64,000 nucleotides of DNA, from NCBI GenBank assembly GCA_964394145.1, contig CAYMVL010000025.1:96493-160492 (forward strand). The letters are read 5' to 3'. The number at the start of each line of letters is the position of its first letter. Positions within the stretch are counted from its first letter, which is position 1. Below, piece by piece: positions 1 through 64,000 of the stretch. Below the pieces are notes generated by a model. The model had not been told where the DNA came from and ran no database searches. It worked only from the letters and a program-made list of their open reading frames with translations. Source of the DNA: an uncultured Dehalococcoidales bacterium. Lineage in GTDB: Bacteria; Chloroflexota; Dehalococcoidia; GIF9; AB-539-J10. The position numbers were made by a program, and so were the translations under genes.

Positions 1-830
1 TTAATCTCGGGGTAGAGCTCCTTAATATGACGGAGTTTGCGGGATTTCTCCGTTATCAGACTCTGTTTCAATGTAGTAAGCTCAACATAAAGGTCTAACT
101 CGGGCAAGTAGAAATCAGGAGTGAACATTTCAGTTACCGTACCGTTTTCCCATTTCAGAGGGAAAGAACGAGGTTCGTATAGCCACTCTATACGGTAGAA
201 GTCCAGAAGCTTGGCAAATTCCTTTTCACTGGGATGAGCAAAGCTGGTAGGCCTGAGGGAAGGAGTAGGCAGTTGAGATATTGCAGCTGATTTTAGTCGT
301 AATCTGCCTGGTTTATAGTCTTTCTCCAGAAATTGATAGAGTTCCGCCTTCTCCAATACAACAGCACATATGTCTGCGACGCTGAGGAGAAATTCCTTGT
401 CAGCTTCGGAGAACTGATGGGGCTCGCGAGTATAAACCCTGATTTCTCCGCTAGCTTCTCCCCTTCTGAACACGGGTACGCCGAATATAGAGGATATCCC
501 TTGTGCTTGTGCTATTTCAGGATGCTGGACTTTTTCGTCCCTGGTGGCATCAGCGATAAATACCACTTTCCCATCGAGAATATCCGGGAGGCTTTTGTGG
601 GCGTTAAGAGGACCCTTCCTCAGATACAGATCGCTCAAACCGTACGTCCCCACAGTGAGCAAATATTCCTTTTCAGGGCTGAGCGCCAGAATTCGACAGC
701 CACTGGCAGATATGGCCTTAGCAATGCTTTGGGCTATCGAATTACAGACCTTCTTTAGACCGGAACTTGAATTCGCAACCTTGGCGATATGTCTAAGGGC
801 AAAATAGTGATTGCTTTTGGAGCTACCCAT
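1..830 (-). CDS. GAF domain-containing protein, 3' end truncated by window start
   Basis: The minus-strand frame is open from 830 down to position 3. ATG at 830..828 is preceded by an AGGGGAAG SD. The translation (MGSSKSNHYFALRHIAKVANSSSGLKKVCNSIAQSIAKAISASGCRILALSPEKEYLLTVGTYGLSDLYLRKGPLNAHKSLPDILDGKVVFIADATRDEKVQHPEIAQAQGISSIFGVPVF...) matches GAF-domain topology. It is not in the ORF track because it touches the window edge. Confidence 0.55.
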   Translation of the reverse strand, partial: MGSSKSNHYFALRHIAKVANSSSGLKKVCNSIAQSIAKAISASGCRILALSPEKEYLLTVGTYGLSDLYLRKGPLNAHKSLPDILDGKVVFIADATRDEKVQHPEIAQAQGISSIFGVPVFRRGEASGEIRVYTREPHQFSEADKEFLLSVADICAVVLEKAELYQFLEKDYKPGRLRLKSAAISQLPTPSLRPTSFAHPSEKEFAKLLDFYRIEWLYEPRSFPLKWENGTVTEMFTPDFYLPELDLYVELTTLKQSLITEKSRKLRHIKELYPEI

Positions 831-848
831 GGTCACTTCCCCTCTACC

Positions 849-3419
849 CTATCCGCACTTGGTGAAGCCGCAGTTAAGGCAGATATTACATCCTTCTTGG
901 TAAATCAAAGGTCCTCCACATTCAGGGCATTGTCCCGCTTGACCGCTTCGCTGCTCTTTCATCTTCGCTTCTTTCAGTTTCGCATCTTTATCTGGCTGCG
1001 ATACACCTTTAAGTGTATCAGATTCTTTAGGTTCAGGCATCCCGGCATTGCTGCTAGACTCTTCTTTAATGTATTTCTCAAGCACGCTAGCAATAGCATC
1101 GGCGCAGGACAAAACAGCATGCCCCTGTTCCCACGCAATAGAAGGACACCTAATCCCACGCAACTGGCGTACAATAGAATTCAAATCCACGCCTGACCTC
1201 AAGGTCAGGGAAATGAGGCGGCTTATGGCTTCAAGCTGAGCTGCAGCACAACCTCCTGCTTTGCCCAAAGTGGAGAAGACCTCACATATCCCCTGTTGGT
1301 CAAAATTTATGGTCACATAGATGTATCCGCAGCCGGTGCTGACCCTCTCAGTTATCCCTCTCGTGACTTTAGGTCTTTTCCTGGGAGCCAGCTTGACTTC
1401 GGCTTTTCTTGTAGTATCTCCGACAGTGAGGACTTGCTTTTCGCGACTTCTATCTCTGTAAATAGTTATCCCTTTCAGGCCTTCCTGATAAGCCAGCATA
1501 TATACCTTGGCGACATCGGCTGGTGTTGCGTCATAGGGGAAATTGACTGTCTTGGATACAGCGCTGTCGGTAAATCTCTGAAAAGCCGCCTGTATCCTGA
1601 CATGCCAATCAGGGCTTAAATCATAGGCGGTGACGAAGAGTCTCTTTATATCTTCGGGCACGTTATCTGCATCCCTTAACCTCTTGCCCTCAGCTAGCTC
1701 CCTGATCAGCTCTGCAGAATAGAACCCATCCCTTTTGGATATTTCCTCAAAGTAAGGATTTACCTCGACGAATTCCTCATTCTCTAGTATATGGCGTATA
1801 TAACTCAGCGCAAATATTGGTTCGATGCCGCTGGAACAATTTGCAATTATACTCAGACTGCCCGTCGGAGCGACAGTGGTACGGGAGGCGTTTCGAAAGC
1901 GAGGACCATCGGGGACATCATAGACGCTGCCTCGGAAGGCGGGGAAAACGCCCCTCTCTCCGGCCAGTTCTATTGAAGCTTTGTTCGACTCCTCAGATAT
2001 AAACTTCATAACCTCCTCGGCGATAGAAATCGCTTGTTCGGTATCGTAAGGAACCTCGAGCCGAATCAGCATATCGGCAAAACCCATCACCCCTAGACCT
2101 ATCTTCCTGGTAGCTCTAGTGCGCTCACCAATCTGGGGCAGAGGAAACTGGTTAACGTCAATAACATCATCGAGAAAGCGCACTGCCAGCTTCACTGTTT
2201 GCGACAGCTTGGCATAGTCAATCCTCCACTGTCCATCCTGGAGGACCACCATTTTAGCCAGGTTTATAGAACCTAGATTACAGGACTCATAAGGAAGCAA
2301 GGGTTGCTCACCACAGGGATTGGTGCTTTCGATTTTACCCAATTCAGGCGTAGGGTTATGCCTGTTTATCTCGTCAATAAACACGACACCTGGGTCGCCG
2401 GTACGCCACGCCATGTCAACTATCTTATTGAATACCTCCTTAGCATTCAGTGTACCGGTGACCTCTCCGGTTCGTGGATTCACCAAATTGTAGTCAGCTT
2501 CTTTCTGCACCGCCTGTATGAAACTATCAGTCACGGCTACAGAGAGATTAAAATTGGTCAGATTTTCAGGGTCTTCCTTGGCGGTGATGAACCGCATGAT
2601 ATCTGGATGGTCAACAGCCAGTATCGCCATATTAGCTCCACGCCGCATACCACCTTGCTTTATCACATCGGTAGTAGTATCAAAGGTGCGCATGAAAGAA
2701 ACAGGCCCGCTGGCAACGCCGCCTGTCGAACCAACTCTGTCCTTTTCCGGTCTGAGTCGAGAAAAGGAAAAACCGGTGCCGCCGCCACTCTTGTGAATTA
2801 AGGCTGTGTACTTGACAGCATCAAAAATGGATTCCATAGAATCATCAATGGGGATAACGAAACAGGCTGATAGTTGGCCCAACTCACGACCGGCGTTCAT
2901 GAGCGTGGGCGTATTGGGCAAAAATTTCAGGCTTGCCATCAATTCGTAGAATGCCTCTTCCAGAGCAGACGTGTCTGCTTTGGGGTCATAAAAAAGCTCG
3001 GCTGAGGCGACGTGCCTGGCTACGCGGCGAAACAGCTCTTGAGGAGTCTCAATTACCGTTCCCTTCTCGTCTTTTATCAGATATCTTCTTTCCAGGACTC
3101 TCAAGGCATTATCGCTAAGGTGTATTCCGGAGACGACCTGGCCCTTAGCTTGAGGAGAAAAATCATCCGCGGTTATCACTTCCTCAACTATTGCTTTGAT
3201 TCTTGAGGAGGACAGTGCCGGGCCTGTGCGCGGAGAAACAAGGTCCTCCATACCTGGCAGGGGACGAGCCAGTTCCAGTCGTTGGCTTACCTGTTGTGTA
3301 AACTTCTCCAGCATCTTTCTATCACTTATGCCGATGGCCTCGGCGGCAGCGAAAACAGCCTGAGCTACCATATCCTGCCCTGCAGATTTCTTGTCGGCAC
3401 TTCTGCGGATTCTAGCCAT
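849..3419 (-). CDS. nrdJ: adenosylcobalamin-dependent ribonucleotide reductase, class II (NrdJ)
   Basis: 856 aa ORF with the class II active-site motif NPCGEQPL and a C-terminal zinc ribbon (CPECGG...CNICLNCG). It lies directly downstream of nrdR. Confidence 0.9.
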   Translation of the reverse strand: MARIRRSADKKSAGQDMVAQAVFAAAEAIGISDRKMLEKFTQQVSQRLELARPLPGMEDLVSPRTGPALSSSRIKAIVEEVITADDFSPQAKGQVVSGIHLSDNALRVLERRYLIKDEKGTVIETPQELFRRVARHVASAELFYDPKADTSALEEAFYELMASLKFLPNTPTLMNAGRELGQLSACFVIPIDDSMESIFDAVKYTALIHKSGGGTGFSFSRLRPEKDRVGSTGGVASGPVSFMRTFDTTTDVIKQGGMRRGANMAILAVDHPDIMRFITAKEDPENLTNFNLSVAVTDSFIQAVQKEADYNLVNPRTGEVTGTLNAKEVFNKIVDMAWRTGDPGVVFIDEINRHNPTPELGKIESTNPCGEQPLLPYESCNLGSINLAKMVVLQDGQWRIDYAKLSQTVKLAVRFLDDVIDVNQFPLPQIGERTRATRKIGLGVMGFADMLIRLEVPYDTEQAISIAEEVMKFISEESNKASIELAGERGVFPAFRGSVYDVPDGPRFRNASRTTVAPTGSLSIIANCSSGIEPIFALSYIRHILENEEFVEVNPYFEEISKRDGFYSAELIRELAEGKRLRDADNVPEDIKRLFVTAYDLSPDWHVRIQAAFQRFTDSAVSKTVNFPYDATPADVAKVYMLAYQEGLKGITIYRDRSREKQVLTVGDTTRKAEVKLAPRKRPKVTRGITERVSTGCGYIYVTINFDQQGICEVFSTLGKAGGCAAAQLEAISRLISLTLRSGVDLNSIVRQLRGIRCPSIAWEQGHAVLSCADAIASVLEKYIKEESSSNAGMPEPKESDTLKGVSQPDKDAKLKEAKMKEQRSGQAGQCPECGGPLIYQEGCNICLNCGFTKCG

Positions 3420-3975
3420 TTTTACCTCCCACCGATTTATGAGTTAAAGACGCCTTGCATGGCACTCCGTGTTGGGAATTTCCCGCTTTGGCAGGCAGCA
3501 GTGGCAGCTGATTTGCCGGCGTCACAGTGCCACCCATAGCCAGATTATCCACTGCTTGTTTCAAGGTACCGATGTCGGCGAATTCCCGATAGACGCTAGC
3601 GAAGCGAATGTACGCTATATGGTCCAGTTTCTTCAAGCCCTCCATCACCAGGTCACCAATGAAGGAAGTAGCAACTTCAGCTTTGCCCGTGTTGTAAAGT
3701 TCGGACTCTATGCTGTCTATAAGCTTATCAATGGCACCGGTAGGGAGGGGCCGTTTCTCACAGGCTCTGTGAATACCAAGCGAGAGTTTTTCCCGGTCGA
3801 ATACCTCACGACGGCCCTCTTTCTTAATGACAAATATACTCCGCATCTGTATGCGTTCATGTGTGGTAAAGCGACCTCCACAGGCAAGACATTTCCTTCG
3901 CCGCCTCACAAAGCCGTCCAGATCCCTCGAATCTATAACCCTAGACTCCTGACCACCACAATAAGGACACCTCAT
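3412..3975 (-). CDS. nrdR: transcriptional repressor NrdR
   Basis: N-terminal zinc ribbon MRCPYCGGQESRVIDSRD...CLACGGRFTTHE and an ATP-cone region. It is 187 aa, about 35 aa longer than typical, and overlaps the nrdJ start by 8 nt. Confidence 0.9.
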   Translation of the reverse strand: MRCPYCGGQESRVIDSRDLDGFVRRRRKCLACGGRFTTHERIQMRSIFVIKKEGRREVFDREKLSLGIHRACEKRPLPTGAIDKLIDSIESELYNTGKAEVATSFIGDLVMEGLKKLDHIAYIRFASVYREFADIGTLKQAVDNLAMGGTVTPANQLPLLPAKAGNSQHGVPCKASLTHKSVGGKNG

Positions 3976-4010
3976 AAACCCCCCAATAATTGTGTTACAG
4001 AGTCAGTATA

Positions 4011-4026
4011 CCACTACATATAGTAT
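4011..4026. promoter_or_regulatory. candidate NrdR box (accaCTACATATAGtata) in the nrdR-nrdJ upstream region
   Basis: Quasi-palindrome matching the core CwAtATaTwG of the published NrdR-box consensus at 9 of 10 positions. It overlaps a TATACT -10-like hexamer on the minus strand, upstream of the nrdR ATG at 3975. Recognised by eye only. Confidence 0.3.
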
Positions 4027-4086
4027 AATGCAACTCTTGAGTCCGTGATAGAGCAATAATATGAGGCTAATAATAGAACGCTGCTG

Positions 4087-4869
4087 TCATCTGAATTCAG
4101 AGTACCTGATGTTATCCGGGTCAAGTTTCCTGATGATACTCAATTCCTCTTCGCTAGGTATCTCCGTACTCGGTGTATCCTGAGGTACCTCGACCTCAAA
4201 TCCGGTGCTCTCCCGAACCATTTCAGCAGTGACGCCCGGGTGAATCGACTCCACCTTCATTAGCTTCGTCTCCTCGGCAAAACTGTAAACAGCCAGGTTG
4301 CTTACAACTTTTATCTCCGATGGCCAAGCCCCTGTCTTTTCCCTGCTGTCACCTCCCTCGAAGTATCCCACCCCGGTCTTAAAATCCACCTTTTCCACGA
4401 AGACCCGCCGGCTCTGCCTCGGGGCCCAGATAACAAGCCTGGGCATGATCGCTGTCAGATGAGCGGTAGCTGCCCCTCCAGGCAACCTGACTTTTGGCTT
4501 GGCATATTCGCCTATGGCACTGAGGTTTATGTTGCCATACTTATCCACCTGCGCAGCACCCAGAAACATCAGATCAACTTCCTTCCTCTGGCAAAGATCA
4601 AACATATCAACGAGCTCCAGAAATACTGTAGCCCCTCTGGACAGCCTCGGGTCCGCGGACGAAATCTTCAAGGTCAGCCTGCCGAGGTCAGGATCGAGCC
4701 CCTCGGCAACACCCATAAAGACAGAATTAGGTGCATGTGTAAGCTTCGCCAAAGCCATGGCCATGATTGGCAGGGGTGAGGCTAAGCCATGCAGTACCTT
4801 GTCCCCATCTTCTATTTGCTTGGCCATAGCTTTAATCATAATCTCTGGGACCAGTCCAGTCTCAGCCAT
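4087..4869 (-). CDS. family I CoA-transferase subunit B (glutaconate/3-oxoacid CoA-transferase type)
   Basis: 260 aa with CoA-transferase B-subunit topology (HGLASPLPIMA, LGAAQVDKYGNINLS). Immediately downstream of the A subunit. Confidence 0.8.
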   Translation of the reverse strand: MAETGLVPEIMIKAMAKQIEDGDKVLHGLASPLPIMAMALAKLTHAPNSVFMGVAEGLDPDLGRLTLKISSADPRLSRGATVFLELVDMFDLCQRKEVDLMFLGAAQVDKYGNINLSAIGEYAKPKVRLPGGAATAHLTAIMPRLVIWAPRQSRRVFVEKVDFKTGVGYFEGGDSREKTGAWPSEIKVVSNLAVYSFAEETKLMKVESIHPGVTAEMVRESTGFEVEVPQDTPSTEIPSEEELSIIRKLDPDNIRYSEFR

Positions 4870-4874
4870 TCACA

Positions 4875-5693
4875 TCACCTCCCTCCGGCGAAAACATATT
4901 TGTCCAAATACTCCGGGAACCTGCCATCTCTAACCATGTCAACATATTCCCGTATATGTTCATAGTCTGCATCATAGAGCCCGTAACAAGAGCCAGGATA
5001 AGCCCCCCCGGGCAAATGCACTATTGCATCAACATAAGGATATGGCAGTGTGATCCTGTAAGGCTCAAGCTTCATCGTGTCAGCGTCAATAATTTCTTCT
5101 ACAGACACTATTACCTTCCTCGCCGCTTTTGCCTTCCAGACATCTTCAAACCTGCCACCCCAGATTTGAACGTTGCCATAGACATCCGCCCGCTGCGCGT
5201 GAATCAAGGCAACGTCCGGTTCGATAGCTCTCACGGACACGATATCCTCACCGGTAAAGGGGTCTTTGCCGAGCTTATAAATTCCCTTATCTATGCCAAT
5301 TTTGAGAAGGTCCGTGCCTAAGATGCCTCTTACAGGCATAGATGGGATTCCCATGGAGGCAGCGCGGAGTCCGTTTATTAATGCACCACAGGTGTCCTCT
5401 ATTACCTCGATTTTCCCATCCTCAGCCGCCTTTCTGAAGTTTAGAGCAAACCCGAATAGCTCCAGCCCAAGCATGGCAAACCGAACGCTGCTGGCTACAC
5501 CTGCCCCGATGAGCAGATCGAAACCTATGGCCGGTTCCCTGTCCACTAGCCTCAGACCTCTCTTCTCCTGTCTGATTATTTCTCTGATCAATTCCATGGG
5601 AACCCTATGAAAGGAAAGCCCCCCGGTCGTTAGCAGATCACCATCTCTAACTAGCCCGATTGCCTCCTCTATGTTAATCAGTTCCCCTTTCAA
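4875..5693 (-). CDS. family I CoA-transferase subunit A
   Basis: Conserved ELINIEEAIGLVRDGDLLTTGG...HRVPMELIREII. The longest ORF runs to 5765 with a TTG start. A TTG at 5693 is preceded by a perfect AGGAGG SD with a 6 nt spacer, so 5693 is the likelier start. Confidence 0.75.
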   Translation of the reverse strand: MKGELINIEEAIGLVRDGDLLTTGGLSFHRVPMELIREIIRQEKRGLRLVDREPAIGFDLLIGAGVASSVRFAMLGLELFGFALNFRKAAEDGKIEVIEDTCGALINGLRAASMGIPSMPVRGILGTDLLKIGIDKGIYKLGKDPFTGEDIVSVRAIEPDVALIHAQRADVYGNVQIWGGRFEDVWKAKAARKVIVSVEEIIDADTMKLEPYRITLPYPYVDAIVHLPGGAYPGSCYGLYDADYEHIREYVDMVRDGRFPEYLDKYVFAGGR

Positions 5694-6011
5694 GCTCTGC
5701 CTCCTTTTGACACGGCTCAGGCCGTAATCCCCGCCATTATATTCCTTAACGCTGGATAGCAGCAAAGATTTTCTGCCCCTGACTGCGCAGCTAACAGCGA
5801 AGAAAGAATCTTATGTAAAGTCTCTTCAAATAGACTCTGACCTCTCCTCTTCCTCCCTCCATTCCTGACCTTATGCACCATGCTAGCGTATGCAGCAGCC
5901 AGCACATACCTCTAGAGAATATCCCGGCAGATACGAATGGTACAGACTGAAAAAGCAAGCGAGGCTAACAGCCTCGGCATACTATACGAGATGACTGACC
6001 GGTTCCGTTTA

Positions 6012-6087
6012 TGGTCGGGGTGAGAGGATTTGAACCTCCGACCTCATGGTCCCAAACCATGCGCGCTAGCCGCTGCGCCACACCCCG
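6012..6087 (-). tRNA. tRNA-Pro (anticodon TGG)
   Basis: Cloverleaf folded by hand on the reverse complement. Acceptor stem cggggtg/caccccg, anticodon loop TTTGGGA, T-loop GGTTCAAAT, encoded CCA. Confidence 0.85.
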
Positions 6088-6154
6088 AATACCCGAATAT
6101 ATTATAGTAGCTAAAGAAAATTGAAGCAATCAGGACCTTGCCCGCCAGAAAAAA

Positions 6155-7090
6155 TCAGGCTCCAAAACAGGACACCTTTGCCTTGAGCTGAGCGTAGTCC
6201 TGGTTAACGCGCTCTTGAATCTTCTGAATCTCTTCCTCCGGCAGGTGTCTATATCGTCCCTGCACCTTAAGGTACTCCACAACCGGCTTGAGCTTTGGCC
6301 GATCAACGTTCAATTTGTAGCGACCTTCCTCCACCTCATAGAGAGGAAAGATGCCCGTCTCCACAGCAAGACGACCTATCTCAACAGTGCTCTCGGGAGC
6401 AGTCCTCCATCCCGTAGGACAGACGGCCAGGACATGCACATATGCTGGGCCTTTAACCTCCGCTCCCTTCTTGACCTTCTTCATCAAATCGAATGGATAG
6501 CTGGGGCAAGCCGTAGCCACATATGGTGCGTTGTGTGCAGCTACTATCTCCGGCATGTTCTTCTTCCAGGTAACCTGCCCGATGCTGAACTTTCCCGCAG
6601 GTGAGGTTGTAGTCGAAGCTCCGTAGGGAGTTGAACCCGACCGCTGGATACCCGTATTCATATATGCTTCGTTGTCCAGGCAGATGTAGAGGAAGTCATG
6701 CCCTCTCTCTATAGCTCCTGACAGCGCCTGCAGTCCTATGTCGCTTGTCCCGCCATCTCCCGCTATGGCGACAGAGTTGATATCGCTCTGCGGTATTTTC
6801 CCTTTCCGCATCAACGTTTTCAATCCCTCCTCAATTCCTGAAATCTCAGCGGCAGTATTTTCAAACAGTGTGTGCAGCCAGGGAAGACGCCAGGAGGTAA
6901 CCGGCAGAGGTGTGGTGCAGACCTCAGCACAGCCGGTAGCCATAGCGATTATGGTATTCTGGCCCAGTGCTTTTAAGGCAAGCCTTATTGCCAGAGCTTC
7001 GCCACAGCCGATACAAAAACTGTGCCCCTCAGCAAGATACTCCTCTGTCGATACGTAGTTCTTCCCGAACTTTATCGCCTTCTGTTGCAT
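6155..7090 (-). CDS. porB: 2-oxoacid:ferredoxin oxidoreductase beta subunit (TPP-binding)
   Basis: 311 aa with the GDG...TPP-binding signature (IAGDGGTSDIGLQAL). The ATG start abuts the alpha-subunit stop. Confidence 0.85.
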   Translation of the reverse strand: MQQKAIKFGKNYVSTEEYLAEGHSFCIGCGEALAIRLALKALGQNTIIAMATGCAEVCTTPLPVTSWRLPWLHTLFENTAAEISGIEEGLKTLMRKGKIPQSDINSVAIAGDGGTSDIGLQALSGAIERGHDFLYICLDNEAYMNTGIQRSGSTPYGASTTTSPAGKFSIGQVTWKKNMPEIVAAHNAPYVATACPSYPFDLMKKVKKGAEVKGPAYVHVLAVCPTGWRTAPESTVEIGRLAVETGIFPLYEVEEGRYKLNVDRPKLKPVVEYLKVQGRYRHLPEEEIQKIQERVNQDYAQLKAKVSCFGA

Positions 7091-7091
7091 G

Positions 7092-8288
7092 CTATCCCCT
7101 TATTCCCGTTACCTTTCCCCTTACCCCTACCGTCTCGAAAAGTTCCTCAGACCCATTCTCCGCAACCTCCCTGCCCCTATCGAAAACATACTCAAAATCC
7201 TTCACCGACATATCTCTGCCACCCAACCCACCCACAAACCCGACCACCTTTGGCGCCCCTGTTAGGCCATATAAAGCTGACTTGATCTCCGAATAGACCG
7301 GCCCTCCGGGGCCTCCGAAGGAAATACAGCGATCGAAGACTATGAGGACTGCTGCATCCTTCACCGCCCGACGCAATTCCTCAAAGGGGAAAGGCCTCCA
7401 CAGCCGCAAATGTATCAGGCCGACACGCTCTCCCTTGGCTCTCTTCTCATCCACAACCAGCTTTGCTGTTTCGCTGAAACTTCCCTGAATGACAAGCAGC
7501 GTCGAGGCGTCTTCAGCCTTATACGGCTCGACCGGGTAATAATAGCGACCGAATGCGTCACCAAATTCCTTCCATCCCTCCAGTATTATTTCCTTGGATT
7601 TCCTGAAGGCTACCTCCTGAGCTGCTTTCGCCTCAAAATATATGTCTGGAGGGCCGAAGGCTCCGTGAGTCATGGCTTTGCTCGGGTCCAGTGCAAACGG
7701 GTACTGGAATCTGGGCAGAAATGCGTCCACCTCCGCCTGCTCCGGCAGAATCACCGGCTCTATTACGTGGGACAGGTGAAATCCGTCAAGGTGCACCATC
7801 ACCGGAAACAGGACACGCCGGTCTTCGCCCACGCGAAAAGCCCACAGAGTCATATCAAATGCCTGCTGGTTGTTCTCGCAGAACACCTGAATCCAGCCGG
7901 TATCTCTAACTGCCATAGCGTCAGAGTGGTCCCCCCAGACACTTAACGGCGCCGAAATAGCCCTGTTACATATCACCATTACTATAGGATACCTCATAGA
8001 TGAGGCGACATAGACAACTTCGTGCATGAGCTCCAGCCCCTGGCCCGCCGTAGTGGTGAAGGTTCTGGCGCCCACCGCTGCAGACCCAACACAGGCGCTC
8101 ATAGCCGAGTGCTCCGATTCAACCGGTATATAGGATGCATCCAGTTCGCCGTTAGCCACCATTTCAGCAAGCCGCTCAGGAATATGCGTCTGCGGTGTTA
8201 TGGGATATGCAGCGATAACATCCACATCGGCCATCTTCACCGCTTCCGCGACCGCATGTGAAGCCTCCAGCCCCAATCTTCTGCTCAT
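7092..8288 (-). CDS. porA: 2-oxoacid:ferredoxin oxidoreductase alpha subunit
   Basis: Pyruvate/ketoisovalerate oxidoreductase alpha topology. The likely start is the ATG at 8288 (MSRRLGLEASHAVAEAV...), with GGAGGAGG just upstream and overlapping the porD stop as ATGA. The longest ORF extends to 8342. Confidence 0.85.
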   Translation of the reverse strand: MSRRLGLEASHAVAEAVKMADVDVIAAYPITPQTHIPERLAEMVANGELDASYIPVESEHSAMSACVGSAAVGARTFTTTAGQGLELMHEVVYVASSMRYPIVMVICNRAISAPLSVWGDHSDAMAVRDTGWIQVFCENNQQAFDMTLWAFRVGEDRRVLFPVMVHLDGFHLSHVIEPVILPEQAEVDAFLPRFQYPFALDPSKAMTHGAFGPPDIYFEAKAAQEVAFRKSKEIILEGWKEFGDAFGRYYYPVEPYKAEDASTLLVIQGSFSETAKLVVDEKRAKGERVGLIHLRLWRPFPFEELRRAVKDAAVLIVFDRCISFGGPGGPVYSEIKSALYGLTGAPKVVGFVGGLGGRDMSVKDFEYVFDRGREVAENGSEELFETVGVRGKVTGIRG

Positions 8289-8593
8289 GCTTCCTCCTCC
8301 TCTATCATAGTTATAGCTCCGGTAGGACAGACACTGGCACAAATACCGCAGCCCTTGCAGTAGTCAAGGTCGGGTTCATAATATCCGTCCTCCTGAAGCC
8401 TGATGGCTACATCAGGACAGTAAAGCCAGCACAAGCCACATTTGGTGCATTTCTCTCTATTCACCACCGGCCTGTCGGACCTCCACTCACCGGTCCTGCG
8501 CGGAGCGGCGTTCCCGGCATCCGTCACTATATTGCCAACTTCCATATCTTTCCAGGTGAAGTCGTTAGCCGTCTTGAGTTTTCGCGCTGCCAT
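8285..8593 (-). CDS. porD: 2-oxoacid:ferredoxin oxidoreductase delta subunit (2x[4Fe-4S] ferredoxin)
   Basis: Two CxxCxxCxxxCP motifs (CTKCGLCWLYCP, CKGCGICASVCP). Confidence 0.85.
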   Translation of the reverse strand: MAARKLKTANDFTWKDMEVGNIVTDAGNAAPRRTGEWRSDRPVVNREKCTKCGLCWLYCPDVAIRLQEDGYYEPDLDYCKGCGICASVCPTGAITMIEEEEA

Positions 8594-8595
8594 TT

Positions 8596-9153
8596 CTACT
8601 CCCTTAGCGCAGTTTCACTGTAGGCTCTCTTCATAGCCTCGATGTTGCCCCCGGCCCGTGCCCCAAACCGCTCCCGCAACTGCTCAATCATAGAATCAAA
8701 TCCAACCACCCCTGTGACTTTCAGCAGTGCGCCGATCATAGCGGTGTTGGTAATAGTTATCTTTATAGTCTCTCTGGCAATCCTTGTAGCGTTAACCGAT
8801 GCCACCGGCCATCTAAAAGCAAACTCGGACTTCAGCTCGTCCGGTGATTTCTTCGAATTGACTATGATCTTGCCACCGTCTTTTAGCCCTGACGTAACGT
8901 CCACGGCATGAAGCAGTCCCGGGTCAAGCACCACTATTATATCGGGTTCATATATCTCCGTCCTGACCCTGATAAAGCCGTCGCTTATCCTCAGGAAAGC
9001 AACGACCGGTGCCCCTCTCCTCTCAGGTCCAAAACTGGGGAATGACTGAGCGTATTTCCCCTCGCTTATCGCGGCACGAGCAACCAGCTCCGCCGAAGTC
9101 ACCGCCCCCATCCCGCCCCTGCCATGCCACCGAACCTCAAGAATCTCGGACAA
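8596..9153 (-). CDS. porG: 2-oxoacid:ferredoxin oxidoreductase gamma subunit
   Basis: RWHGRGGMG motif. The ORF track start at 9174 is a GTG that contains an AAGGAGG. A TTG at 9153 lies 9 nt after that SD and gives MSEILEVRWHGRGG, the typical N-terminus. Confidence 0.8.
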   Translation of the reverse strand: MSEILEVRWHGRGGMGAVTSAELVARAAISEGKYAQSFPSFGPERRGAPVVAFLRISDGFIRVRTEIYEPDIIVVLDPGLLHAVDVTSGLKDGGKIIVNSKKSPDELKSEFAFRWPVASVNATRIARETIKITITNTAMIGALLKVTGVVGFDSMIEQLRERFGARAGGNIEAMKRAYSETALRE

Positions 9154-9180
9154 AATGCCAGACCTCCTTATCACAAAAAA

Positions 9181-9253
9181 CCGCCCCTGAAGGGACTCGA
9201 ACCCTTGCGCCTGGCTCCGGAGGCCAGTGCTCTATCCTCTGAGCTACAGGGGC
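9181..9253 (-). tRNA. tRNA-Arg (anticodon CCG)
   Basis: Reverse complement folds as gcccctg acceptor, anticodon stem ctggc/gccag with loop CTCCGGA, and T-loop GGTTCGAGT. Borders the island. Confidence 0.85.
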
Positions 9254-9484
9254 TACTTGAGTCTAAATAGTTTATCATAAAGTCGGTTTGAAACTGAATA
9301 CATCCCGTCCACAAAATGCTGGCGCAACCACAATCGCCTTGCAGAGGCTAGGTTATTCCGCCATGCGGACCCGAAGGGCAGTCGATTGCATTTGGGCAAG
9401 CTGCGATGTATTCTATCAGCGTGAATCAGATGGACTCTAAGCACACGATCCCGCCAGGGGCGAAGGTACGGGACAGCAACTAGC

Positions 9485-11338
9485 ATGCCATCCGCAGCGA
9501 AGAAAGCAAGCGTCATCATACCGGCCTATAAAGAGGAAGAGGGCCTACCCGTCGTCCTGGAGAAGCTGTTCAATGTGCTGGACGACAGCTACGAGGTGAT
9601 TGTCGTTGACGACGGCTCGCCCGACGGAACGGCCGAAAGGGCCTCTGCCTTTCCCTGCAGGCTGATAAGGCACGAGCAAAACAGGGGCAAGGGCGAGGCG
9701 ATGAGGACGGGGGTGGGACAGGCTCAGAGCGAGAACATAATCTTTATCGATGCCGACGGCACTTACCCGGTAGAAGCCATCCCCGATATATCGGCACAGC
9801 TTCAGGATTTCGACATGGTAGTTGCCGCCCGGACAGGAGGGCGGCAGAATATTCCGCGCTTCAACCGCATAGGCAACTTCATCTTCACCAGGCTGCTGTG
9901 CTATGTCCACGGCTACAAGCTGACAGACCCTCTGAGCGGACTTTACGGCATTAAGAAGGCCCATTTTGAACGAATGCAGCTTTACTCCAGGGGCTTCACT
10001 GTAGAAACAGAGATAGCCATAAAGGCCAGCAGGATGAAACTCAAGCTGGCTGAGATACCCGTAGAATACGCGCCGCGGCTGGGCCAGCAGAAGCTCGGTG
10101 GCATAAGGCACGGTTGGCAGATACTGAAGACGATACTGGGAGAGAAAATCAGGCCCACCGCCCCCACAAGTTCCAGCCGGACCTTGAAGATAGCTATAGT
10201 AGGTTCACGGGGCATACCGGCGAAGTATGGAGGGGCAGAAACGCTGGCTGAGGAACTAGCCGTCAGGTTAACCGGGCAGGGATTTCAAGTCTATGTTACC
10301 TGCGAGTCCCGTAGCTTCCATAAGGATACCTGCGACGGAGTCGTCAGGATTCACTCTCCCTCCATTCAGGGAAAGACTCTCACGGTGCCCAGTGTGAACG
10401 ATATTGTCTCTACCCTCCATCTTCTCCTGAGATGCCGCAGGGTCGGGCTGATATATTACCTCGCCCCTGATTCGGCATTAGCGGCGCTTATTCCCAGGTT
10501 CCTCGGCAAGAAGGTAATCGTCAATACCGACGGAATCGAGTGGAAGCGCCTGACAATACGGCGGCCGTACTTTTCTCCAGCCTGGAAGCCCCTATCGTTG
10601 CTGGTCTCGCGCTATCTTAAATGGATGGAATGGCTGTCAGTGAAAGTGTCACACGCCGTAATCGCCGACTCAAAAGAAATCCAGAAGTACCTCAAGGAAA
10701 CTTACAGGGCTAAGAACGCGGTCTACATATCCTACGGCGCCAGGCAACTGCTGGATCGAGATATTACCGCTGAAAGGGAGCGTGAAGTCCTGGACAGTGT
10801 AGGTTTGTCCCCAGGGGAATACTACTTGACCGTCGGCAGGATAGTCGCCGAGAACAACATTCACAGGGAAATAGAAGGCTTCAAGAGGGCGCGATCGAGC
10901 AAGAACCTTGTTATCGTGGGCAATTTCAACCCGAAAGACAGGTACACACGCTATCTGCTCGGACTGAGGGGCGATGACCCGGGGATAATGCTCCTGGACC
11001 CGATATACGACAAAGAGGTGCTGGGCATATTGAGAAAGAACTGCTATGCTTACATTCATGCCTACGAAGTGGGCGGCACCAACCCATCCCTGCTGGAGCA
11101 GATGCCGTTCGGGAAGCCCGTACTGGCCTATGATGTTCCGTTCCACAGGGAAGTGCTGCAGGACGGAGGGATATACTTTGCAGATGAGGATGGTCTGGCA
11201 AGATGTATTGCCATGCTGGAAGGCGGTGAGATAGATTTAGCTCAGACCAAAACATGCCAGGGCAGAAGAATAGAAGACGAGTATAACTGGGACCATGTCA
11301 CCCAGAAATACGCTTCGTTGTTCAAGGAGTTCTTATGA
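9485..11338 (+). CDS. bifunctional glycosyltransferase: N-terminal GT2 (dolichyl/polyprenyl-phosphate hexosyltransferase-like) fused to C-terminal GT4
   Basis: Residues 1-220: VIIPAYKEEEGLPVVLEKL...EVIVVDDGSPDGTAERA...IIFIDADGTYP, a DPM1-like GT2 with a DAD motif. Residues ~235-617: KIAIVGSRGIPAKYGGAETLAEELAVRL..., a GT4 (DUF1972-type N-terminus) with a C-terminal EX7E-like region. Confidence 0.8.
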   Translation: MPSAAKKASVIIPAYKEEEGLPVVLEKLFNVLDDSYEVIVVDDGSPDGTAERASAFPCRLIRHEQNRGKGEAMRTGVGQAQSENIIFIDADGTYPVEAIPDISAQLQDFDMVVAARTGGRQNIPRFNRIGNFIFTRLLCYVHGYKLTDPLSGLYGIKKAHFERMQLYSRGFTVETEIAIKASRMKLKLAEIPVEYAPRLGQQKLGGIRHGWQILKTILGEKIRPTAPTSSSRTLKIAIVGSRGIPAKYGGAETLAEELAVRLTGQGFQVYVTCESRSFHKDTCDGVVRIHSPSIQGKTLTVPSVNDIVSTLHLLLRCRRVGLIYYLAPDSALAALIPRFLGKKVIVNTDGIEWKRLTIRRPYFSPAWKPLSLLVSRYLKWMEWLSVKVSHAVIADSKEIQKYLKETYRAKNAVYISYGARQLLDRDITAEREREVLDSVGLSPGEYYLTVGRIVAENNIHREIEGFKRARSSKNLVIVGNFNPKDRYTRYLLGLRGDDPGIMLLDPIYDKEVLGILRKNCYAYIHAYEVGGTNPSLLEQMPFGKPVLAYDVPFHREVLQDGGIYFADEDGLARCIAMLEGGEIDLAQTKTCQGRRIEDEYNWDHVTQKYASLFKEFL

Positions 11339-11467
11339 CGACGCCGGTATTAAATTTGGCGCGAATGACCTTCTAAAGATACCTACCCGAAGAGTGCAAT
11401 AGTTTTGACCGATGGGACAGGCCTGACAGATATGTCTCCGCCGGCTCCCGTACACGTAACAAAGAGT

Positions 11468-12688
11468 ATGATGATGACGAGCTCTGAGCAGGCGAAACCA
11501 AAAATAGCCTTGGTGGTGCCCTTTGACTATTTGTCCCTCTACAGCGGGTCGGTACAGAGAGTCAAGGCTGATTTGGCCGCCCTGATGTACGGCGACTACA
11601 ATGTCGAGATGATATTGCCTGCACGTGTCAACGGGCCCGCAGATAACGGCCCTTCGGGGCTAACCACGATAACGTACCCCAACATCCAGCGACTTACGAT
11701 ACTACCGGAAAAAGTGAGGCTGCTCTTCGACATGTATACACAGATGCTTAACCCGTTCTTCCGTTCCACTCTGCGTAAACGCTACGGAGGTTATTCCATA
11801 ATCTTCGCTCATTTTCCCTGGAGCCTTGCCGCATCACACAGGGTGGTAAAAGGGAAGATACCACTCATATACGTGGCTCATGACTTTGAGTATGGCCTGA
11901 TAAGACAGGCTACGCATAACCCCTTAATTCGAAAGCTTACCTATCATGTTGAGAAATCCGCCTGCCACAGCGCAGCAAAGATACTCTGCGTCTCCGAACC
12001 GGATATGAAGGCCTTACAGACGGCCTATGAAGTCCCTGCGGAAAAGTTTGCCCTGCTTCCGAATACCGTGGATACCGATTATCTCGGTCAGACTCGCACC
12101 TTATATGACAGGGGTACTGAACGCCGGAAACTGGGGCTTGACCCCTCCTCTTTCCTCCTGCTCTTCCACGGACGGATGGACTACAGACCGAATCTACATG
12201 CCCTCAGTTTTATTCTAAACGAGCTTGTGCCTGCCCTGAAGGAATGTGGAGATAACCTGCGGCTAATAGTAGCCGGGGCTAGAATTCCACGGTGGAGCTT
12301 CGCTAACAGAGACGAAACCATCTCCTTCTATTCGGATGTCCCGGATATGCGGCGTTTTCTTGCTGTGGCTGACGCCGTCATCGTGCCCTTGAGCATGGGC
12401 GGGGGCACCCGCCTTAAGATACTCGAGTCCTTCGCTGCAAGAGTCCCGGTTATCTCAACAGCCAAAGGAGCTGAGGGCATCGACTGTGAGGATGGCCATC
12501 ATCTATTGATTGCGCGCAGCACAGCAGCAGACTTCGCCACTAAGATTAAGATACTGGCTGCAAGTGCAGACCTGCGGCAGCAACTAGCAGACAATGCCTA
12601 CGACCTGGTCTCAGACAAATATAGCATCCCGGTTGCCAGCAGATGCCTGCAGGACATAATTGCGCACGCCACAGCTCAGGAAATATGA
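11468..12688 (+). CDS. glycosyltransferase family 4
   Basis: GT4 (group 1) fold with a C-terminal sugar-donor-binding region (ILESFAARVPVISTAKGAEGI). The longest ORF starts with a TTG at 11405. ATGs at 11468-11476 give MMMTSSEQAKPKIALVVP, the typical GT4 N-terminus. Confidence 0.75.
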   Translation: MMMTSSEQAKPKIALVVPFDYLSLYSGSVQRVKADLAALMYGDYNVEMILPARVNGPADNGPSGLTTITYPNIQRLTILPEKVRLLFDMYTQMLNPFFRSTLRKRYGGYSIIFAHFPWSLAASHRVVKGKIPLIYVAHDFEYGLIRQATHNPLIRKLTYHVEKSACHSAAKILCVSEPDMKALQTAYEVPAEKFALLPNTVDTDYLGQTRTLYDRGTERRKLGLDPSSFLLLFHGRMDYRPNLHALSFILNELVPALKECGDNLRLIVAGARIPRWSFANRDETISFYSDVPDMRRFLAVADAVIVPLSMGGGTRLKILESFAARVPVISTAKGAEGIDCEDGHHLLIARSTAADFATKIKILAASADLRQQLADNAYDLVSDKYSIPVASRCLQDIIAHATAQEI

Positions 12689-12710
12689 GAAATTGAGAAA
12701 TAAATAATAG

Positions 12711-15026
12711 ATGACTGGACCTAACGACTGGGAAATCAAGAAATGCCTCCGCATGTCGGTGGCCTTTCTGCTGGCGACAGCTGCTCTGCTGTTGCTGGGC
12801 ATTTCAGGCTTCTATATCCCCGTCTTAACCCAGGTTGTCGGCTTCATCTTCCTGACATTTGTCCCCGGCATCCTTATCCTCAGAATCCTGAAAATTCACA
12901 ATGTCAATGCCATAGAAACCCTGGGCTATTCGGTGGGCTTGAGTATTGCCTTCGTCATGTTCACAGGCCTATTCGCCAACTTCGTCCTGCCCCTTATCGG
13001 CATATTGCAGCCGATTTCTGTCCTGCCGCTGATGGCAACTATAGCCATATTTACCGTGATACTCGGTGCTCTAGCCTATCGGCGGGACAGGGACTTCGCA
13101 CCCGCGAGCTCCGGAGTGCATTTCGACATACGGAACATTATGTCGCCTTACTACCTGCCCCTGTTCTTGCTGCCCGTCATTGCCATCGTGGGGGCCCATC
13201 TAGTTAACATCTATCAGAACAACAGCCTCCTGCTGTTCTTCATCATTGCTGTTGCCTGCGTGGTAGCGCTGGTTGCCTTCGACAAGCTGCCTCGCGGGGC
13301 ATATCCGCTGGCGGTAGCATTAATAGGGCTGAGCCTATTGCTGCACATCACCCTCATATCCACCCAGTTATCCGGCTACATCATCCATTTGGAGTACTAT
13401 TTTGAGAATCTTGTTGTCCAGAACGGATACTGGGATTTCACCATCCGAGAGCACTCTAATAGCGTTGTGAGTGTCGTCCTCTTATGGCCCACATACTCGC
13501 TGCTCCTTAACATGCACGCAATCTGGGTCGTCAAGATTATCTACCCGCTTATCTTCTGCCTCGTGCCTGTGCTCCTCTTTCATATCTTCCGCGGTCAGGT
13601 CGGCGATAAGAAAGCCTTCCTGGCAACCTTCTTCTTTATGTCAGTGCCGATATTCTTTACCATCGTGACCGAGTATGCACGCCAGCAAGTTGCCGAACTA
13701 TTTTTCGCCCTAATAATACTACTGATGATTGACCGAAGCCTGGCGTTAAACCAGAGGATAGCGCTGACAATCATATTTGTCATGTCTTTAATAGTATCCC
13801 ACTATGCCCTGGGCTATATCGTGCTGGCTTTTCTACTGGGCGCCTGGGCTGTAGTAGCCTTAATGAGGAGCGGTGCGGGCCGAAAGCTCTGGAGACCGCT
13901 GACCCGCAAAGGTGGCGCCTTGCCAGAAATCTTGACCTCGCAAAGCGCTTTCCCACATAAAATTATGGCGGTGATTATAGCGGTATATCTGCTTTTCGGA
14001 CTTGGTTGGTATGGAGGGATAGCTGGAGGCTCAGTGCTTAACACTATCAGACAAATTACGCACGAGCAGTACTCGCTGTTATCTGAGGAGTTGCCTGTGC
14101 TGGTAGAGTCAATCGAGCTCCCCGGACCAACAGAGCCAGCGCAACCAGCTCAACCAGCCAGCAAATTCTTCGACCCCTCAGAACGAGAAGCTCTGATTGC
14201 CACTGCCCTCGGCCTTGATTTCGCCTCAGCTTCGCCATGGGATAAAGCCTTCAGGATATTTCAATACCTAACCGAGCTCTTTATCGCGGTGGGCTTTTTT
14301 GTGCTGGTTCTGAGGCCGCGGCGGTTCAAGTTTAAGGCGGAGTATATGGGCTTCGTTATGGTAGCAGCTCTCATTCTGCTTGCGTGCATAGTAGTGCCTC
14401 GTGTTTCTCGCTATCTCGACATTACCAGGTTCTACCATGTCTGTCTGTTCTCTTTAGCACCGTTGTGTATTCTCGGCGCCGAGTGCATCTGGCAAAGAGC
14501 CCTCAGTCTCGCAAGACGCGTTACCAGCAGTCAGTCCCATCAGTTCAGATTGGTCGCCTTAGCCATACTCATACCCTATTTTATATTTACTTCCGGCTTC
14601 GTTTTTGAAGTGACGCAGAGCACCTTAGGGTCCTTCCGCACCTCACCTTATTCCCTAGCCTTAAGCAGTTATAGGATAGATATGCCGGTGTTTACGGAAC
14701 ACGAAAGCGAGGCAGTTGCATGGTTGGCTGAAAGAGCAGACTGTGATGTACAGGTGTACGCTGATGAATACGGCAGATTGCTACTTTACGACCGATTATT
14801 GAATCAAGTAGGCAAGATTCCAGCTTCCGGCGAAGTGCCTGATGAAGCGTACGTGTTTCTCAGGCGCTGGAATACGCAGAAGCGGCAGGTGCACATAGCG
14901 ACACGGCAAGGGCCCCGCTACCCACACAGCTACGTCGATATTGACGATATGCCAGCACTGCTTACCAATCGCAAGTTAGTCTACAATAACGGCGGGGCTC
15001 AAATATGGTCGCCGGTTAAGGAGTGA
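12711..15026 (+). CDS. large polytopic membrane protein (DUF2206-like, possible GT-C-fold glycosyltransferase) with a C-terminal soluble domain
   Basis: 771 aa with about 14 predicted TM helices, followed by a roughly 130 aa soluble C-terminal domain. Sits in a glycosyltransferase operon. A paralogous fragment of its C-terminal domain is found at 15521-15915. Confidence 0.55.
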   Translation: MTGPNDWEIKKCLRMSVAFLLATAALLLLGISGFYIPVLTQVVGFIFLTFVPGILILRILKIHNVNAIETLGYSVGLSIAFVMFTGLFANFVLPLIGILQPISVLPLMATIAIFTVILGALAYRRDRDFAPASSGVHFDIRNIMSPYYLPLFLLPVIAIVGAHLVNIYQNNSLLLFFIIAVACVVALVAFDKLPRGAYPLAVALIGLSLLLHITLISTQLSGYIIHLEYYFENLVVQNGYWDFTIREHSNSVVSVVLLWPTYSLLLNMHAIWVVKIIYPLIFCLVPVLLFHIFRGQVGDKKAFLATFFFMSVPIFFTIVTEYARQQVAELFFALIILLMIDRSLALNQRIALTIIFVMSLIVSHYALGYIVLAFLLGAWAVVALMRSGAGRKLWRPLTRKGGALPEILTSQSAFPHKIMAVIIAVYLLFGLGWYGGIAGGSVLNTIRQITHEQYSLLSEELPVLVESIELPGPTEPAQPAQPASKFFDPSEREALIATALGLDFASASPWDKAFRIFQYLTELFIAVGFFVLVLRPRRFKFKAEYMGFVMVAALILLACIVVPRVSRYLDITRFYHVCLFSLAPLCILGAECIWQRALSLARRVTSSQSHQFRLVALAILIPYFIFTSGFVFEVTQSTLGSFRTSPYSLALSSYRIDMPVFTEHESEAVAWLAERADCDVQVYADEYGRLLLYDRLLNQVGKIPASGEVPDEAYVFLRRWNTQKRQVHIATRQGPRYPHSYVDIDDMPALLTNRKLVYNNGGAQIWSPVKE

Positions 15027-15129
15027 GTCTGTGCCCTATAGTGGAGCACGGACTCTGGAATTAAGCACCCCGTTCGCCACTCAGCGCTAGAAAGCAAAGA
15101 GCAACACCACGCCAATCAAGGCGGGCTAA

Positions 15130-15336
15130 GTGCTGTGCAGAATAGTAATCGAAAAATATGAAGATTTTGGCTATGTGGCACACTGCCCTACTAGTGCAGG
15201 CTGTCATTGTCAACGCAACACTACATATGAGGCAATCGAGCATATTCAAGACGCCATTAGAGGCTGTCTCTGCACTCCACATGAGGATCTGACCTCCGAT
15301 AGAGAAGAGCGAGCTTCAATTGACATAGCAGTCTAA
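15130..15336 (+). CDS. HicB-like (UPF0150 family) type II antitoxin-like small protein, apparently orphan
   Basis: IVIEKYEDFGYVAHCPTSAGCHCQRNTTYEAIEHIQDAI matches the HicB_lk_antitox pattern (Y.v.e..edGgYv...P.lpGC.s.G.T.eEAl.n...Ai). GTG start at 15130 immediately after an in-frame TAA. Confidence 0.6.
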   Translation: MLCRIVIEKYEDFGYVAHCPTSAGCHCQRNTTYEAIEHIQDAIRGCLCTPHEDLTSDREERASIDIAV

Positions 15337-15520
15337 TGGCAGAGTTGCGCGCCGTCTCGGGTAAGAAAGCGCCGGCCTTTGACAGGGATGCCGGAGAGCT
15401 GTAAGAAGAGCCAAGCACACGGATATTATCGGCTCTATGATGGATTGTGGGGAAAGACTATTTATGAAATTGTGGTAAGAATCGCGGAGTAAAAATTAAA
15501 GGGAAGGAGGTCTTACTACC

Positions 15521-15915
15521 ATGCCTAAGACGCAAGAGAATGGTACCGGAATTCTGCGCGCACTTGAAGATTACAAGGTGACAGGGGTTTGGGGAGGCGA
15601 GGGCAGGGTAGTAGTCATAACTGCAGTTAAGGACAAGCAGGCGAAATGCCACTATTGTGGTTCGGCAAGGCGAATCCTTTACGAGCAACTTTTCTGGCAG
15701 GTGGGTACACTGCCAGCTTCAGGAGACGTGCCCCGGGATGCCTATATCTTTTTCAGGACCTGGAATACAAAAAAGAAGAGCTTCTTGTAATGGCGCGTCA
15801 CGGAGCCCAGAGAGAATATGAGTACACTAAACTGAGTGAGATGCCAGCGATACTTGAAGGACGCCACCTAATCTATGACAACGGCGGTGCCCAAATATGG
15901 GCACCAAAGTCACGG
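15521..15915 (+). pseudogene. frameshifted paralog of the C-terminal soluble domain of the 12711-15026 membrane protein
   Basis: Strong RBS GGAAGGAGGT 8 nt before the ATG at 15521. The two frames (15521-15790 and ~15766-15915) together align to ...QVGKIPASGEVPDEAYVFLRRWNTQKRQV...DMPALLTNRKLVYNNGGAQIWSPVKE of the upstream gene. The frame switch falls at an A5 run (15769-15773). There is no in-frame stop before running antisense into the GT2 gene. Confidence 0.5.
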
Positions 15916-16878
15916 CTAATCCTTCCTATAAAATTTCGCACCAGCGTCGCAGTCAAGGAATCCATCCCTTACACCCCTCATAAAAGCAACAAGCCTCCCC
16001 ATGTCACGATAATAGAGCAGACAAGCCGCTGTGGTGAACCAGAACCGATACGCGAAGAAATAGAGGAGGAAGCTGCGATATTGACCTTTGCTGGCATGTT
16101 TCTTCATGAATTTGAAGTTGTTTCTCGTCATATAGTATGCATAATTAGGAGGCGTATCAATTTGATCTTTCCTTCGCAGTGTCTTATACCATGGCTTCAG
16201 CCTGGAGGGTTTCTTATGCCAGATGCTTGCTTTTGGAGCGTAGATAATTTTGTAGCCAGCTTCCCTGGCTCTGAAGCAGTAGTCTGTTTCATCCCAATAA
16301 CAGAAGTAGCTTGTGTCAAGGAATCCAATATGTTGAATAACCTGGCGCTTCACTAAGAAGCAAGAGCCTTGCACATAATTTACCTCGCTAACACAGTCAT
16401 ATTGCCCTCGGTCAACTTCTCCACTGCCTACATGAAAAGCCCTCCCCTTACGCATATCCACACGATACCACACAAGTTGGAGCCTGTCTGGAAAATCATA
16501 GAGGTAAGTCTTTGGTCCAACTATGCCGACTGACTTATCACTCTCCGCAAGCTTGACCATCTCGGTCAGGAAGTCAGGAGCGACGGTAACATCGTTATTC
16601 AGTACCAAGAAATAGTCTGCTGAAGGATCACTTAAGGCGTATCTTATGCCCATGTTATTACCGCCGGTGTAGCCATAATTCTTATCGTTTCGGATTAGAT
16701 GAATGTAATCACCAAAGTCCCCCTCCAGGATCTGCACATCACTCCCCTTAGAGCCATTGTCAACCACAACAACCTCATAGTTTGGATAGGTAATCTTCTT
16801 TAGCGATTCTAGGCACTCAACAGTATCGTCCAGTCCGTTCCAGTTGAGGATTATGATAGAGACTTCGGGATACTTCAT
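15916..16878 (-). CDS. glycosyltransferase family 2
   Basis: VSIIILNWNGLDDTVECLESL...EVVVVDNGS...LNNDV, a classic GT2 with a DxD. Its ATG overlaps the upstream methyltransferase stop as ATGA. Confidence 0.85.
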   Translation of the reverse strand: MKYPEVSIIILNWNGLDDTVECLESLKKITYPNYEVVVVDNGSKGSDVQILEGDFGDYIHLIRNDKNYGYTGGNNMGIRYALSDPSADYFLVLNNDVTVAPDFLTEMVKLAESDKSVGIVGPKTYLYDFPDRLQLVWYRVDMRKGRAFHVGSGEVDRGQYDCVSEVNYVQGSCFLVKRQVIQHIGFLDTSYFCYWDETDYCFRAREAGYKIIYAPKASIWHKKPSRLKPWYKTLRRKDQIDTPPNYAYYMTRNNFKFMKKHASKGQYRSFLLYFFAYRFWFTTAACLLYYRDMGRLVAFMRGVRDGFLDCDAGAKFYRKD

Positions 16879-17561
16879 TTCCCACCACTAATTTGTTTAA
16901 CTGCAAGCAATTGGAATGCCAGTTTTGGGTAGTAGTAGGTAACCTTTTGGCTCAAATCAGAGAGCCTGCCCCATAAAAAGTGGGGGGCGTATTTTGTCTG
17001 ACCCCTATATCCCCTCAGTTTTTTCCAGCCGTTCATTCCATGGACTTCGAACCCTAGCTTCTGTAATTCTTTAGCGGTCCAGCCAGATTTATGCTCTTGT
17101 AATGGATTGTTGTCGTAACCATCCTGCCAGAGGTATCCATTTGGCGTTGTAATTATAACCTTCTTCCCAGCCCATGTTTGCATTTTATTGATTAGCCTAT
17201 ACCCTTCCTCTTTCGTTAAGTGTTCCAACAACTCAATAGCTATAACGACGTCAACGGATTTGGGCCTAAGCTGCATTCCTCTAGCATCCGCCTTAATGTA
17301 TTGATCATGAATACCCTTCCTTTTGCTTTCCTGCAGGTAAGGCTCGAATAGTTCAACCCCAACTGAAAAAGCAACATCACAATGTTGGATTGGAGAATCG
17401 CAACCACAGCCCAAATCTAAAACTGCATCGCAGTTCGAAAGTTCCCTTTTCAAATATTCAATCAAGCTAGGAAATAACCTTCTATAAAAAGGCTTCAAAG
17501 TCTTGATTAGCGAACGTCTCTTCTGTTTTGCTACGATGTCAAAGGATTGCGGACCTTTCAA
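16875..17561 (-). CDS. class I SAM-dependent methyltransferase
   Basis: Motif I VLDLGCGCDSP and a methyltransferase-type-11-like fold. TTG start with no clear SD, so the start is uncertain. Confidence 0.75.
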   Translation of the reverse strand: MKGPQSFDIVAKQKRRSLIKTLKPFYRRLFPSLIEYLKRELSNCDAVLDLGCGCDSPIQHCDVAFSVGVELFEPYLQESKRKGIHDQYIKADARGMQLRPKSVDVVIAIELLEHLTKEEGYRLINKMQTWAGKKVIITTPNGYLWQDGYDNNPLQEHKSGWTAKELQKLGFEVHGMNGWKKLRGYRGQTKYAPHFLWGRLSDLSQKVTYYYPKLAFQLLAVKQISGGK

Positions 17562-17728
17562 AACTTACAGCACAGTTTTTGCAGTGGATTCCCGGAATAG
17601 GCCGTTCTCTTGTGTGAATTAGTAAACACGGGTAATATTGCGCGGCCTCTCCGGATAGTATATTATTCAATCTGCTTTAAGTGCAAGATGCTTCATATTA
17701 AATATTCTATATCAATTGGATGACTTGA

Positions 17729-19099
17729 GTGAACCTGCTTCTCTTGACCATTGACTGTCTCAGAGCAGACCACCTGAGCTGCCTCGGCTACCCAACGAAA
17801 ACAACGCCCAACCTGGACGAGATCGCAGGCCACGGCACGCTCTTCACCCAAGCGATAGCAGTGGGGCCAGAGACTCCTGTTTCTTTCAAGGCTCTATTCA
17901 CCTCGAGTTACCCCTTCATGCATGGCGGTAGGCTCTATGTCACAGATACGACAACCATCCTGGCGCAGGTGCTTAAAGACCATGGTTATCACACCGCAGC
18001 ATTCCATTCCAATCCATGGCTCTCATCGTTTTTTGGGTACCAAATGGGGTTTGACAAGTTTGATGACAGCATCATCAAGAGCCGCTCTGAGAGCCTTGTT
18101 GGCAGACTGCGGAAATTACTCAAGGCCATGGTAGGTGACGAGGGCAGATTGTACGAGTCTGTCCGACAAATATATGCTAGCCTTAGGCCCGGTAATTTCT
18201 ACAGCAAGGCTGAGGCGATAAACAGGCGGGCTGAATCATGGTTACAGAGCAATAGTAATAATTTCTTCCTCTGGTTACACTACATGGACGCTCACGAGCC
18301 GTATCTGCCATCCTCGAGGCTCATATTCCCCCTTAAGAAGTATCGCCTTCTAGAGCTTGACATGAAGGCACACCGGTCGCCAGACGTTTTAGCCCCCCTG
18401 ATAAGCCACTGGGCCAGAATCTACGAGTCCAAAGTCGCCTATGTGGATGCGATGATGGGTGCGCTTCTCAATACCTTAAAACGGAGCAACATCCTCGACG
18501 ATACCTTTGTGATCATAACCGCAGACCACGGACAGCAATTCCTGGAACATGGGCGTTATGGGCACGGCCACTTTCTCTATGATGAGCTAATTCATGTCCC
18601 CCTGATTATTGCCGGACCGGGAGTAAAAGCTCAGGTCACTACCGAGCAGGTAAGTCTGCTGGACTTAGCGCCGACTATTCTGGACATGCTTAACATCGAG
18701 AAACCGAAGGCATTCCTTGGGAAAAGTCTGCTTCCATTGATGAATGGCAATCACCCACAAGCCGACCATCTGGAGGCTATAAGTGAGGCGGACACAGTCC
18801 AGCGCCTCACTGAAGTCAGCGTGGGACGCATGCCTCGACTTGATGTCAACCACAGGAGGATATCACTCAGAACCGGCAAATGGAAATACGTTTACACCGA
18901 AGGAGAACTGCACGAGCTATACGATTTACAGGATGACCCGGGTGAGACGAAAAACGTAATCGATACTAAGCCACAGGTCGCGACAGATTTGCGAGGCAGG
19001 ATAATAGCCCACATCGAGTTCGAGGGAAAAAGCAAGCTCAGCGAACAGGACCTCATAAGGCAAAAGACAATACGCCTGAAAGGCGCTGCAAGGATATAA
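17729..19099 (+). CDS. sulfatase-family (alkaline phosphatase superfamily) protein lacking the C-x-P-x-R formylglycine motif
   Basis: N-terminal metal site LTIDCLRADHL...TPNLD, and C-terminal ITADHGQQF...GHG...YDELIHVPLIIAGPG typical of the sulfatase family. The position of the FGly motif reads E-T-P-V-S. Confidence 0.8.
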   Translation: MNLLLLTIDCLRADHLSCLGYPTKTTPNLDEIAGHGTLFTQAIAVGPETPVSFKALFTSSYPFMHGGRLYVTDTTTILAQVLKDHGYHTAAFHSNPWLSSFFGYQMGFDKFDDSIIKSRSESLVGRLRKLLKAMVGDEGRLYESVRQIYASLRPGNFYSKAEAINRRAESWLQSNSNNFFLWLHYMDAHEPYLPSSRLIFPLKKYRLLELDMKAHRSPDVLAPLISHWARIYESKVAYVDAMMGALLNTLKRSNILDDTFVIITADHGQQFLEHGRYGHGHFLYDELIHVPLIIAGPGVKAQVTTEQVSLLDLAPTILDMLNIEKPKAFLGKSLLPLMNGNHPQADHLEAISEADTVQRLTEVSVGRMPRLDVNHRRISLRTGKWKYVYTEGELHELYDLQDDPGETKNVIDTKPQVATDLRGRIIAHIEFEGKSKLSEQDLIRQKTIRLKGAARI

Positions 19100-19103
19100 T
19101 TCG

Positions 19104-20483
19104 ATGAACCTCATCCTGTTAACCATTGACTGCCTCAGGGCAGACCACCTGAGCTGCTTGGGCTACTCCAAGAAAACAACGCCAAACCTGGACGACATTG
19201 CAGCCCACGGCACGCTCTTCAGTCAAGCCATAGCAGTGGGGCCAAATACCCCTGCTTCTTTCAAGGCTCTCTTCACCTCTAGTTACCCCTTCATGCATGG
19301 CACTAGGCTCTACGTCACAGAATCCACAACCACACTGGCGCAGGTCCTCAAAGACCATGACTACCGCACGGCGGCATACCACGCCAACCCATGGATATCA
19401 TCCTTTTATGGCTATGAGAAAGGCTTTGAAACCTTTGATGACGGCGTAGGGAAATGGAGCATTGAAAGCCACCTCAGCAAAGCGCAAACATCTGTCAAGC
19501 GAGTCATAGGCACGAGCGGCTCATTGTATAAGTTCCTACGCCAAAGATACACTGAGTTTCGGTTCGCTCGTTATATGAGCAAGCACGATTCTACTACGCT
19601 AAACAGGAAGGCGATGTCATGGCTCCGTGACAATAGCAACACTTTCTTCCTATGGATACACTACATGGATGTTCATGAGCCCTACCTGCCAGCCTCAAGA
19701 TTTGCCTCGCTATTAAGAGGCTATGGCATTGTTAGACTTAACGCCATAGCGCAGTACTCACCGGATAGGCTATCACCACGCGGCGTAAGGAAGCTCACTG
19801 AACTGTATGATGCAAACCTTCGCCATATTGACAGGCAAATAAGTTCTCTGCTAAGCAGACTAAGACAAAGTAACATCCTTGATAATACATTTGTAATTAT
19901 AACCGCAGACCACGGGCAGCAATTGCTCGAGCGAGGGCGCCATGGTCACGGCTATTATGTCTATGATGAATTAATCCACGTACCGCTGATTATCGCCGGA
20001 CCGGGAGTGAAAGCTCAGGTCATTACTGAGCAGGTAACTCTGTTGGACCTAGCGCCCACTATACTGGACATGCTCAAGATCGAGAAACCGAAGGCATTCT
20101 TGGGGAAAAGTCTGCTTCCATTGATGAATGGGAATAAGGTGAAAGGGGCGGGCTCACAGGCCATAAGCGAGGCAGACACAGCCAGCCCTCGGAAAGCAGC
20201 CACTGTGGACAAAAAGCCGCGACTTGATGCTAAACATCGGAGAATAGCACTCAGGGCGGGTAAGTGGAAGTACATTTATACCGAAGGCGGACAAGACGAG
20301 CTTTATTGCCTTGCAGAGGACCCGGGCGAGACGAAAAACATAATCGATGCTAAGCCACAAGTCGCGGCGGACCTGCGAGCCAAGATAATGGCCCACATTC
20401 AGTTCGAGGAGAAGAGCAACCGCAGTGAAGAGGGTCTCATAAAGGCGAGGATAGGAAAGCTAAGAAGCACTGGCAAGATATGA
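19104..20483 (+). CDS. sulfatase-family protein, tandem paralog of 17729-19099
   Basis: Same architecture, and the FGly position reads N-T-P-A-S. About 250 nt at the 5' end and a ~150 nt block near the 3' end are close to 90% identical to the upstream copy at nucleotide level. Confidence 0.8.
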   Translation: MNLILLTIDCLRADHLSCLGYSKKTTPNLDDIAAHGTLFSQAIAVGPNTPASFKALFTSSYPFMHGTRLYVTESTTTLAQVLKDHDYRTAAYHANPWISSFYGYEKGFETFDDGVGKWSIESHLSKAQTSVKRVIGTSGSLYKFLRQRYTEFRFARYMSKHDSTTLNRKAMSWLRDNSNTFFLWIHYMDVHEPYLPASRFASLLRGYGIVRLNAIAQYSPDRLSPRGVRKLTELYDANLRHIDRQISSLLSRLRQSNILDNTFVIITADHGQQLLERGRHGHGYYVYDELIHVPLIIAGPGVKAQVITEQVTLLDLAPTILDMLKIEKPKAFLGKSLLPLMNGNKVKGAGSQAISEADTASPRKAATVDKKPRLDAKHRRIALRAGKWKYIYTEGGQDELYCLAEDPGETKNIIDAKPQVAADLRAKIMAHIQFEEKSNRSEEGLIKARIGKLRSTGKI

Positions 20484-20519
20484 ACAGGTAAATTCAGATG
20501 CAGTAGACGGAGTTGACTA

Positions 20520-21434
20520 ATGAAGCTCAAGAGAGCATTGAAATACATAAGGGAGGGTGATTTCGCATCCCCCTGGGCCTGGTTCGCAGCAAAGACCTTT
20601 TGGCCACTACTTCACAGAGACCTGGGCACAGGAAAAGCTGTAAGAGTCATGGAACAGGATTGGGACTACTTGATTGTGCTGGATGCCTGTAGATATGACA
20701 CATTTAAAGAAGTAGTAGACGCCCAGGCGGGGTGCGTTATATCCGGGGGAACCCATACTCAGGCATGGCTGGAATGGAACTTTAGACAAGAGTATCGGGA
20801 TGTTATATACGTAGCGGGCAACCCTCATTTTGCCACCGCATACCTAAAGAAGACTCTGGGATTTAACCCCTTCTACATGGTGGAAGAGGTTTGGGACTAC
20901 GGATGGGATGACAGCCTCAAGACGGTGCCTCCGGAGCAGGTGACCAATGCAGCACTCAAGACGCTGAAAACCTACCCTGAAAAGAGGATGATAGTCCACT
21001 ATATGCAGCCTCACCATCCCTATATAGCCGACAGACAGCTTCTGGATGCAGATGACGGAACCTACCGCGGCTTCGAGGACACTGGTAGATGGCCGGAACA
21101 GATAACACCACTAAGACTGGCCAGAAGGGGCAAGGTTTCCATTCATAGAGTCAAGAAAGCGTACGAACAAAACCTGAGAATAGTAATGAAGGAAGTGGAA
21201 CGGCTTAAGGAATGGTTGCCTGGGAGAGTCATCTTGACGGCAGACCATGGAGACCTCTTTGGGGAACAGGGACTTTACGGGCACGGGACGAATTTGAGGG
21301 TAGACGCCCTGGTAAAAGTGCCCTGGGTGATTCTGAAAGACGAGAAGAGACGACGGGCATCTGGAGAACCCGGCGGTGAGAGGACGAGAGTTAGAGCCAA
21401 GATAGTGGACCTCAAACGATCAGGCAGGTTATAG
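20520..21434 (+). CDS. alkaline phosphatase superfamily (sulfatase-like core) protein
   Basis: LIVLDACRYD metal-site motif near the N-terminus and TADHGDLFGEQGLYGHG near the C-terminus. It is shorter, at 304 aa. Confidence 0.6.
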   Translation: MKLKRALKYIREGDFASPWAWFAAKTFWPLLHRDLGTGKAVRVMEQDWDYLIVLDACRYDTFKEVVDAQAGCVISGGTHTQAWLEWNFRQEYRDVIYVAGNPHFATAYLKKTLGFNPFYMVEEVWDYGWDDSLKTVPPEQVTNAALKTLKTYPEKRMIVHYMQPHHPYIADRQLLDADDGTYRGFEDTGRWPEQITPLRLARRGKVSIHRVKKAYEQNLRIVMKEVERLKEWLPGRVILTADHGDLFGEQGLYGHGTNLRVDALVKVPWVILKDEKRRRASGEPGGERTRVRAKIVDLKRSGRL

Positions 21435-22970
21435 AAACCTGCGCAAGATTTTCTTAATAGAAGATAAATTGAGGCCCGCCCTCTTCTCCATTGCCAGAAG
21501 CATGGTTATGTCCTCCTTGTCAAAGCTCCTGGTAAACAGGATAGCCAGGCCATACACGACATAGTAGAGGATGAACAGCAAGGGGAGCATCCACCAGACT
21601 ACAGCCACGAAGTCCTCAAGAATGAATTTGAACAGGAACACCAGGGCTAGAGAAACCAGGGTTGGCTTGAGCAGCTTCCTGCTCAGGGGCTGCGCCCCGC
21701 TCAGTGTGTAAAGCTTCCGGTAACTTAGCACGTTAATCGACGTTATGGCAGCTACGGAAGCAATAGCGGCTCCTTCTATGCCAAAGGGCGGAATCAAGGC
21801 AAGGTTCAGCCCGACATTTAGGACGGCACTTGCCAGGGTAACCCACATGATAAACCTGACCTGCCCCATGGCAATCAGGGTAGCCCCGTTAGGCCCCAGG
21901 AAATTGTTGACGATGTAACCTACGGACAGAATTTTGAGGGCTGTCGCTGCCGGAGCATAGCTTGTGCCAAATAGAAAAGCGAGCACGGTTTCGGGAAACA
22001 GGAAAATGATAAAGAACAGTGGTAATGTAGCCGAGCATAACCACTTGGTGAGAACGGAAAAATTCCTCCTCATTTCAGCCATTGAACCTTGGGCGTAGAG
22101 GCCCGACGCAACCGGCATATAAATGGATAGCATGGCCACCAGCGGGCTTGAAATGAACTGTGCCAGGGGATGGGCGGCGTTATAGAGCGCGACATCCACT
22201 GAGCTCCTCATTGCCCCCAGCATCAGGGTATCCGTCCAGGCAATAATCAGGTGAAGCACGGCTATCCCGAGCAAGGGAAGCGAGAATGAGAGAAGCTGCC
22301 CGGCTACGGGGTTTGCACTCAGCGCGGTGCGCAATCCCACGGGGACGGGGAGCCTTTTAGGGGCATAGAGTATGAGAGCCACACAGGATATGACCATGGC
22401 AGCCAGGTGCGCATAGAACACGTGATTAAAGGGCAAATGGAGCAAAATAACAGGCAGAAGAAACAGTAGCAGAAGCAAGTTCCTGAGAATATCCCGGAAG
22501 TAAACAGCAGGCTTCACGTCATCAAAGCCCCTGAATACGGAAACAAATACATATATCAGCGTGAAAAACGGTATGGCGAAGGCGAATATTTTCAGCGGAA
22601 CAGCAAGAGCAGCATCGTGAAAAACTCCGCTGGCAATGATATCCGAAGTAAAGAAGACGATGATGCCCAGGGCAATGCCTGCTATAAGAGCAAACTGAAT
22701 CGAGGCGGGAATCAGCTTCTGGATCCTTTGATTATCGTTTTGGCCCCGGGCATAGGCGATGCTTCTTGTGACCCCTTCCTGCAAGCCCAGCGCGGCAATT
22801 ACGGCACAGATGTTGAGTATAACGAAGGCCAGGGAGAAAACTCCGTAATCAGCTTCCGTCCCGTACCTGGCAATTATCAGCCTGGCGATAAAGGCAAGAA
22901 ACAAAGCTGCTAAGGAGCCCGTGAAAGCTATCCCTGTGCCTTTGGTGATTTTTACCAGCGAAGCGTCCAA
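21429..22970 (-). CDS. polysaccharide biosynthesis protein / oligosaccharide flippase (Wzx/MOP family)
   Basis: 12-14 TM helices with the MOP-flippase N-terminus LVKITKGTGIAFTGSLAALFLAFIARLIIARYGTEADYGVFSLAF. There is no in-frame ATG near the N-terminus. The likely start is TTG at 22970 (AGGGTG upstream) or GTG at 22979. The track ORF runs to 23090. Confidence 0.7.
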   Translation of the reverse strand: MDASLVKITKGTGIAFTGSLAALFLAFIARLIIARYGTEADYGVFSLAFVILNICAVIAALGLQEGVTRSIAYARGQNDNQRIQKLIPASIQFALIAGIALGIIVFFTSDIIASGVFHDAALAVPLKIFAFAIPFFTLIYVFVSVFRGFDDVKPAVYFRDILRNLLLLLFLLPVILLHLPFNHVFYAHLAAMVISCVALILYAPKRLPVPVGLRTALSANPVAGQLLSFSLPLLGIAVLHLIIAWTDTLMLGAMRSSVDVALYNAAHPLAQFISSPLVAMLSIYMPVASGLYAQGSMAEMRRNFSVLTKWLCSATLPLFFIIFLFPETVLAFLFGTSYAPAATALKILSVGYIVNNFLGPNGATLIAMGQVRFIMWVTLASAVLNVGLNLALIPPFGIEGAAIASVAAITSINVLSYRKLYTLSGAQPLSRKLLKPTLVSLALVFLFKFILEDFVAVVWWMLPLLFILYYVVYGLAILFTRSFDKEDITMLLAMEKRAGLNLSSIKKILRRFL

Positions 22971-23086
22971 TCTAGTCACCCTGGTTCGTTGTGTTATTTT
23001 GCTTCCGTTGAGATTATAGCTTTTCTCCTTTACGAAAGGAATGGGGTACGGGAGATATAATCTGCAGGGACCGCTGCTGTAAGTGA

Positions 23087-23863
23087 TCAACTGGTGGAGG
23101 ATAACAGGGCGTAAAATACGTCCTGCGGCTTATCTATCCGGTAGTCCATATTGACAGTTATCAGCAGGGCGTTCTCATGGTGATCGCCCTTGAGCCTTCC
23201 CCCGGCTGTCTGTTCTGGCAGAGTCTGCACTTCGGCTTCGCCAAAGGAGCAGAAGCCATGGTCGGAGATTATAATCAAGCTGTTGCTCTTGTCGCCGAGA
23301 AAACCGCTATCGAAAAGAAGTGCGCCAATCTTCTCGTCCAGTTTCCGGTACCATTCCAGGACGCAATCCTCACCCCAGTGGAAGTGCTGGATGCGGTCAA
23401 GCAGCGTGTAGACGGAGATGAGCAGATCGGGCCCTTCCGCCAGGAGTTCGGCTGTCTTCCCGGTGACCCTTTCCAGTTCTTGCTGCCACTCTTTATCGTT
23501 TGTGGGAAGACCAAAGCCCACAGGTTTGAAATCCACATTGAAGGAATAGGAGGGGACAACAAAGGGAACATTCAGCGCCTTTACCCTCTTGCCCTCCCTG
23601 TGGAGGATATCCCAGATGAAGTCCACTTTGATGTCTTCCCGCCTGACGATATTTCCATCAACCGCGTAACTGTGATGTCCATGCTCCTCTGGAGTCTTGC
23701 CAGAGAACATGCCACACCATATGGAGGCGGAGAATAGCTCCTGTTTGACGACAAGCTCGCGACATCTTCCTGTATCACAGAGCTTCCTGAAAGTGCTGAG
23801 CCTGTCCAGGTTTGGCCTAATGACCGTCCAGGTAGCAGCATCAATACCGAGAACGAGAATCAT
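23087..23863 (-). CDS. alkaline phosphatase family protein (type I phosphodiesterase/nucleotide pyrophosphatase-like)
   Basis: [11 protein letters not shown]-terminal metal site and IIISDHGF C-terminal site. Its ATG overlaps the cysN stop as ATGA. Confidence 0.7.
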
Positions 23864-25068
23864 CTGCCCGCCTCCAGGACTACCCCTGCTCCAATGTTCC
23901 TATCGTTCACCAGAACGAAGCGCCCAAGCTCAGGAATGTCGGAGAACTTTTCCACCACCAGGGGTTCGGTAGCGAAGAGTATTGTCGCTGCCTCATTTTC
24001 GCTTATCACTGCCGGGTATTTCTCCACAACTTCGCCCGTCTCAGAATTTATTCTCTCCCTTATTTCCTTTACCTCACAGCCTACCCTTGCCGTTCCACAC
24101 CTCAATTCAAGTTTGTCCCCCCTTCTCAAATTCCTTTCCAGCAATACAGCCTCGCCGATGAACTCCTTTACGGGTGTCGGCGGGGATGCCAGAAGACCGC
24201 AAACATCACCCCTGCTCACTTCGCCGTCCACTACAATTCCCACGCTGTCTCCCCGCTCTGCCTCAAGCAACTCGCCCGCGAAGTCCTTCATCCTTTTAAT
24301 TTCCGCCGCAACGCCCGAAGGTTGGAAGATAACCCTGTCCCCTTTCTTCAGCGTACCGGACTCTACCCTTCCTACAACGACCCTGTCGGAGTCAACCCCG
24401 TATGTATCCTGGACGACAAACCTGAGCGGCCTCTGTTCCTTGCTCACCACCACTCTGTCCAGAGTCTGAATCAAGGTGGGTCCTTCGTACCATCTCATCC
24501 GCCGGGACGGCTTGTAGATGTTATCCCCCTCCATAGCCGAGGCAGGCATAAAAGGTACATCGCGATAACCAAGCGAGCTCAGGAGCTGAGTTACCTCAGC
24601 CTTGATACGACCAAAGACCTCAGCGCTATAGTCCACAGCATCCATCTTGTTTACCAGGACGAAGAGTTGCTTTATGCCCAGCATGTGTATCAAGAAAGCA
24701 TGCCTTCCCGTCTGCTCCTGGATGCCTTCATCTGCGGCCACTACCAGAACAGCCACGTCGGCATGAGAAGCGCCGGTGAGCATATTCTTTATAAACTCCT
24801 TATGCCCCGGCACATCCGTGATGGAATAGAGGTTCTTCTGGCCCTTAAACATGACTCCCGTGGTATCTATGGTGCGCTCCTCTTTCAGCTCGTCGTCAAA
24901 CGAGTCAATAAAGTAGGCGAACTCAAATCTCTTCTTGTACTCCTCAGCCAGCTTCTGAATCTCCTCCACCCGCCCCTCGTTTATGCTCTCGGAGTCGTAA
25001 AGCAACCTCCCTATTAAGGTGGACTTGCCGTGGTCCACATGGCCTGTGATGACTACATTTACATTCAT
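23860..25068 (-). CDS. cysN: sulfate adenylyltransferase subunit 1 (GTPase, CysN/NodQ family), no APS-kinase domain
   Basis: [14 protein letters not shown] and NKMD G-motifs. It is 402 aa, so only the EF-Tu-like GTPase and beta-barrel domains are present. Confidence 0.85.
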
Positions 25069-25135
25069 AACTGTACCCTCCTAGAAATCAAAATTTAAAC
25101 GCTAAAATTCAAAAAGACAATGCGAAATTTAAAAG

Positions 25136-25507
25136 TCATCTCTTGCCTCTTAGCGTCAAAATGCTCGCAGCGATGACACTGGCAATCTCCGTCAACTCTT
25201 CTAGAAGCTTCTGACTTAGCTCCTTTTCAGATTTGCCAGAGTCTTGTAACAGCCCCAGCCAGAATTTTGTCTCATTGGCTGATTTTAAGGCGTGGGCAAA
25301 GAAATTAGTGTAGTCCTTATTCGAAACAGCACCTTGAGCCTCAGCCATATTTGCCCCGATGCTGGTAGCACTCCGTAGTAACTGGTCACCAATAATCCTT
25401 GATGTCTGGTCCTTCGGCAGTTGTTCGATAAACCGGATAACATCCAGAGCAAATTGATATACCCGCTGCCTAAACTCGTCTTTAAACTTCAATCTCGCAT
25501 TTTGCAT
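25136..25507 (-). CDS. four-helix-bundle protein (23S rRNA intervening-sequence protein / Avd-like family)
   Basis: QFALDVIRFIEQLPKDQTSRIIGDQLLRSATSIGANMAEAQGA...FAHALKSANETKFWL matches the TIGR02436/PF05635 family pattern. Flanked on both sides by AT-rich low-complexity sequence. Confidence 0.8.
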   Translation of the reverse strand: MQNARLKFKDEFRQRVYQFALDVIRFIEQLPKDQTSRIIGDQLLRSATSIGANMAEAQGAVSNKDYTNFFAHALKSANETKFWLGLLQDSGKSEKELSQKLLEELTEIASVIAASILTLRGKR

Positions 25508-25533
25508 TTTTGTTTTTAATTTTTGGATTTTGT

Positions 25534-26334
25534 TTACATATATCCTAACGCCCTCAGCTTCTGCATGGTGAAAGCCTTCTCCTTGTCCTGTGCTCTGCCG
25601 GACCTTTCCGCAATCCTGGTCGTCCTCAGCTCCTCGACTATCTCATCGATGGTGCTGGCGTTGGAGTCGATGGGGAAGGTGCATGGCTCACATCCCAGGC
25701 TCCTGTACCTTTTCCCATTTTTGGCAAAATACATGGGGTTCACGGGAAGTCCTTCCTCCCTGACGTATTCCCAGACATCCAGCTCCCGCCAGTGCAGAAT
25801 CGGATGCACTCTGGTGTGCGTCCTGTCATCAGTCGTAGCCTGGTACTGGTCCCACATCTCCAGCGGCTGGTTCTTATAGTCCCATCTGAAGTCCTCATCC
25901 CGCGGGGAGAAATACCTCTCCTTGGCTCGTATGCCATGCTCATCCCTCCTTATAGCCAGGATAAGGGCATCGAATCCATTCTTCTCCAGGCATTGCATCA
26001 GGGCCTCCGTTTTCAACCTGGTGCAGCATTCAAACTTTCCGTCCTTGGGGCCCACCCCCTGTGCAATCGCCTCTTCATTTCTGGCTACCACCAGGTCCAG
26101 GCCCCATTCTCTGGCGATCCTGTCCCTGAACTCATACATCTGCTTGAATTTATACGTAGTATCGATGTGAATTACAGGGAAGGGAATCTTGCCGAAAAAG
26201 GCCTTGCGACAAAGCGAGAGAGCGGCGGTGCTATCCTTGCCTGTGCTCCACAGGACTGCCGGTCTCTTGAACTCGGCATAGGCCTCCCTTATTATGTATA
26301 TGCTCCGATTTTCCAGCTCCTTCAGTTCTAGCAT
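25534..26334 (-). CDS. cysD: sulfate adenylyltransferase subunit 2 (CysD)
   Basis: PAPS-reductase-like fold (AVLWSTGKDSTAALSL, HIDTTYKF). The ATG at 26334 is preceded by an AGGAGGTG SD. The track start, a GTG at 26343, lies inside that SD. Confidence 0.85.
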   Translation of the reverse strand: MLELKELENRSIYIIREAYAEFKRPAVLWSTGKDSTAALSLCRKAFFGKIPFPVIHIDTTYKFKQMYEFRDRIAREWGLDLVVARNEEAIAQGVGPKDGKFECCTRLKTEALMQCLEKNGFDALILAIRRDEHGIRAKERYFSPRDEDFRWDYKNQPLEMWDQYQATTDDRTHTRVHPILHWRELDVWEYVREEGLPVNPMYFAKNGKRYRSLGCEPCTFPIDSNASTIDEIVEELRTTRIAERSGRAQDKEKAFTMQKLRALGYM

Positions 26335-26360
26335 GGTAATCACCTCCTGATAATTCGTTA

Positions 26361-27158
26361 TTAGAAGACAAATGCCTTAGCTAGGGTCGCTGCCCCTAGC
26401 AGGCATGTGACTCCCCCGATAAGCAATTTTAGCCTGTCAGAACCTAACCTTTTAACCGTCATAGCTGCAAATGGCGCTGCTATAACTGAGCCTATGGCAG
26501 CAGCAGCGACGAGCGTCCAGTATACATCGCCTTTGAGCAACAGATACGCCAAGAAACTCACAGCGCAAACAATAGTGACTGCAACCGTGGTGCTCCCAAC
26601 AGAGTTCTTTACCTCCCGTCCGCTAATTATCTGCCCGCCTGTCACCAGCGGAATGTACCCTCCTCCACTTATCCCCTTGTTAAAAGAGCTTAAGATTCCT
26701 ATCCCGATAAGCCTTTTCCACGAAAGCGCTCCTGCCCTGCTCCTGCGCATGAGGACCAGTATTCCCACCGCCAGGACCATCACCCCTATGTAAATTTCGA
26801 GAGCAAGCTCCGGGATATTCATAGCACAGACCACACCTGTAAGGCCGCCAATCACCCCACAGATGGCCAGAGTGAATACGACCTTAGCATCTTGGGACCT
26901 GGGCAGATAACCCAGTCCTCGCAACCTCTCTTTTATCAACCTGTCATCCCGTCTGAAATCCAGACTTATGTTCCTCACCCGGTGGTGTGCAACCCCTCCA
27001 ATTAAACCACCCGCAAACTGGCTTAACAATACCGCCGGGATAACCTGCAAAGGGGCGAATCCCATGATAAGAAGCACGGGCGCCAGAGCAGTCCCATAAC
27101 CCAGTCCCACGGAAATGCTCATATACTGGAACAAAAGAGCAAACAAGGCTACAGCCAT
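26361..27158 (-). CDS. TauE/SafE family sulfite/sulfonate exporter-like membrane protein (DUF81)
   Basis: 265 aa with 8 TM helices and two repeated halves. Glycine-rich TM motifs typical of DUF81. Confidence 0.75.
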   Translation of the reverse strand: MAVALFALLFQYMSISVGLGYGTALAPVLLIMGFAPLQVIPAVLLSQFAGGLIGGVAHHRVRNISLDFRRDDRLIKERLRGLGYLPRSQDAKVVFTLAICGVIGGLTGVVCAMNIPELALEIYIGVMVLAVGILVLMRRSRAGALSWKRLIGIGILSSFNKGISGGGYIPLVTGGQIISGREVKNSVGSTTVAVTIVCAVSFLAYLLLKGDVYWTLVAAAAIGSVIAAPFAAMTVKRLGSDRLKLLIGGVTCLLGAATLAKAFVF

Positions 27159-27191
27159 AAAAACAGTGGGTGTTATGTCTATGCCTCTTCC

Positions 27192-27410
27192 CTAGTCCAG
27201 ATAGCCCAGAGCCTTGAGCCTCTTCTTTACCTCCTGCTCGTCTTCCTCGCTGAAGCTCCTGTCGCTCTCTTCTTCCTTGACAACTTCTTGCAGCACAAAT
27301 TCAACGTACTCATCCACCGACCCGAAATCAGTAGCCTTCACTCTTTCCTCCACCTTCCGGTAAAGCTCGGCAGGCAAAAACACAGCCTTATTCTCTGCTT
27401 TTTCTGTCAT
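27192..27410 (-). CDS. ribbon-helix-helix (CopG-like) small protein
   Basis: 72 aa (MTEKAENKAVFLPAELYRKVEERVKATDFGSVDEYVEFVLQEVVKEEESDRSFSEEDEQEVKKRLKALGYLD). AAGGAGGT SD 12 nt upstream. Its ATG overlaps the stop of the upstream paralog as ATGA. Confidence 0.6.
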   Translation of the reverse strand: MTEKAENKAVFLPAELYRKVEERVKATDFGSVDEYVEFVLQEVVKEEESDRSFSEEDEQEVKKRLKALGYLD

Positions 27411-27619
27411 AGATAGCCTAACCTCCTTAATCTTTCTCTGATTGCTCTTACCTCTTCCTCGGTAAGCCTGTCCCCTCCCTTTATCTCGCCGCTGGATGCC
27501 AGATTGCGCATAACAAAGATGATGAATTCCGTCACGCTGGAGAAGCCTGTCCCTTTTATCATCTGCGTCAGGCTCAGATAAAGCTCCCTTGGTATCTTGA
27601 TGGTGACCCTGTCTCCCAT
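27407..27619 (-). CDS. ribbon-helix-helix (CopG-like) small protein, paralog of 27192-27410
   Basis: MGDRVTIKIPRELYLSLTQMIKGTGFSSVTEFIIFVMRNLASSGEIKGGDRLTEEEVRAIRERLRRLGYL. Same beta-strand/helix pattern and C-terminal RLxxLGYL motif. Confidence 0.6.
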   Translation of the reverse strand: MGDRVTIKIPRELYLSLTQMIKGTGFSSVTEFIIFVMRNLASSGEIKGGDRLTEEEVRAIRERLRRLGYL

Positions 27620-27679
27620 AACACCCCAATTAGAGTGCAATTGTACTGCAGCATCCCCCCTCGATGCAAGAGCTGTGGC

Positions 27680-27926
27680 AGGCTGCCCAAGCTGGGCCTA
27701 AGCAATCCCGGGGCAGCCATGAGATTGCCGCGCTTCGCTCGCAATGACATGCCATTTTGTCGTTGCGAGGCTGGCCAGACCAGCCGAAGCAATCTGAGGG
27801 GCCAGCGATGGGATTGCCGCGCTTCGCTCGCAATGACATCCCGCTTTGTCGTTGCGAGGCAGGCAAAGCCAGCCGAAGCAATCCCGGGCCAGTGATGAGA
27901 TTGCCACGCTTCGCTCGCAATGACAT
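27680..27926. repeat. tandem array (~2.8 copies) of an 87-89 bp unit, each containing a 12-bp hairpin
   Basis: Units at 27719-27807, 27808-27894 and 27895-~27926 (truncated), plus a partial unit at 27680-27718. The unit begins atgRgattgccgcgcttcgctcgcaatgacat. The inverted repeat ctcgcaatgaca / tgtcgttgcgag allows one G-U pair. It lies between the rfbD stop and the RHH gene start. Confidence 0.8.
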
Positions 27927-27963
27927 AGGAGACACGAGCCCCGCAATAACACGCGGATTATTC

Positions 27964-28833
27964 TCAGGCTATGTGCCCTCTGGCAACCAGGTAATGCTTG
28001 AGCGCTTCCTGCCAGGGCCTCATGTCATCCAGGCCCAGGAGCCGCAGGTGGTAATTGTCCAGCACGGAGTAGCCGGGCCTTATGGCTTTCTGGGGATACC
28101 GGTCTGAGCTTATCGGAATTACCGGGGTCCTCAAGCCCGCCAGCTTCAGTATCTCTCCGGCGAATTCGTACCAGGAACAGGAGCCCCTGTTGGTGATATG
28201 GAATATGCCATAGTATTCGGTCTGGAGAATCTGGGCTATCTTCCCAGCCAGGTCGCCGGTATAGGTGGGGGAGAATACCTGATCATTGACCACCTTGATT
28301 TCGTCGCGCTCTCCGGCCAGCCTGAGCATGGTTTCGATGAAGTTGCCGCCTTTGCCGCTGGAGCCGGCCAGGCCGAAAAGCCCCGAAGCTCTGATGATGA
28401 AGTGCCTGAGGCAAAGATGGCGGACAAGGTCTTCCCCGGCCAGCTTGGACTTGCCGTAAACGCTGAGGGGGACAGGCGTCTCGAATTCGGTGTAGGGGGT
28501 GCTTCGTGGCTCAGCATTACCGCCGAAGACGTAGTCGGTGCTGAGATGTATCAGCTTAGCGCCGAGTTCCTGCGCGACCACCGCGACATTGCGGGCTCCC
28601 AGAGCGTTCACCTGGAAGGCTTTCTCCTTTTCGTCTTCGCAGTCGTCAACGCGAACACAGGCGGCGGTATTGATGATGACATCAGGATTGCGCTTGAGCA
28701 TGGCTCCCCTGACGGAAGCCATGTCGGCAATTTCGATATCGGTATGGGTAAGGGGAATGACATCGAAGTCATGCAGGGCCCGGCACAGATCAGTGCCCAG
28801 TTGTCCGTTAGCGCCTGTTACTGCTACTTTCAC
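27964..28833 (-). CDS. rfbD: dTDP-4-dehydrorhamnose reductase
   Basis: KVAVTGANGQLG Rossmann motif and RmlD topology. The GTG start at 28833 overlaps the rfbB TGA stop as GTGA. The longest ORF, to 28893, would overlap rfbB by 64 nt. Confidence 0.85.
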   Translation of the reverse strand: MKVAVTGANGQLGTDLCRALHDFDVIPLTHTDIEIADMASVRGAMLKRNPDVIINTAACVRVDDCEDEKEKAFQVNALGARNVAVVAQELGAKLIHLSTDYVFGGNAEPRSTPYTEFETPVPLSVYGKSKLAGEDLVRHLCLRHFIIRASGLFGLAGSSGKGGNFIETMLRLAGERDEIKVVNDQVFSPTYTGDLAGKIAQILQTEYYGIFHITNRGSCSWYEFAGEILKLAGLRTPVIPISSDRYPQKAIRPGYSVLDNYHLRLLGLDDMRPWQEALKHYLVARGHIA

Positions 28834-29834
28834 CTTTTGAGGTACATTTCCTCGTAGTATCTTGAGTATTCGCCGCTCTTGATTGACTGCCACCAGGACC
28901 GGTTGTTCAGATACCAGTCAACAGTAGCACCCAGGGCTCCTTCAAAGGTGTAAGCCGGCTTCCAGCCCAGCTCCGCAGTTATCTTGGTGCAATCGAGGGC
29001 GTAGCGGCGGTCGTGGGCGGGACGGTCGGAGACGAATTGTATCAGGCTCTGCGGTTTTCCCAGTAACTCCAGCAACCTGTGGATAAGCTCCAGGTTGCTC
29101 TTCTCATTGCCGCCGCCGATATTGTATATCTCTCCCGGCCGGCCTTTCTGAAGCACGGCATTGAGAGCCCGGCAGTGGTCGTTTACAAAGATCCAGTCCC
29201 TGACATTGAGGCCATCGCCGTACACGGGGACCGGCTTATCCTCCAGAGCGTTGGTGATAGCCAGCGGGATTAGCTTCTCGGGAAACTGGTATGGTCCTAA
29301 GTTGTTAGTACAGCGGGTGATGATTACCGGGACATGGTGGGTCCTGAAGTAGGCAAGAGATAAGAGGTCGGCAGCAGCCTTGCTGGCTGAATACGGGCTG
29401 CTGGGTGACAGAAGCGATTGCTCATCGAAGCGGCCAATATCAACAGAGCCGTAGACTTCATCAGTGGAGACCTGGACAAATCTCCCGATCCCGTGCTTTT
29501 TTGCCCCTTCAAGGAGCACCTGAGTCCCCTTAACATTGGTCTCAATGAATGGAGAGGCGTCCATGATGCTGCGGTCAACGTGGCTCTCGGCGGCACAATT
29601 CACAACGAAATCAAAGCCCTCACCGAGCAACCTATCTACCAGCTTCCTGTCAGCTATATCACCTTTGATGAAACGGTAGCCGGGCCGGCCTTCCATATCC
29701 TTTAAGTTCTCCATGTTGCCGGCATAGGTGAGCTTGTCCAGATTGCTTATCTCCCAGTCGGCATGTTCTTGCCGGATATGGCGAATGAAATTAGAGCCGA
29801 TGAAGCCGGCGCCCCCGGTGACCAGTAGCTTCAT
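28830..29834 (-). CDS. rfbB: dTDP-glucose 4,6-dehydratase
   Basis: MKLLVTGGAGFIGSNF... and a YSASKAA catalytic motif. The ATG at 29834 is preceded by GGAGGAGG and overlaps the rfbC stop as ATGA. Confidence 0.9.
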   Translation of the reverse strand: MKLLVTGGAGFIGSNFIRHIRQEHADWEISNLDKLTYAGNMENLKDMEGRPGYRFIKGDIADRKLVDRLLGEGFDFVVNCAAESHVDRSIMDASPFIETNVKGTQVLLEGAKKHGIGRFVQVSTDEVYGSVDIGRFDEQSLLSPSSPYSASKAAADLLSLAYFRTHHVPVIITRCTNNLGPYQFPEKLIPLAITNALEDKPVPVYGDGLNVRDWIFVNDHCRALNAVLQKGRPGEIYNIGGGNEKSNLELIHRLLELLGKPQSLIQFVSDRPAHDRRYALDCTKITAELGWKPAYTFEGALGATVDWYLNNRSWWQSIKSGEYSRYYEEMYLKR

Positions 29835-30400
29835 TTCGCCTCCTCCATGTAGTGAAACCGGATATCGGCATCCCTCAGAGCGGGCCATTTTTCATCTTTT
29901 GCGGATAAAATAGGGTCTTTAACAGGCCACTCGATATTCAGCTCTGCATCATTCCAGATAATACCGGCTTCAGATTTGAGTGAGTAAACATCGGTGGTCT
30001 TATATATCACTTCGGCAATGTCCGAAAGAACACAGAAACCATGGGCCAGTCCTGCCGGGATATAGAGCATATTCCTGTTTTCCTCCGACAGGACTACACC
30101 CACCCATTTGCCCCGCGCAGGCGAGCCCTCTCTTATGTCAACGGCGACATCAAATATCTCGCCCCTTACCACCCTGACCAGCTTCCCCTGCGCGAAAGGC
30201 GGCTTCTGATAATGCAGCCCCCTGAGAACGCCTTTGCTGGAACGGGAGTGGTTCTCCTGGACAAAAGCCGCCTTTATGCCACCAGCAACGAAGTCCGGCA
30301 TCTTGTATGTTTCCATAAAGAAACCCCTGCCGTCTTCAAATACCTCTGGCTCTATCAGGACCAGTCCTGGAATATCTAGCGTCTTGAAAGCGAATGGCAC
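29831..30400 (-). CDS. rfbC: dTDP-4-dehydrorhamnose 3,5-epimerase
   Basis: RmlC cupin (GLVLIEPEVFEDGRGFF, RGLHYQ). GTG start at 30400 with an AAGGGAGAGG SD. Confidence 0.9.
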   Translation of the reverse strand: MPFAFKTLDIPGLVLIEPEVFEDGRGFFMETYKMPDFVAGGIKAAFVQENHSRSSKGVLRGLHYQKPPFAQGKLVRVVRGEIFDVAVDIREGSPARGKWVGVVLSEENRNMLYIPAGLAHGFCVLSDIAEVIYKTTDVYSLKSEAGIIWNDAELNIEWPVKDPILSAKDEKWPALRDADIRFHYMEEAK

Positions 30401-30420
30401 GTAAAACCTCTCCCTTGCTG

Positions 30421-30530
30421 GTTCAATAGTTCAATGGTTTCATGGTTCAATAGTTCAATAGTTCAATGGTTCAATGGTTTCATGGTTCAATCGTTGTTGG
30501 TTTTTTGGTTGCTGGTTTGCTGGTTCTTAA
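30421..30530. repeat. 8-nt periodic simple repeat (GTTCAATR) x9, decaying into GTTGYTG-like units
   Basis: gttcaatagttcaatggtttcatggttcaatagttcaatagttcaatggttcaatggtttcatggttcaatcgttgttgg... fills the rfbC to four-helix-bundle-gene spacer. The degenerate part encodes the C-terminal KPATKKPTTIEP tail of the four-helix-bundle protein. Confidence 0.8.
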
Positions 30531-30878
30531 GTAGCGAATGAAACCCTGTAACATCCTGGCAACTTTGCTGCATTGCTCCGTTAATGAGTCGAATTGATTA
30601 CCACTAATGTAATGCAAATCCAAAGCGGCGTAAAGTTGGGATTGAGCCTCTGCTGTAGAACGTAGAGAATAGCCCAGGAAAGTTGTAAATTCTCTGTTCG
30701 ATTGACACATAAAACCTTCGGCAATATTGGACATAACAGATATAACAGCCCGCTGAATTTGATCTCTCAACTCTCGGTCATTTTTGAATGGTGCTTTATT
30801 AGTGGCTTCATAAACCATCTTAACCAGTAACCTTGCCTCTCTCCATGCCTCTATATCCTCAAATCGCTCAATCTTCAT
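30480..30878 (-). CDS. four-helix-bundle protein (23S rRNA IVS protein / Avd-like family), second copy
   Basis: MKIERFEDIEAWREARLLVKMVYEATNKAPFKNDRELRDQIQRAVISVMSNIAEGF...STAEAQSQLYAALDLHYI, the canonical TIGR02436 pattern. Inserted between rfbA and rfbC. Confidence 0.8.
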   Translation of the reverse strand: MKIERFEDIEAWREARLLVKMVYEATNKAPFKNDRELRDQIQRAVISVMSNIAEGFMCQSNREFTTFLGYSLRSTAEAQSQLYAALDLHYISGNQFDSLTEQCSKVARMLQGFIRYLRTSKPATKKPTTIEP

Positions 30879-30887
30879 TAACTCTCA

Positions 30888-30935
30888 AACTATCTAACCA
30901 TCAACTATCTAACCATGTAACTATCTAACCACCCA
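30888..30935. repeat. about 3 tandem copies of a 15-16 nt unit ACTATCTAACCAYSW
   Basis: aactatctaaccatca / actatctaaccatgta / actatctaaccaccca fills the entire rfbA-stop to four-helix-bundle-start spacer. Confidence 0.7.
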
Positions 30936-30943
30936 ACCATCCC

Positions 30944-32035
30944 CTACAGCTCCACTCTGGCATCGTCGCCGACGAAAAGCCTCAGCGCCTTCAATGTCTG
31001 CCTGCCTTGTGTTACCTCGGTGCCCCGGCCTATAACGCTATCAGCCAGGCGCTCGATTCCAGAGATACGGCATCTCTCCAGTATCACCGAGTGCCCGATG
31101 GACGACCCCTCTATCACAGTACCCGCTCCAACGCTCGTGAAAGGGCCGATGAATGAATTCTTAACCTTACAGTCCTGATCTATGGAGACCGGCCCCCTGA
31201 TGGTGCTGTTTTCTATGCTTGTCCCTTCTCTGATTTCGACTCTGCCGGCCACCTGGCTGCCGGCATCAACCTCACCCCTCAAGTCGCGCTTTACAAATTC
31301 ATCAAGTACAACGCGGTTAGCTTCCAGCAGGTCGTCTTTCTTGCCCGTATCCAGCCACCAGCCTGTGAGGATATGGCTTCGGACCTTCTTGCCGGAATCA
31401 ATGAGCTGCTGGATGGTATCGGTTATTTCAAGTTCTCCCCGCCAGGAGGGTTCTATCCTCTCTATTGCACGGTGCACTTCTCCTGTGAAAAGATAAACGC
31501 CGGGCACTGCCAGATTTGTCTTCGGCTCGCGTGGTTTTTCCACAATGCTGGTTATCTCGCCTCTCTCGTTTAGTTCGGCAACGCCGAACAGACGCGGGTC
31601 TGGGACCTCTTTAAGCAGGACAAGCGCATCAGCCCTGTTTGTCGTAAACTCCTGAACAAAACTCCTGACGCCGCCCTGAATAAGATTGTCGCCAAGAAAC
31701 ATCAAGAAGGCAGAATCGCCCAGGAAGTCCCGGGCTGTCTTCACAGCATGGGCAAGCCCCAGAGGTTCGGATTGTAAAATGTAAGTAATTTGGGCATTCC
31801 ACCTTGAACCATCGCCCACAGCTTCCTTTATCCCCTGCCCCGTTTCCGGTGAAATAATAATTCCGATATCGTCTATCCCGGCTTCAGCGACCTGCTCCAA
31901 AACATAATACAGTATGGGCTTATTAGCCACCGCAATAAGCTGTTTCGCCAGAGTGTTGGTTAGGGGCCTGAGCCTGGTGCCCTTGCCCCCGCAGAGGATA
32001 ATAGCTTTCATGCCGGACAGGCGCTGCTCGTTCAT
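30944..32035 (-). CDS. rfbA: glucose-1-phosphate thymidylyltransferase, long form with C-terminal left-handed beta-helix domain
   Basis: N-terminal [11 protein letters not shown] nucleotidyltransferase motif. It is 363 aa with a C-terminal hexapeptide-repeat region ([20 protein letters not shown]...). An alternative ATG at 32011 gives MKAIILCGG. Confidence 0.85.
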
Positions 32036-32122
32036 TCGTTTATCCTGTCTTCATTCCTCATCATACAGGAAAGGCTCTCCACGGACAATAGCTATTTGGT
32101 AAGGGGCTTTCACGTTCGTAAT

Positions 32123-34504
32123 TCACGACCCGGCTGGCCTGACATACTCAAAGATCTTTATCTGCGGTGAACTGTGACCTGCCAGCGTCGCCGTGGCAGG
32201 AGATTCATAGACTATCCTGTAGCTGTGCAACTCCTCCAGAGGCACAGCGCTGGCGAAGGGATCGGCGCTCACTATGCGCTGCTCTCCCGGCTCCTGGCTC
32301 GACATATACGCCTCTGCCTCGCCATAGCTGGAAAATGACTCTACCTTGGTGATTATCTTGTAGTCTGTCCCCTCCTGGCTGACCACCCGGTAAGAGATAA
32401 CAAGTATCTGCCCGGGCAGCTGAGCCTTAGCATCAAAGTTGTAAAGCCTGACCACCATAGAATTATAATAGGCAGGATAGAACAGGGTTATCTGCTCCAG
32501 TTTGCCGTCTCCGCTTTCCTGATAATAGGTGTCGTAGAACTCGTCCTGGCTCCCTCCCACCCACTGCGGCATGGCATAGAACTTGGAGCTGGCCATAGCA
32601 TGGTCAATTATTATGTATTTTGAGCCGACCTTGTCCATCATTTCCCCGGCTGAATCCTCGTCCTGAGCAAGGAAGAAGTGCGCCACATTCTGGACACCCT
32701 GCTGAAACGGGTTGGAAACGGGTATACGGTGGGCGATGCGGCTTATCCAGTGACCGTAGTCCCACCAGGAGAGTACGCTATAGGCGGTATCGGGGTACTG
32801 AAACGGTGTCTCATATAGCTGATAATAGGCATCAGGGTCGTCAAAGGGCTCAGGGCTATTAGACTTGAGCCACTCAAGCGAGCTATGCCACGCCTCGGTG
32901 ATGAGAAGTGGATTCCGGGCAATTGCCTCAGCTTTGCTGAAATTGGGGAAGAAGATAAGAAAGAAAAGGGCTACACCGGTCAGGATTACCCTGACCCGAA
33001 GAATCTTGCGCTGCCGCAGCGCCCTCACGTCCACCCGCCCCTCAACTCTCCTTTTCTGCTTTGCCTTCCTTGTTTGTACGTAATCTTTGACCAGATCAAC
33101 AGGCTCAGCCAGTAACTGTTTCAGCCCGGCGAAATCCAGGACCCTCCAGGCGAAATATCCTGCCAGCAAAGCCGCATTTACGGCGAAATAATAGCTGAAG
33201 CGGCGCTGCCCCAGAACGGCTACCAGCATTATCAGGCTCCATACCAGGAACAGCGTTTTATCTGGGCTCTCTTCCTTGATGCTGCGGTAAATCAGCCAGC
33301 CAAACGATATGAAGCAGATAAAGAAAGAGGTGGTGAAGTTGACCCAGGCTATCCTGAGGGAGAATGTGCCGTACGGCAACAGTAAAGGCTGCATCTCCAG
33401 TATGGTCAGGGCAGCACCGGCAGGGCTGAAGATGCTAAATCTAGCGAGCATTGAGTGGAGCAAGGCTGGATTAGCGGCATGAAAGATAGCAAGACCGATG
33501 CCGGCAAGCGCGGCCAGCGCTACAGGATAGAAGAAAGGCCTGACGCCTTGCCGGGTCATCACTCTGGAAATGCCGCTCAAGGCTACGGGCGCCAGTATGG
33601 CAACCAGGAAGGAGGCGGTATAGATAGAACTGAGCTGGTGTGCGGATAGATAAGGGAGATTGATTATAAGGGAGACAAGGAAAACCAGCACTCCAATCAT
33701 ACACAGGTAATCGGTTGATTTACCCCGCACGTGGTCTATGATGAACTGAATTAGCAGCCAGGCAGATATGATGAAGATAAGCAGCAGACCACCCACCCAG
33801 GTGAGAAGATAGATGCCCAGGAAGATGCCGGCAACTAAGGCATAAATGAGGGGCTTGATTACTTTGTTGCGCTCCCCTGTCCTCCCCCCTGAATGCAGAG
33901 GAAAAAGATGGTTGAAGGATATCTCTCTTTCTTTGAATTTCTTTACCGCCAGTATCAGGAATAGTATAGTCACAGCAGAGAATAAGCTCTCGGCCACATG
34001 GTGGTCCGCAAAGCCAAGCAGCGAGCGATTCAGAAATTCACCCGGCAGTACGGCCACCAGGCCCGCAGCGACTACACCCACCCAGCGATTGAATAGCTGC
34101 CTGCCTATGAAATAGACCGGAACAATCGTTACGGCAGCGAGAATGGGTGGAAGATAAGCTCCCGCTAAATCTATGCTGTGCTGCGACGGCGAACCCAGGT
34201 CAAGCAGCCAGGCGAAGCCGCCTACAAGCCAGTCAAAGAAGGGGGGCCAGGGCACCATGGTGCCACTGGGATAGTAGGTATAGGGGTCAAAAGCGATGCG
34301 GTGGGGAAAGTGCTGCAACAGGTTATCCACCAGCCTCATGTGGTACCAGGCATCGGTGCCTTGAAACCACACCGAGCCATGGCCAAAAACGTTGTCATAG
34401 GGCAGGGCTATACGAATATATAGAGAAATCCCGGCTATGATGAGCAGGGCTATGGTAACGATAAGGGATGGCCGGAGGCGACTTCTATTCACCTGAGTCG
34501 ACAT
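32123..34504 (-). CDS. aglB: oligosaccharyltransferase, STT3/AglB/PglB family (GT-C fold)
   Basis: 793 aa with about 13 N-terminal TM helices and a C-terminal periplasmic domain carrying the diagnostic WWDYGHWI motif. A downstream MMDKVGSKYIIID segment resembles the DK/MI motif. First gene of the 13-kb minus-strand cluster. Confidence 0.85.
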   Translation of the reverse strand: MSTQVNRSRLRPSLIVTIALLIIAGISLYIRIALPYDNVFGHGSVWFQGTDAWYHMRLVDNLLQHFPHRIAFDPYTYYPSGTMVPWPPFFDWLVGGFAWLLDLGSPSQHSIDLAGAYLPPILAAVTIVPVYFIGRQLFNRWVGVVAAGLVAVLPGEFLNRSLLGFADHHVAESLFSAVTILFLILAVKKFKEREISFNHLFPLHSGGRTGERNKVIKPLIYALVAGIFLGIYLLTWVGGLLLIFIISAWLLIQFIIDHVRGKSTDYLCMIGVLVFLVSLIINLPYLSAHQLSSIYTASFLVAILAPVALSGISRVMTRQGVRPFFYPVALAALAGIGLAIFHAANPALLHSMLARFSIFSPAGAALTILEMQPLLLPYGTFSLRIAWVNFTTSFFICFISFGWLIYRSIKEESPDKTLFLVWSLIMLVAVLGQRRFSYYFAVNAALLAGYFAWRVLDFAGLKQLLAEPVDLVKDYVQTRKAKQKRRVEGRVDVRALRQRKILRVRVILTGVALFFLIFFPNFSKAEAIARNPLLITEAWHSSLEWLKSNSPEPFDDPDAYYQLYETPFQYPDTAYSVLSWWDYGHWISRIAHRIPVSNPFQQGVQNVAHFFLAQDEDSAGEMMDKVGSKYIIIDHAMASSKFYAMPQWVGGSQDEFYDTYYQESGDGKLEQITLFYPAYYNSMVVRLYNFDAKAQLPGQILVISYRVVSQEGTDYKIITKVESFSSYGEAEAYMSSQEPGEQRIVSADPFASAVPLEELHSYRIVYESPATATLAGHSSPQIKIFEYVRPAGS

Positions 34505-34796
34505 GAGCCGAGTTCGAAATCTCCTCCATGTTGCGTAAAGCCGGCCAAATTCGCTGCCCGAACATACTGGTAAGACATTTTAGGTTAAACGGGCCGGCAA
34601 AGCAATACTTAGTTCGCTGGTACTCAGACAAGGACGCGGGTGCCACACAAGCAGCTCAGACGAAATCAGTATCCATAAATCCCGGGCAACACAATAACGG
34701 TTACCTGCGTGACCCCTGATTGACTATGCGGGGTGCTTCAGACAATTTCCAGTGTTGTCCACACTCAACCCAATAAGAAGCCGCAATTTATAGCGT

Positions 34797-35240
34797 TCAG
34801 TCTCTTGCAATGACGCCGATAACGTCTATCTCAACCAGGAATCCTGGCTTTGCCAGATTGACCTGCATAAACGTGCTAGCCGGTGGATTCTCAACAAGAT
34901 AAGGAGCATACTTCTGGTAGTACTCCAGCTCCGTCTTGCGCATCTTTGGATAATCTTCCAGGCGCTTCAGGAGTATCAGTGTCTTGATAACGTTATCCAT
35001 AGAGCTCCCTGCTTCCTCCATGGCATGTCTAACCTTATTTAGAGCTATCACCATCTGCTCCTCAAAGACATCGGTTTCCAGCCTGACAGTCTCATCATTC
35101 TGCCCCTGGCAGCCAGAAATGAAGATGAGGTTACCAACCACAACAGACCTGGCAAACTTTGGTGCTTCTGCGCTAACATTTGGATACGCCAGTCTCTTAC
35201 CACCCCAGTATTCCGGATAATATTTGACTTTCTCGTCCAT
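34797..35240 (-). CDS. RidA/YjgF family reactive-intermediate deaminase
   Basis: MDEKVKYYP...IFISGCQG...LVEIDVIGVIARD. The ATG at 35240 has an AAGGAGGG SD. The longest ORF, to 35372, has no SD. Confidence 0.8.
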   Translation of the reverse strand: MDEKVKYYPEYWGGKRLAYPNVSAEAPKFARSVVVGNLIFISGCQGQNDETVRLETDVFEEQMVIALNKVRHAMEEAGSSMDNVIKTLILLKRLEDYPKMRKTELEYYQKYAPYLVENPPASTFMQVNLAKPGFLVEIDVIGVIARD

Positions 35241-35474
35241 CGTTCCCTCCTTGGTTACGTGATTATCCTGACGCTGAAATGGTAGCAGCCTTCGGAAAAA
35301 TATGTCAACATGCTGTGCTGACCAAGGCTTTGATAAACTGATGTCCCCAAAGTATAATGAGACCTGCAACAATAAAGCTGATGAGGACTATTGTGTGCAG
35401 ATTATTAGTAAGATGCCGCTATCTTTTCCCGGAGTCGACCTCAGAAGGGTGATTATAGCTTCAAGAATTGATTT

Positions 35475-35559
35475 GGAGAGGTGACCGAGTGGTTTATGGT
35501 GCCGCTCCCGAAAAGCGGTGGGCAGCAATGCCTCGTGGGTTCGAATCCCACCCTCTCCG
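35475..35559 (+). tRNA. tRNA-Ser (anticodon CGA), long variable arm
   Basis: ggagagg acceptor, 3-bp D stem, anticodon stem ccgct/agcgg with loop CCCGAAA (C at position 33 is unusual), long variable arm, T-loop GGTTCGAAT. 85 nt. Confidence 0.75.
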
Positions 35560-35709
35560 CAGGGCAAGCGACCTGTTGAATCGATAAAGACTGACAGATG
35601 GGCAACAGGCAGCTACACAGCCGTGAGCTGTTTAGTAAAGGAACTAAGGTTTAATTGCAGAATATGCTTGAGTACCCGGCAGTTATTGGCTAATATATCC
35701 CCGAAACAT

Positions 35710-35798
<89 letters not shown>

Positions 35799-35952
35799 AA
35801 ATTATGCCTGAGATTGATATTACTAAGGCAGTCCCTGCCATAATTAGCGGCTTAAGAGAGCGATTCGGCTTTTCAACCCGATCGATAGAATAGTCTATGC
35901 TGCGCAAAATTCAGACCTGTTAGTATAATGCTTGTTTGAAAGGAGAACCCTT

Positions 35953-36648
35953 ATGAAGACAATTGGACTTATCGGTGGAATGAGCTGGGAGTCAACGGCG
36001 GAGTATTATCGAATCATTAATGAAGCTGTGAGGGAAAAGCTGGGCGGGTCTCATTCAGGCAAAATCATAATGTATAGCGTCGATTTCGAAGACGTCAGAA
36101 GAGTCCAGTTTGAGGAGAACTGGTTTGAGGCCACAAGATTGATGATAGACGCCGCCAGAAGGGTGGAAAGGGGCGGCGCAGACTTTCTTCTCATCTGCAC
36201 CAATACCATGCACATGATGGCAGATGATGTCGCTGCAAGTATAAACATCCCCCTGCTGCACATAGTTGATGTCACTGCCAGGGAGATTACTCCGTCCGGT
36301 CTTAAGAAACTGGGCCTTCTGGGTTCCACATTTACTATGGAGCAGGACTTCTACAAGGGACGGTTAAAAGAGAAATACGATCTTGATGTTATAGTTCCCG
36401 GCGAAGCTGAGCGCGATTTTATTGACAATGTCATCTTCGGGGAATTATGCCTGGGAGAAATAAGGGACTCATCAAGACAGCAGATTAAGAGGATTATGAA
36501 AGAGCTTATTAAGGGTGGTGCACAGGGAATCATTTTAGGCTGCACGGAATTGCCTCTTCTGATAGGGCAGGAGGATTGTCCGGTTCCTCTCTTTGATACC
36601 ACAGCAATACATGCCCAAGCTGCCGTAGATTATGCTCTCAGGAACTAG
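35953..36648 (+). CDS. aspartate/glutamate racemase family protein
   Basis: MKTIGLIGGMSWESTAEYY...ILGCTELPLL, an Asp_Glu_race pattern with the two catalytic Cys/Thr regions. AGGAGAA SD before the ATG at 35953. Confidence 0.8.
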   Translation: MKTIGLIGGMSWESTAEYYRIINEAVREKLGGSHSGKIIMYSVDFEDVRRVQFEENWFEATRLMIDAARRVERGGADFLLICTNTMHMMADDVAASINIPLLHIVDVTAREITPSGLKKLGLLGSTFTMEQDFYKGRLKEKYDLDVIVPGEAERDFIDNVIFGELCLGEIRDSSRQQIKRIMKELIKGGAQGIILGCTELPLLIGQEDCPVPLFDTTAIHAQAAVDYALRN

Positions 36649-36666
36649 GAGCGAGAGGGTTATTAA

Positions 36667-37683
36667 ATGAGTTCTCCGACCCGGAAAACGCCGAGAATTG
36701 GTTTGGCCTTAGGTGGCGGTGGCGCCCGGGGCCTAGCCCATATCGGGGTACTGAAGGCTATGGAGCAGGAATCTATTCCTATTGACGTGATATCCGGCAC
36801 GAGCGCGGGTGCAATTGTAGGAGCTTTCTATGCTAAAGAAAGAAATGCGGCTATCCTGGAGGAGATAGCATTAGGGATAGATTGGAGGAAGATGGCTCGC
36901 CTGCTTGACCCCAACTTATTGTTGCTGGACAAGGGCTTGGTTCATGGCGCGAAAGTGAAGGAATTCATTAAATCCATCATCGGGGATGTTAAGTTCGAGG
37001 ACTTAGAAATACCGCTGGCGATTGTAGCTGCTGATGCAGAGACTATGGAGGAAGTTGTCATCGACGAAGGCTCGGTGCTAGAAGCGGTTAGAGCAAGCAT
37101 ATCGCTGCCGGTCATATTGACTCCGGTAAAGCGGGATAACAGGTTCTTAATTGATGGTGGCATAGTCAACCCCGTACCTGCGGACGTAGTACGCAGTATG
37201 GGAGCTGAAATAGTCATTGCGGTGAATGTAGTCCCCCCTCCACCACATAAAAGGCAGGCCAGGCGAGCCCCTAAAAAACAGATGCCTGAGAAAACACAGG
37301 CTTCGCGCCCTCAGAGTGTTCGTTTACTTACTGTGAGGAGGAAATTCGACAGCTTGCTACAAGAGTACAGGGAGAGAATTGAAGTATTTGACAGGCTCTC
37401 ACAGCTGGCCAAGAGCACAATCCATGAACGCAGAAGCAGGATAGCCCCCGGCACTCCCACCATCGTAGATGTACTGATACACTCGCTGGAGGCTATGCAA
37501 TATGAACGCATCAGGTTAAGGACAATAACTGCCGATATAACTATAAGCCCCGACGTGGGGGATATTGGAATGTTTGGCTTCTATAAGGGGGAGGAGGCTA
37601 TAGCGCAAGGTTATAAAGCTGCAAAAGAAGCACTACCAAAGGTGAGAGAAAAGATCGATTCCCTAACATTTTTACCTTCGTAA
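36667..37683 (+). CDS. patatin-like phospholipase
   Basis: GLALGGGGARGLAHIGVL oxyanion motif, GTSAG nucleophile elbow, and DGG catalytic Asp. Confidence 0.85.
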   Translation: MSSPTRKTPRIGLALGGGGARGLAHIGVLKAMEQESIPIDVISGTSAGAIVGAFYAKERNAAILEEIALGIDWRKMARLLDPNLLLLDKGLVHGAKVKEFIKSIIGDVKFEDLEIPLAIVAADAETMEEVVIDEGSVLEAVRASISLPVILTPVKRDNRFLIDGGIVNPVPADVVRSMGAEIVIAVNVVPPPPHKRQARRAPKKQMPEKTQASRPQSVRLLTVRRKFDSLLQEYRERIEVFDRLSQLAKSTIHERRSRIAPGTPTIVDVLIHSLEAMQYERIRLRTITADITISPDVGDIGMFGFYKGEEAIAQGYKAAKEALPKVREKIDSLTFLPS

Positions 37684-37779
37684 TGCATAATAGCCCTCTC
37701 TTGAGCATAGTCCATTGCCACGCTTAAGCCTGTTATATATAATGTTAGCTGAGACATTTCGGGTAAGGAGGTAGAGAAG

Positions 37780-38991
37780 ATGGGGATACACAGAGCAAGA
37801 AAATTTCTTGTGATTTTCACTGTACTGGCTATGGCAATCATGCTAATTGGTGCCTGTAGCCCGCCAGCACCCTCACCGACAGAACCGGTACCAGCACCAG
37901 AACCAGTACCGGTACCGCTACCAGAACCGGAACCTGCAGAGCCTGGGGCCAACCGACCACCAGAAGTCTCAAGGCTAGTTGCTGCACAGACGAATGTCCT
38001 GCCTCTGGCTATCATCGAGATTCGGTGCCTTGCGTCAGACCCGGACGGCGACCCTATCACTTATGCGTGGACAACCACCGGTGGAAGTTTCAGCGGCACC
38101 GGAGCTACAGTCTCCTGGGTGGCACCACAGCATTATGGAGCTTACGATGTAACAGTCACCGTAAGCGATGACAAGCATAGCATCACAAAAGCTACTATAA
38201 ATCTAACCGTCATATCCAACCAGAACCCGCAGATTCTGAGCCTGTCTGCTGAACCTGATACGGTCCTGCCCAATAAGAAATCAACGCTTAGATGCGTTGC
38301 TACGGACCCTGATGGGGATGTGCTGAGCTACAGCTGGAGCGCCGATTCTGGCAGCATCACCGGCGTGGGTGATACAGTCGTCTGGATAGCACCGGATAGA
38401 GAGGGAGAGTTCACCATTACAGCCACCGTCGATGATGGCGAAGGCGGACAGAATGCGGCAGATGTATCGGTGGCTGTCGTTCCAACCGAGCAGACAACAA
38501 CTTTCACCCCGGTGCCTGCGGAAACCGGCAAGGTATCGAGTGAGGGAGATAAGGATGTCTCAAGGATGATAGCAGGAGATGATGGCAATAATATTGCCTA
38601 TCATGCCTTCTGGAGCTTTGACCTCTATAGCTTGAGGGGCACCGACGTTAAAGATGCCAAGCTGACTCTTTCTACCAAGGAAGTAGTCGGCGAACCATTC
38701 CATAAGAATACAGGACTTAATGGCCTACGCATAGCAGCAGTCCGTTATGAAGAGGGACACTTGCCAATTTTTGCCCCGGAAATATACAGCGAGCTATCTC
38801 CAATTATGTGGGAAGCGCCTGCAAAAGATATAGATGTAACGAAATTGGTGAGGAGTATTGGGCTGCGTCTTAGTGCCAGTGATCGTTTGCAGGTAGAAGC
38901 CCTGTTTATACACGAAACCAATGCCAACTATGTCGCTGACCACGTTGAATGGCTATCGGCTACACTTACTGTCACCTATACAAGGGAATGA
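37780..38991 (+). CDS. secreted lipoprotein with Pro-rich linker and tandem Ig-like (PKD-like) domains
   Basis: Signal peptide plus lipobox LIGAC, a (PEPV)-rich linker, and two DPDGDxxxYxW...WxAP...G.Y...V.V.D repeats. AAGGAGGT SD. Confidence 0.6.
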   Translation: MGIHRARKFLVIFTVLAMAIMLIGACSPPAPSPTEPVPAPEPVPVPLPEPEPAEPGANRPPEVSRLVAAQTNVLPLAIIEIRCLASDPDGDPITYAWTTTGGSFSGTGATVSWVAPQHYGAYDVTVTVSDDKHSITKATINLTVISNQNPQILSLSAEPDTVLPNKKSTLRCVATDPDGDVLSYSWSADSGSITGVGDTVVWIAPDREGEFTITATVDDGEGGQNAADVSVAVVPTEQTTTFTPVPAETGKVSSEGDKDVSRMIAGDDGNNIAYHAFWSFDLYSLRGTDVKDAKLTLSTKEVVGEPFHKNTGLNGLRIAAVRYEEGHLPIFAPEIYSELSPIMWEAPAKDIDVTKLVRSIGLRLSASDRLQVEALFIHETNANYVADHVEWLSATLTVTYTRE

Positions 38992-39171
38992 GGAAAAGAT
39001 TGATCTTTTCCTTGCACATGGCTGATACAGTGCTATTATTAAGCTACGTCTGGCATTTATGAATATAGATGTAGCAGCGTTGGCCCGCACTTTATTACTT
39101 GCTTCTGAAAGCCCGGGGATTCTGTCCTTTCTTGCTTATCTTGCCTATGCTAAAATCCTCTAAGATTTCAC

Positions 39172-40278
39172 ATGGTAAGCGATGATGAACTGAAATACTG
39201 GGTAGGCCTCTCCACGATACCCGGGATCGGCCGCATAAGAATTTACCAGCTGAAGGAGCACTTTGGCAGCTTAAAAGCCGCCTGGGAAGCCTCGGAAGCT
39301 GGATTAAGACAGGCTGGCCTGGATTCGCGTAGCGTCGATTCATTGCTTCTGCTGCGCTCCAGAATTCCCCTGGACGCAGAGATGGAAAAACTTGAACGCT
39401 GCAAGGTGAGAGCTCTTAGCTGCGAAGACCCGTCCTATCCTTCTAGACTGAAGGAGATTTACGATTATCCACCAGTGCTTTATGTTCGAGGTAACTTACC
39501 ACTACAATCTGAACCCCACCTTGCCATCGTCGGCACACGCCGCCCCACCATCTACGGGCGGCAGGTCACTGAAGAACTCGTCACTGACTTGGTACGAAGC
39601 AACATAACCATTGTTAGCGGATTAGCCAGGGGAATTGACTCGGTGGCCCATCGCACCGCTATTGATGCCGGAGGTAAGACCATAGCCGTTTTCGCGTCTG
39701 GCCTGGATATCGTCTATCCTGCGGAGAATGCTAATTTAGCACAGGCAGTTATGGAACACGGAGCTCTGGTAAGTGAGTACCCTTTAGGCATAAGGCCCAA
39801 AGCAGAGAACTTCCCACTCCGTAATCGCATTATGAGCGGCTTGAGCTTAGGAGTACTGGTAATAGAAGCGGGCGAAAGGAGCGGAGCCCTGATCACTGCA
39901 CACCAGGCAGTAGAACAGAACCGGGACGTTTTTGCTATACCTGGTAGCATTCTTTCTCCCGCGAGTAAAGGAACTAATCGCCTTATTCAAGAGGGAGCGA
40001 AGTTGGTCTGTAGTGGTGACGACATTCTAGTGGAGCTAAATTTGACCACGATAGCTCAGCAGCTACAAATTGAGGAATTTCAACCAGCCAGCGACATTGA
40101 AGCAGCCATAACAAAACAGTTAAGCTCTGAGCCATGCCACATAGATGAGATTTCCCGCCGTAGCGGTCTATCCATGCCTGAGGTGAGTAGCACACTGGCT
40201 ATGTTAGAGTTGAAAAGAATTGCGAAACAGGTGGGGAATATGAACTATGTGCTGGCCCATGACATACGGATAGGGTGA
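39172..40278 (+). CDS. dprA: DNA-processing protein DprA (Smf)
   Basis: Rossmann-like DprA core (GLARGIDSVAHRTAIDAGGKTIAVFASGLD) with N-terminal SAM and C-terminal winged-helix extension. Confidence 0.85.
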   Translation: MVSDDELKYWVGLSTIPGIGRIRIYQLKEHFGSLKAAWEASEAGLRQAGLDSRSVDSLLLLRSRIPLDAEMEKLERCKVRALSCEDPSYPSRLKEIYDYPPVLYVRGNLPLQSEPHLAIVGTRRPTIYGRQVTEELVTDLVRSNITIVSGLARGIDSVAHRTAIDAGGKTIAVFASGLDIVYPAENANLAQAVMEHGALVSEYPLGIRPKAENFPLRNRIMSGLSLGVLVIEAGERSGALITAHQAVEQNRDVFAIPGSILSPASKGTNRLIQEGAKLVCSGDDILVELNLTTIAQQLQIEEFQPASDIEAAITKQLSSEPCHIDEISRRSGLSMPEVSSTLAMLELKRIAKQVGNMNYVLAHDIRIG

Positions 40279-40281
40279 GTT

Positions 40282-42513
40282 ATGTCCACTAAATTAGTCA
40301 TCGTTGAATCTCCAGCTAAGGCAAGGACGCTTAACAGGATTCTGGGTCGTAGCTACACTATTAAGGCCTCACTGGGACACGTGCGCGATTTGCCCAAATC
40401 CAGCCTGGGGCTAAGCATAAAAGAAGACTTCACCCCGAACTACATTGTTCCGGTCCAGAAGAGGAAGGTCATTAAAGAGATTAAAGAGGCAGCAAGCAAA
40501 GCTACTTCCATTTATCTGGCTACTGACCCTGACCGTGAGGGAGAGGCAATCTCCTGGCACCTGGTGCAAGCGGCTGACTTAGACAAGAATAAGATCCCCA
40601 TTCACCGTATTGGTTTCCACGAAATAACAGAGGATGCCGTTAAAGGAGCGTTCAAGAATCCTCGCTCCATCGACATGAATCTGGTAAACGCCCAACAAGC
40701 CAGGCGTATCCTCGATAGACTTGTCGGCTATAAACTGAGCCCGCTATTATGGAAAAAAGTTCAGAGAGGACTATCGGCAGGTAGGGTTCAGTCCGTCGCG
40801 TTAAGAATAGTAGTTGACCGAGAGCGAGAAATCCAGAATTTCGTTCGCCAGGAGTACTGGACCATCGAGGTTGAATTAACTCCCAGCAAAGAAAAAGAGA
40901 CAAGCTTCAAAGCTATATTGCAGGGATTAGCGGATAACGGCAAGCTGGATATCCATGACAAGACTCAAGTCGACCATATTGTTGCCTATCTGGAGAAGGC
41001 TGAGTATATAGTCAAGTCAATACAAACTAAGAGCATAGTTAGACAGCCGTCTGCACCTTTTATCACCAGCACGCTCCAGCAGGAAGCCTGGAGAAAACTG
41101 CATTTCACTGCCAAGCGCACTATGGCTATTGCCCAGCAACTATATGAAGGTTTGCCTCTGGCCAAGGAAGGCTCAGTAGGTCTCATTACCTATATGCGTA
41201 CCGACTCCACTCATGTGGCTGCCTCTGCTCTATCTGAAGCAAGAAATTTCATCGCCGAAAGATACGGAAATGCTTTTCTGCCAGCGAAGCCACGCAGTTT
41301 CGCGAGGAAGGCAAAATGGGCGCAAGAAGCTCATGAAGCAATCCGCCCTACTCAGATTCACCGCGAACCAGCACAAATTAAGGCATTCCTTAACTCGGAG
41401 CAACTGAAACTATATAAACTCATCTGGAACCGTATGGTGGCAAGCCAGATGTCACCCGCACTGTACGATGTGACCAGCGTCGATATAGAGGCAAGCAGTG
41501 CTAACAACAAGTTACAGGCGGACCAATCTCAAGGCTATCTACTTAAGGCAGTGAGCTCTGTAGTCAAATCCCCCGGGTTTATGGTCCTCTATAGCGAAGG
41601 CAGGGACGAAGATGAGGGGGAAGACAGCTTTGTTTCATTGCCTGAACTACAGGTTGGTACCAGTTTGGTCTACCTGGGAATTTTACCCCAGCAGCACTTT
41701 ACCGAACCACCTCCCCGCTACAGCGAAGCAACGTTGATTAAGGCACTGGAACAAAAAGGAATTGGGCGTCCCAGCACCTACGCCCCTATCATATCTACCA
41801 TTCAGGAGAGAGACTATGTCTACAAAGTGGATGGGAAATTCTGTCCTGACGATGTGGGCATAACAGTCAACGATATTTTGAATAAGCATTTCCCCAAAAT
41901 TGTTGACACCGGTTTTACTGCCCAAATGGAAAAACAACTGGACAAGATAGCTCAAGGCAAACAAGAATGGGTGACTGTGCTCAGAGAGTTCTACACCCCG
42001 TTTGAGAATACGCTGCTCAAGGCTTCAGCAAATATACCTAAGATCGATGTGAGCAAGACAACAGATGTGACCTGCCCCAAATGCGGCCGCCCAATGGTGA
42101 TAAAATTAGGCAGGTTTGGCAAGTTCTTGGCCTGCAGTGGCTATCCTGAATGCAAGACGACCATGCCCTACCTGGTCAAAACGGGTGTGCGTTGCCCCGA
42201 ATGCGGTGGTGAGTTGGTGGAAAGAGTCAATAAAAAGAAGAAGGTATTTTATGGATGCAGCAATTTCCCCAGGTGCCAATTTACCACAAGCTACAAGCCA
42301 ATCGCTCAACCTTGCCCCCGATGTGGCAAACTCCTCGTATTGTTCAGAAAAGGCTGGGTGAAATGCACAGCTTGTGGATATAAGGCAAGGTTGGAAGAAC
42401 TGGAGTTGAAGGAACGAGGTGGGACAGATGGAGTTGCCAGGCAAACAGGGCCGGAGCAATCTTCCGAGACTGTCATGCTTAGCTCTCAAAAAAAAGAAGG
42501 AGTAGACTTATGA
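40282..42513 (+). CDS. topA: DNA topoisomerase I
   Basis: TOPRIM (LVIVESPAKA) and catalytic Tyr region, with three C-terminal C4 zinc ribbons (CPKCGRP, CPECGGE, CPRCGK). Confidence 0.9.
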   Translation: MSTKLVIVESPAKARTLNRILGRSYTIKASLGHVRDLPKSSLGLSIKEDFTPNYIVPVQKRKVIKEIKEAASKATSIYLATDPDREGEAISWHLVQAADLDKNKIPIHRIGFHEITEDAVKGAFKNPRSIDMNLVNAQQARRILDRLVGYKLSPLLWKKVQRGLSAGRVQSVALRIVVDREREIQNFVRQEYWTIEVELTPSKEKETSFKAILQGLADNGKLDIHDKTQVDHIVAYLEKAEYIVKSIQTKSIVRQPSAPFITSTLQQEAWRKLHFTAKRTMAIAQQLYEGLPLAKEGSVGLITYMRTDSTHVAASALSEARNFIAERYGNAFLPAKPRSFARKAKWAQEAHEAIRPTQIHREPAQIKAFLNSEQLKLYKLIWNRMVASQMSPALYDVTSVDIEASSANNKLQADQSQGYLLKAVSSVVKSPGFMVLYSEGRDEDEGEDSFVSLPELQVGTSLVYLGILPQQHFTEPPPRYSEATLIKALEQKGIGRPSTYAPIISTIQERDYVYKVDGKFCPDDVGITVNDILNKHFPKIVDTGFTAQMEKQLDKIAQGKQEWVTVLREFYTPFENTLLKASANIPKIDVSKTTDVTCPKCGRPMVIKLGRFGKFLACSGYPECKTTMPYLVKTGVRCPECGGELVERVNKKKKVFYGCSNFPRCQFTTSYKPIAQPCPRCGKLLVLFRKGWVKCTACGYKARLEELELKERGGTDGVARQTGPEQSSETVMLSSQKKEGVDL

Positions 42514-42956
42514 GAATACTGGTTGTTAATGGACCAAATTTGAATATGCTGGGCAAAAGGGATAGGGAAATATACACAGACAAGGCTTTGGCCGAAATTG
42601 ATTCGCTGTTGAAGAAGCAAGGCGAGGCGCTAAATGTAGAGGTAATAACATTTCAGTCCAATAGCGAAGGTGCGCTTATAGACTTTGTGCAACAGCAATC
42701 GAGTTCAGCTGATGGTATAATCATCAACCCTGGAGCACTTACTCACTACAGCTTCTCTCTAAGAGATGCTCTGACTGACTCCAGATTACCGATAATCGAA
42801 GTCCACTTATCTAATATTTACAGCCGGGAGCCGTGGCGGGCGAATTCCGTAATTGCTCCTATAGTGAAAGGCCAAATCAGTGGCTTGGGCTGGAGGGGAT
42901 ATAGCGCTGCTTTACAGACCTTGGTAGATGAATTGAGGGCCGGGAATTGGAAATAG
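42510..42956 (+). CDS. aroQ: type II 3-dehydroquinate dehydratase
   Basis: MRILVVNGPNLNMLGKRDREIYT...IIINPGALTHYS, the canonical AroQ sequence. Confidence 0.9.
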   Translation: MRILVVNGPNLNMLGKRDREIYTDKALAEIDSLLKKQGEALNVEVITFQSNSEGALIDFVQQQSSSADGIIINPGALTHYSFSLRDALTDSRLPIIEVHLSNIYSREPWRANSVIAPIVKGQISGLGWRGYSAALQTLVDELRAGNWK

Positions 42957-44032
42957 AACGGCTACGGCGATTGAGGGCAACGCTTGCCGACAAGGGCATG
43001 GATGGACTTGTAGTGTCCAATCCACAGAACCTGCGTTACCTCTCCGGGTTTACCGGCTCTTCAGGGTGGCTGCTTATCTCTGAAAACAAGGCCATTTTAG
43101 CTACCGACTTCCGCTATATAGAGCAAGCCAAGATGGAAGCACCTGATTACGAAATCTCTCTCATCAAAGGGGACCTGAGCAATTGGCTACCCAATTTGAT
43201 ATCAGACCTCAACTGGCAGAAGCTAGCCTTCGAGGACACTTCTGTTTCTTACCATAGCTATCGTATGCTGAGTGACACAGTTAAATCCAAACTGGTTAAC
43301 CTTGAGCTTGTTCCCTCCGGTGGGCTGGTAGAGCAGCTTCGTAGCATAAAGGAGCCCGAGGAGCTGGAGCTAATTAAGAGAGCGGTGGAATTGACCGATG
43401 CTGCTTTTGAACAGGCTAAATTGATAATCCGGCCCGGCGTAACAGAAAAGGAAGTTGCCTGGGAACTGGAGAAGCTTCTTCGTGATAATGGAAGCGAGCA
43501 GTTGGCATTTGACATTATCTTAGCCTCAGGGCCCAATTCAGCTTTGCCCCATGCAAAACCTACCGAAAGAGCAATTTGCGCTGGCGAACCTGTGCTGATC
43601 GATATGGGGGCTAAGATCGGTGGTTATTGTGGCGACTTCAGCCGCACTTTGTGCTGCGGCCAGGCTGACAAGACCTTGCAGGAAATTTATGGCGTAGTAT
43701 TACAGGCACAAACCGCAGCTATGTCAGGAATTGAATCAGGCATAGGTGCTTCACAAGCAGATGCACTGGCGCGGACCGTTATTGAGCAGGCAGGCTACGG
43801 CGATGCTTTTGGACATAGTCTGGGACATGGCATTGGCTTATCGGTGCACGAGCTTCCCACCCTTGCTCCAAATTCCTCAGATTTGCTTATAGATGACATG
43901 GTCTTTACTGTGGAACCTGGAATCTATATCTCGGGCTGGGGCGGTGTTAGAATTGAGGATATTGCAATTCTGGAAAAAGGCAGGATCAAGATGCTCACCA
44001 GGTCGGAAAAGACGTACGGAGGTATCATATGA
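42947..44032 (+). CDS. pepP: Xaa-Pro aminopeptidase (M24 family)
   Basis: Creatinase-like N-domain plus pita-bread domain with HGIGHSLGLSVHE metal-ligand motif. Confidence 0.85.
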   Translation: MEIERLRRLRATLADKGMDGLVVSNPQNLRYLSGFTGSSGWLLISENKAILATDFRYIEQAKMEAPDYEISLIKGDLSNWLPNLISDLNWQKLAFEDTSVSYHSYRMLSDTVKSKLVNLELVPSGGLVEQLRSIKEPEELELIKRAVELTDAAFEQAKLIIRPGVTEKEVAWELEKLLRDNGSEQLAFDIILASGPNSALPHAKPTERAICAGEPVLIDMGAKIGGYCGDFSRTLCCGQADKTLQEIYGVVLQAQTAAMSGIESGIGASQADALARTVIEQAGYGDAFGHSLGHGIGLSVHELPTLAPNSSDLLIDDMVFTVEPGIYISGWGGVRIEDIAILEKGRIKMLTRSEKTYGGII

Positions 44033-44589
44033 TTGATGCTGGAGAGCTGAGAAAAGGGCTTGCTATAGAGTTAGATGGGAATATATATCAGGTGGCAGAG
44101 TATCAGCATGTCAAAATGCAGCAGAGGCAGCCTGTAGTCAAACTAAAGCTACGTGATGTGCGTAGCGGCGCCGTCACGGAGCGAAATTTTCAGTCTGGTG
44201 ACAAAGTCGAGCCAGTTTTCTTGGAGCACCGCAACGTCCAGTATCTCTATAATGATGGCAATCTGTACTATTTCATGGATAGTGATAACTATGAGCAAAC
44301 AGCTCTGGCCGCCGATCAAGTAGGAGAAGCAATAAACTATCTAAAAGATGGAGTAACCCTCGAGATTCTTACCTGCAAGGGCGAAGCAGTAAGCATAGAG
44401 TTGCCTACTTCAGTAGATCTTGGGGTCGTAGAGACGGAACCTGGTTTCAAGGGGGATAGAGCTACTGCCGGGACCAAATCTGCTAAGCTTGAAACGGGCA
44501 TTGAGGTCCAAGTCCCTCTCTTCATTGACATAGGAGATGTCATTAAGGTTGATACTCGTAGCGGCGGATATATAGAAAAGGTAAGCTAA
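44029..44589 (+). CDS. efp: elongation factor P
   Basis: 186 aa with KGLAIELDGNIYQVAEYQHVKMQQRQPVVKLKLRDVRSG. Overlaps the pepP stop. Confidence 0.9.
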   Translation: MIDAGELRKGLAIELDGNIYQVAEYQHVKMQQRQPVVKLKLRDVRSGAVTERNFQSGDKVEPVFLEHRNVQYLYNDGNLYYFMDSDNYEQTALAADQVGEAINYLKDGVTLEILTCKGEAVSIELPTSVDLGVVETEPGFKGDRATAGTKSAKLETGIEVQVPLFIDIGDVIKVDTRSGGYIEKVS

Positions 44590-45237
44590 TTGCTTAGAGC
44601 CGATTTACATGTTCATAGCTGTTATTCGTGGGACTGTCGCACCCCCCTCGAGGAAATAATCTCTCGTTGCCTTCAAATAGGTATAAGCTGCGTTGCGATA
44701 GCGGATCACCACACCATCGCTGGTGCTTTGAAACTAAAGGAGATTGCTCCTTTCAAGGTGATTGTTGCCGAAGAAGTGCTAACCTCCGCTGGTGAGTTAA
44801 TGGGGCTATTTCTAACCGAGGTAATCCCAAAGGGATTATCTCCTCAGGAAACGATAGCTCGCATCAGAGCTCAGGGTGGGCTGGTCAGTATACCACATCC
44901 TTTTGGCCGATCACCTTTACAAAACGCTAAGGAGCTGCTCTCAGAGGATATCATCTCACAGATTGACGTCATTGAAGTCTTTAACTCGCGCACTCCTTTT
45001 CCCAGTAGCTCCACGAAGGCCTGGAAATTGGCCAAAGAGCATAGACTGGCTGCCAGCGCTGGTAGTGACGCTCACACCCCCCGCGAAATCGGTCGAGCAT
45101 ACGTGGAAATGCCTGAATTCGATGGCTCCGACGATTTTCTGGATTGCCTATCCAAGGGTAGAATATTTGGCCAAAGGTCTAGTCCCCTAATTCACTTTGC
45201 CAGCACCTGGGCAAAGGTAAGGAATCGACTTGCTTAG
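44590..45237 (+). CDS. PHP-domain phosphoesterase
   Basis: ADLHVHSCYSWD His-motif I and further PHP His/Asp motifs. TTG start directly after the efp stop (AAGGTAAG SD-like). Confidence 0.7.
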   Translation: MLRADLHVHSCYSWDCRTPLEEIISRCLQIGISCVAIADHHTIAGALKLKEIAPFKVIVAEEVLTSAGELMGLFLTEVIPKGLSPQETIARIRAQGGLVSIPHPFGRSPLQNAKELLSEDIISQIDVIEVFNSRTPFPSSSTKAWKLAKEHRLAASAGSDAHTPREIGRAYVEMPEFDGSDDFLDCLSKGRIFGQRSSPLIHFASTWAKVRNRLA

Positions 45238-45254
45238 GGAGGTAAAGCTAAACT

Positions 45255-46076
45255 TTGCTAAAGATTGGCTGGTTTTCCACAGGCAGGGATAAAGCGGCAC
45301 GCCAGCTTCTGCACGCCGTGCAGAATGAGATCGGCACCGGTGGAATCAGCGGCAAGATTGACTTCGTTTTCAGCAACCGGGAGCCCGGTGAATTCAGGGA
45401 AAGCGATTCGTTTTTTGAATTAGTCCGTAGCTATGACATCCCGCTTGTCTGCTTATCTCACAGAAAGTTCAAGAGGCCTGGGATAGTACTGCCTTCCGAA
45501 CGCGAAAGCGCAGAGCAGGGCGATGCAAAGCAGGCCCGGGAGAGTTGGCGGCTCAGCTATGACAGGGAGATACAAAGCAGAATTGCTAAATTCGCCCCAG
45601 ACATCTGTGTCCTTGCCGGTTATATGCTCATCATAGGGGAAGAGCTGTGCCAGAGTTACAATATGATTAATCTTCATCCAGCACCTCCAGGTGGTCCTAC
45701 AGGCAGCTGGCAAGCAGTCATTAGAAAACTGCTACAGGACAAAGCTGAAAAGGCCGGAGCAATGATGCACTTAGTCACTCCTGAATTAGACAGAGGGCCG
45801 GTAATTAGTTATTGCACCTTCTCTATCAGAGGCAAGCCCTTCGATCAATATTGGCGAAACGATGATAAAGATACGTTGTTCCGACTTATTCGCCAGTATG
45901 AGCTTAGCAGGGAGTTCCCTCTCATCATCTCCACGCTTAAAGCACTTGGTCGTGGAGAGATTAATGTGACAGGAAGAGGGTTAATCGATGCGCGGGGAAA
46001 CTCAATTGGCGGATACGATCTCAGTAGTGAAATAAACAGTATGATAGACAGCCAAGTCGCTTCACCAAGCTCGTAA
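45255..46076 (+). CDS. formyltransferase family protein (PurN-like)
   Basis: PDICVLAGYMLII, NLHPAPPGG and HLVTPELDRGPVI correspond to the PurN motifs. Confidence 0.6.
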   Translation: MLKIGWFSTGRDKAARQLLHAVQNEIGTGGISGKIDFVFSNREPGEFRESDSFFELVRSYDIPLVCLSHRKFKRPGIVLPSERESAEQGDAKQARESWRLSYDREIQSRIAKFAPDICVLAGYMLIIGEELCQSYNMINLHPAPPGGPTGSWQAVIRKLLQDKAEKAGAMMHLVTPELDRGPVISYCTFSIRGKPFDQYWRNDDKDTLFRLIRQYELSREFPLIISTLKALGRGEINVTGRGLIDARGNSIGGYDLSSEINSMIDSQVASPSS

Positions 46077-46141
46077 TGACAAATAGCGTCATCATTACCC
46101 AGTACGGAATTTTGGAGCAGTCCTAGAGACAGAATAAGAAC

Positions 46142-47140
46142 ATGAGCAGCAAGGTGGAAACAAAGCTAATCTGCTTTGACCTTGAAGGTCCACTATCCCC
46201 TCAAGACAACGCCTATGAACTGATGAAGCTATTCCCAGGTGGCGACAGAGTTTTTGAGGCTATCAGCCGCTATGACGATTTGCTAACGCTAGAAGGCAAA
46301 GCTGATTATGAGCCAGGAGATACCCTGTCTCTCATCGCGCCTTTCTTGGCCCATCATGGAATAAGAGAAAGACAAATCGCCACTATGGGTCATGAAGCTA
46401 GATTAACCACAGGAGCAGCCGAACTATTATCTAAACTCAAAGAGCGAGGATGGCAGGTATTTTGTATTAGCACCAGTTATGAACAGTATGCTTTGTCTAT
46501 AACGCAAAGGCTGGGTATACCGTGTGAGAATGTAGCTTGCACCTCATTCCCGCTAGATTATATTTGTCAGATGCTAAGTGAGGACGATTCCAGGTTGCTG
46601 AAGCAAGCAGAGGAAGAATTCACGACCCTTAGCCATGATGCCATCATAAGACAAACCATGGATCGCTTTTACTGGCAAGAACTGCCCATGACAAGCGTGG
46701 GAAGAATCATAAACCAAATCAAGCCCGTAGGTGGCAAACGCAAGGTGGAAGCATTGCAACGCTTCGCTGCCAGAGTGGGAAAACCCCTTTCCAAATGTGT
46801 AGCAGTTGGAGATAGCATCACGGATTTAAGGATGCTCCAGACGGTGAATAAAGTAGGCGGCCTGGCTGTCGCCTTCAATGCTAACGAGTATGCTTTGCCT
46901 TATTCTACCATGAGTCTGGCATCTATCGATTTATATGACTTATGGACAGCTTTAGAAGTTTGGGAAACTAGCGGGCGGCAAGCAACGGAGAGAGTCGTTA
47001 AGGCGAGCGAAGAGTCTGGTGGCAGTGGTGATAGAGGACACTTCCACTGGCTAGCCGGAACCCAGGACTTAACTCGACCCTTGGAAATTCACAAAAGGAT
47101 AAGGCGCTTAGTCAGAGAAGACGCAGCCAAGCTAGGCTAG
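46142..47140 (+). CDS. HAD-superfamily hydrolase-like protein
   Basis: Motif I CFDLEGPL (the second Asp is replaced by Glu), motif II VFCISTS, a conserved Lys, and motif IV VAVGDSITDLRML. Confidence 0.5.
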   Translation: MSSKVETKLICFDLEGPLSPQDNAYELMKLFPGGDRVFEAISRYDDLLTLEGKADYEPGDTLSLIAPFLAHHGIRERQIATMGHEARLTTGAAELLSKLKERGWQVFCISTSYEQYALSITQRLGIPCENVACTSFPLDYICQMLSEDDSRLLKQAEEEFTTLSHDAIIRQTMDRFYWQELPMTSVGRIINQIKPVGGKRKVEALQRFAARVGKPLSKCVAVGDSITDLRMLQTVNKVGGLAVAFNANEYALPYSTMSLASIDLYDLWTALEVWETSGRQATERVVKASEESGGSGDRGHFHWLAGTQDLTRPLEIHKRIRRLVREDAAKLG

Positions 47141-47311
47141 CATATATTCTCTAGTCTCGCCTCTTAGTACCGAGAATCAGCCATACCACAGTTACAATAA
47201 GGATGACAGCAATGACGACAATGGTAATGAAGCCCACCTTGCCCAAGCCCCAGAACTCCGGAGGGCTAGCTGTGTTCAAGTCCAAGACTTGTCCAGCAAC
47301 TAATAGAGAAT

Positions 47312-47917
47312 TCATTTCTTCTCTGGCTTGGAAAGTATTGCATCCACAATTCCGTATTCTACTGCTTGTTGGGGATCCAGATAGAAATCTCTGTCAGTAT
47401 CGTGGGCAATTTTCTCCACCGTCTGACCTGTATGCTTGGCAATGATATTGCGGATTTTTTCCTGCATTCTCATTATTTCTCGAGCAGCAATCTCAATGTC
47501 GGCTGCTTGGCCTTGTGCACCTCCAATTGCCTGATGGAGATGAATAGTCGAGTTAGGCAGAGCGTATCTCTTGCCCTTGGTCCCAGCACAAAGAAGCAAG
47601 GTGCCCATACTAGCCGCCAAACCAACACATATCGTGGATACACCGCAGCGAAGAAGCTGCATAGTGTCATATATGGCCAGGCCAGCACTGATAACGCCGC
47701 CAGGGCAATGGATGTAAAGGCTTATATCTTTTTCTGAGTCTTCCCTTTCCAGATACAGCAGTTGAGCGATAATGAGATTAGCTATCTGGTCATTTATGGG
47801 TGTGCCTAGAAAAACGATCCTTTCCTTCAACAGAAGGGAATATATGTCAAAGGCACGCTCCCCGCGGGCACCAGTCTCAGTTACGGTGGGGATTATCACT
47901 TGAGATTCTATTTCCAT
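47312..47917 (-). CDS. clpP: ATP-dependent Clp protease proteolytic subunit
   Basis: GLAASMG Ser site and His/Asp triad context. 201 aa, downstream of tig. Confidence 0.9.
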
Positions 47918-47933
47918 CTAGCACTCCTTTGTC

Positions 47934-49208
47934 CTATTGCTGCTCACAGCTGCTCACTACTTGTACCAACCGGCTCATTGTCTTCTCATCACGTAAAGAT
48001 TGTTCAATTGCTTCTCTCACCTGAGGCAGGGCAAAGAATTGTTGCATCTTCTCCTTGTCCTTGGCATCCTTCATAATTTCCTCTACTCTATTATCTACTT
48101 CTGACGAATCAATTTCAATCTTCTCTTCCTCAGCTATCTTATCAAGAACGAGAGTCTGAATAATTCGTCTTTTGGCTGTAGGACGCAGTCTCTCCATATA
48201 CTCCTCTTTAACTTTGTTAGTCCTGCTTAGATATTCCTCGACTTCCCTGAAACCAAAGCGTTGTGACTCATCCTTAAGAAGCTTATAGATTTCACTATCC
48301 TCCAGTACAGGAGGATAATCCACTTCGCTGAGTTCAATAGTAGCCTCGAGAGCTTTCCCCCTGAGCTCCTGGCGACTTTTCTCCTCAGCTTCAGCCTTCA
48401 AATTGGCACTCAGCTTTTCCTTCATAGCAGCAAGGTCAGCATATCCAACGCTCTGAGCAAAACTATCATCAAGCTGGGGCAGGTTCTTCTCCTTTATTTC
48501 TGCTATAGTAACCTCGAAAACAGCCTCCTTACCGGCGAGTTCTTTGATCCTATAGTCAGCAGGAATACTAAGACTGAAGGACTTTTCCTCGCTTCTTATC
48601 ATACCCACTAGGTTTTGGTTAAATCCAGGTGGGGGGAAAGTTGATTCTTCACTCACTTCGTACACCATATCCTTGTGGTTTAGAAATGGCTTATCTTCAA
48701 TGTTAGCTCGGACATTCATGGTAACGACATCATCGAATTGAACAGGACGGTCTACAGGTGATAGCATTGCCTGTTCCTGTCGAATCTCTTCTATAGCTGT
48801 TTCGATTTGCTCATCGCCGACCTCCACCGGCTCAGCACTCAACCTTATGTCATGGTAGTTGCCGAGCTTGACCGTAGGTTTGAGTGGCACGATGGCCTTG
48901 ACAACTACAGGGCTAGTTTGAGCGACTTCCAACTTTGGCTCGGCAATGGGTTTGATGCCCAGCGACTCAATTGCCTGTTCGTAAAGCAGTGGTATCAGAC
49001 GGTCCAGGGCATCTTCGAGCAAAGCGCCTTTGCCTAGATGCTGTTCCAGAACAGCTCTTGGCGCCTTTCCTTTGCGGAAGCCAGGTATAGATGCCTTACT
49101 GACTAAGCGATGATACGCTTCGCTAAGAGATTTATCTAATTCGCCTGCCTCTGCTTCTATGGTGAGGGCTACCTGGCAATTCTCCATATTTTCCGTGCTT
49201 ACTTTCAT
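47934..49208 (-). CDS. tig: trigger factor
   Basis: 424 aa with an N-terminal ribosome-binding GFRKGKAPR motif, a PPIase domain and a C-terminal chaperone arm. Confidence 0.9.
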   Translation of the reverse strand: MKVSTENMENCQVALTIEAEAGELDKSLSEAYHRLVSKASIPGFRKGKAPRAVLEQHLGKGALLEDALDRLIPLLYEQAIESLGIKPIAEPKLEVAQTSPVVVKAIVPLKPTVKLGNYHDIRLSAEPVEVGDEQIETAIEEIRQEQAMLSPVDRPVQFDDVVTMNVRANIEDKPFLNHKDMVYEVSEESTFPPPGFNQNLVGMIRSEEKSFSLSIPADYRIKELAGKEAVFEVTIAEIKEKNLPQLDDSFAQSVGYADLAAMKEKLSANLKAEAEEKSRQELRGKALEATIELSEVDYPPVLEDSEIYKLLKDESQRFGFREVEEYLSRTNKVKEEYMERLRPTAKRRIIQTLVLDKIAEEEKIEIDSSEVDNRVEEIMKDAKDKEKMQQFFALPQVREAIEQSLRDEKTMSRLVQVVSSCEQQ

Positions 49209-49305
49209 ATATCACACCCTTTGGTCACTCCGACCATAGCCAAGAAGTTCTGCTTCAGTTCCTCATTATCAAGAAGATTCAGGGTTTTGGCTCACTGGAA
49301 TATGC

Positions 49306-51093
49306 TTAGTGAAGAATCTCCTGCTTAAGCTTCAAATTTAGTTCATCAAGCTGCTTCTTATCAACGTATGAAGGGCTATCGAACATCAGGTCAACAGCAT
49401 TTTGGTTCTTGGGGAAGGCAATGACCTCCCTGATACTCTGCTCTCCAGCCAACAGCATTAGCAATCTGTCCAGCCCTATGGCAATGCCACCATGTGGTGG
49501 TGCCCCGTATTCCAGCGCTTTTAGTAGACATCCAAACCGGCTTTCCATTTCATCCTGACCATAACCAAGAAGTCCGAAGATTCTCTCCTGGAGCTGGCGC
49601 TTATGAATTCTGATGCTCCCGCTGCCAAGCTCGCAGCCATTGCATACGATATCATAATGACGACCGTGAACTTTGGCCACTTCAGTGTCGAGCAACTGAA
49701 TATCTTCTTCACGCGGTGCGGTAAACGGGTGATGCATTGATTCCCAGCGACCTGCTATATCACTCCATTCAAATAGAGGAAAATCAACCACAAAGGCAAA
49801 GGCGAGCAAGCCAGCATCGGTTAGGCTGAGACGGCGTGCCATCTCGCGCCGCAACTCATCAAGTGCTCTATTAGTCACATCTAGTTTGTCGGCGACGAGT
49901 AACAAGAGGTCACCGGATTTCACCTCAAATCTGCTAGCTATAGCTCCCAATTGAGCCTGAGTCAGGTGTTTTGTAGCCGCTGATTTCACATTATCTAATT
50001 CCACAGATTCTCCCGTGAAAGCCATCGTGGTTAAACCCTTGGCTCCGCTCGTTTGAGCCAAATTGACTAACTCATCAAGTTGACGGTGACTATAATGACC
50101 GCAACCGTTAATACATATCCCCTTCACTCTACCACCCCCCTCTATAGCAGAGCGGAAAACGCCAAACTCAGTCTCAGCGGCGATATCAGTTATATCTTTG
50201 AGTTCAAGACCGAATCTCAAATCCGGTTTATCCGTGCCGTAGCGCTCTGTTGCTTCCCTGTAAGAGAGACGAGGGAAAGGCTTCAATATCCGCATTTCTG
50301 GTTTGACAGTCTCTGTAAGCGAGGTAAAAAGTCCCTCCATAAGTTGTAGTATGTCATCTTCGTCTACGAAGCTCATCTCCAGGTCAAGCTGGGTGAATTC
50401 AGGTTGGCGGTCTGCCCGAAGGTCTTCATCTCTAAAACAGCGGGCTACCTGGAAATATCTCTCAAAGCCGGCTACCATCAGGATTTGTTTGAGTTGCTGT
50501 GGAGATTGTGGCAGAGCATAAAACTTGCCTGGATTCAGGCGGCTAGGTACCAGGTAATCCCGCGCTCCTTCAGGGGTGCTCTTAATTAAAAGGGGCGTCT
50601 CTATTTCGATAAATCTCTTATCTTCCAGGTAGTCCCGGATAGACTTTGTCGCCTTGTGGCGTAAGATAATATTGTCTCTCACTCTAGGTCTTCTGAGATA
50701 CAGATAGCGATTCCTGAGACAAAGTGATTCTTCAACTTCGACATCTTCGTTTATGTAGAACGGCGGATTTTCCGAGGAATTGAGGATTACAGCCCCTTCA
50801 ACCGTAACTTCAATATCTCCTGTAGTCAGTTTAGAGTTCTCTGTGCCTGGAGGACGGGGGACAATTTCTCCAGTAATCTGAATTACATACTCGTTGCGGA
50901 GTGAACCAGCTACTTGATAGGCATCTTGCGATACCTGCGGGTTGAAGACCACTTGCACTATACCATCTGCATCACGCAAATCGATAAACACCATGCCGCC
51001 GTGGTCACGGCGGCGATGCACCCAGCCAGCCAAAGTCGCCTTCTGGCCCACATGTTCTTTTCTAAGTTCACCACAAGTATGGCTTTTTAGCAA
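49306..51093 (-). CDS. aspS: aspartate--tRNA ligase
   Basis: OB anticodon-binding N-domain and class II motifs (FRDEDLRADRQPEF, GGIAIGLDRL). Confidence 0.9.
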   Translation of the reverse strand: MLKSHTCGELRKEHVGQKATLAGWVHRRRDHGGMVFIDLRDADGIVQVVFNPQVSQDAYQVAGSLRNEYVIQITGEIVPRPPGTENSKLTTGDIEVTVEGAVILNSSENPPFYINEDVEVEESLCLRNRYLYLRRPRVRDNIILRHKATKSIRDYLEDKRFIEIETPLLIKSTPEGARDYLVPSRLNPGKFYALPQSPQQLKQILMVAGFERYFQVARCFRDEDLRADRQPEFTQLDLEMSFVDEDDILQLMEGLFTSLTETVKPEMRILKPFPRLSYREATERYGTDKPDLRFGLELKDITDIAAETEFGVFRSAIEGGGRVKGICINGCGHYSHRQLDELVNLAQTSGAKGLTTMAFTGESVELDNVKSAATKHLTQAQLGAIASRFEVKSGDLLLLVADKLDVTNRALDELRREMARRLSLTDAGLLAFAFVVDFPLFEWSDIAGRWESMHHPFTAPREEDIQLLDTEVAKVHGRHYDIVCNGCELGSGSIRIHKRQLQERIFGLLGYGQDEMESRFGCLLKALEYGAPPHGGIAIGLDRLLMLLAGEQSIREVIAFPKNQNAVDLMFDSPSYVDKKQLDELNLKLKQEILH

Positions 51094-51352
51094 AGATCGT
51101 CTCCCGGTTCCAGTGATTGCTGATTATACCCCAATGCGGACTTATCACTCAATTGCTAACAGGGTATCCCCACCCCTGCGATTCTGTCCAGAAACACACA
51201 ATCCCTGAATGCATCCCAGAACAGAATTGAAGGTCGACCATACCCGGAGATGGTCAAACCAGAAACGTCGCAACTGTCTCTACCATCTGCAAGCTCCCCT
51301 GCTCCCCATAGATACTTGTGTAACTTACTGACATTGTCATTTCTGAAAATCG

Positions 51353-53038
51353 TCATGGCCGCAGCAGTTCCTGCAGCACATCTACCACCTCTTGCCCAGG
51401 AACGCTATCGCGGACTACTGCTTTACCTAAACTCCCCAGAAGCACCCAGCGTATTGCCCCTTTCCTTGCTTTCTTGTCCAGTTCCATGGCTCTCTCCACA
51501 TCCATCAAGTCTATTTTGGAGAAGGTCAAAGGCAAACCAAATCTCTGTAACAATGACTGCTGTCGCTCAAATTCCGACGAGGATAAGAGACCTAATGTCT
51601 GACTAAGCTTACCCGCGCCCGCCATACCAATAGCCACTGCTTCCCCATGGAGGAATTGCCTATATTGAGTGGCTGCTTCCAAACCATGAGCTATGGTGTG
51701 CCCGTAGTTCAAGATAATGCGCTTCCCCTGGTCTTTCTCATCCTCGGAGACGACCTGAGCCTTGAGGGCAGCACTGCGAGCCACAGCTTGAATTAGAACA
51801 TCTGTTTCTAATTTCATTAGCTTGGCAGCGTTGCCTTCCAGAAACTTAAAGAATCCTGCATCTAGTATGAGACCATACTTAATCACTTCAGCCCACCCCG
51901 ACGTCAACTCACGCTGAGACAGACTGCTAAGAGCCTGGCAATCAACAAGAACAAAGTTGGGTTGATAGAAAGCTCCAATAAGGTTCTTAGCCTGAGGGTG
52001 ATTAACCCCTACCTTGCCTCCAATGCTAGCATCAACCATGCCTACTAAACTCGTTGGCACCTGTATCCAGGGCATACCCCGCAGAAAAGTAGCAGCGACA
52101 AAGCCAGCCAGATCACCCACCATGCCACCCCCCAATGCCATGATAATGTCATTTCGCTCCGCTCGATGTTCTACAAGAAAATCATAGATTCTATTAGCGA
52201 AATCAGTACTTTTCGTCCTCTCGCCTGGCGGTACAACAAAGGAGTTAACGGCAAACCCAGAGTGCTCCAGAGTCTTTTTGATTTCGCCACCGTAGATGGA
52301 AAACACGGTCTCATCGCTAATCACATTGACTGCGCCAGATAAGCCGCTCTCTTTTATCTTTTCGCCCAGCTTGTCCAGAAGCCCCCAGCCCACGAAAATA
52401 GGATAACTCTGAGTAGCCGTTTTGACCATGCAGGCGACGTCATGTTGCCCGCCAAATAGAGGGAAAACTTGAGTGGACTTCTCTTCTTCTCCTTCAGCAT
52501 CCAGCATTTGCCATGCCCTTAGCACCTCTTCACTCACCTGGCTAATAGTCAAATTATCAGTATGCACCGTCCAGTCAACCTGAGCATAGTAAGGCTGCCT
52601 CAAAGCCTTCAACTGCCTTATACGTTCTAGAGGATTGCTGCCAGACAGAAGAGGGCGAACTTCGCCACCACGACCGTGACCACTTTCTTTAAACAAGCGC
52701 TGATAGATTGTCTCTGGCTTAGCTTCAAGGCAAGCGACAAAACCGCTTTGCACCATCACTTCGTAGTTGTGGGGGTCAAGAATAGCACCACCACCAACCG
52801 CTATGACCATTCGCCTCTGCTGGCAGGCTCGCTGGATAATGTGACGCTCAAGGTCCCTGAATTTTGCCTCACCATCCTGCCGGAAAATCTCAGCTATGGG
52901 CTTGCCAGCCTGTTTGACTATCTGTTCGTCGGTATCAATGAAATACCAACTTAGAGTCCGGGCTACCTCTTGACCCACCACAGACTTGCCCGTGCCAGAA
53001 AAGCCTGTCAGGATAATACTCTCTTTTCGTCTTGCCAT
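51353..53038 (-). CDS. aroKB: bifunctional shikimate kinase / 3-dehydroquinate synthase
   Basis: N-terminal P-loop GFSGTGKS (AroK) fused to a DHQ synthase core (GGGMVGDLAGFVAATFLRG, HGEAVAIGM). Confidence 0.9.
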   Translation of the reverse strand: MARRKESIILTGFSGTGKSVVGQEVARTLSWYFIDTDEQIVKQAGKPIAEIFRQDGEAKFRDLERHIIQRACQQRRMVIAVGGGAILDPHNYEVMVQSGFVACLEAKPETIYQRLFKESGHGRGGEVRPLLSGSNPLERIRQLKALRQPYYAQVDWTVHTDNLTISQVSEEVLRAWQMLDAEGEEEKSTQVFPLFGGQHDVACMVKTATQSYPIFVGWGLLDKLGEKIKESGLSGAVNVISDETVFSIYGGEIKKTLEHSGFAVNSFVVPPGERTKSTDFANRIYDFLVEHRAERNDIIMALGGGMVGDLAGFVAATFLRGMPWIQVPTSLVGMVDASIGGKVGVNHPQAKNLIGAFYQPNFVLVDCQALSSLSQRELTSGWAEVIKYGLILDAGFFKFLEGNAAKLMKLETDVLIQAVARSAALKAQVVSEDEKDQGKRIILNYGHTIAHGLEAATQYRQFLHGEAVAIGMAGAGKLSQTLGLLSSSEFERQQSLLQRFGLPLTFSKIDLMDVERAMELDKKARKGAIRWVLLGSLGKAVVRDSVPGQEVVDVLQELLRP

Positions 53039-53190
53039 TGTATCTAATCAATATTTTAGCCCAGTATATTGGAAAAACCGAATCGCAACAACGTCTGAGG
53101 CCTCACAGATAATCGGTCGGAGCTCTTAGAACCTCCCACCACAATCACTCAGACCCGCAGAGGGATAAGCCTGAGCCTCAGGGGATTCTA

Positions 53191-54363
53191 TTATTTCAAC
53201 GCCGAAACGGACTCTATGTAATCGCTATAATTCCTCTTAGTTTCCTTTAAGTTGTCGCCGCCGAATTTCTCTAACATGGCGCATGCTAAGACCAAAGCTA
53301 GCATCGCTTCACCAATCACCCCTGCGGAGGGGACAATGCAAATATCGCTGCGCTCATAATGGGCTTTGACCGCTTCTCCGCTACGCAAATCTATGGACGG
53401 CAAGGGATCAGCCAAGGTTGCAATAGGCTTGACTGCGGCCTTGACTACGATGACTTCCCCATTAGATATGCCGCCTTCAATGCCACCGGCACGGTTAGTG
53501 GCACGACGCCAAACGAACGGTTGCTTCGAGGGATTCGGTTCGATCGGATCATGTGCTTGCGAGCCTTTAAGCTTTGCTGAAACAAAGCCACCTCCGATTT
53601 CCACTCCCTTTACAGCGTTGATGCTCATTATCGCTTGGGCAATTCTGCCATCTAGGCGGCGATCCCAGCTAATATGGCTCCCCAGACCTATAGGTGCTCC
53701 GTCGGCGATTACTTCGAATATACCACCCAGCGTATCCCCAGCAGCTCTAGCATCATCAATAGCTGTTATCATCTCTATTTCTGTTTTGGCATCAGCACAG
53801 CGGACCGGAGAGTCTTCTACCCGCTGCCAGTCTGGAGATATCGCATCGCTCTGCCCATAGCTAACATTACCAATTGCTGTGGTATGGCTGTGAATAGCAA
53901 CGCCAAATTCCTCCAAAAATTTCTTGGCTACCGCCCCTGCCCCCACCCTAGCAGCTGTTTCTCTAGCACTAGCCCTCTCTATTATCGGCCTAATGTCTTT
54001 AAGTCCATATTTAATTACGCCAGCCAGGTCGGTATGTCCCGGGCGCGGATGCATTATGGACTCAGATTCCTCTTCTAGAGGTGAGACATTCATAACCTTC
54101 TGCCAGTTTTGCCAGTCCCGGTTAGGGATAAAAAGCCCAATAGGGCTGCCTATAGTAAGTCCATAGCGGACTCCGGAAATGATTTCAGCCTTGTCCTGCT
54201 CTATCTCCATTCGGGCGCCACGCCCATACCCCATCTGGCGACGCCTCAGTTCACGATTGATGTGTTCCGCTTCCAAGGGGAGGTCAGCTACCATACCTTC
54301 AATTATGGTTACCAGTCCTTGGCCGTGTGATTCTCCTGCGGTGAAAAAACGAAGGTGCGTCAT
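53191..54363 (-). CDS. aroC: chorismate synthase
   Basis: FTAGESHGQGL N-terminus and conserved RPGHTD and SARETAARV motifs. Confidence 0.9.
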   Translation of the reverse strand: MTHLRFFTAGESHGQGLVTIIEGMVADLPLEAEHINRELRRRQMGYGRGARMEIEQDKAEIISGVRYGLTIGSPIGLFIPNRDWQNWQKVMNVSPLEEESESIMHPRPGHTDLAGVIKYGLKDIRPIIERASARETAARVGAGAVAKKFLEEFGVAIHSHTTAIGNVSYGQSDAISPDWQRVEDSPVRCADAKTEIEMITAIDDARAAGDTLGGIFEVIADGAPIGLGSHISWDRRLDGRIAQAIMSINAVKGVEIGGGFVSAKLKGSQAHDPIEPNPSKQPFVWRRATNRAGGIEGGISNGEVIVVKAAVKPIATLADPLPSIDLRSGEAVKAHYERSDICIVPSAGVIGEAMLALVLACAMLEKFGGDNLKETKRNYSDYIESVSALK

Positions 54364-54420
54364 GCCATATCCCCCCGTGCTCTATCCGGTTGCCTCTCTA
54401 CCAGCTCCGGACTTCTCCTT

Positions 54421-55311
54421 TCATCCTTGCCCTTTTTGCAATACTTGTTCAGCTTTGTTAAACATTATGTCAATCGGAGCTTTTTTCCCTGTCCATAACT
54501 CAAAGGAAGCCGCGCCCTGATATATTAGCATAGCTAACCCCTCAAGTATATTAGCTCCTGCAGTTCGTGCTGACCTTAATAAAGGCGTTTCCCGCGGGTT
54601 ATATACTAAATCGTAGACTAAGGCGCTTTCTGGAATCAGTTCAGCGCTTAAAGGTGACTGCCCTTCCTCGGGGCTGTACCTCATGCCTATAGTAGTGCAG
54701 TTGACTATCAGATGGCACTGTTCCAAGGCCCTGCTTGAGTACAGATTCTCCCAAAGGAGAGCCGTGATTCTAGTTTGTGACTCTTCCGGGTTCACTGAAC
54801 AGCGCTCAACATAGCGCTTTAAGCTATCTGCCAGCCTCTTGGCTCTTTCAGAAGTACGATTGATGATGAGAATTGAGCTCGCTTTCTGCTGCACCAAAGC
54901 AAAGCTCACAGCCTTAGCAACTCCCCCGGCACCCAGAATTACTATTTGCTTTCCTTCAGGGTTGAAATGCCCCTCTTTGTATAGTGCTTCAATGAAGCCA
55001 TAGGCATCCGTATTGAAACCCAAAAGTCTGTTATCGGTTTTGACTATGGTATTGACCGCCCCGATCGAAGCTGCCAGGGCATCAACTTCATCCAACAAGG
55101 GTATTACCGCTTCTTTATATGGAACCGTGACGTTGGCTCCAGAGTTTTGAGCTTCTCTTAAGCTATCTACTACGCGTCGGAGCTCTCCCGGGCTTGTTTC
55201 CCAGGCCTCATAACGAGCGTCAAGATGATAGTAATCCAAGGCAGCTTGTTGAAAGTGAGGCGAGATAGAATGCTTGATAGGGTAACCTATGAGGCCGATT
55301 AACTTGGGCAT
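54421..55311 (-). CDS. aroE: shikimate dehydrogenase
   Basis: GYPIKHSISP substrate motif and GAGGVAKA NADP Rossmann motif. Confidence 0.85.
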   Translation of the reverse strand: MPKLIGLIGYPIKHSISPHFQQAALDYYHLDARYEAWETSPGELRRVVDSLREAQNSGANVTVPYKEAVIPLLDEVDALAASIGAVNTIVKTDNRLLGFNTDAYGFIEALYKEGHFNPEGKQIVILGAGGVAKAVSFALVQQKASSILIINRTSERAKRLADSLKRYVERCSVNPEESQTRITALLWENLYSSRALEQCHLIVNCTTIGMRYSPEEGQSPLSAELIPESALVYDLVYNPRETPLLRSARTAGANILEGLAMLIYQGAASFELWTGKKAPIDIMFNKAEQVLQKGQG

Positions 55312-55312
55312 G

Positions 55313-55744
55313 CTAGCGCCTCACGCTATCCAGGAAACCCTGGAGAATAAAGGCAGCAGCTATAGCATCTCGATGCTTTCCCCTGTTCTTTCTTTTTGTG
55401 CCAGCTTCATCCATTGACCGTTCAGCGGCTACCGTAGATAACCTTTCGTCCCAAAATTGTATATTTACATGATTGATATTAGCCGCCTTTGCCCGAGATA
55501 AAAGCTTCTCAACAAAAGCTGTTACTCTATCAGCCTGTTGGCCAGCATGACCACTTAAAGAGTAGGGCAAGCCAACTACCACATACTCTGCTGAGTATTG
55601 CTCAATAAGCTTAAGAATGTGGTCTATAGTTGCTTCTTCATCCCTACCACCAGTAACACCCAGCGGGAGAGCCACCACGCCTTGCGGATCGCTCACTGCT
55701 ATTCCAGTCTTCTTTTCTCCTAAATCTAGTCCTAAGCTGCGCAC
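55313..55744 (-). CDS. ruvX: Holliday-junction resolvase-like nuclease RuvX (YqgF)
   Basis: LGLDLGEKKTGIAVSD RNase H-like N-terminus. Immediately downstream of alaS, the conserved pairing. Confidence 0.85.
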   Translation of the reverse strand: MRSLGLDLGEKKTGIAVSDPQGVVALPLGVTGGRDEEATIDHILKLIEQYSAEYVVVGLPYSLSGHAGQQADRVTAFVEKLLSRAKAANINHVNIQFWDERLSTVAAERSMDEAGTKRKNRGKHRDAIAAAFILQGFLDSVRR

Positions 55745-55801
55745 TTTTACCCTTACATTCCCACGCCTTAAGATGAGTTGCGGGCTATGATAAATCTCCC
55801 T

Positions 55802-58483
55802 TCAATCCCCTCTCATCGAGGGCAGGGAACTCTGCTTTGCTATGGCGCCTTTGACACAGATCAACGCCTCGTCAAGTTTGCTTATATCCTTGCCACCAGC
55901 CTGAGCCATAGTTGCCTTGCCACCACCACTACCACCAGTGACACTTGCCGCTTGCTTAATAATATCACCTGCATGAAACCCTTTGGATGTTAAGTCGGAA
56001 GTCACCATAGCCAGGAAATTAGGCTTATTATCGTAGGCTGTAGCCAGGATCACCACGCCGCTTCTGAGCTTGTCGCGTAAAACGTCGCCCATTTCTCTGA
56101 GTACAGGCATAGTAAGCGGCGGCACTTTCGCTACTAACACCGTTACTCCGTTAACTTGCTCTGCTTGCGCAAGTAGAGATTCCGCTACCCTCCTTGATAA
56201 CTCCCTCTCCAACGATAATGAGCGCTTATGCTCTGTTTCCAACTCGCTGATCAGCGATCTCACTTTGCTCTGGACTTCCTCCAGCGGGCTCTCCAAGGCT
56301 TTAGCCATGCCTTGCAGGGCTGAAGAATATCTCCCTACTAAAGATTCCGCAGCTCGACCGGTGACTGCTTCGATACGACGCAGGCCAGTACCTACACTGC
56401 TTTCACCGGTCATCAGGAAGAGACCGATTTCCCCTGTTGACTTGACGTGTGTGCCACCGCAAAGCTCCTTGCTTATCGGTGGCTCGCCAATTTGTACTAC
56501 TCGAACTATTTCTCCATACTTTTCTTCAAAAAAGGCTAGAGCACCTTCAGCAATAGCTTTATCGTGTGGGACATTCTTTACGTGCACTATTAAGTCTCGC
56601 CGTATCCATTCGTTGACTTGTCTCTGAATTTCGTTGACTTCATCTTGAGTTAAAGCCACCAACTGGGTGAAGTCAAATCTAAACCTTTCCGGCTCTACTA
56701 ATGAACCTCCCTGACGAATGTTATGCCCCAAAACTTGCCTCAAGGCAGCCTGGAGGAGATGGGTAGCGGTATGGTTACGGGCGATATCGAGGCGACGCTC
56801 TTGGTCCACTTCAGCTTCGACGTCGTCCCCTACTGATATTCGCCCTTCAATAACCTCACCCTGATGGACTATCAGCTGGCTGCTACCCACTGTATGCCGG
56901 ACGGCATTTGTGACGTTTATTCGTCCCTTTTCTCCAACAATTGCACCAGCATCGCCGACCTGTCCACCCATCTCGCCATAAAAGGGCGTCTCAAGTAATA
57001 TCACTCCTACAGATTGGCCTTGAAAGACGGAATCTATCTGATTCTGCAACGATTCGCCTACAGGAACCAAGACCATTACGGTGGACTGGTGCTTAAGCGT
57101 TCCGTCGCCAACGAAACCCGTGCTACCAGGGATATGGACAACGGAAAGACTACCGTTCAGACCAACTGTCCCACCCACAGTGGTTTTGTATGTTGCCCTC
57201 GCTCTTTCTCGCTGCCTTTCCATCTCTGCCTCAAATCCTGCCCAATCCACGGATAAAGCTCTCTCTTTAGCAATTTCGGCAGTCAATTCAGGGGGAAAGC
57301 CATAAGTGTCATAAAGCCGGAATATCTCTGTTCCTTTTAGCCACTCCCCCCCTCGCTCCAAGGCTTCATCAACAAGCTTTGCCACCAAATTAAGCCCAGT
57401 ATCTAGAGTGGCAATGAATTTTTCCTCCTCAGCTTTGATTACTTCGGTAATTAGCTCCCGGCTAGCCATGAGCTCGGGATAAAGCCGACCCATCTCATTA
57501 ACGACGACATCAGAAATTTCAGCAAGGAAAGGCCTATCCAGACCCAACCTCTTCCCGAAAAGAGAAGCGCGACGCAGTATCCGTCGCAATACATACCCCC
57601 TTCCTTCGTTGGAAGGCATAACTCCGTCAGCAATCAGGAAAGCAACGCCACGCCCATGCTCAGCGATAATCCTGATGCCCCTATCGGTATTCTCATGCAT
57701 ACCATAATTCACATTGGCCAATTCACAAATCTGTCTTATCAAGGGCGAGAAAAGCTCTGTCTCATATGGAGAGGACCTGCCTTGAGTAGCCGCAGCAGTC
57801 CTTTCCAACCCCATCCCTGTATCAATATTGGGTCTGGGTAAACGGGTACGTTGTCCATTGCGGTCCTGATTATACTGGGTAAAAACCAGATTCCATATCT
57901 CTGAGAAGCGACCGCATTCACAGTTAGGTTTGCACTCAGGCTTACCGCAGCCCAATTCCTCCCCCAGGTCATAGTGTATTTCGCTACAGGGACCACAGGG
58001 GCCTGAGTCTCCCACCGGCCCCCAGAAATTGTCTTCTTCACCAAACCTCAATATCCTTTCAAACGGAACACCCACTCCCTGCCAATAGTTGAAGGCTTCA
58101 TCGTCGTCCCTATAGATAGTTATCCAGAGCCGCTCTTGGGGGAGCTTCAGATACTCGGTAACGAACTCCCAAGCCCAGGAGATAGCTTCCTTCTTGAAAT
58201 AATCACCCACGCTGAAATTGCCCAGCATCTCAAAGAAGGTGAGATGCTTACTATCACCAACTGAGTCTATATCAGTAGTACGGAAGCATTTCTGGCATGA
58301 CGCCAGTCTCCGTCCAGGAGGCGCTTCCAATCCCAGAAAGTAAGGCTTAACCTGTACCATGCCAGCACTGGTAAGCAACAGAGTCGGGTCGTTATGAGGA
58401 ATCAACGACGAGCTAGGGATGATCTTATGGCCTTTGTCCTGGAAAAAACCGAGAAAGACCCGTCTGATTTCGTCACCAGTCAT
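55802..58483 (-). CDS. alaS: alanine--tRNA ligase
   Basis: 893 aa with class II catalytic core, an editing domain with HxxxH...CGGTH, and a C-terminal DHHA1 (GGGGG) domain. Confidence 0.9.
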   Translation of the reverse strand: MTGDEIRRVFLGFFQDKGHKIIPSSSLIPHNDPTLLLTSAGMVQVKPYFLGLEAPPGRRLASCQKCFRTTDIDSVGDSKHLTFFEMLGNFSVGDYFKKEAISWAWEFVTEYLKLPQERLWITIYRDDDEAFNYWQGVGVPFERILRFGEEDNFWGPVGDSGPCGPCSEIHYDLGEELGCGKPECKPNCECGRFSEIWNLVFTQYNQDRNGQRTRLPRPNIDTGMGLERTAAATQGRSSPYETELFSPLIRQICELANVNYGMHENTDRGIRIIAEHGRGVAFLIADGVMPSNEGRGYVLRRILRRASLFGKRLGLDRPFLAEISDVVVNEMGRLYPELMASRELITEVIKAEEEKFIATLDTGLNLVAKLVDEALERGGEWLKGTEIFRLYDTYGFPPELTAEIAKERALSVDWAGFEAEMERQRERARATYKTTVGGTVGLNGSLSVVHIPGSTGFVGDGTLKHQSTVMVLVPVGESLQNQIDSVFQGQSVGVILLETPFYGEMGGQVGDAGAIVGEKGRINVTNAVRHTVGSSQLIVHQGEVIEGRISVGDDVEAEVDQERRLDIARNHTATHLLQAALRQVLGHNIRQGGSLVEPERFRFDFTQLVALTQDEVNEIQRQVNEWIRRDLIVHVKNVPHDKAIAEGALAFFEEKYGEIVRVVQIGEPPISKELCGGTHVKSTGEIGLFLMTGESSVGTGLRRIEAVTGRAAESLVGRYSSALQGMAKALESPLEEVQSKVRSLISELETEHKRSLSLERELSRRVAESLLAQAEQVNGVTVLVAKVPPLTMPVLREMGDVLRDKLRSGVVILATAYDNKPNFLAMVTSDLTSKGFHAGDIIKQAASVTGGSGGGKATMAQAGGKDISKLDEALICVKGAIAKQSSLPSMRGD

Positions 58484-58681
58484 TTACAGTTGTCCTCTCT
58501 GAATTCAAGTTGGACCAGATTTGCTATAGATGAGCATGCCCTCTAACCTCAACTATGCTAGCATAAACGTCACTATCGGGCAAAGAGCTTGGCTGAACAC
58601 AATAATTCCGCCGGAGATAGACTCATTCGTTGGCCTATCGAATAGCACCCGTTCTTCCAGCGCCACTTCCAGACATGCTGC

Positions 58682-59554
58682 TTACTTCCCAGGCGCATTA
58701 CCAAAGTACACTTTTGTATGAGGCCAAGGTATTTCTATACCTTCAGCATCAAAGGCTTTCTTCAGGCGAAGCCTCAACTCACCCATTACTGCCCACTGCT
58801 CGCTGGGCTTGACCTCACCCAAAATCTTGATTTCTATCCCCGAATCGCCCAGGTTATCCACCCTCAGCACCTGAGGAGCAGTTTTAATCACCTTGCGCCA
58901 GCGTTCATCTATCGCTAGCTCCTGGCCCACTTGGTTTATTACGCTTATGGCTTGGTCAAGGTCGGTGCCGTAACCCACTGAGATATTGAGATTGACCCGA
59001 GAAAAGTGTCTGGTGTAGTTGCTAGCTATCCTGACCTCGCCATTGGGCACATGGTGGACTATACCATCTAAGTCACGCAGCACCGTCTTTCTAAGGTTCA
59101 CCTCCTCTACTAATCCAGCGATATCTGCCACTTTCGCTACATCGCCTACTCTGTACTGGTTTTCTAGGATGATGAATATACCGGCAATGATATCCCTTAT
59201 CAAATATTGAGCGCCGAAACCGATTGCTATTCCAGCAATGCCAAAACCCGCTAAGATTGGGCCAATAGAAACCCCTATTTCAGACAGTATCATCATTATG
59301 ACAACTACGACGATGAATATCCGCCCTACCCCAGTCAAAACACCTACCAGCGTATCTCTCCTTTTCTTGATGCCATCCTTGCTTTCCCCCCTGGTCGTGA
59401 CCATGGTTCGGCCCAGTAAAGGAGGAAGAAGTTTTCTCAAGCCGAACCACAGCACAGCCCCAATTATCAGTATGATGACGATGCGGATGCCATGCACAAC
59501 CAGCCAGTTAACTACAGTGGCCCAACTTAATTGGAACATCTGACACCTCCACAC
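58682..59554 (-). CDS. mechanosensitive ion channel, MscS family
   Basis: Three TM helices followed by the MscS beta-domain signature (ENQYRVGDVAKVADIAGLVEEVNLRKT). Confidence 0.85.
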   Translation of the reverse strand: MWRCQMFQLSWATVVNWLVVHGIRIVIILIIGAVLWFGLRKLLPPLLGRTMVTTRGESKDGIKKRRDTLVGVLTGVGRIFIVVVVIMMILSEIGVSIGPILAGFGIAGIAIGFGAQYLIRDIIAGIFIILENQYRVGDVAKVADIAGLVEEVNLRKTVLRDLDGIVHHVPNGEVRIASNYTRHFSRVNLNISVGYGTDLDQAISVINQVGQELAIDERWRKVIKTAPQVLRVDNLGDSGIEIKILGEVKPSEQWAVMGELRLRLKKAFDAEGIEIPWPHTKVYFGNAPGK

Positions 59555-59670
59555 TCCGCCCTTCCTGCGGAGTCTAACCTCATACTATTTATTTTAGACA
59601 TTTATTCACCTGCAACGTAGAACAGGCAAATCTAGCGCCAGAAATGTGCCGCTAATGAGGCACGAGCATC

Positions 59671-60672
59671 TCAATTTCGACAACTGCTTAGCTCACTTAC
59701 TAGAAGCTCGACCGCCAGCTGGTCCCTGTATTTACCAGTTTTGATAGCCAAGTCAGCTTCCAAAACCATGCCATACGCTTCTCTTACCCGCTCAAGATCA
59801 TACATGTTGGCTTGATGAAGCGTCTTATCCAAGCTGTACCTTGTAGGCAAGCCCAACCTATCTTGAATTTGCTGGTGAGACAGGCCACTGAGCTCCTTGC
59901 TGAGCACTATCAAGCGGAGTTGCCTGTTAATCATAGTCAGGATATGAGTCGGCGAAACCCCCTCCTGATATAGCCGATGCAACAATTCTTGTGCCGTCTT
60001 AGGTTGATTTTCAATAATTGCATCGACTAAGGGAAAGATACTAGCTTCCTGTACATGGCTTACCAATTGTCTGACATCGTCTTCACCGATAGTGCGTTCT
60101 CGGGTATAGATAAGCAGCTTCTGAATTTCACTATTCAGTGCCCACAAATTGCCCCCGATAAGTTCAGCTAGCAAATCGGTGGCCCGCGAGCTGATATTCC
60201 CATTTTCACTGCTTACTCGCAGTCGAATCCAGGCCTTGAGACTACTACCCCGCAATAAAGGGAATCTAGTTACCTTAGCTATTGAGCAAAGCTTCTTTAA
60301 GAGTGGATTATTCACGCTTATTTTGCCGTCACATAGTACTAGCACGGTAGTCTCAGGCACTCGCTCGGTATAAGAAGCCATGTCTTGCCATTTTACCGGC
60401 TCGTTTGCAGATTTGACGATGCGTTTGCCAAATTTGGATTTACTACGCCCTGGCTCAAAGCGCTCTAGCAAGCCATTGACTATTACCAAACGTTGCGGGG
60501 ATAAGAAGGGAGCCACGTCGCAGCTTTGCCTGAGCTCACTTAGACTCAAGTGCCCACCGTCTAGTCTGACAGTGCTAGCCGCCAGCATATCCGGGTTGCC
60601 TAAGTCAGCCTTAATCCTCTCCAGAGCCTGGTAAAGAGAGAAGTCATCCTCGCCATAAAGAATATACAGCAT
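59671..60672 (-). CDS. holA: DNA polymerase III delta subunit
   Basis: MLYILYGEDDFSLYQALERIK N-terminus and AAA+-like delta fold, 333 aa. Confidence 0.8.
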   Translation of the reverse strand: MLYILYGEDDFSLYQALERIKADLGNPDMLAASTVRLDGGHLSLSELRQSCDVAPFLSPQRLVIVNGLLERFEPGRSKSKFGKRIVKSANEPVKWQDMASYTERVPETTVLVLCDGKISVNNPLLKKLCSIAKVTRFPLLRGSSLKAWIRLRVSSENGNISSRATDLLAELIGGNLWALNSEIQKLLIYTRERTIGEDDVRQLVSHVQEASIFPLVDAIIENQPKTAQELLHRLYQEGVSPTHILTMINRQLRLIVLSKELSGLSHQQIQDRLGLPTRYSLDKTLHQANMYDLERVREAYGMVLEADLAIKTGKYRDQLAVELLVSELSSCRN

Positions 60673-60740
60673 TTGTGACTAATATATTACAACCACCCTT
60701 GTTAGCAAGATTTCTTTTTCATAACCTCATGTCTTCAAGT

Positions 60741-61124
60741 TTATGAACGCAATTTCTTCACACTTTTGGCTGTGCCCGGCCTTTTCCAGCCCAATATGGT
60801 CAGTAAATCGCCTATGACCGCATCCCTCGCTGTCTCGTGTCTTAGAGGCAAGTCAGGGTTGATGCGATACGTGTTGCTCCGCCCCACTCTTCTACGCTTC
60901 AAGTAACCAGCAATTTCAAGTTCAGCAATAATTTTGTGTACAGTTCTCTCCGTGAAGCCCAATGTGAGAGCGATGTCACGAGTAGTGCTGCGTGGATTTC
61001 TGGATATATGGCTGAGAATCAGGCCATGCTTGGTAATGAAAGTCCACTCTCCCATTGGACCCAGCTTTCCTATAATATTCGAATTCTTTCTTTTGAAGAC
61101 CCGCGAAAATGCTTGACGAGACAA
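60741..61124 (-). CDS. winged-helix DNA-binding transcriptional regulator
   Basis: HTH TTRDIALTLGFTERTVHKIIAELEIAGYL followed by a wing. Divergent from ychF. The start is uncertain. Confidence 0.55.
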   Translation of the reverse strand: MSRQAFSRVFKRKNSNIIGKLGPMGEWTFITKHGLILSHISRNPRSTTRDIALTLGFTERTVHKIIAELEIAGYLKRRRVGRSNTYRINPDLPLRHETARDAVIGDLLTILGWKRPGTAKSVKKLRS

Positions 61125-61424
61125 AAAGGTGGCAGCATAATTTTTCCAGAAAAATAATTCATAATTATTATCTCACATCACACGTCCGATAGATGAGAAT
61201 AGCAATAGAATAGCAAGTTCTCGCATATTAGTAAAGGCTTCAGAGCTAAACGCCATTTCGAACTTTTCACCTCTGCCCCCACTGTCTCTTTGGAGCTACA
61301 AACACATATTGCTTGCAAACAGAGCTGGATTGAGGAGCTTAGAAGCGCTCACAAGAAGCCCGCTGCTTCTGGGCCTGGCACCAACAGCCCCAAGTGATTA
61401 GTCCTCAAGGTAGATAAAGCAGAG

Positions 61425-62537
61425 ATGAAGTGTGGTATAGTTATAGCCATGAAGATTGCCATTGTTGGACTGCCGAAGAGTGGCAAGACAACTGTCTTTA
61501 ATGCCCTAACGGGCGGGCAGGCTAGGGTAACCCCTTATAGCTCGTCATTGGCCCCAAATATAGGCGTGGCCAAGGTGCCTGACTCCCGATTATTAACGCT
61601 AGAGAACATATTCAACCCTAAAAAGACGGCCCCCGCGGAAGTAAGCTATGTTGATATTGCGGGATCGGTTAAGGCTCTTTTGAAGGAGGAGATAGGGGGA
61701 GAATTCTTAAACTACTTAACTACCGCTGACGCTTTGCTCCAGGTAGTACGGGCTTTTCAAGACGAAGGAATTCCGCATCCCGCCGGAAGCATAGATCCTA
61801 AACGAGATATAGCTGCTTTGGACCTAGAGCTAACATTCTCGGACCTGGCAATTATCGAGAGAAGACTCCTCAAGCTGGAGCTAAGCTTAAAAGGAGCCAA
61901 GACGTCGGAGCGCGAACAGTATTTGAGGGAACAAATCTTATTGCAAAAGATTAAGACAGCTTTGGAAAAAGACATGCCCATAAGGCAGCAAGAGCTTAGC
62001 AAAGACGAACTGCAGGCGTTATCCAGTTACCAATTTCTTACGGCTAAACCTGTCTTGGTGGTGCTTAATATTGGTGAAGAGCGATTAGCAGATGGCTCAC
62101 AATTAGAGGCTGAGATAAGCTCCCTCCACCCTCAATTCGCTGTTGCAGCTCTATGCGGTAAACTGGAGATGGAACTGGCTCAATTCAGCGACGCTGAGGC
62201 TAAGCAATTCCGTGCAGCTATGGGCTTAAGCGAGCCAATGCTCGACAAAGTTATCGGCCTCTCCTATGATCTTCTGGGACTGATTTCATTCTTCACAACA
62301 GCCTCCGGTGAACTAAAAGCATGGACTATCTCCAGTGGCACGATTGCGCCAAGCGCAGCAGGGAAAATTCATTCCGACATGGAAAAAGGATTTATCCGAG
62401 CCGAGGTGATTAGCTACATCGATTTGGAGAGCTGCGGAAACTTATGTGAAGCACGGAGAAGAGGACTCCTTAGGACAGAAGGCAGGACTTATATCATACA
62501 GGATGGAGATATAGTCACCTTTTTATTCCACGTTTGA
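61425..62537 (+). CDS. ychF: redox-regulated ATPase YchF (Obg-family GTPase)
   Basis: G1 motif GLPKSGKTT, a coiled-coil insert, and a C-terminal TGS domain. Confidence 0.9.
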   Translation: MKCGIVIAMKIAIVGLPKSGKTTVFNALTGGQARVTPYSSSLAPNIGVAKVPDSRLLTLENIFNPKKTAPAEVSYVDIAGSVKALLKEEIGGEFLNYLTTADALLQVVRAFQDEGIPHPAGSIDPKRDIAALDLELTFSDLAIIERRLLKLELSLKGAKTSEREQYLREQILLQKIKTALEKDMPIRQQELSKDELQALSSYQFLTAKPVLVVLNIGEERLADGSQLEAEISSLHPQFAVAALCGKLEMELAQFSDAEAKQFRAAMGLSEPMLDKVIGLSYDLLGLISFFTTASGELKAWTISSGTIAPSAAGKIHSDMEKGFIRAEVISYIDLESCGNLCEARRRGLLRTEGRTYIIQDGDIVTFLFHV

Positions 62538-62811
62538 ATCGAGTACCCGAAGCTAATTTAAGGAGTGCATGGCCGCCTGCGGCGCGTCTATCTCCTAATC
62601 ATCATCCCAAACGGTTGAATAGAACAACCCTGTTATTTTAGAACGGGAAACGATGCTCTTAACGTGATCCCCATTTTGCCTTATCCAGGGCTTCGAGCGC
62701 TTATCAGTAATGAGCCACTGATTAAAGAGGGTGCTATAAAAGCTGAGCGCAGGGGGCCGCCGAGTTAAGATGAGTCCCGTAACCGATCCCAACGAACGAC
62801 GCATTGTTAAG

Positions 62812-64000
62812 TCAAAGCTCGGAATTGGTGAACCGAAGAGCCTTACCCTTTTGAGCTTCGACAATTTCTCGGAGCAGAAGCTTGACATCGCCTTGCGAGG
62901 CAAGATTGAATTTGGCTACCGAGATGCCAAGGCCTACCTTCAATGACCACGCACTAGCAGGCAGAGCTTTGAAAACATCCTCATCGGTCAAATCATCTCC
63001 TATTGCTAATATGAAGTCCCAATCCTTTCTGGAAATCCATCGCAAAGCTGCCCGCCCCTTGTCTATGGCAGCATTTTTCACTTCAACTACCTTACTACCC
63101 TCCAGAACCTGAAGGTTGAGATTACCTGTAAGGTGCAAGAGGTCATTTACCAGCTCTCTTGCTCGCAAATCGCCCAATCGCGGGTCAGCTTCCCTGTAAT
63201 GCCAGGCAAGAGAAAACTCCTTCTCTTCAATAAAGGAGCCGGGCGTTCTACGTACGTATACCTCACAGATTGGACGCATTGTCTCTTTCCAGTCGCTGAC
63301 CAGATATTCTAGTATCTCCCATTCCTTGCCTCTTTCCTTAATCCAGGCGCCATGTTCAGCAACTAACCCCATATTCAGACGACCAAACCATTCCCCGAGA
63401 CAATCTTTGTCGCGACCACTTATGAGCACGACTTCATTTCTAGCGTCCTGAGTCAGTTCTTTAAGCAAGTCCAGAATCTCAACTGTTGGTATTACTTTCT
63501 GTGGCTTCCCCGCAAATGGAACAAGTGTGCCATCGTAATCCAGCAAGAATAGTCTCTGATCGCCCTTCTGAAAATCGCTGAATAATCTCTTTTTCGCCTC
63601 ATGATGCAATATCTTTGCTTCCATCCTGTCCTGGACTTCTCTGGCGCAGAGCAATTTATCCACAAACTCGTCTGCCCACCGCTTCACATCATAATCCTCA
63701 AGGCGTTCCTGCATTACCCTGATGCGACGCATCTGCTCCTCTTCGGGCATGATTAAAGCCTGCTCTAATGCCTGGACAATTTCCTCCTCATTATTTACAT
63801 TGATTATGATTGCCTCACCCAGTTCTTTCGCTGCCCCAGCTGTCTCACTAAGTACTAAGACTCCTTTACCTTCTGTTTTAGTTGCTACATATTCTTTGGC
63901 TGTAAGATTCATTCCATCCCTTAGAGGGGTGACCAGCGCAACATCTGCCATGCTATACATAGCAACAAGAGAGCGCGAAGGCAAAGAGCGATACAGGTAC
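62812..64000 (-). CDS. otsAB: bifunctional trehalose-6-phosphate synthase/phosphatase (OtsA-OtsB fusion), 5' end outside window
   Basis: VAMYSMADVALVTPLRDGMNLTAKEY is the conserved GT20 C-terminal region, followed by a HAD phosphatase with LFLLDYDGTL motif I. The frame is open to the window end, so the N-terminal part is missing. Confidence 0.8.
   Translation of the reverse strand, partial: YLYRSLPSRSLVAMYSMADVALVTPLRDGMNLTAKEYVATKTEGKGVLVLSETAGAAKELGEAIIINVNNEEEIVQALEQALIMPEEEQMRRIRVMQERLEDYDVKRWADEFVDKLLCAREVQDRMEAKILHHEAKKRLFSDFQKGDQRLFLLDYDGTLVPFAGKPQKVIPTVEILDLLKELTQDARNEVVLISGRDKDCLGEWFGRLNMGLVAEHGAWIKERGKEWEILEYLVSDWKETMRPICEVYVRRTPGSFIEEKEFSLAWHYREADPRLGDLRARELVNDLLHLTGNLNLQVLEGSKVVEVKNAAIDKGRAALRWISRKDWDFILAIGDDLTDEDVFKALPASAWSLKVGLGISVAKFNLASQGDVKLLLREIVEAQKGKALRFTNSEL

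Follow-up and report, generated by a model that had tools for sequence, protein, structure and literature searches.

In the window, i.e. the whole 64,000-nt stretch of DNA analysed here, a small gene of the 23S rRNA intervening sequence (IVS) protein family separates rmlA from rmlC, and it is probable that this gene is part of an IVS-type cassette whose insertion point lies exactly between the rmlA stop codon and the rmlC ribosome-binding site, in a relative of Dehalococcoidales. The whole cassette has ~523 nt (30421–30943, on the minus strand like rmlA, rmlC, rmlB, rmlD and the second 4HB cassette described below) and extends from the first base past the rmlA stop to the last 8-nt unit in front of the rmlC ribosome-binding site. 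It consists of a 5' array of 8-nt units, a PF05635 ORF encoding a four-helix-bundle (4HB) protein, and a reverse-complementary 3' array that supplies the tail and the stop codon of this ORF.

The 4HB gene, its arrays and the host operon

The upstream host gene is rmlA (30944–32035; rmlA_long, TIGR01208, E 1.7e-143; PF00483), which codes for a long-form glucose-1-phosphate thymidylyltransferase and whose TAG stop (30944–30946) touches the cassette. Downstream lies rmlC (29831–30400; TIGR01221, E 3.2e-76), the gene of a dTDP-4-dehydrorhamnose 3,5-epimerase with a GTG start, followed by rmlB and rmlD. With these matches the position between rfbA and rfbC given in the initial annotation is confirmed under the names rmlA and rmlC. 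By direct reading the Shine-Dalgarno sequence (SD) of rmlC, GGGAGAGG, is located at 30408–30415 just beyond the cassette. The genes around the 4HB gene encode AglB, RmlA, RmlC, RmlB and RmlD, and the cassette is co-directional with the closely spaced host genes on both sides. A promoter and terminator scan of 30400–30950 found no promoter-like or terminator-like site, the counts being equal to those of shuffles. Of the 16 proteins between 21.4 and 36.6 kb that were scanned, none was found to be a recombinase, a transposase or a reverse transcriptase. An Rfam scan of the window revealed four tRNAs only, and the cassette matched neither rRNA nor any other known RNA family. As a separate observation, a gene for an AglB-type oligosaccharyltransferase adjoins the rml locus; an apparent frameshift of aglB in the near-identical contig L001 (618 + 187 aa) was rejected, as the split is due to a run of Ns at a scaffold gap.

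The 4HB gene itself (30480–30878, 132 aa) belongs to the 23S rRNA-IVS protein/S23p family, as had been proposed from the sequence. The protein matches PF05635 over the complete profile (1–106 of 106; E 8.2e-32, 110 bits at a cut-off of 33.8) as well as TIGR02436 (E 2e-30, 105 bits at a cut-off of 24), and a sequence search against the PDB gave 2GSC (E 5.7e-12). The AlphaFold2 monomer model (pLDDT 90.5) shows helices at residues 10–26, 35–56, 61–87 and 93–119, and according to Foldseek it shares the fold of 2GSC (XCC0516; TM 0.81/0.91, rmsd 1.5) and 2RLD (BT_0352; TM 0.73/0.88) and, more distantly, that of Avd (4DWL; TM 0.70/0.85), with a resemblance also to the ribonucleoprotein 8UB7 of a diversity-generating retroelement (DGR). 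The sequence identity to Avd is 12% and the PDB sequence search does not reach it. Residues 120–132 form a tail outside the four helices that is predicted to be disordered (pLDDT <50 at 124–131). The dN/dS values of 0.06–0.19 against the relatives L007–L010 indicate that the ORF is under purifying selection and functional, and a homologue search with the 132-aa query resulted in 2,197 matches at E ≤ 1e-3. The PF05635/S23p/Avd-like family is thus very large. We know of no function of it outside DGRs and of no catalytic motif in the four-helix bundle.

That both spacers of the 4HB gene are made of short tandem repeats had been noted before and was reproduced by TRF and by pattern searches. The 5' arm (30879–30943) is built of GGTTAGAT/AGTTACAT-type 8-nt units, which can alternatively be read as three units of 15–16 nt, and extends to the ATG of the 4HB gene; TRF describes 30888–30931 with a period of 15 (2.8 copies, 93% matches) or equally with a period of 8 (6.5 copies), and all three copies of ACTATCTAACCA detected by pattern search are located in the 5' spacer (0.28 expected). 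The 3' arm (30421–30482) comprises the 8-nt units CCATTGAA/CTATTGAA/CCATGAAA, with the TGA stop of the 4HB gene in the first unit, and TRF finds a period of 8 both here (30419–30495, 9.6 copies, score 98) and at the end of the ORF (30494–30525, 4.1 copies). Allowing up to two mismatches, GTTCAATRGTTCAATR gave seven matches, all of them in the 3' side (0.12 expected). Decayed 7–8-nt units (AACCAGC/AAACCAGC/AACCAAA and so on; 30483–30530) continue the repeats inside the ORF and encode the disordered C-terminal tail SKPATKKPTTIEP. The minus-strand reading, in which these units encode an end in TSKPATKKPTTIEP and the TGA stop (30480–30482) falls within a repeat unit, bears out the earlier statement that the 3' repeats provide the tail and the stop codon. 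Homologous tail arrays of the type (AACCATC/AACCAAY)n are present in L007 and L008. The 5' array, (RGTTASAT)n in consensus, is an imperfect reverse complement of the 3' array, (ATTGAACY)n, rather than an independent repeat, an inverted complementarity that was absent from the initial annotation.

As raw duplex energies are confounded by GC content, the pairing of the arms was evaluated by z-scores against shuffles and by a cognate/non-cognate test. The duplex between the 65-nt 5' spacer and the 79-nt 3' spacer, taken over their whole length, has a predicted energy of -46.5 kcal/mol compared to -24.7±3.8 kcal/mol for dinucleotide shuffles (z -5.8; 0 of 500 shuffles). The predicted paired stretch is ~60 nt long and imperfect with the ORF looped out, and the same long-range helix is present in the full-length MFE fold. 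The whole 556-nt transcript folds no better than shuffles (z +0.40), and only the arm–arm interaction is significant. Dinucleotide shuffles are a conservative reference for G-rich/C-rich arms, as can be seen for L087 and L088, where z is ~0 despite obvious complementary heptamers. Among the arm mismatches, a small count of 29, there is no excess of sense-strand G:U over A:C (14 vs 15), and the arm complementarity is therefore not shown to be kept at the RNA rather than the DNA level.

Junctions and array lengths in relatives

The limits of the cassette were drawn by comparison with the empty junction of L089 and the junctions of L087, L088 and L008, and they agree with the gene order at 80 loci containing rmlA. 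Dehalococcoidales/Dehalococcoidia MAGs are the nearest genomes. In L089, a Dehalococcoidales relative with an RmlA of 79% identity, the junction reads TAG-CAGCCAAGGAACGAC-ATG with 15 nt between the two genes, and its AAGGAA aligns with the rmlC SD of the window. In six more distant genomes (L103, L123, L125, L130, L156 and L158) rmlC directly follows rmlA, and the two genes are directly adjacent in most other taxa sampled. Several relatives (L007, L008, L087 and L088) do carry a 4HB gene at this junction; in L087 and L088 it belongs to a different cassette with GGGTCAG/CCCTGAC arrays and 31% identity, and RmlA is 82–83% identical in the relatives with such non-orthologous junction genes. Closely related cassettes (71–76% amino acid identity) are found in another operon, upstream of mttB. 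The idea of the initial annotation that a small mobile or selfish cassette has been inserted here is supported by the empty site that the comparison of the relatives' junctions revealed in L089, by the six adjacent rmlA–rmlC pairs and by the cassettes upstream of mttB. No target-site duplication is visible at the rmlA–rmlC junction.

Array length evolves much more rapidly than the DNA around it. Among contigs with identical CDS the 3' spacer measures 79 or 103 nt and the 5' spacer 58, 65 or 66 nt, as seen in assemblies and not in reads. The 3' array of the window is 24 nt (three units) shorter than that of L001, L002, L003 and L005, the 5' arm of L002 differs by a 7-nt indel and two SNPs, and that of L005 is 1 nt longer. 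Over 6.7 kb, four of the five differences between L002 and the window are inside the arrays. The comparison with L001 over ~12 kb revealed the 24-nt indel of the 3' array, the scaffold gap of Ns and an 89-nt tandem repeat downstream of rmlD (27696–27926), where L001 and the window align only in split pieces. The contigs L004 and L006 break off inside the 3' array, and a 24-nt higher-order repeat that collapsed during assembly could account for the 24-nt difference. The repeat length polymorphism suggested earlier is thus found among near-identical contigs.

Array-flanked 4HB genes elsewhere and known systems

The repeat-bracketed design is family-wide, a generality that the initial annotation did not note. 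At the fetched loci an array with a period of 6–9 was detected in at least one flank of 70 of the 76 4HB genes, compared to 40 of 260 control genes taken from the same loci, and in both flanks of 46 of 76 compared to 7 of 260. A flank duplex with z < -3 was observed for 39.5% of 81 4HB genes and 1.9% of the 260 controls (Fisher p 7e-18). The commonest period among the sampled 4HB flanks is 7 (71 of 116 arrays), and the units vary between cassettes yet are complementary within them (GTTCAAG/CTTGAAC, GTCCAAA/TTGGACA, GAGTTAC/TCATAAC, AGTAGGG/TCCCTAC). Among 47 non-redundant cassettes, the own 3' flank was the best partner of the 5' flank in 11 cases with ~1 expected. Where neighbours are present within 400 nt on each side, 31 of 34 4HB genes are co-directional with both of them, with median spacers of 57 and 42 nt. 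Array-flanked 4HB genes were found in operons for sulfate activation (cysDN), methyltransferases (mttB), gas vesicles (gvp), CRISPR (cas) and nrd. On plasmids of Nostoc and Calothrix three of four 4HB genes are bracketed by inverted heptamer arrays, and two of the four plasmid cassettes examined are antisense to the neighbouring genes, showing that read-through expression is not universal. Arrays without an adjacent 4HB gene occur at 53.7 per 100 kb near 4HB genes vs 6.2 per 100 kb, an enrichment of ~9-fold. When the 20 strongest-stem loci were scanned with Rfam, neither rRNA nor any known RNA family was identified at their cassettes, and viral contigs yielded one relative, which has no arrays, giving no sign of phages as usual carriers. 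In the literature we found no paper linking non-rRNA 4HB genes to inverted tandem arrays, which is weak evidence as few papers from subscription journals were covered.

The window contains a second 4HB cassette (25069–25533; ORF 25136–25507, 123 aa; PF05635 E 3.6e-23), not noted in the initial annotation and located between a PAPS_reduct (cysD-like) and a GTP_EFTU (cysN-like) gene. Its protein is 27% identical to the first one and the two cassettes are unrelated. It is flanked by an A-rich heptamer array upstream (TRF 25500–25531) and a T-rich region downstream, which form a duplex of -23.3 kcal/mol with tight flanks (z -2.7; 6 of 500 shuffles) and reach z ~0 with wide flanks. Due to this marginal complementarity we claim no stem there.

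The closest known system is the IVS of 23S rRNA. In Coxiella burnetii an S23p ORF is bordered by a 28-bp stem that is cut by RNase III, and tandem heptamers (GACAGAT), the number of which varies by strain, lie upstream of the ORF (PMC4990558). As in the IVSs of Leptospira and C. burnetii, the rml cassette has a PF05635/S23p ORF in the loop, complementary borders leading to a stable stem that encloses the element (here predicted), tandem 7–8-nt repeats beside the ORF with a copy number variable between strains, a weak SD of the ORF within the stem, and a sporadic, selfish-looking distribution. However, the host RNA of the IVS is helix 45 of 23S rRNA and that of the cassette the rmlA–rmlC operon spacer, so that strictly speaking the cassette is no IVS. 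Furthermore, the Coxiella stem is a near-perfect 28-bp helix, whereas the stem proposed here consists wholly of tandem units and is imperfect over ~60 nt; cleavage by RNase III is demonstrated for the Coxiella IVS and would be expected by analogy for the rml cassette; and the Coxiella ORF is decaying, in contrast to the ORF of the rml cassette, which is under purifying selection.

The short tandemly repeated repetitive sequences (STRR) of cyanobacteria, which are heptamers, are similar in another respect, and they reportedly also occur inside the RNase P RNA gene (Vioque, 1997). Between hupS and hupL these ~7-nt tandem repeats can form hairpins, for which a role in transcript stabilisation or translational coupling has been proposed (PMC2670836). 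The inverted heptamer arrays around three of the four 4HB genes on Nostoc and Calothrix plasmids are of the STRR kind. The ~7-nt tandem repeats in operon spacers and their hairpin potential resemble the rml arrays, but the text consulted on STRR treats them as repeats and mentions no gene linked to them, and they are known from heterocyst-forming cyanobacteria, whereas here, in a Chloroflexota bacterium, the unit has 8 nt and two inverted arrays stand ~400 nt apart around a 4HB ORF.

It is possible, and we put it forward tentatively, that PF05635 genes are the cargo of widespread, unrecognised small mobile cassettes that are bounded by inverted 7–9-nt arrays and insert precisely into transcribed spacers, i.e. 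operon intercistrons and rRNA helices. ORF-bearing 23S IVSs and STRR hairpins would then be one element, and the Avd-related 4HB protein may bind the RNA or DNA of the arrays and promote maintenance or spread. To our knowledge ORF-bearing rRNA IVSs and cyanobacterial STRRs have had no explanation for decades. Most sampled members share a common architecture, with the ORF between inverted short-repeat arrays and co-directional in operon spacers. Together with the clean empty sites and the hypervariable arrays this provides handles in the form of a predicted RNA stem, candidate DNA or RNA ligands, and filled and empty junctions for the study of insertion. Such cassettes are found to interrupt glycan, sulfate-activation, methyltransferase, gas-vesicle and CRISPR operons. 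They also break short-read assemblies, and array-encoded C-terminal tails with variable stop codons are to be expected in annotation.

Proposed mechanism and alternatives

The rml cassette would be transcribed by read-through within the rmlA–rmlCBD message, and its arrays would pair in the RNA as an imperfect stem of ~60 bp, looping out the ORF. Such a stem would cover the AUG and the weak SD of the 4HB gene (GAGAG, contained in the 5' arm) and would bring the rmlA stop beside the rmlC SD. From the analogy with the IVS the stem is likely a substrate of RNase III, the processing of which would make the insertion tolerable to the host operon, and the rmlA and rmlC parts of the message may be separated by it. 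Hairpins processed by RNase III are known between the cistrons of polycistronic mRNAs from the early region of phage T7 and from rpsO–pnp. They also place a double-stranded RNA stem between the cistrons of one transcript, which is predicted to be long and imperfect in our case, but they are short, form locally, enclose no gene and are no mobile insertions.

The initial annotation had suggested that slippage in the arrays alters the read-through or coupling from rmlA to rmlC, rmlB and rmlD and leads to phase-variable synthesis of a rhamnose glycan. The length variation among near-identical contigs and the adjoining AglB-type oligosaccharyltransferase gene would fit to this, but we regard it as improbable. 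The arrays lie outside both host ORFs and overlap only with the tail of the cassette's own ORF, so that changes in unit number cannot shift host reading frames; the proposed stem, being built of repeats, can tolerate register shifts; the element (30400–30950) has no promoter-like or terminator-like site; and the identical array design is found around 4HB genes in cysDN, mttB, gvp, cas and nrd contexts, which shows that the arrays belong to the cassette and not to the glycan genes. Domestication of the 4HB gene in the rhamnose/N-glycosylation operon, with the repeats as intercistronic stabilising hairpins like STRR or REP, must be called very unlikely. The signature of purifying selection, the presence of a 4HB gene at the junction in L007, L008, L087 and L088 and the role proposed for the hupS–hupL hairpins (PMC2670836) speak in its favour, yet non-orthologous 4HB genes (31%) occupy the junction while RmlA is 82–83% identical, empty junctions exist, rmlA is directly adjacent to rmlC in most other taxa sampled and the closest homologues of the 4HB gene reside in unrelated operons. 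We give almost no credence to the 4HB protein being the accessory protein Avd of a DGR. The two share the same four-helix-bundle fold as distant homologues, as judged from 4DWL and 8UB7, but with 12% identity Avd is beyond the reach of the PDB sequence search, the immediate neighbours are rmlA and rmlC, and neither a reverse transcriptase domain among the 16 proteins scanned nor a template/variable repeat pair was seen; it is the missing reverse transcriptase nearby for which we reject this reading. An integron gene cassette was considered as well and dropped, as the element has just one ORF, carries repeats on either side of it and lies between housekeeping genes, with no attC/intI pattern and no integrase among the neighbours scanned.

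A different role of the arrays, which we judge rather unlikely but still well worth considering, is that they act at the DNA level as inverted ends of a mobile element with the RNA stem as a by-product. They would then serve as multi-copy binding sites or as hairpin sites in single-stranded DNA and would be recognised by a putative nucleic-acid-binding homopentamer of the 4HB protein, or else by an enzyme that is supplied by the host or acts in trans. This would agree with the geometry of inverted terminal repeats, with unit sequences that are specific to each cassette, with either orientation relative to host genes on the cyanobacterial plasmids, with the ~9-fold enrichment of orphan arrays near 4HB genes, with a fold resembling Avd, a binder of RNA and reverse transcriptase in the DGR ribonucleoprotein 8UB7, and with the lack of a G:U bias in the arms, the latter resting on the 29 mismatches. 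On the other hand, there is no recombinase, transposase or reverse transcriptase among the proteins scanned and no visible target-site duplication at the junction, and the four-helix bundle is without known catalytic motif. RAYT transposases belong to the HUH nucleases, and their mechanism is known. The orphan arrays enriched near 4HB genes recall REP elements and these transposases, and like REP/REPIN and RAYT the cassette has a gene between inverted copies of a short repeat and gene-less copies elsewhere, but single palindromes are found there and tandem 7–9-nt arrays around a 4HB gene here.

Anatomy of the rmlA–rmlC junction

The 132-aa ORF at 30480-30878 lies between a long form of rmlA (30944-32035) and rmlC (29831-30400, with its SD GGGAGAGG at 30408-30415), followed by rmlB and rmlD, and all of these genes are encoded on the minus strand. 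The ORF matches PF05635 (23S_rRNA_IVP) over the full length (E 8.2e-32), and also TIGR02436 "four helix bundle protein" (E 2e-30); by these profile matches the gene is clearly a member of this four-helix-bundle (4HB) family. Using Tandem Repeats Finder we located repeats at 30419-30495 (period 8, 9.6 copies) and 30494-30525 (period 8, 4.1 copies) on the 3' side and at 30888-30931 (period 15, 2.8 copies; alternatively period 8, 6.5 copies) on the 5' side. A pattern search gave 7 matches to the 3' motif against 0.12 expected and 3 to the 5' motif against 0.28 expected, and both motifs are absent from the rest of the 64 kb. When read on the minus strand, decayed repeat units encode the C-terminal ...SKPATKKPTTIEP of the ORF and its TGA stop falls within a repeat unit. 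The HMM matches, the repeat scan and this reading confirm what the initial annotation had described at this junction (there named rfbA and rfbC), namely the gene, two repeat spacers and an array-encoded tail with its stop.

It had missed the inverted complementarity of the two arrays. On the coding strand, GGTTAGAT/AGTTACAT-type units make up the 5' spacer, and the 3' spacer consists of CCATTGAA/CTATTGAA-type units that form its imperfect reverse complement. In RNAduplex the two arms (65-nt 5' spacer and 79-nt 3' spacer) pair along their full length with -46.5 kcal/mol, compared to -24.7±3.8 for dinucleotide shuffles (z -5.8, reached by 0 of 500). Folding the whole region by minimum free energy (MFE) also yields the long-range helix between the arms, at a total energy that is unremarkable against shuffles (z +0.40). 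The predicted helix encloses the 4HB ORF and covers its weak SD and AUG; at its base the stop codon of rmlA faces the sequence just before the rmlC SD.

The AlphaFold2 model of the protein (pLDDT 90.5) shows four helices, with the array-encoded tail (residues 120-132) being disordered. Its nearest folds are XCC0516 (2GSC, TM 0.81/0.91) and BT_0352 (2RLD), followed by Avd, the accessory protein of diversity-generating retroelements (DGR; 4DWL, TM 0.70/0.85), and a DGR ribonucleoprotein (8UB7). To judge from dN/dS values of 0.06-0.19 between the window and four relatives (L007-L010), and of 0.03-0.19 over all computable pairs, the protein core is under purifying selection, and thus the protein matters at least to the cassette.

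Insertion of the cassette and instability of its arrays

In an RmlA scan with one genome per species the window falls among Dehalococcoidales/Dehalococcoidia MAGs. The related genome L089 (RmlA 79% identical) has the order aglB-rmlA-rmlC-rmlB-rmlD with rmlA and rmlC separated by TAG-CAGCCAAGGAACGAC-ATG only, and in six more distant genomes rmlC directly follows rmlA. From the alignment of filled and empty sites the cassette, consisting of both arrays and the ORF, extends from 30421 to 30943, and no target-site duplication was seen at the junction in this alignment. Two other genomes, L087 and L088 (RmlA 82-83% identical), carry a different PF05635 gene at the same junction (L087 1712-2175; L088 3569-4024), which is only 31% identical to the 4HB protein of the window and non-orthologous to it. 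Its GGGTCAG/CCCTGAC heptamer arrays (GGGTCAGG/GATTAGGG upstream, CTGGTCCC/CGATCCCC downstream) differ from those of the window and yet are complementary to each other. This means that either cassettes have inserted here more than once or one has replaced another.

Orthologous cassettes adjoin rmlC in the metagenome contigs L007 and L008 (88% and 80% amino acid identity); here the tail of the ORF contains the entire 3' array (AACCATC/AACCAAY)n, and the reading frame extends over the start of rmlC. Cassettes with 71-76% identity occur in another operon (L009, L010 and L014), between an upstream gene for a corrinoid-binding protein or hydantoinase and a downstream MttB-family methyltransferase gene; their arrays are GATGGTT/AACCATC, and one of the three is a frameshifted pseudogene. 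From the junction comparisons and these relatives in another operon we therefore conclude that the 4HB gene travels with its arrays. The proposal of an inserted cassette, for which an empty site in relatives had been named as a check, thereby holds. In two further genomes a 4HB gene with 7-nt flank arrays is located immediately upstream of rmlA and not downstream of it (L098 2105-2495 and L126 2052-2415).

The exact 4HB protein is present on nine contigs from several samples, and the arrays differ in length between near-identical population contigs. L005 differs from the window over 2.9 kb by two array indels and nothing else, and L002 shows a single SNP outside the arrays over 6.7 kb, all its other differences falling in the arrays: two SNPs plus a 7-nt indel on the 5' side and a 24-nt indel on the 3' side. 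L001 (about 12 kb) shares this 24-nt indel, three repeat units long, and has a scaffold gap of Ns. The difference amounts to a single higher-order unit of 24 nt, for which assembly collapse is a possible cause; the 5' array shows changes of another kind. Two independent Logan assemblies (L004 and L006) end at the identical base in the 3' array (window 30430). As the arrays break short-read assemblies, the lengths, all taken from assembled contigs, need confirmation from reads, and the expected length polymorphism is upheld to the extent of array indels between assemblies, with the 24-nt 3' indel being a possible collapse.

Just downstream of rmlD (27696-27926) an 89-nt tandem repeat (2.6 copies, 84% matches) contains internal GTCATTGCGAG...CTCGCAACGAC palindromes, with spurious ORFs running through it on both strands. 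L001 differs from the window here too; its alignment and that of L003 are broken into separate pieces in this stretch, which suggests a copy number that differs between population contigs. The window's only other short-period array, at 37880-37934 (hexamer CAGAAC with 9.2 copies, or a 24-nt unit with 2.3), lies within overlapping ORFs (37780-38991 plus, 37611-38060 minus).

Inverted arrays across the 4HB family

We compiled 80 metagenome loci encoding 4HB relatives (45-88% identity), with the remaining ORFs of these loci, from 90 aa upwards, serving as controls. A flank duplex with z < -3 was found for 39.5% of 81 4HB genes and 1.9% of 260 controls (Fisher p 7e-18). Tandem arrays (period 6-9, at least 2.5 copies) occur in at least one flank of 70/76 4HB genes compared to 40/260 controls, and in both flanks of 46/76 compared to 7/260, the commonest period among the 4HB flank arrays being 7. 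The unit sequence varies by cassette, with the 3' array being the complement of the 5' array, as in the pairs (GTTCAAG)n/(CTTGAAC)n, (GTCCAAA)n/(TTGGACA)n, (GAGTTAC)n/(TCATAAC)n and the 8-mers TGGTCGGG/GACCACCA. In 11 of 47 non-redundant cassettes the 5' flank paired best with its cognate 3' flank (about 1 expected), which ranked among the top three partners in 19 (about 3 expected). The 20 strongest stems all belong to loci outside rRNA, and hosts of the sampled genes include gvp and cas6 loci. Where a 4HB gene has close neighbours on either side it is co-directional with both in 31 of 34 cases (median spacers 57 and 42 nt). In itself, the rmlA–rmlC locus is an ordinary member of the family.

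Orphan arrays, those with no 4HB gene next to them, are enriched about 9-fold in 4HB-seeded loci relative to rmlA-seeded loci that lack 4HB (53.7 vs 6.2 per 100 kb). In two loci a host gene, for Cas6 (L086 2000-3400) or GvpK (L059 80-620), is itself flanked by arrays of the neighbouring cassette's unit type, so that arrays occupy several spacers of one operon, and some of these arrays have no ORF. Of four genes annotated "four helix bundle / S23 ribosomal protein" on Nostoc and Calothrix plasmids, three lie between inverted heptamer arrays, as in Nostoc edaphicum pNe_5 (L168, 259376-259744) with the arm pair (AGTAGGG)n/(TCCCTAC)n at -96.8 kcal/mol. The window itself contains a second cassette on the minus strand (25069-25533; ORF 25136-25507, 123 aa, PF05635 E 3.6e-23) between PAPS_reduct (cysD-like) and GTP_EFTU (cysN-like) genes; it is unrelated to the first (27% protein identity), with an A-rich heptamer array upstream and a T-rich flank downstream that show only marginal complementarity.

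Proposed mechanism and relation to known elements

The best precedent for the cassette is the 23S rRNA intervening sequence (IVS). In the Coxiella IVS a 28-bp stem, which RNase III cuts, encloses an S23p ORF, and GACAGAT tandem heptamers, two or three depending on the strain, precede the ORF (PMC4990558). No promoter-like or terminator-like sites were found in a scan of the cassette, which is presumably transcribed by read-through, and its arms would fold into an imperfect dsRNA of about 60 bp. Following the IVS precedent we propose that this stem makes the insertion tolerable by folding the cassette aside between the rmlA stop and the rmlC SD; it would probably be cut by RNase III and would keep translation of the cassette ORF low. 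The cassette would work like an IVS, but its location outside rRNA means that it does not strictly qualify as one.

Alternatively, the arrays might act at the DNA level as element ends, as protein-binding iterons or as single-stranded DNA hairpins. Mismatches between the arms do not favour G:U over A:C (14 vs 15), and not all cassettes share the orientation of their hosts: two of the four plasmid genes lie antisense to their neighbours, in pNe_5 between co-oriented ribonucleotide reductase beta and alpha subunit genes and on a plasmid of Calothrix PCC 7716 (L169) between co-oriented HlyD-like and ABC-transporter genes. Both observations count against a role in RNA only and therefore make a DNA-level role a serious rival to the RNA stem. 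A DGR Avd protein was ruled out, as neither a reverse transcriptase nor a TR/VR pair is nearby, and readings as an integron cassette or a classical contingency locus were rejected. Phase-variable glycan synthesis, as suggested initially, finds no support, since the arrays lie outside host ORFs, away from any promoter, and accompany the cassette whatever the host operon.

[quoted passage not shown] STRR heptamers form hairpins between cistrons, for example hupS-hupL (PMC2670836). The family-wide architecture ties IVS elements, STRR-like repeats and the Avd-like fold together. No account of 4HB genes outside rRNA that lie between inverted tandem arrays turned up in our incomplete coverage of the literature, and this architecture is apparently undescribed so far.

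Directly upstream of the rml genes the window encodes an AglB/STT3-type oligosaccharyltransferase (32123-34504, minus strand; TIGR04154 'archaeosortase A system-associated' STT3/AglB, 705 bits). The enzyme is of archaeal type, here in a Dehalococcoidales-like bacterium, and the order aglB-rmlACBD is kept in L087-L089, L101 and L103. This arrangement hints that proteins are N-glycosylated with a glycan that contains rhamnose.

Follow-up and report, generated by a model that had tools for sequence, protein, structure and literature searches.

A predicted archaeal AglB-L-type oligosaccharyltransferase in a surface-glycan island of a Dehalococcoidia bacterium

Introduction

How does a gene with the catalytic signature of an N-glycosylating oligosaccharyltransferase come to lie in the genome of a Dehalococcoidia bacterium, and which branch of the enzyme superfamily does it represent? 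In archaea, sugar chains are coupled to asparagines of proteins by AglB. Textbook bacterial N-glycosylation is that of PglB, found in Campylobacter and a few related proteobacteria; in the pgl pathway a phosphoglycosyltransferase acts first, and the product is an Und-PP-linked glycan. Members of the family described here are already named automatically in the NCBI and JGI databases. In the open-access literature no paper linking an oligosaccharyltransferase to Dehalococcoidia or Chloroflexota was found, the matches being incidental, an absence which is no proof in itself. The stretch of DNA analysed, hereafter the window, is 64 kb long, and the gene at 32123..34504 on its minus strand had been singled out in an initial annotation made from the sequence. 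The evidence presented below is best read as a functioning N-glycosylation system that was taken over from archaea.

Results

The open reading frame at 32123-34504 (minus strand) is real, having an ATG start, a product of 793 aa and exactly the coordinates initially given. The Pfam STT3 N-terminal domain was matched by residues 30-404 (E 1.3e-32) and an AglB_core-like domain by residues 538-638 (E 1.6e-27), and the NCBIfam model TIGR04154 by residues 18-789 over model positions 2-742 of 831, with 705.5 bits (E 1e-211) relative to a curated cut-off of 450 bits. TIGR04154, 'oligosaccharyl transferase, archaeosortase A system-associated' (archaeo_STT3), was built on Euryarchaeota and represents the euryarchaeal AglB subfamily of Methanosarcinales, Methanocellales, ANME and haloarchaea; the window protein scores as a member and its host is not euryarchaeal, a departure from a taxonomic expectation rather than from a sequence criterion. 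AglB-L of Archaeoglobus fulgidus (AfAglB) matched residues 20-684 in a phmmer search (E 6e-81), collinear with AfAglB residues 17-664, and no PglB sequence was matched at E<1. By ORF, profiles, alignment and structure model the gene is aglB-like and encodes an AglB-L-type oligosaccharyltransferase with the GT-C fold of the STT3/AglB/PglB superfamily (CAZy GT66). The membership originally proposed, with an intact catalytic set, lies far beyond chance in the profiles and the AfAglB alignment, and the predicted protein is a full-length archaeal AglB-L-type enzyme in a bacterium.

The N-terminal membrane domain (residues 1-530, 32915..34504, minus strand) has by homology about 13 transmembrane (TM) helices, delimited by the Pfam STT3 match, the alignment to AfAglB 17-486 and the helices of an AlphaFold2 (AF2) model. 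This number, also suggested initially, agrees with the AF2 helices and with an alignment that runs along the 13-TM AfAglB with few gaps; a crude hydropathy scan resolves 11-12. A Lys/Arg-rich loop of low model confidence (residues 465-500) lies between TM12 and TM13. The C-terminal extracytoplasmic globular domain (residues 531-793, 32126..32914, minus strand) comprises the AglB core and a beta-rich peripheral unit, as seen from the Pfam match at 538-638, the extent of TIGR04154 to residue 789 and AF2 strands at 657-787. The AF2 model rests on a 118-sequence alignment and reached a pLDDT of 83.4 and a pTM of 0.85, an earlier model from a 17-sequence alignment (pLDDT 45.6) having been discarded. 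Its best Foldseek match was AfAglB (7e9s, E 8e-35, TM 0.70) at about 26% identity over the structure alignment, followed at lower rank by eukaryotic STT3 (E 2e-20), and the PglB structures ranked 17th-19th with TM 0.47-0.49 (C. lari PglB, E 2e-13, TM 0.49). The comparison with solved PglB and AglB structures thereby bears out the first assignment as AglB/STT3-like rather than PglB-like, in the order AglB, STT3, PglB.

Catalytic residues were mapped onto those of AfAglB as defined in PMC8342417 and PMC3703281, and their conservation was scored in 118 close homologues and in a tree set made up of the best 80 of 515 relatives in GTDB species genomes (36 Chloroflexota, one Phycisphaerales and 43 Halobacteriota archaea). 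The equivalent of the first DXD in external loop 1 is G49-T50-D51 (34352..34360, minus strand), where D51 corresponds to the metal ligand D47 in the G-N-D of AfAglB; the position is Asp in 35/35 bacterial and 42/42 archaeal ungapped tree-set sequences and in at least 90% of the 118 homologues. The second DXD, D167-H168-H169 in external loop 2 (33998..34006, minus strand), aligns with AfAglB D161-H162-H163, the Asp and the second His binding metal. The TIXE motif of external loop 5, T367-I-L-E370 (33395..33406, minus strand), aligns with AfAglB T357-I-A-E360; in AfAglB it pairs with the sequon backbone and its Glu completes the catalytic site (PMC8342417). R434-R435 (33200..33205, minus strand) contains the equivalent of AfAglB R426 at the lipid-phosphate site, R435, which is present in 80/80 tree-set sequences. 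Position 434 is Arg in 28 of the 37 bacteria, and is typically so in the bacterial clade, versus Asn in 37 of the 43 archaea. [quoted passage not shown] A fortuitous WWDYG accompanied by a lack of acidic residues in the first loop, the outcome that would have spoken against an oligosaccharyltransferase, is not what the AfAglB alignment gave: the acidic loop residues noted at the outset are present and fall on catalytic ones (D51/D47, D167-H169/D161-H163, E370/E360).

D167, H169, E370, R435, W580, W581, D582 and K641 are invariant in the 118 close homologues, and D51, D167, H169, E370, R435 and WWDY are kept in every one of the 37 tree-set bacteria with a residue at the position in question. 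This conservation across the bacterial clade indicates purifying selection. Where AfAglB has His81 at the phosphate site the window protein has Pro85, and no sequence of the bacterial clade has His there, so that donor binding must differ somewhat from that of AfAglB.

The DK-type motif was correctly typed at first and placed on the wrong residues. The string MMDKVGSKYIIID (residues 622-634, 32603..32641, minus strand) does occur, 38 residues after WWDYG, but it forms a helix end and a beta strand ahead of the motif, as seen in the alignment and the AF2 model. Its D624 and K625 were rejected as the DK pair, aligning with AfAglB AEKLNVKYVVSD. The true region, 16 residues downstream, is D634-HAM-ASS-K641-FYA-M645 in a kinked helix (32570..32605, minus strand), and only D634, the last residue of MMDKVGSKYIIID, falls within it. 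K641 and M645 match AfAglB K618 and M622 on helix 639-648 in both the alignment and the AF2 model, and K641 is Lys in 33/37 bacterial tree-set sequences. The first signature position holds Ala636 in place of AfAglB E613, the nearest acid being D634, so that two of the three signature residues are found; by sequence the motif is the variant, insertion-type Lys form of DK. The PglB motif MxxIxxx(I/V/W) is absent, its position being occupied by Lys.

The alignment and the structure comparison leave next to no room for an enzyme of PglB type (Campylobacter or Desulfovibrio lineage) with a superficial likeness to AglB. The bacterial host, the single-subunit form and an adjacent Wzx-type flippase with glycosyltransferase genes, as in pgl loci, would all suit such an enzyme. 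It is nevertheless refuted by phmmer, with no PglB match at E<1, by Foldseek, which places PglB structures below AglB and eukaryotic STT3 (TM 0.49 versus 0.70), and by a neighbour-joining tree in which the clade is nested in Halobacteriota AglBs; the motif, too, is Lys-type DK and not MxxI.

Passing an archaeal family model and having only archaea among its structurally characterised relatives, the gene could in principle belong to an archaeal contig misread as bacterial, or to a chimeric one, and the raised GC3 of its surroundings would agree with this. The proposed bacterial host is, however, supported by bacterial-type genes on the same contig: TopA scored 808 bits with topA_bact and 261 with the archaeal model, AlaS 893 bits with bacterial alaS and 385 with the archaeal model, and AspS, with 724 bits for aspS_bact, is 85% identical to that of a Dehalococcoidia MAG. 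The contig also holds aroK-aroB, NrdR, DprA, trigger factor, ClpP and EF-P, and the bacterial genes stand on both sides of the glycan genes, with NrdR and PFOR to the left and DprA, bacterial TopA, EF-P, ClpP, trigger factor, bacterial AspS and AlaS to the right. An identical protein with identical neighbours occurs in two independent assemblies (JGI and Logan), where the recurring junctions are with Rid, Asp racemase and patatin to one side and with RmlA to the other. Clade members are carried by at least 36 other Chloroflexota species genomes and by a Phycisphaerales genome, in which the gene sits on a closed 3.6-Mb chromosome. NDP-sugar and glycosyltransferase genes also abound at the AglB loci of other Dehalococcoidia, several of these loci having bacterial RecO, and the Rml and Cys genes of the window are 66-85% identical to those in such loci. 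An assembly or binning artefact is by this evidence effectively refuted and very improbable. The neighbourhoods vary by locus; synteny with the window was not found to be conserved, and only functional classes recur. No cultured, named carrier appeared among the matches listed, and a search with a Dehalococcoidaceae homologue as query gave only MAG-derived names.

Bacterial N-oligosaccharyltransferases, initially described as rare outside a few proteobacterial lineages, are so in the literature but not in nature, given more than 240 clusters (at 90% identity) of full-length Chloroflexota homologues among the matches listed. The nearest archaeal relatives, at 31-42% identity, belong to Methanocellales, ANME-1, Syntrophoarchaeum, Methanothrix and Methanolobus. 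In the neighbour-joining tree of the 80 sequences, rooted on one outgroup (Archaeoglobus AglB-L), the bacteria form one clade that is sister to the archaeal L050 and nested among the AglBs of ANME-1, Syntrophoarchaeum and Methanocellales, with moderate bootstrap values of 81, 79, 76 and 80. The phylogeny initially called for thus puts the bacterial enzymes inside the Halobacteriota AglBs (bootstrap 76-81). L050 was considered as a misbinned Chloroflexota contig and this was rejected, its archaellum genes ArlH, ArlI and ArlJ and other neighbours matching loci of Syntrophoarchaeum, Methanolobus and ANME-2c and none of the bacterial loci. One subclade of the bacterial AglBs additionally carries a J-domain, predicted to be cytoplasmic, a possible sign of a link with protein export assisted by DnaK.

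These sequence relationships suggest that Chloroflexota acquired the family horizontally from Halobacteriota akin to ANME-1, Syntrophoarchaeum and Methanocellales, after which it diversified. Transfer in the opposite direction, from Chloroflexota to methanogen and ANME lineages, or inheritance from a common ancestor is improbable: the bacterial clade is large and deep, with identities dropping to 36-40% inside it, and the support for its nesting is only 76-81%, but Methanosarcinaceae, Methanothrix, ANME-2, Methanocellales and ANME-1 branch off in succession outside the bacteria under the Archaeoglobus AglB-L root, and the family model itself was built on Euryarchaeota. Chloroflexota are moreover reported to have received the archaellum, independently, from these archaeal groups (bioRxiv 10.1101/2025.02.02.636118).

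The gene heads a GC3-rich surface-glycan island of about 25 kb that is flanked by tRNA genes, a tRNA-Arg(CCG) at the left edge (9182..9253, minus strand) and two tRNA-Ser genes (CGA, GGA) at the right (35475..35798, plus strand). GC3 is 0.59-0.69 in the tested island genes and 0.46-0.52 in the flanks, and no att-like direct repeats of these tRNAs were found on searching the surroundings of the island. Directly downstream of aglB and on the same strand lie the dTDP-L-rhamnose genes (27964..32035, minus strand), all four above NCBIfam cut-offs: rmlA in its long form (30944-32035), rmlC (29831-30400), rmlB (28830-29888) and rmlD (27964-28893). A sulfate-handling block follows (23087..27158, minus strand) with a TauE-family exporter (26361-27158), CysD (25534-26343), a CysN-like GTPase (23860-25068) and a phosphodiesterase of the alkaline-phosphatase superfamily (23087-23863), and then a MOP/Wzx-type flippase for lipid-linked glycans (21429..23090, minus strand). 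Three sulfatase-family genes (17729..21434, plus strand) include a tandem duplicate, the first two being 75-84% identical in DNA over the repeated segments. Neither an APS kinase nor a sulfotransferase was identified, and sulfation is therefore uncertain.

The remaining genes encode a methyltransferase (16875-17561, minus strand), a GT2 glycosyltransferase (15916-16878, minus strand), a polytopic DUF2206 membrane protein of 771 aa (12711..15026, plus strand; PF09971, 9.5e-44) and, at 9485..12688 (plus strand), a GT2-GT4 fusion followed by a GT4 glycosyltransferase (11405-12688, plus strand). A PDB sequence search gave no match to the DUF2206 protein, which may act at the outer face as a glycosyltransferase or polymerase. 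The 617-aa fusion protein joins a GT2 domain resembling polyprenyl-phosphate hexosyltransferases (residues 6-217) to a Cps2T-like GT4 rhamnosyltransferase (235-613), and the best PDB match of the former is the Dol-P-Man synthase of P. furiosus (1.2e-21), with ArnC also close. The only surface protein encoded nearby is a PKD lipoprotein (37780-38991) with a single sequon. Archaeosortase and PGF-CTERM were detected neither among the scanned ORFs of the 64-kb window nor in the ten neighbour-gene clusters most widely shared within 10 kb of the bacterial loci.

Discussion

The gene content suggests a route in which cytoplasmic enzymes of the island would make dTDP-rhamnose and activated sulfate, and glycosyltransferases would assemble on polyprenyl phosphate an oligosaccharide that contains rhamnose and is possibly sulfated or methylated. 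The GT2 domain of the fusion protein, similar to Dol-P-hexose synthases and joined to the rhamnosyltransferase, would probably act first; alternatively, it could supply the DUF2206 protein with a polyprenyl-P-sugar donor and not start the N-glycan. The scanned island ORFs gave no phosphoglycosyltransferase domain, and the glycan is therefore probably linked through a monophosphate, as in Euryarchaeota. The MOP flippase would carry the lipid-linked glycan to the outer face, where AglB, by analogy with AfAglB structures, would hold a divalent metal via D51, D167 and H169 and position the lipid phosphate with R435. An Asn-X-Ser/Thr sequon would be clamped between the TIXE motif (E370) and the Ser/Thr pocket of WWD and K641, and the glycan would pass in one piece to the Asn amide of a secreted or envelope protein.

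The enzyme might alternatively have been repurposed, transferring its glycan to a non-Asn acceptor (water, lipid, cell-wall polymer or an O-linked site) or releasing it free. AfAglB and other oligosaccharyltransferases do hydrolyse lipid-linked oligosaccharides (PMC8342417), the bacterial clade has no His81 equivalent and has gained Arg434 at the donor site, and the archaellum of Chloroflexota is reported to be O-glycosylated and not N-glycosylated (bioRxiv 10.1101/2025.02.02.636118). Such a change of function is unlikely, for the sequon-reading TIXE, WWD, K641 and M645 are kept across the bacterial clade together with the metal site, and neither a hydrolase nor an enzyme with a non-peptide acceptor would need them. 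It is quite probable that the gene encodes a catalytically competent single-subunit AglB-L oligosaccharyltransferase of Halobacteriota origin, acting in its island setting by the mechanism proposed above.

AfAglB-L (O29867; PDB 3WAJ, 3WAK, 5GMY, 7E9S) shares with the window protein the metal ligands, TIXE, R426/R435, WWDYG, Q571/Q601 and the insertion-type Lys DK motif (window residue second), and differs in length (868 aa versus 793 aa) and at His81/Pro85, Asn425/Arg434 and E613/Ala636. In a bacterial host the archaeal dolichol phosphate on which AfAglB draws is an unlikely carrier. Six archaeal AglB loci, that of L050 included, adjoin archaellum genes, which stand beside aglB in none of the bacterial loci examined. 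The Campylobacter pgl system is likewise a bacterial single-subunit oligosaccharyltransferase with glycosyltransferases, sugar-nucleotide genes and a flippase, of the same GT-C fold and catalytic logic, yet PglB belongs to another branch of the superfamily and has an MI motif, and the island differs from pgl in its Dol-P-hexose-synthase-like GT2 domain and in the phosphoglycosyltransferase domain that the scan did not find.

In the Agl pathway of Haloferax volcanii (AglJ/G/I/E, AglB, AglD/R/S) GT2 and GT4 enzymes build a glycan on polyprenyl monophosphate, which is flipped before AglB transfers it. Agl5-Agl15, the low-salt cluster of this species, has a flippase, genes for dTDP-rhamnose and the means to sulfate a lipid-linked hexose (PMC3892788), and resembles the island in gene content; its sulfated, rhamnose-containing glycan is transferred independently of AglB (PMC3892788). 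The text of that paper did not bear out Agl7 as a member of the sulfatase family. A parallel in origin is the archaellum, whose gene clusters passed to Chloroflexota from Methanotecta archaea (bioRxiv 10.1101/2025.02.02.636118): the groups inferred as donor and recipient are the same, and there too an archaeal surface system works in monoderm Chloroflexota. That study finds the bacterial archaellum O-glycosylated and does not mention AglB.

A wider proposal can be put forward only tentatively, and we hold it somewhat more doubtful than not: archaeal-style N-glycosylation may be complete in Dehalococcoidia, in other Chloroflexota and in at least one Planctomycetota lineage, with a polyprenyl-monophosphate glycan, AglB, Asn-X-Ser/Thr sites on envelope proteins, a share in forming an archaeon-like proteinaceous envelope, a donor like ANME-1, Syntrophoarchaeum or Methanocellales, and a J-domain added in one subclade. 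N-glycopeptides on envelope proteins and an AglB using bacterial polyprenyl phosphate are predicted. The clade-specific changes at the lipid-phosphate site (His to non-His and Asn to Arg) are candidates for what sets carrier specificity, which is of use in glyco-engineering, where oligosaccharyltransferases with a plain N-X-S/T sequon that are active in bacterial membranes are sought. If true, Bacteria would have their first N-glycosylation of AglB type, arisen independently of PglB as a second origin and widespread in an environmentally dominant class that includes subsurface and organohalide-respiring Dehalococcoidia, and an archaeal cell-surface pathway would have been transplanted into bacteria alongside the recently reported archaellum.

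Family identity and predicted structure

The ORF at 32123..34504 on the minus strand starts with ATG and encodes a protein of 793 amino acids (window AglB). The coordinates in the initial annotation, and the two strings it quoted, VLSWWDYGHWIS (residues 577-588) and MMDKVGSKYIIID (residues 622-634), were exact on re-reading of the sequence. Pfam places the STT3 membrane domain at residues 30-404 (E 1.3e-32) and, further along, an AglB core domain at residues 538-638 (E 1.6e-27), NCBIfam TIGR04154, the model of the archaeosortase A system-associated oligosaccharyl transferase, scores 705.5 bits across residues 18-789 (cut-off 450), and in a phmmer search of the PDB Archaeoglobus fulgidus AglB-L (AfAglB; 3WAJ, 5GMY, 7E9S) matches residues 20-684 with E 6e-81. 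Eukaryotic STT3 was found only at about 1e-6 in this search and PglB was absent among its matches. Because of these Pfam, TIGR04154 and PDB matches the resemblance to oligosaccharyltransferases is evidently more than a chance pentapeptide, and the protein clearly belongs to an already known family.

An AlphaFold model built with a 17-sequence alignment (pLDDT 45.6) was not used. The model computed from 118 sequences has pLDDT 83.4 and pTM 0.85 and is weak only at residues 1-7, the EL5 loop and the 469-489 linker. Foldseek against the PDB ranked AfAglB 7e9s first (E 8e-35, TM 0.70), followed by human and yeast STT3 (E 2e-20 and weaker, TM about 0.6) and thirdly by C. lari PglB (E 2e-13, TM 0.49), with other GT-C enzymes lower, an order in keeping with the earlier proposal that the enzyme is AglB/STT3-like rather than PglB-like.

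Catalytic residues and DK motif

Residue roles defined for AfAglB (PMC8342417) were transferred by pairwise phmmer alignment. D51 (G-T-D) corresponds to the metal ligand D47 (G-N-D), D167-H168-H169 to D161-H162-H163, T367-I-L-E370 to the TIXE motif T357-I-A-E360, R435 to the phosphate-site R426, W580-W-D-Y-G584 to residues 550-554, Q601 to Q571 and K641 to K618. The alignment thus contains the loop acids D51, D167 and E370, and the WWDYG noted initially is not fortuitous. Across window AglB and 117 full-length homologues (53-64% identical) there is no variation at D167, H169, E370, R435, W580, W581, D582 and K641, and conservation of D51 is at least 90%. D51, D167, H169, E370, R435 and WWDY are also kept in all 37 bacterial and 43 archaeal sequences of the tree described below that have the residue present, and the K641 position is Lys in 33 of the 37 bacterial ones. 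Judged by these alignments, the AglB-type active site and the sequon-reading elements are evidently intact and under purifying selection.

In AfAglB-L the DK motif has a variant form, E613-(4 residues)-K618-xxx-M622, and is located on a kinked helix (PMC3703281). The initial annotation had recognised a DK-type region in MMDKVGSKYIIID, which aligns opposite "AEKLNVKYVVSD" of the A. fulgidus protein and forms the end of helix 616-626 and strand 630-634 in the model. The residues named there are thus not the motif; the motif proper comes after them, D634-H-A-M-A-S-S-K641-F-Y-A-M645, and is placed by alignment and model on helix 639-648. The position aligned with E613 is Ala636, the nearest acid being D634, aligned with Af D611. 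Of the three signature residues, the second and the third have their equivalents in K641 and M645. The enzyme accordingly has a Ser/Thr pocket of the Lys-type (DK-family), and to that extent the original assignment is borne out.

A bacterial host

Residence of the gene in a bacterium, as initially proposed, is documented by the same 64-kb sequence, which encodes TopA (bacterial model 808 bits vs archaeal 261), AspS (724 bits, bacterial model) and AlaS (bacterial model 893 bits vs archaeal 385), together with an AroK-AroB fusion, NrdJ, NrdR, PFOR subunits, DprA, EF-P, ClpP and trigger factor. The best named homologue of AspS, encoded in a Dehalococcoidia MAG, shares 85% identity with it, and others at 76-77% are labelled Chloroflexi or Chloroflexota. 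Both a 34.7-kb JGI metagenome contig and an independent assembly from Logan contain the identical AglB, flanked left and right by the same genes, which argues against a chimeric assembly. The host of this aglB is a bacterium.

Glycan island

The gene lies in an island of about 25 kb bracketed by tRNA-Arg (9182-9253) and two tRNA-Ser genes (35475-35798), in which all recognisable genes concern glycan assembly. Glycosyltransferases are represented by a Cps2T-like GT4 rhamnosyltransferase with a GT2 domain fused to it, another GT4 and another GT2. Besides these there are genes for a methyltransferase, three members of the sulfatase family, a MOP/Wzx flippase, a protein of the alkaline-phosphatase superfamily, CysD with a CysN-like protein, a TauE-family exporter, and rmlD, rmlB, rmlC and rmlA, with aglB directly upstream of rmlA on the same strand. 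It is thereby documented that aglB shares its locus with dTDP-rhamnose and sulfate-activation genes as well as with those of glycosyltransferases and a flippase. Counterparts of the rml and cys genes lie next to aglB in other Dehalococcoidia, at 66-85% identity. Among solved structures the GT2 domain of the fusion matches Pyrococcus Dol-P-Man synthase best (E 1.2e-21), with ArnC and GtrB-type enzymes next. The island ORFs scanned yielded no phosphoglycosyltransferase domain, and no APS kinase or sulfotransferase was recognised.

The island is compositionally distinct from its flanks, since GC3 is 0.59-0.69 in the 11 island genes tested (AglB 0.636), higher than the 0.46-0.52 of eight of nine flanking housekeeping genes. 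A search for att-like repeats around the island found none. The tRNA bracketing and the GC3 contrast suggest a horizontally exchanged surface-glycan island.

Among the island glycosyltransferase genes sits one for a polytopic membrane protein of 771 aa (12711-15026, plus strand; DUF2206 domain, E 9.5e-44), which had neither an NCBIfam match nor a solved-structure relative by sequence and could be an outer-face glycosyltransferase or polymerase using polyprenyl-P-sugar. Two adjoining sulfatase-family genes (17729-20483, plus strand) form a tandem duplication spaced by about 1380 nt, in which segments of some 100-300 nt are 75-84% identical at the DNA level, and a third, shorter sulfatase-like gene follows at 20520-21434. 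The GTPase adjoining CysD (23860-25068, minus strand) scores higher with EF-1-alpha models (384 bits) than with CysN (291 bits), below both cut-offs; this CysN-like partner is atypical and lacks an APS-kinase domain. Between the TauE-family gene and rmlD, in a gap of 800 nt, an 85-90-nt repeat that contains palindromes (…GCCGCGCTTCGCTCGCAATGACAT…TTGTCGTTGCGAGG…) occurs three times (27696-27926) and is REP- or MITE-like in appearance. A small gene between rmlC and rmlA, whose counterpart at another locus (L002) is called 23S-rRNA-intervening-sequence-protein family, is flanked by an 8-nt tandem repeat, GTTCAATG/GTTCAATA, with some 11 units, and by TAACTATCTAACCA, a short repeat related to it (30413-30503 and 30879-30939). 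Within the glycan operon this may represent a tract for phase variation or strand slippage.

Relatives and proposed gene transfer

A protein database search gave 1408 homologues at E<=1e-10, the best 120 of which are all full length and 52-67% identical; the named ones among these are Dehalococcoidia MAG proteins, labelled automatically by NCBI and JGI as archaeosortase-A-associated OST. A search from a Dehalococcoidaceae homologue added at least 120 clusters labelled Chloroflexota or Dehalococcoidales, with no named cultured species among the clusters listed. In GTDB, at one genome per species, 515 relatives were confirmed, and of these the best 80 are from 36 Chloroflexota, most of them Dehalococcoidia, from a single Phycisphaerales with a closed chromosome, and from 43 archaea of the Halobacteriota (Methanocellales, ANME-1/Methanophagales, Syntrophoarchaeum, Methanothrix, Methanosarcinaceae, ANME-2 and GoM-Arc1). 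Bacterial aglB neighbourhoods are variable yet enriched for sugar-nucleotide and glycosyltransferase genes, and several include a bacterial RecO gene or a rhomboid. In the Dehalococcoidia MAG STD1_5 two divergent aglB paralogues lie side by side (L034:6794-12355), a situation reminiscent of Archaeoglobus and Methanosarcina, which also have several AglB paralogues.

In a neighbour-joining tree of 80 sequences (682 columns, rooted on AfAglB-L, 100 bootstrap replicates) all 37 bacterial sequences fall in a single clade (bootstrap 81) with the archaeal L050 as sister (79). This clade is nested within a group of ANME-1, Syntrophoarchaeum and Methanocellales (76 with the ANME-1 group, 80 with Methanocellales too), outside which Methanothrix, Methanosarcinaceae and ANME-2 branch. 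The L050 contig is genuinely archaeal, because it carries ArlH, ArlI and ArlJ, matching Syntrophoarchaeum and Methanolobus loci with aglB beside the archaellum operon. The simplest reading of the tree is that aglB would have moved from ANME-1/Syntrophoarchaeum/Methanocellales-like archaea into Chloroflexota and then diversified, with at least one onward transfer to Planctomycetota.

At archaeal loci of a tar-biofilm Halobacteriota MAG, Syntrophoarchaeum and Methanolobus, aglB lies within about 6-10 kb of arlH, arlI and arlJ (L050:6746-18677; also L058, L060, L061, L064 and L077). No archaellum genes were found near aglB at any bacterial locus examined. Transfer of archaellum clusters to Chloroflexota from Methanotecta, and hence from the archaeal groups named above, has nevertheless been inferred independently in a preprint that does not mention AglB (bioRxiv 10.1101/2025.02.02.636118).

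Clade-specific differences and J-domains

The phosphate-site His81 of AfAglB is His in 23 of 43 archaeal and in no bacterial sequences, being Pro85 in window AglB. Immediately before the conserved Arg, 28 of 37 bacteria have a further Arg where 37 of 43 archaea have Asn, and the Phe of N-P-F-Q is often Gly in bacterial sequences. These changes cluster at the donor-lipid site and are a candidate adaptation to bacterial polyprenyl phosphate.

In 21 Chloroflexota AglB clusters (P0242, P0246, P0249-P0251, P0264, P0271, P0278, P0283, P0285, P0286, P0293, P0310, P0322, P0325, P0328, P0334, P0341, P0343, P0355 and P0357) a J-domain (DnaJ) is inserted at about residues 480-600, and one further cluster (P0074) has it N-terminally. 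The insertion site is the TM12-TM13 loop, which the 13-TM topology predicts to be cytoplasmic. The HPD motif is kept in some of these clusters and not in others. The domain is absent from the 43 archaeal and 37 GTDB bacterial sequences checked, and window AglB has only a Lys/Arg-rich linker at the equivalent place (residues ~465-500, nt ~33005-33112). The insertion suggests coupling of such AglB proteins to DnaK; an oligosaccharyltransferase with a built-in J-domain is not known from earlier descriptions.

Proposed pathway

Assembly of the glycan would take place on polyprenyl monophosphate, the first step falling to the Dol-P-hexose-synthase-like GT2 domain and elongation to the rhamnosyltransferase fused to it. 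The lipid-linked glycan would then be flipped to the outer face and transferred en bloc by AglB to Asn-X-Ser/Thr of exported proteins. The closest functional analogy is provided by the H. volcanii pathways (PMC3892788). No paper connecting an oligosaccharyltransferase with Dehalococcoidia or Chloroflexota was found in the open-access literature, and bacterial homologues are already named automatically in databases. Window AglB thus belongs to a family already known but occurs in a domain of life where it was not expected, and it would have real biological significance.
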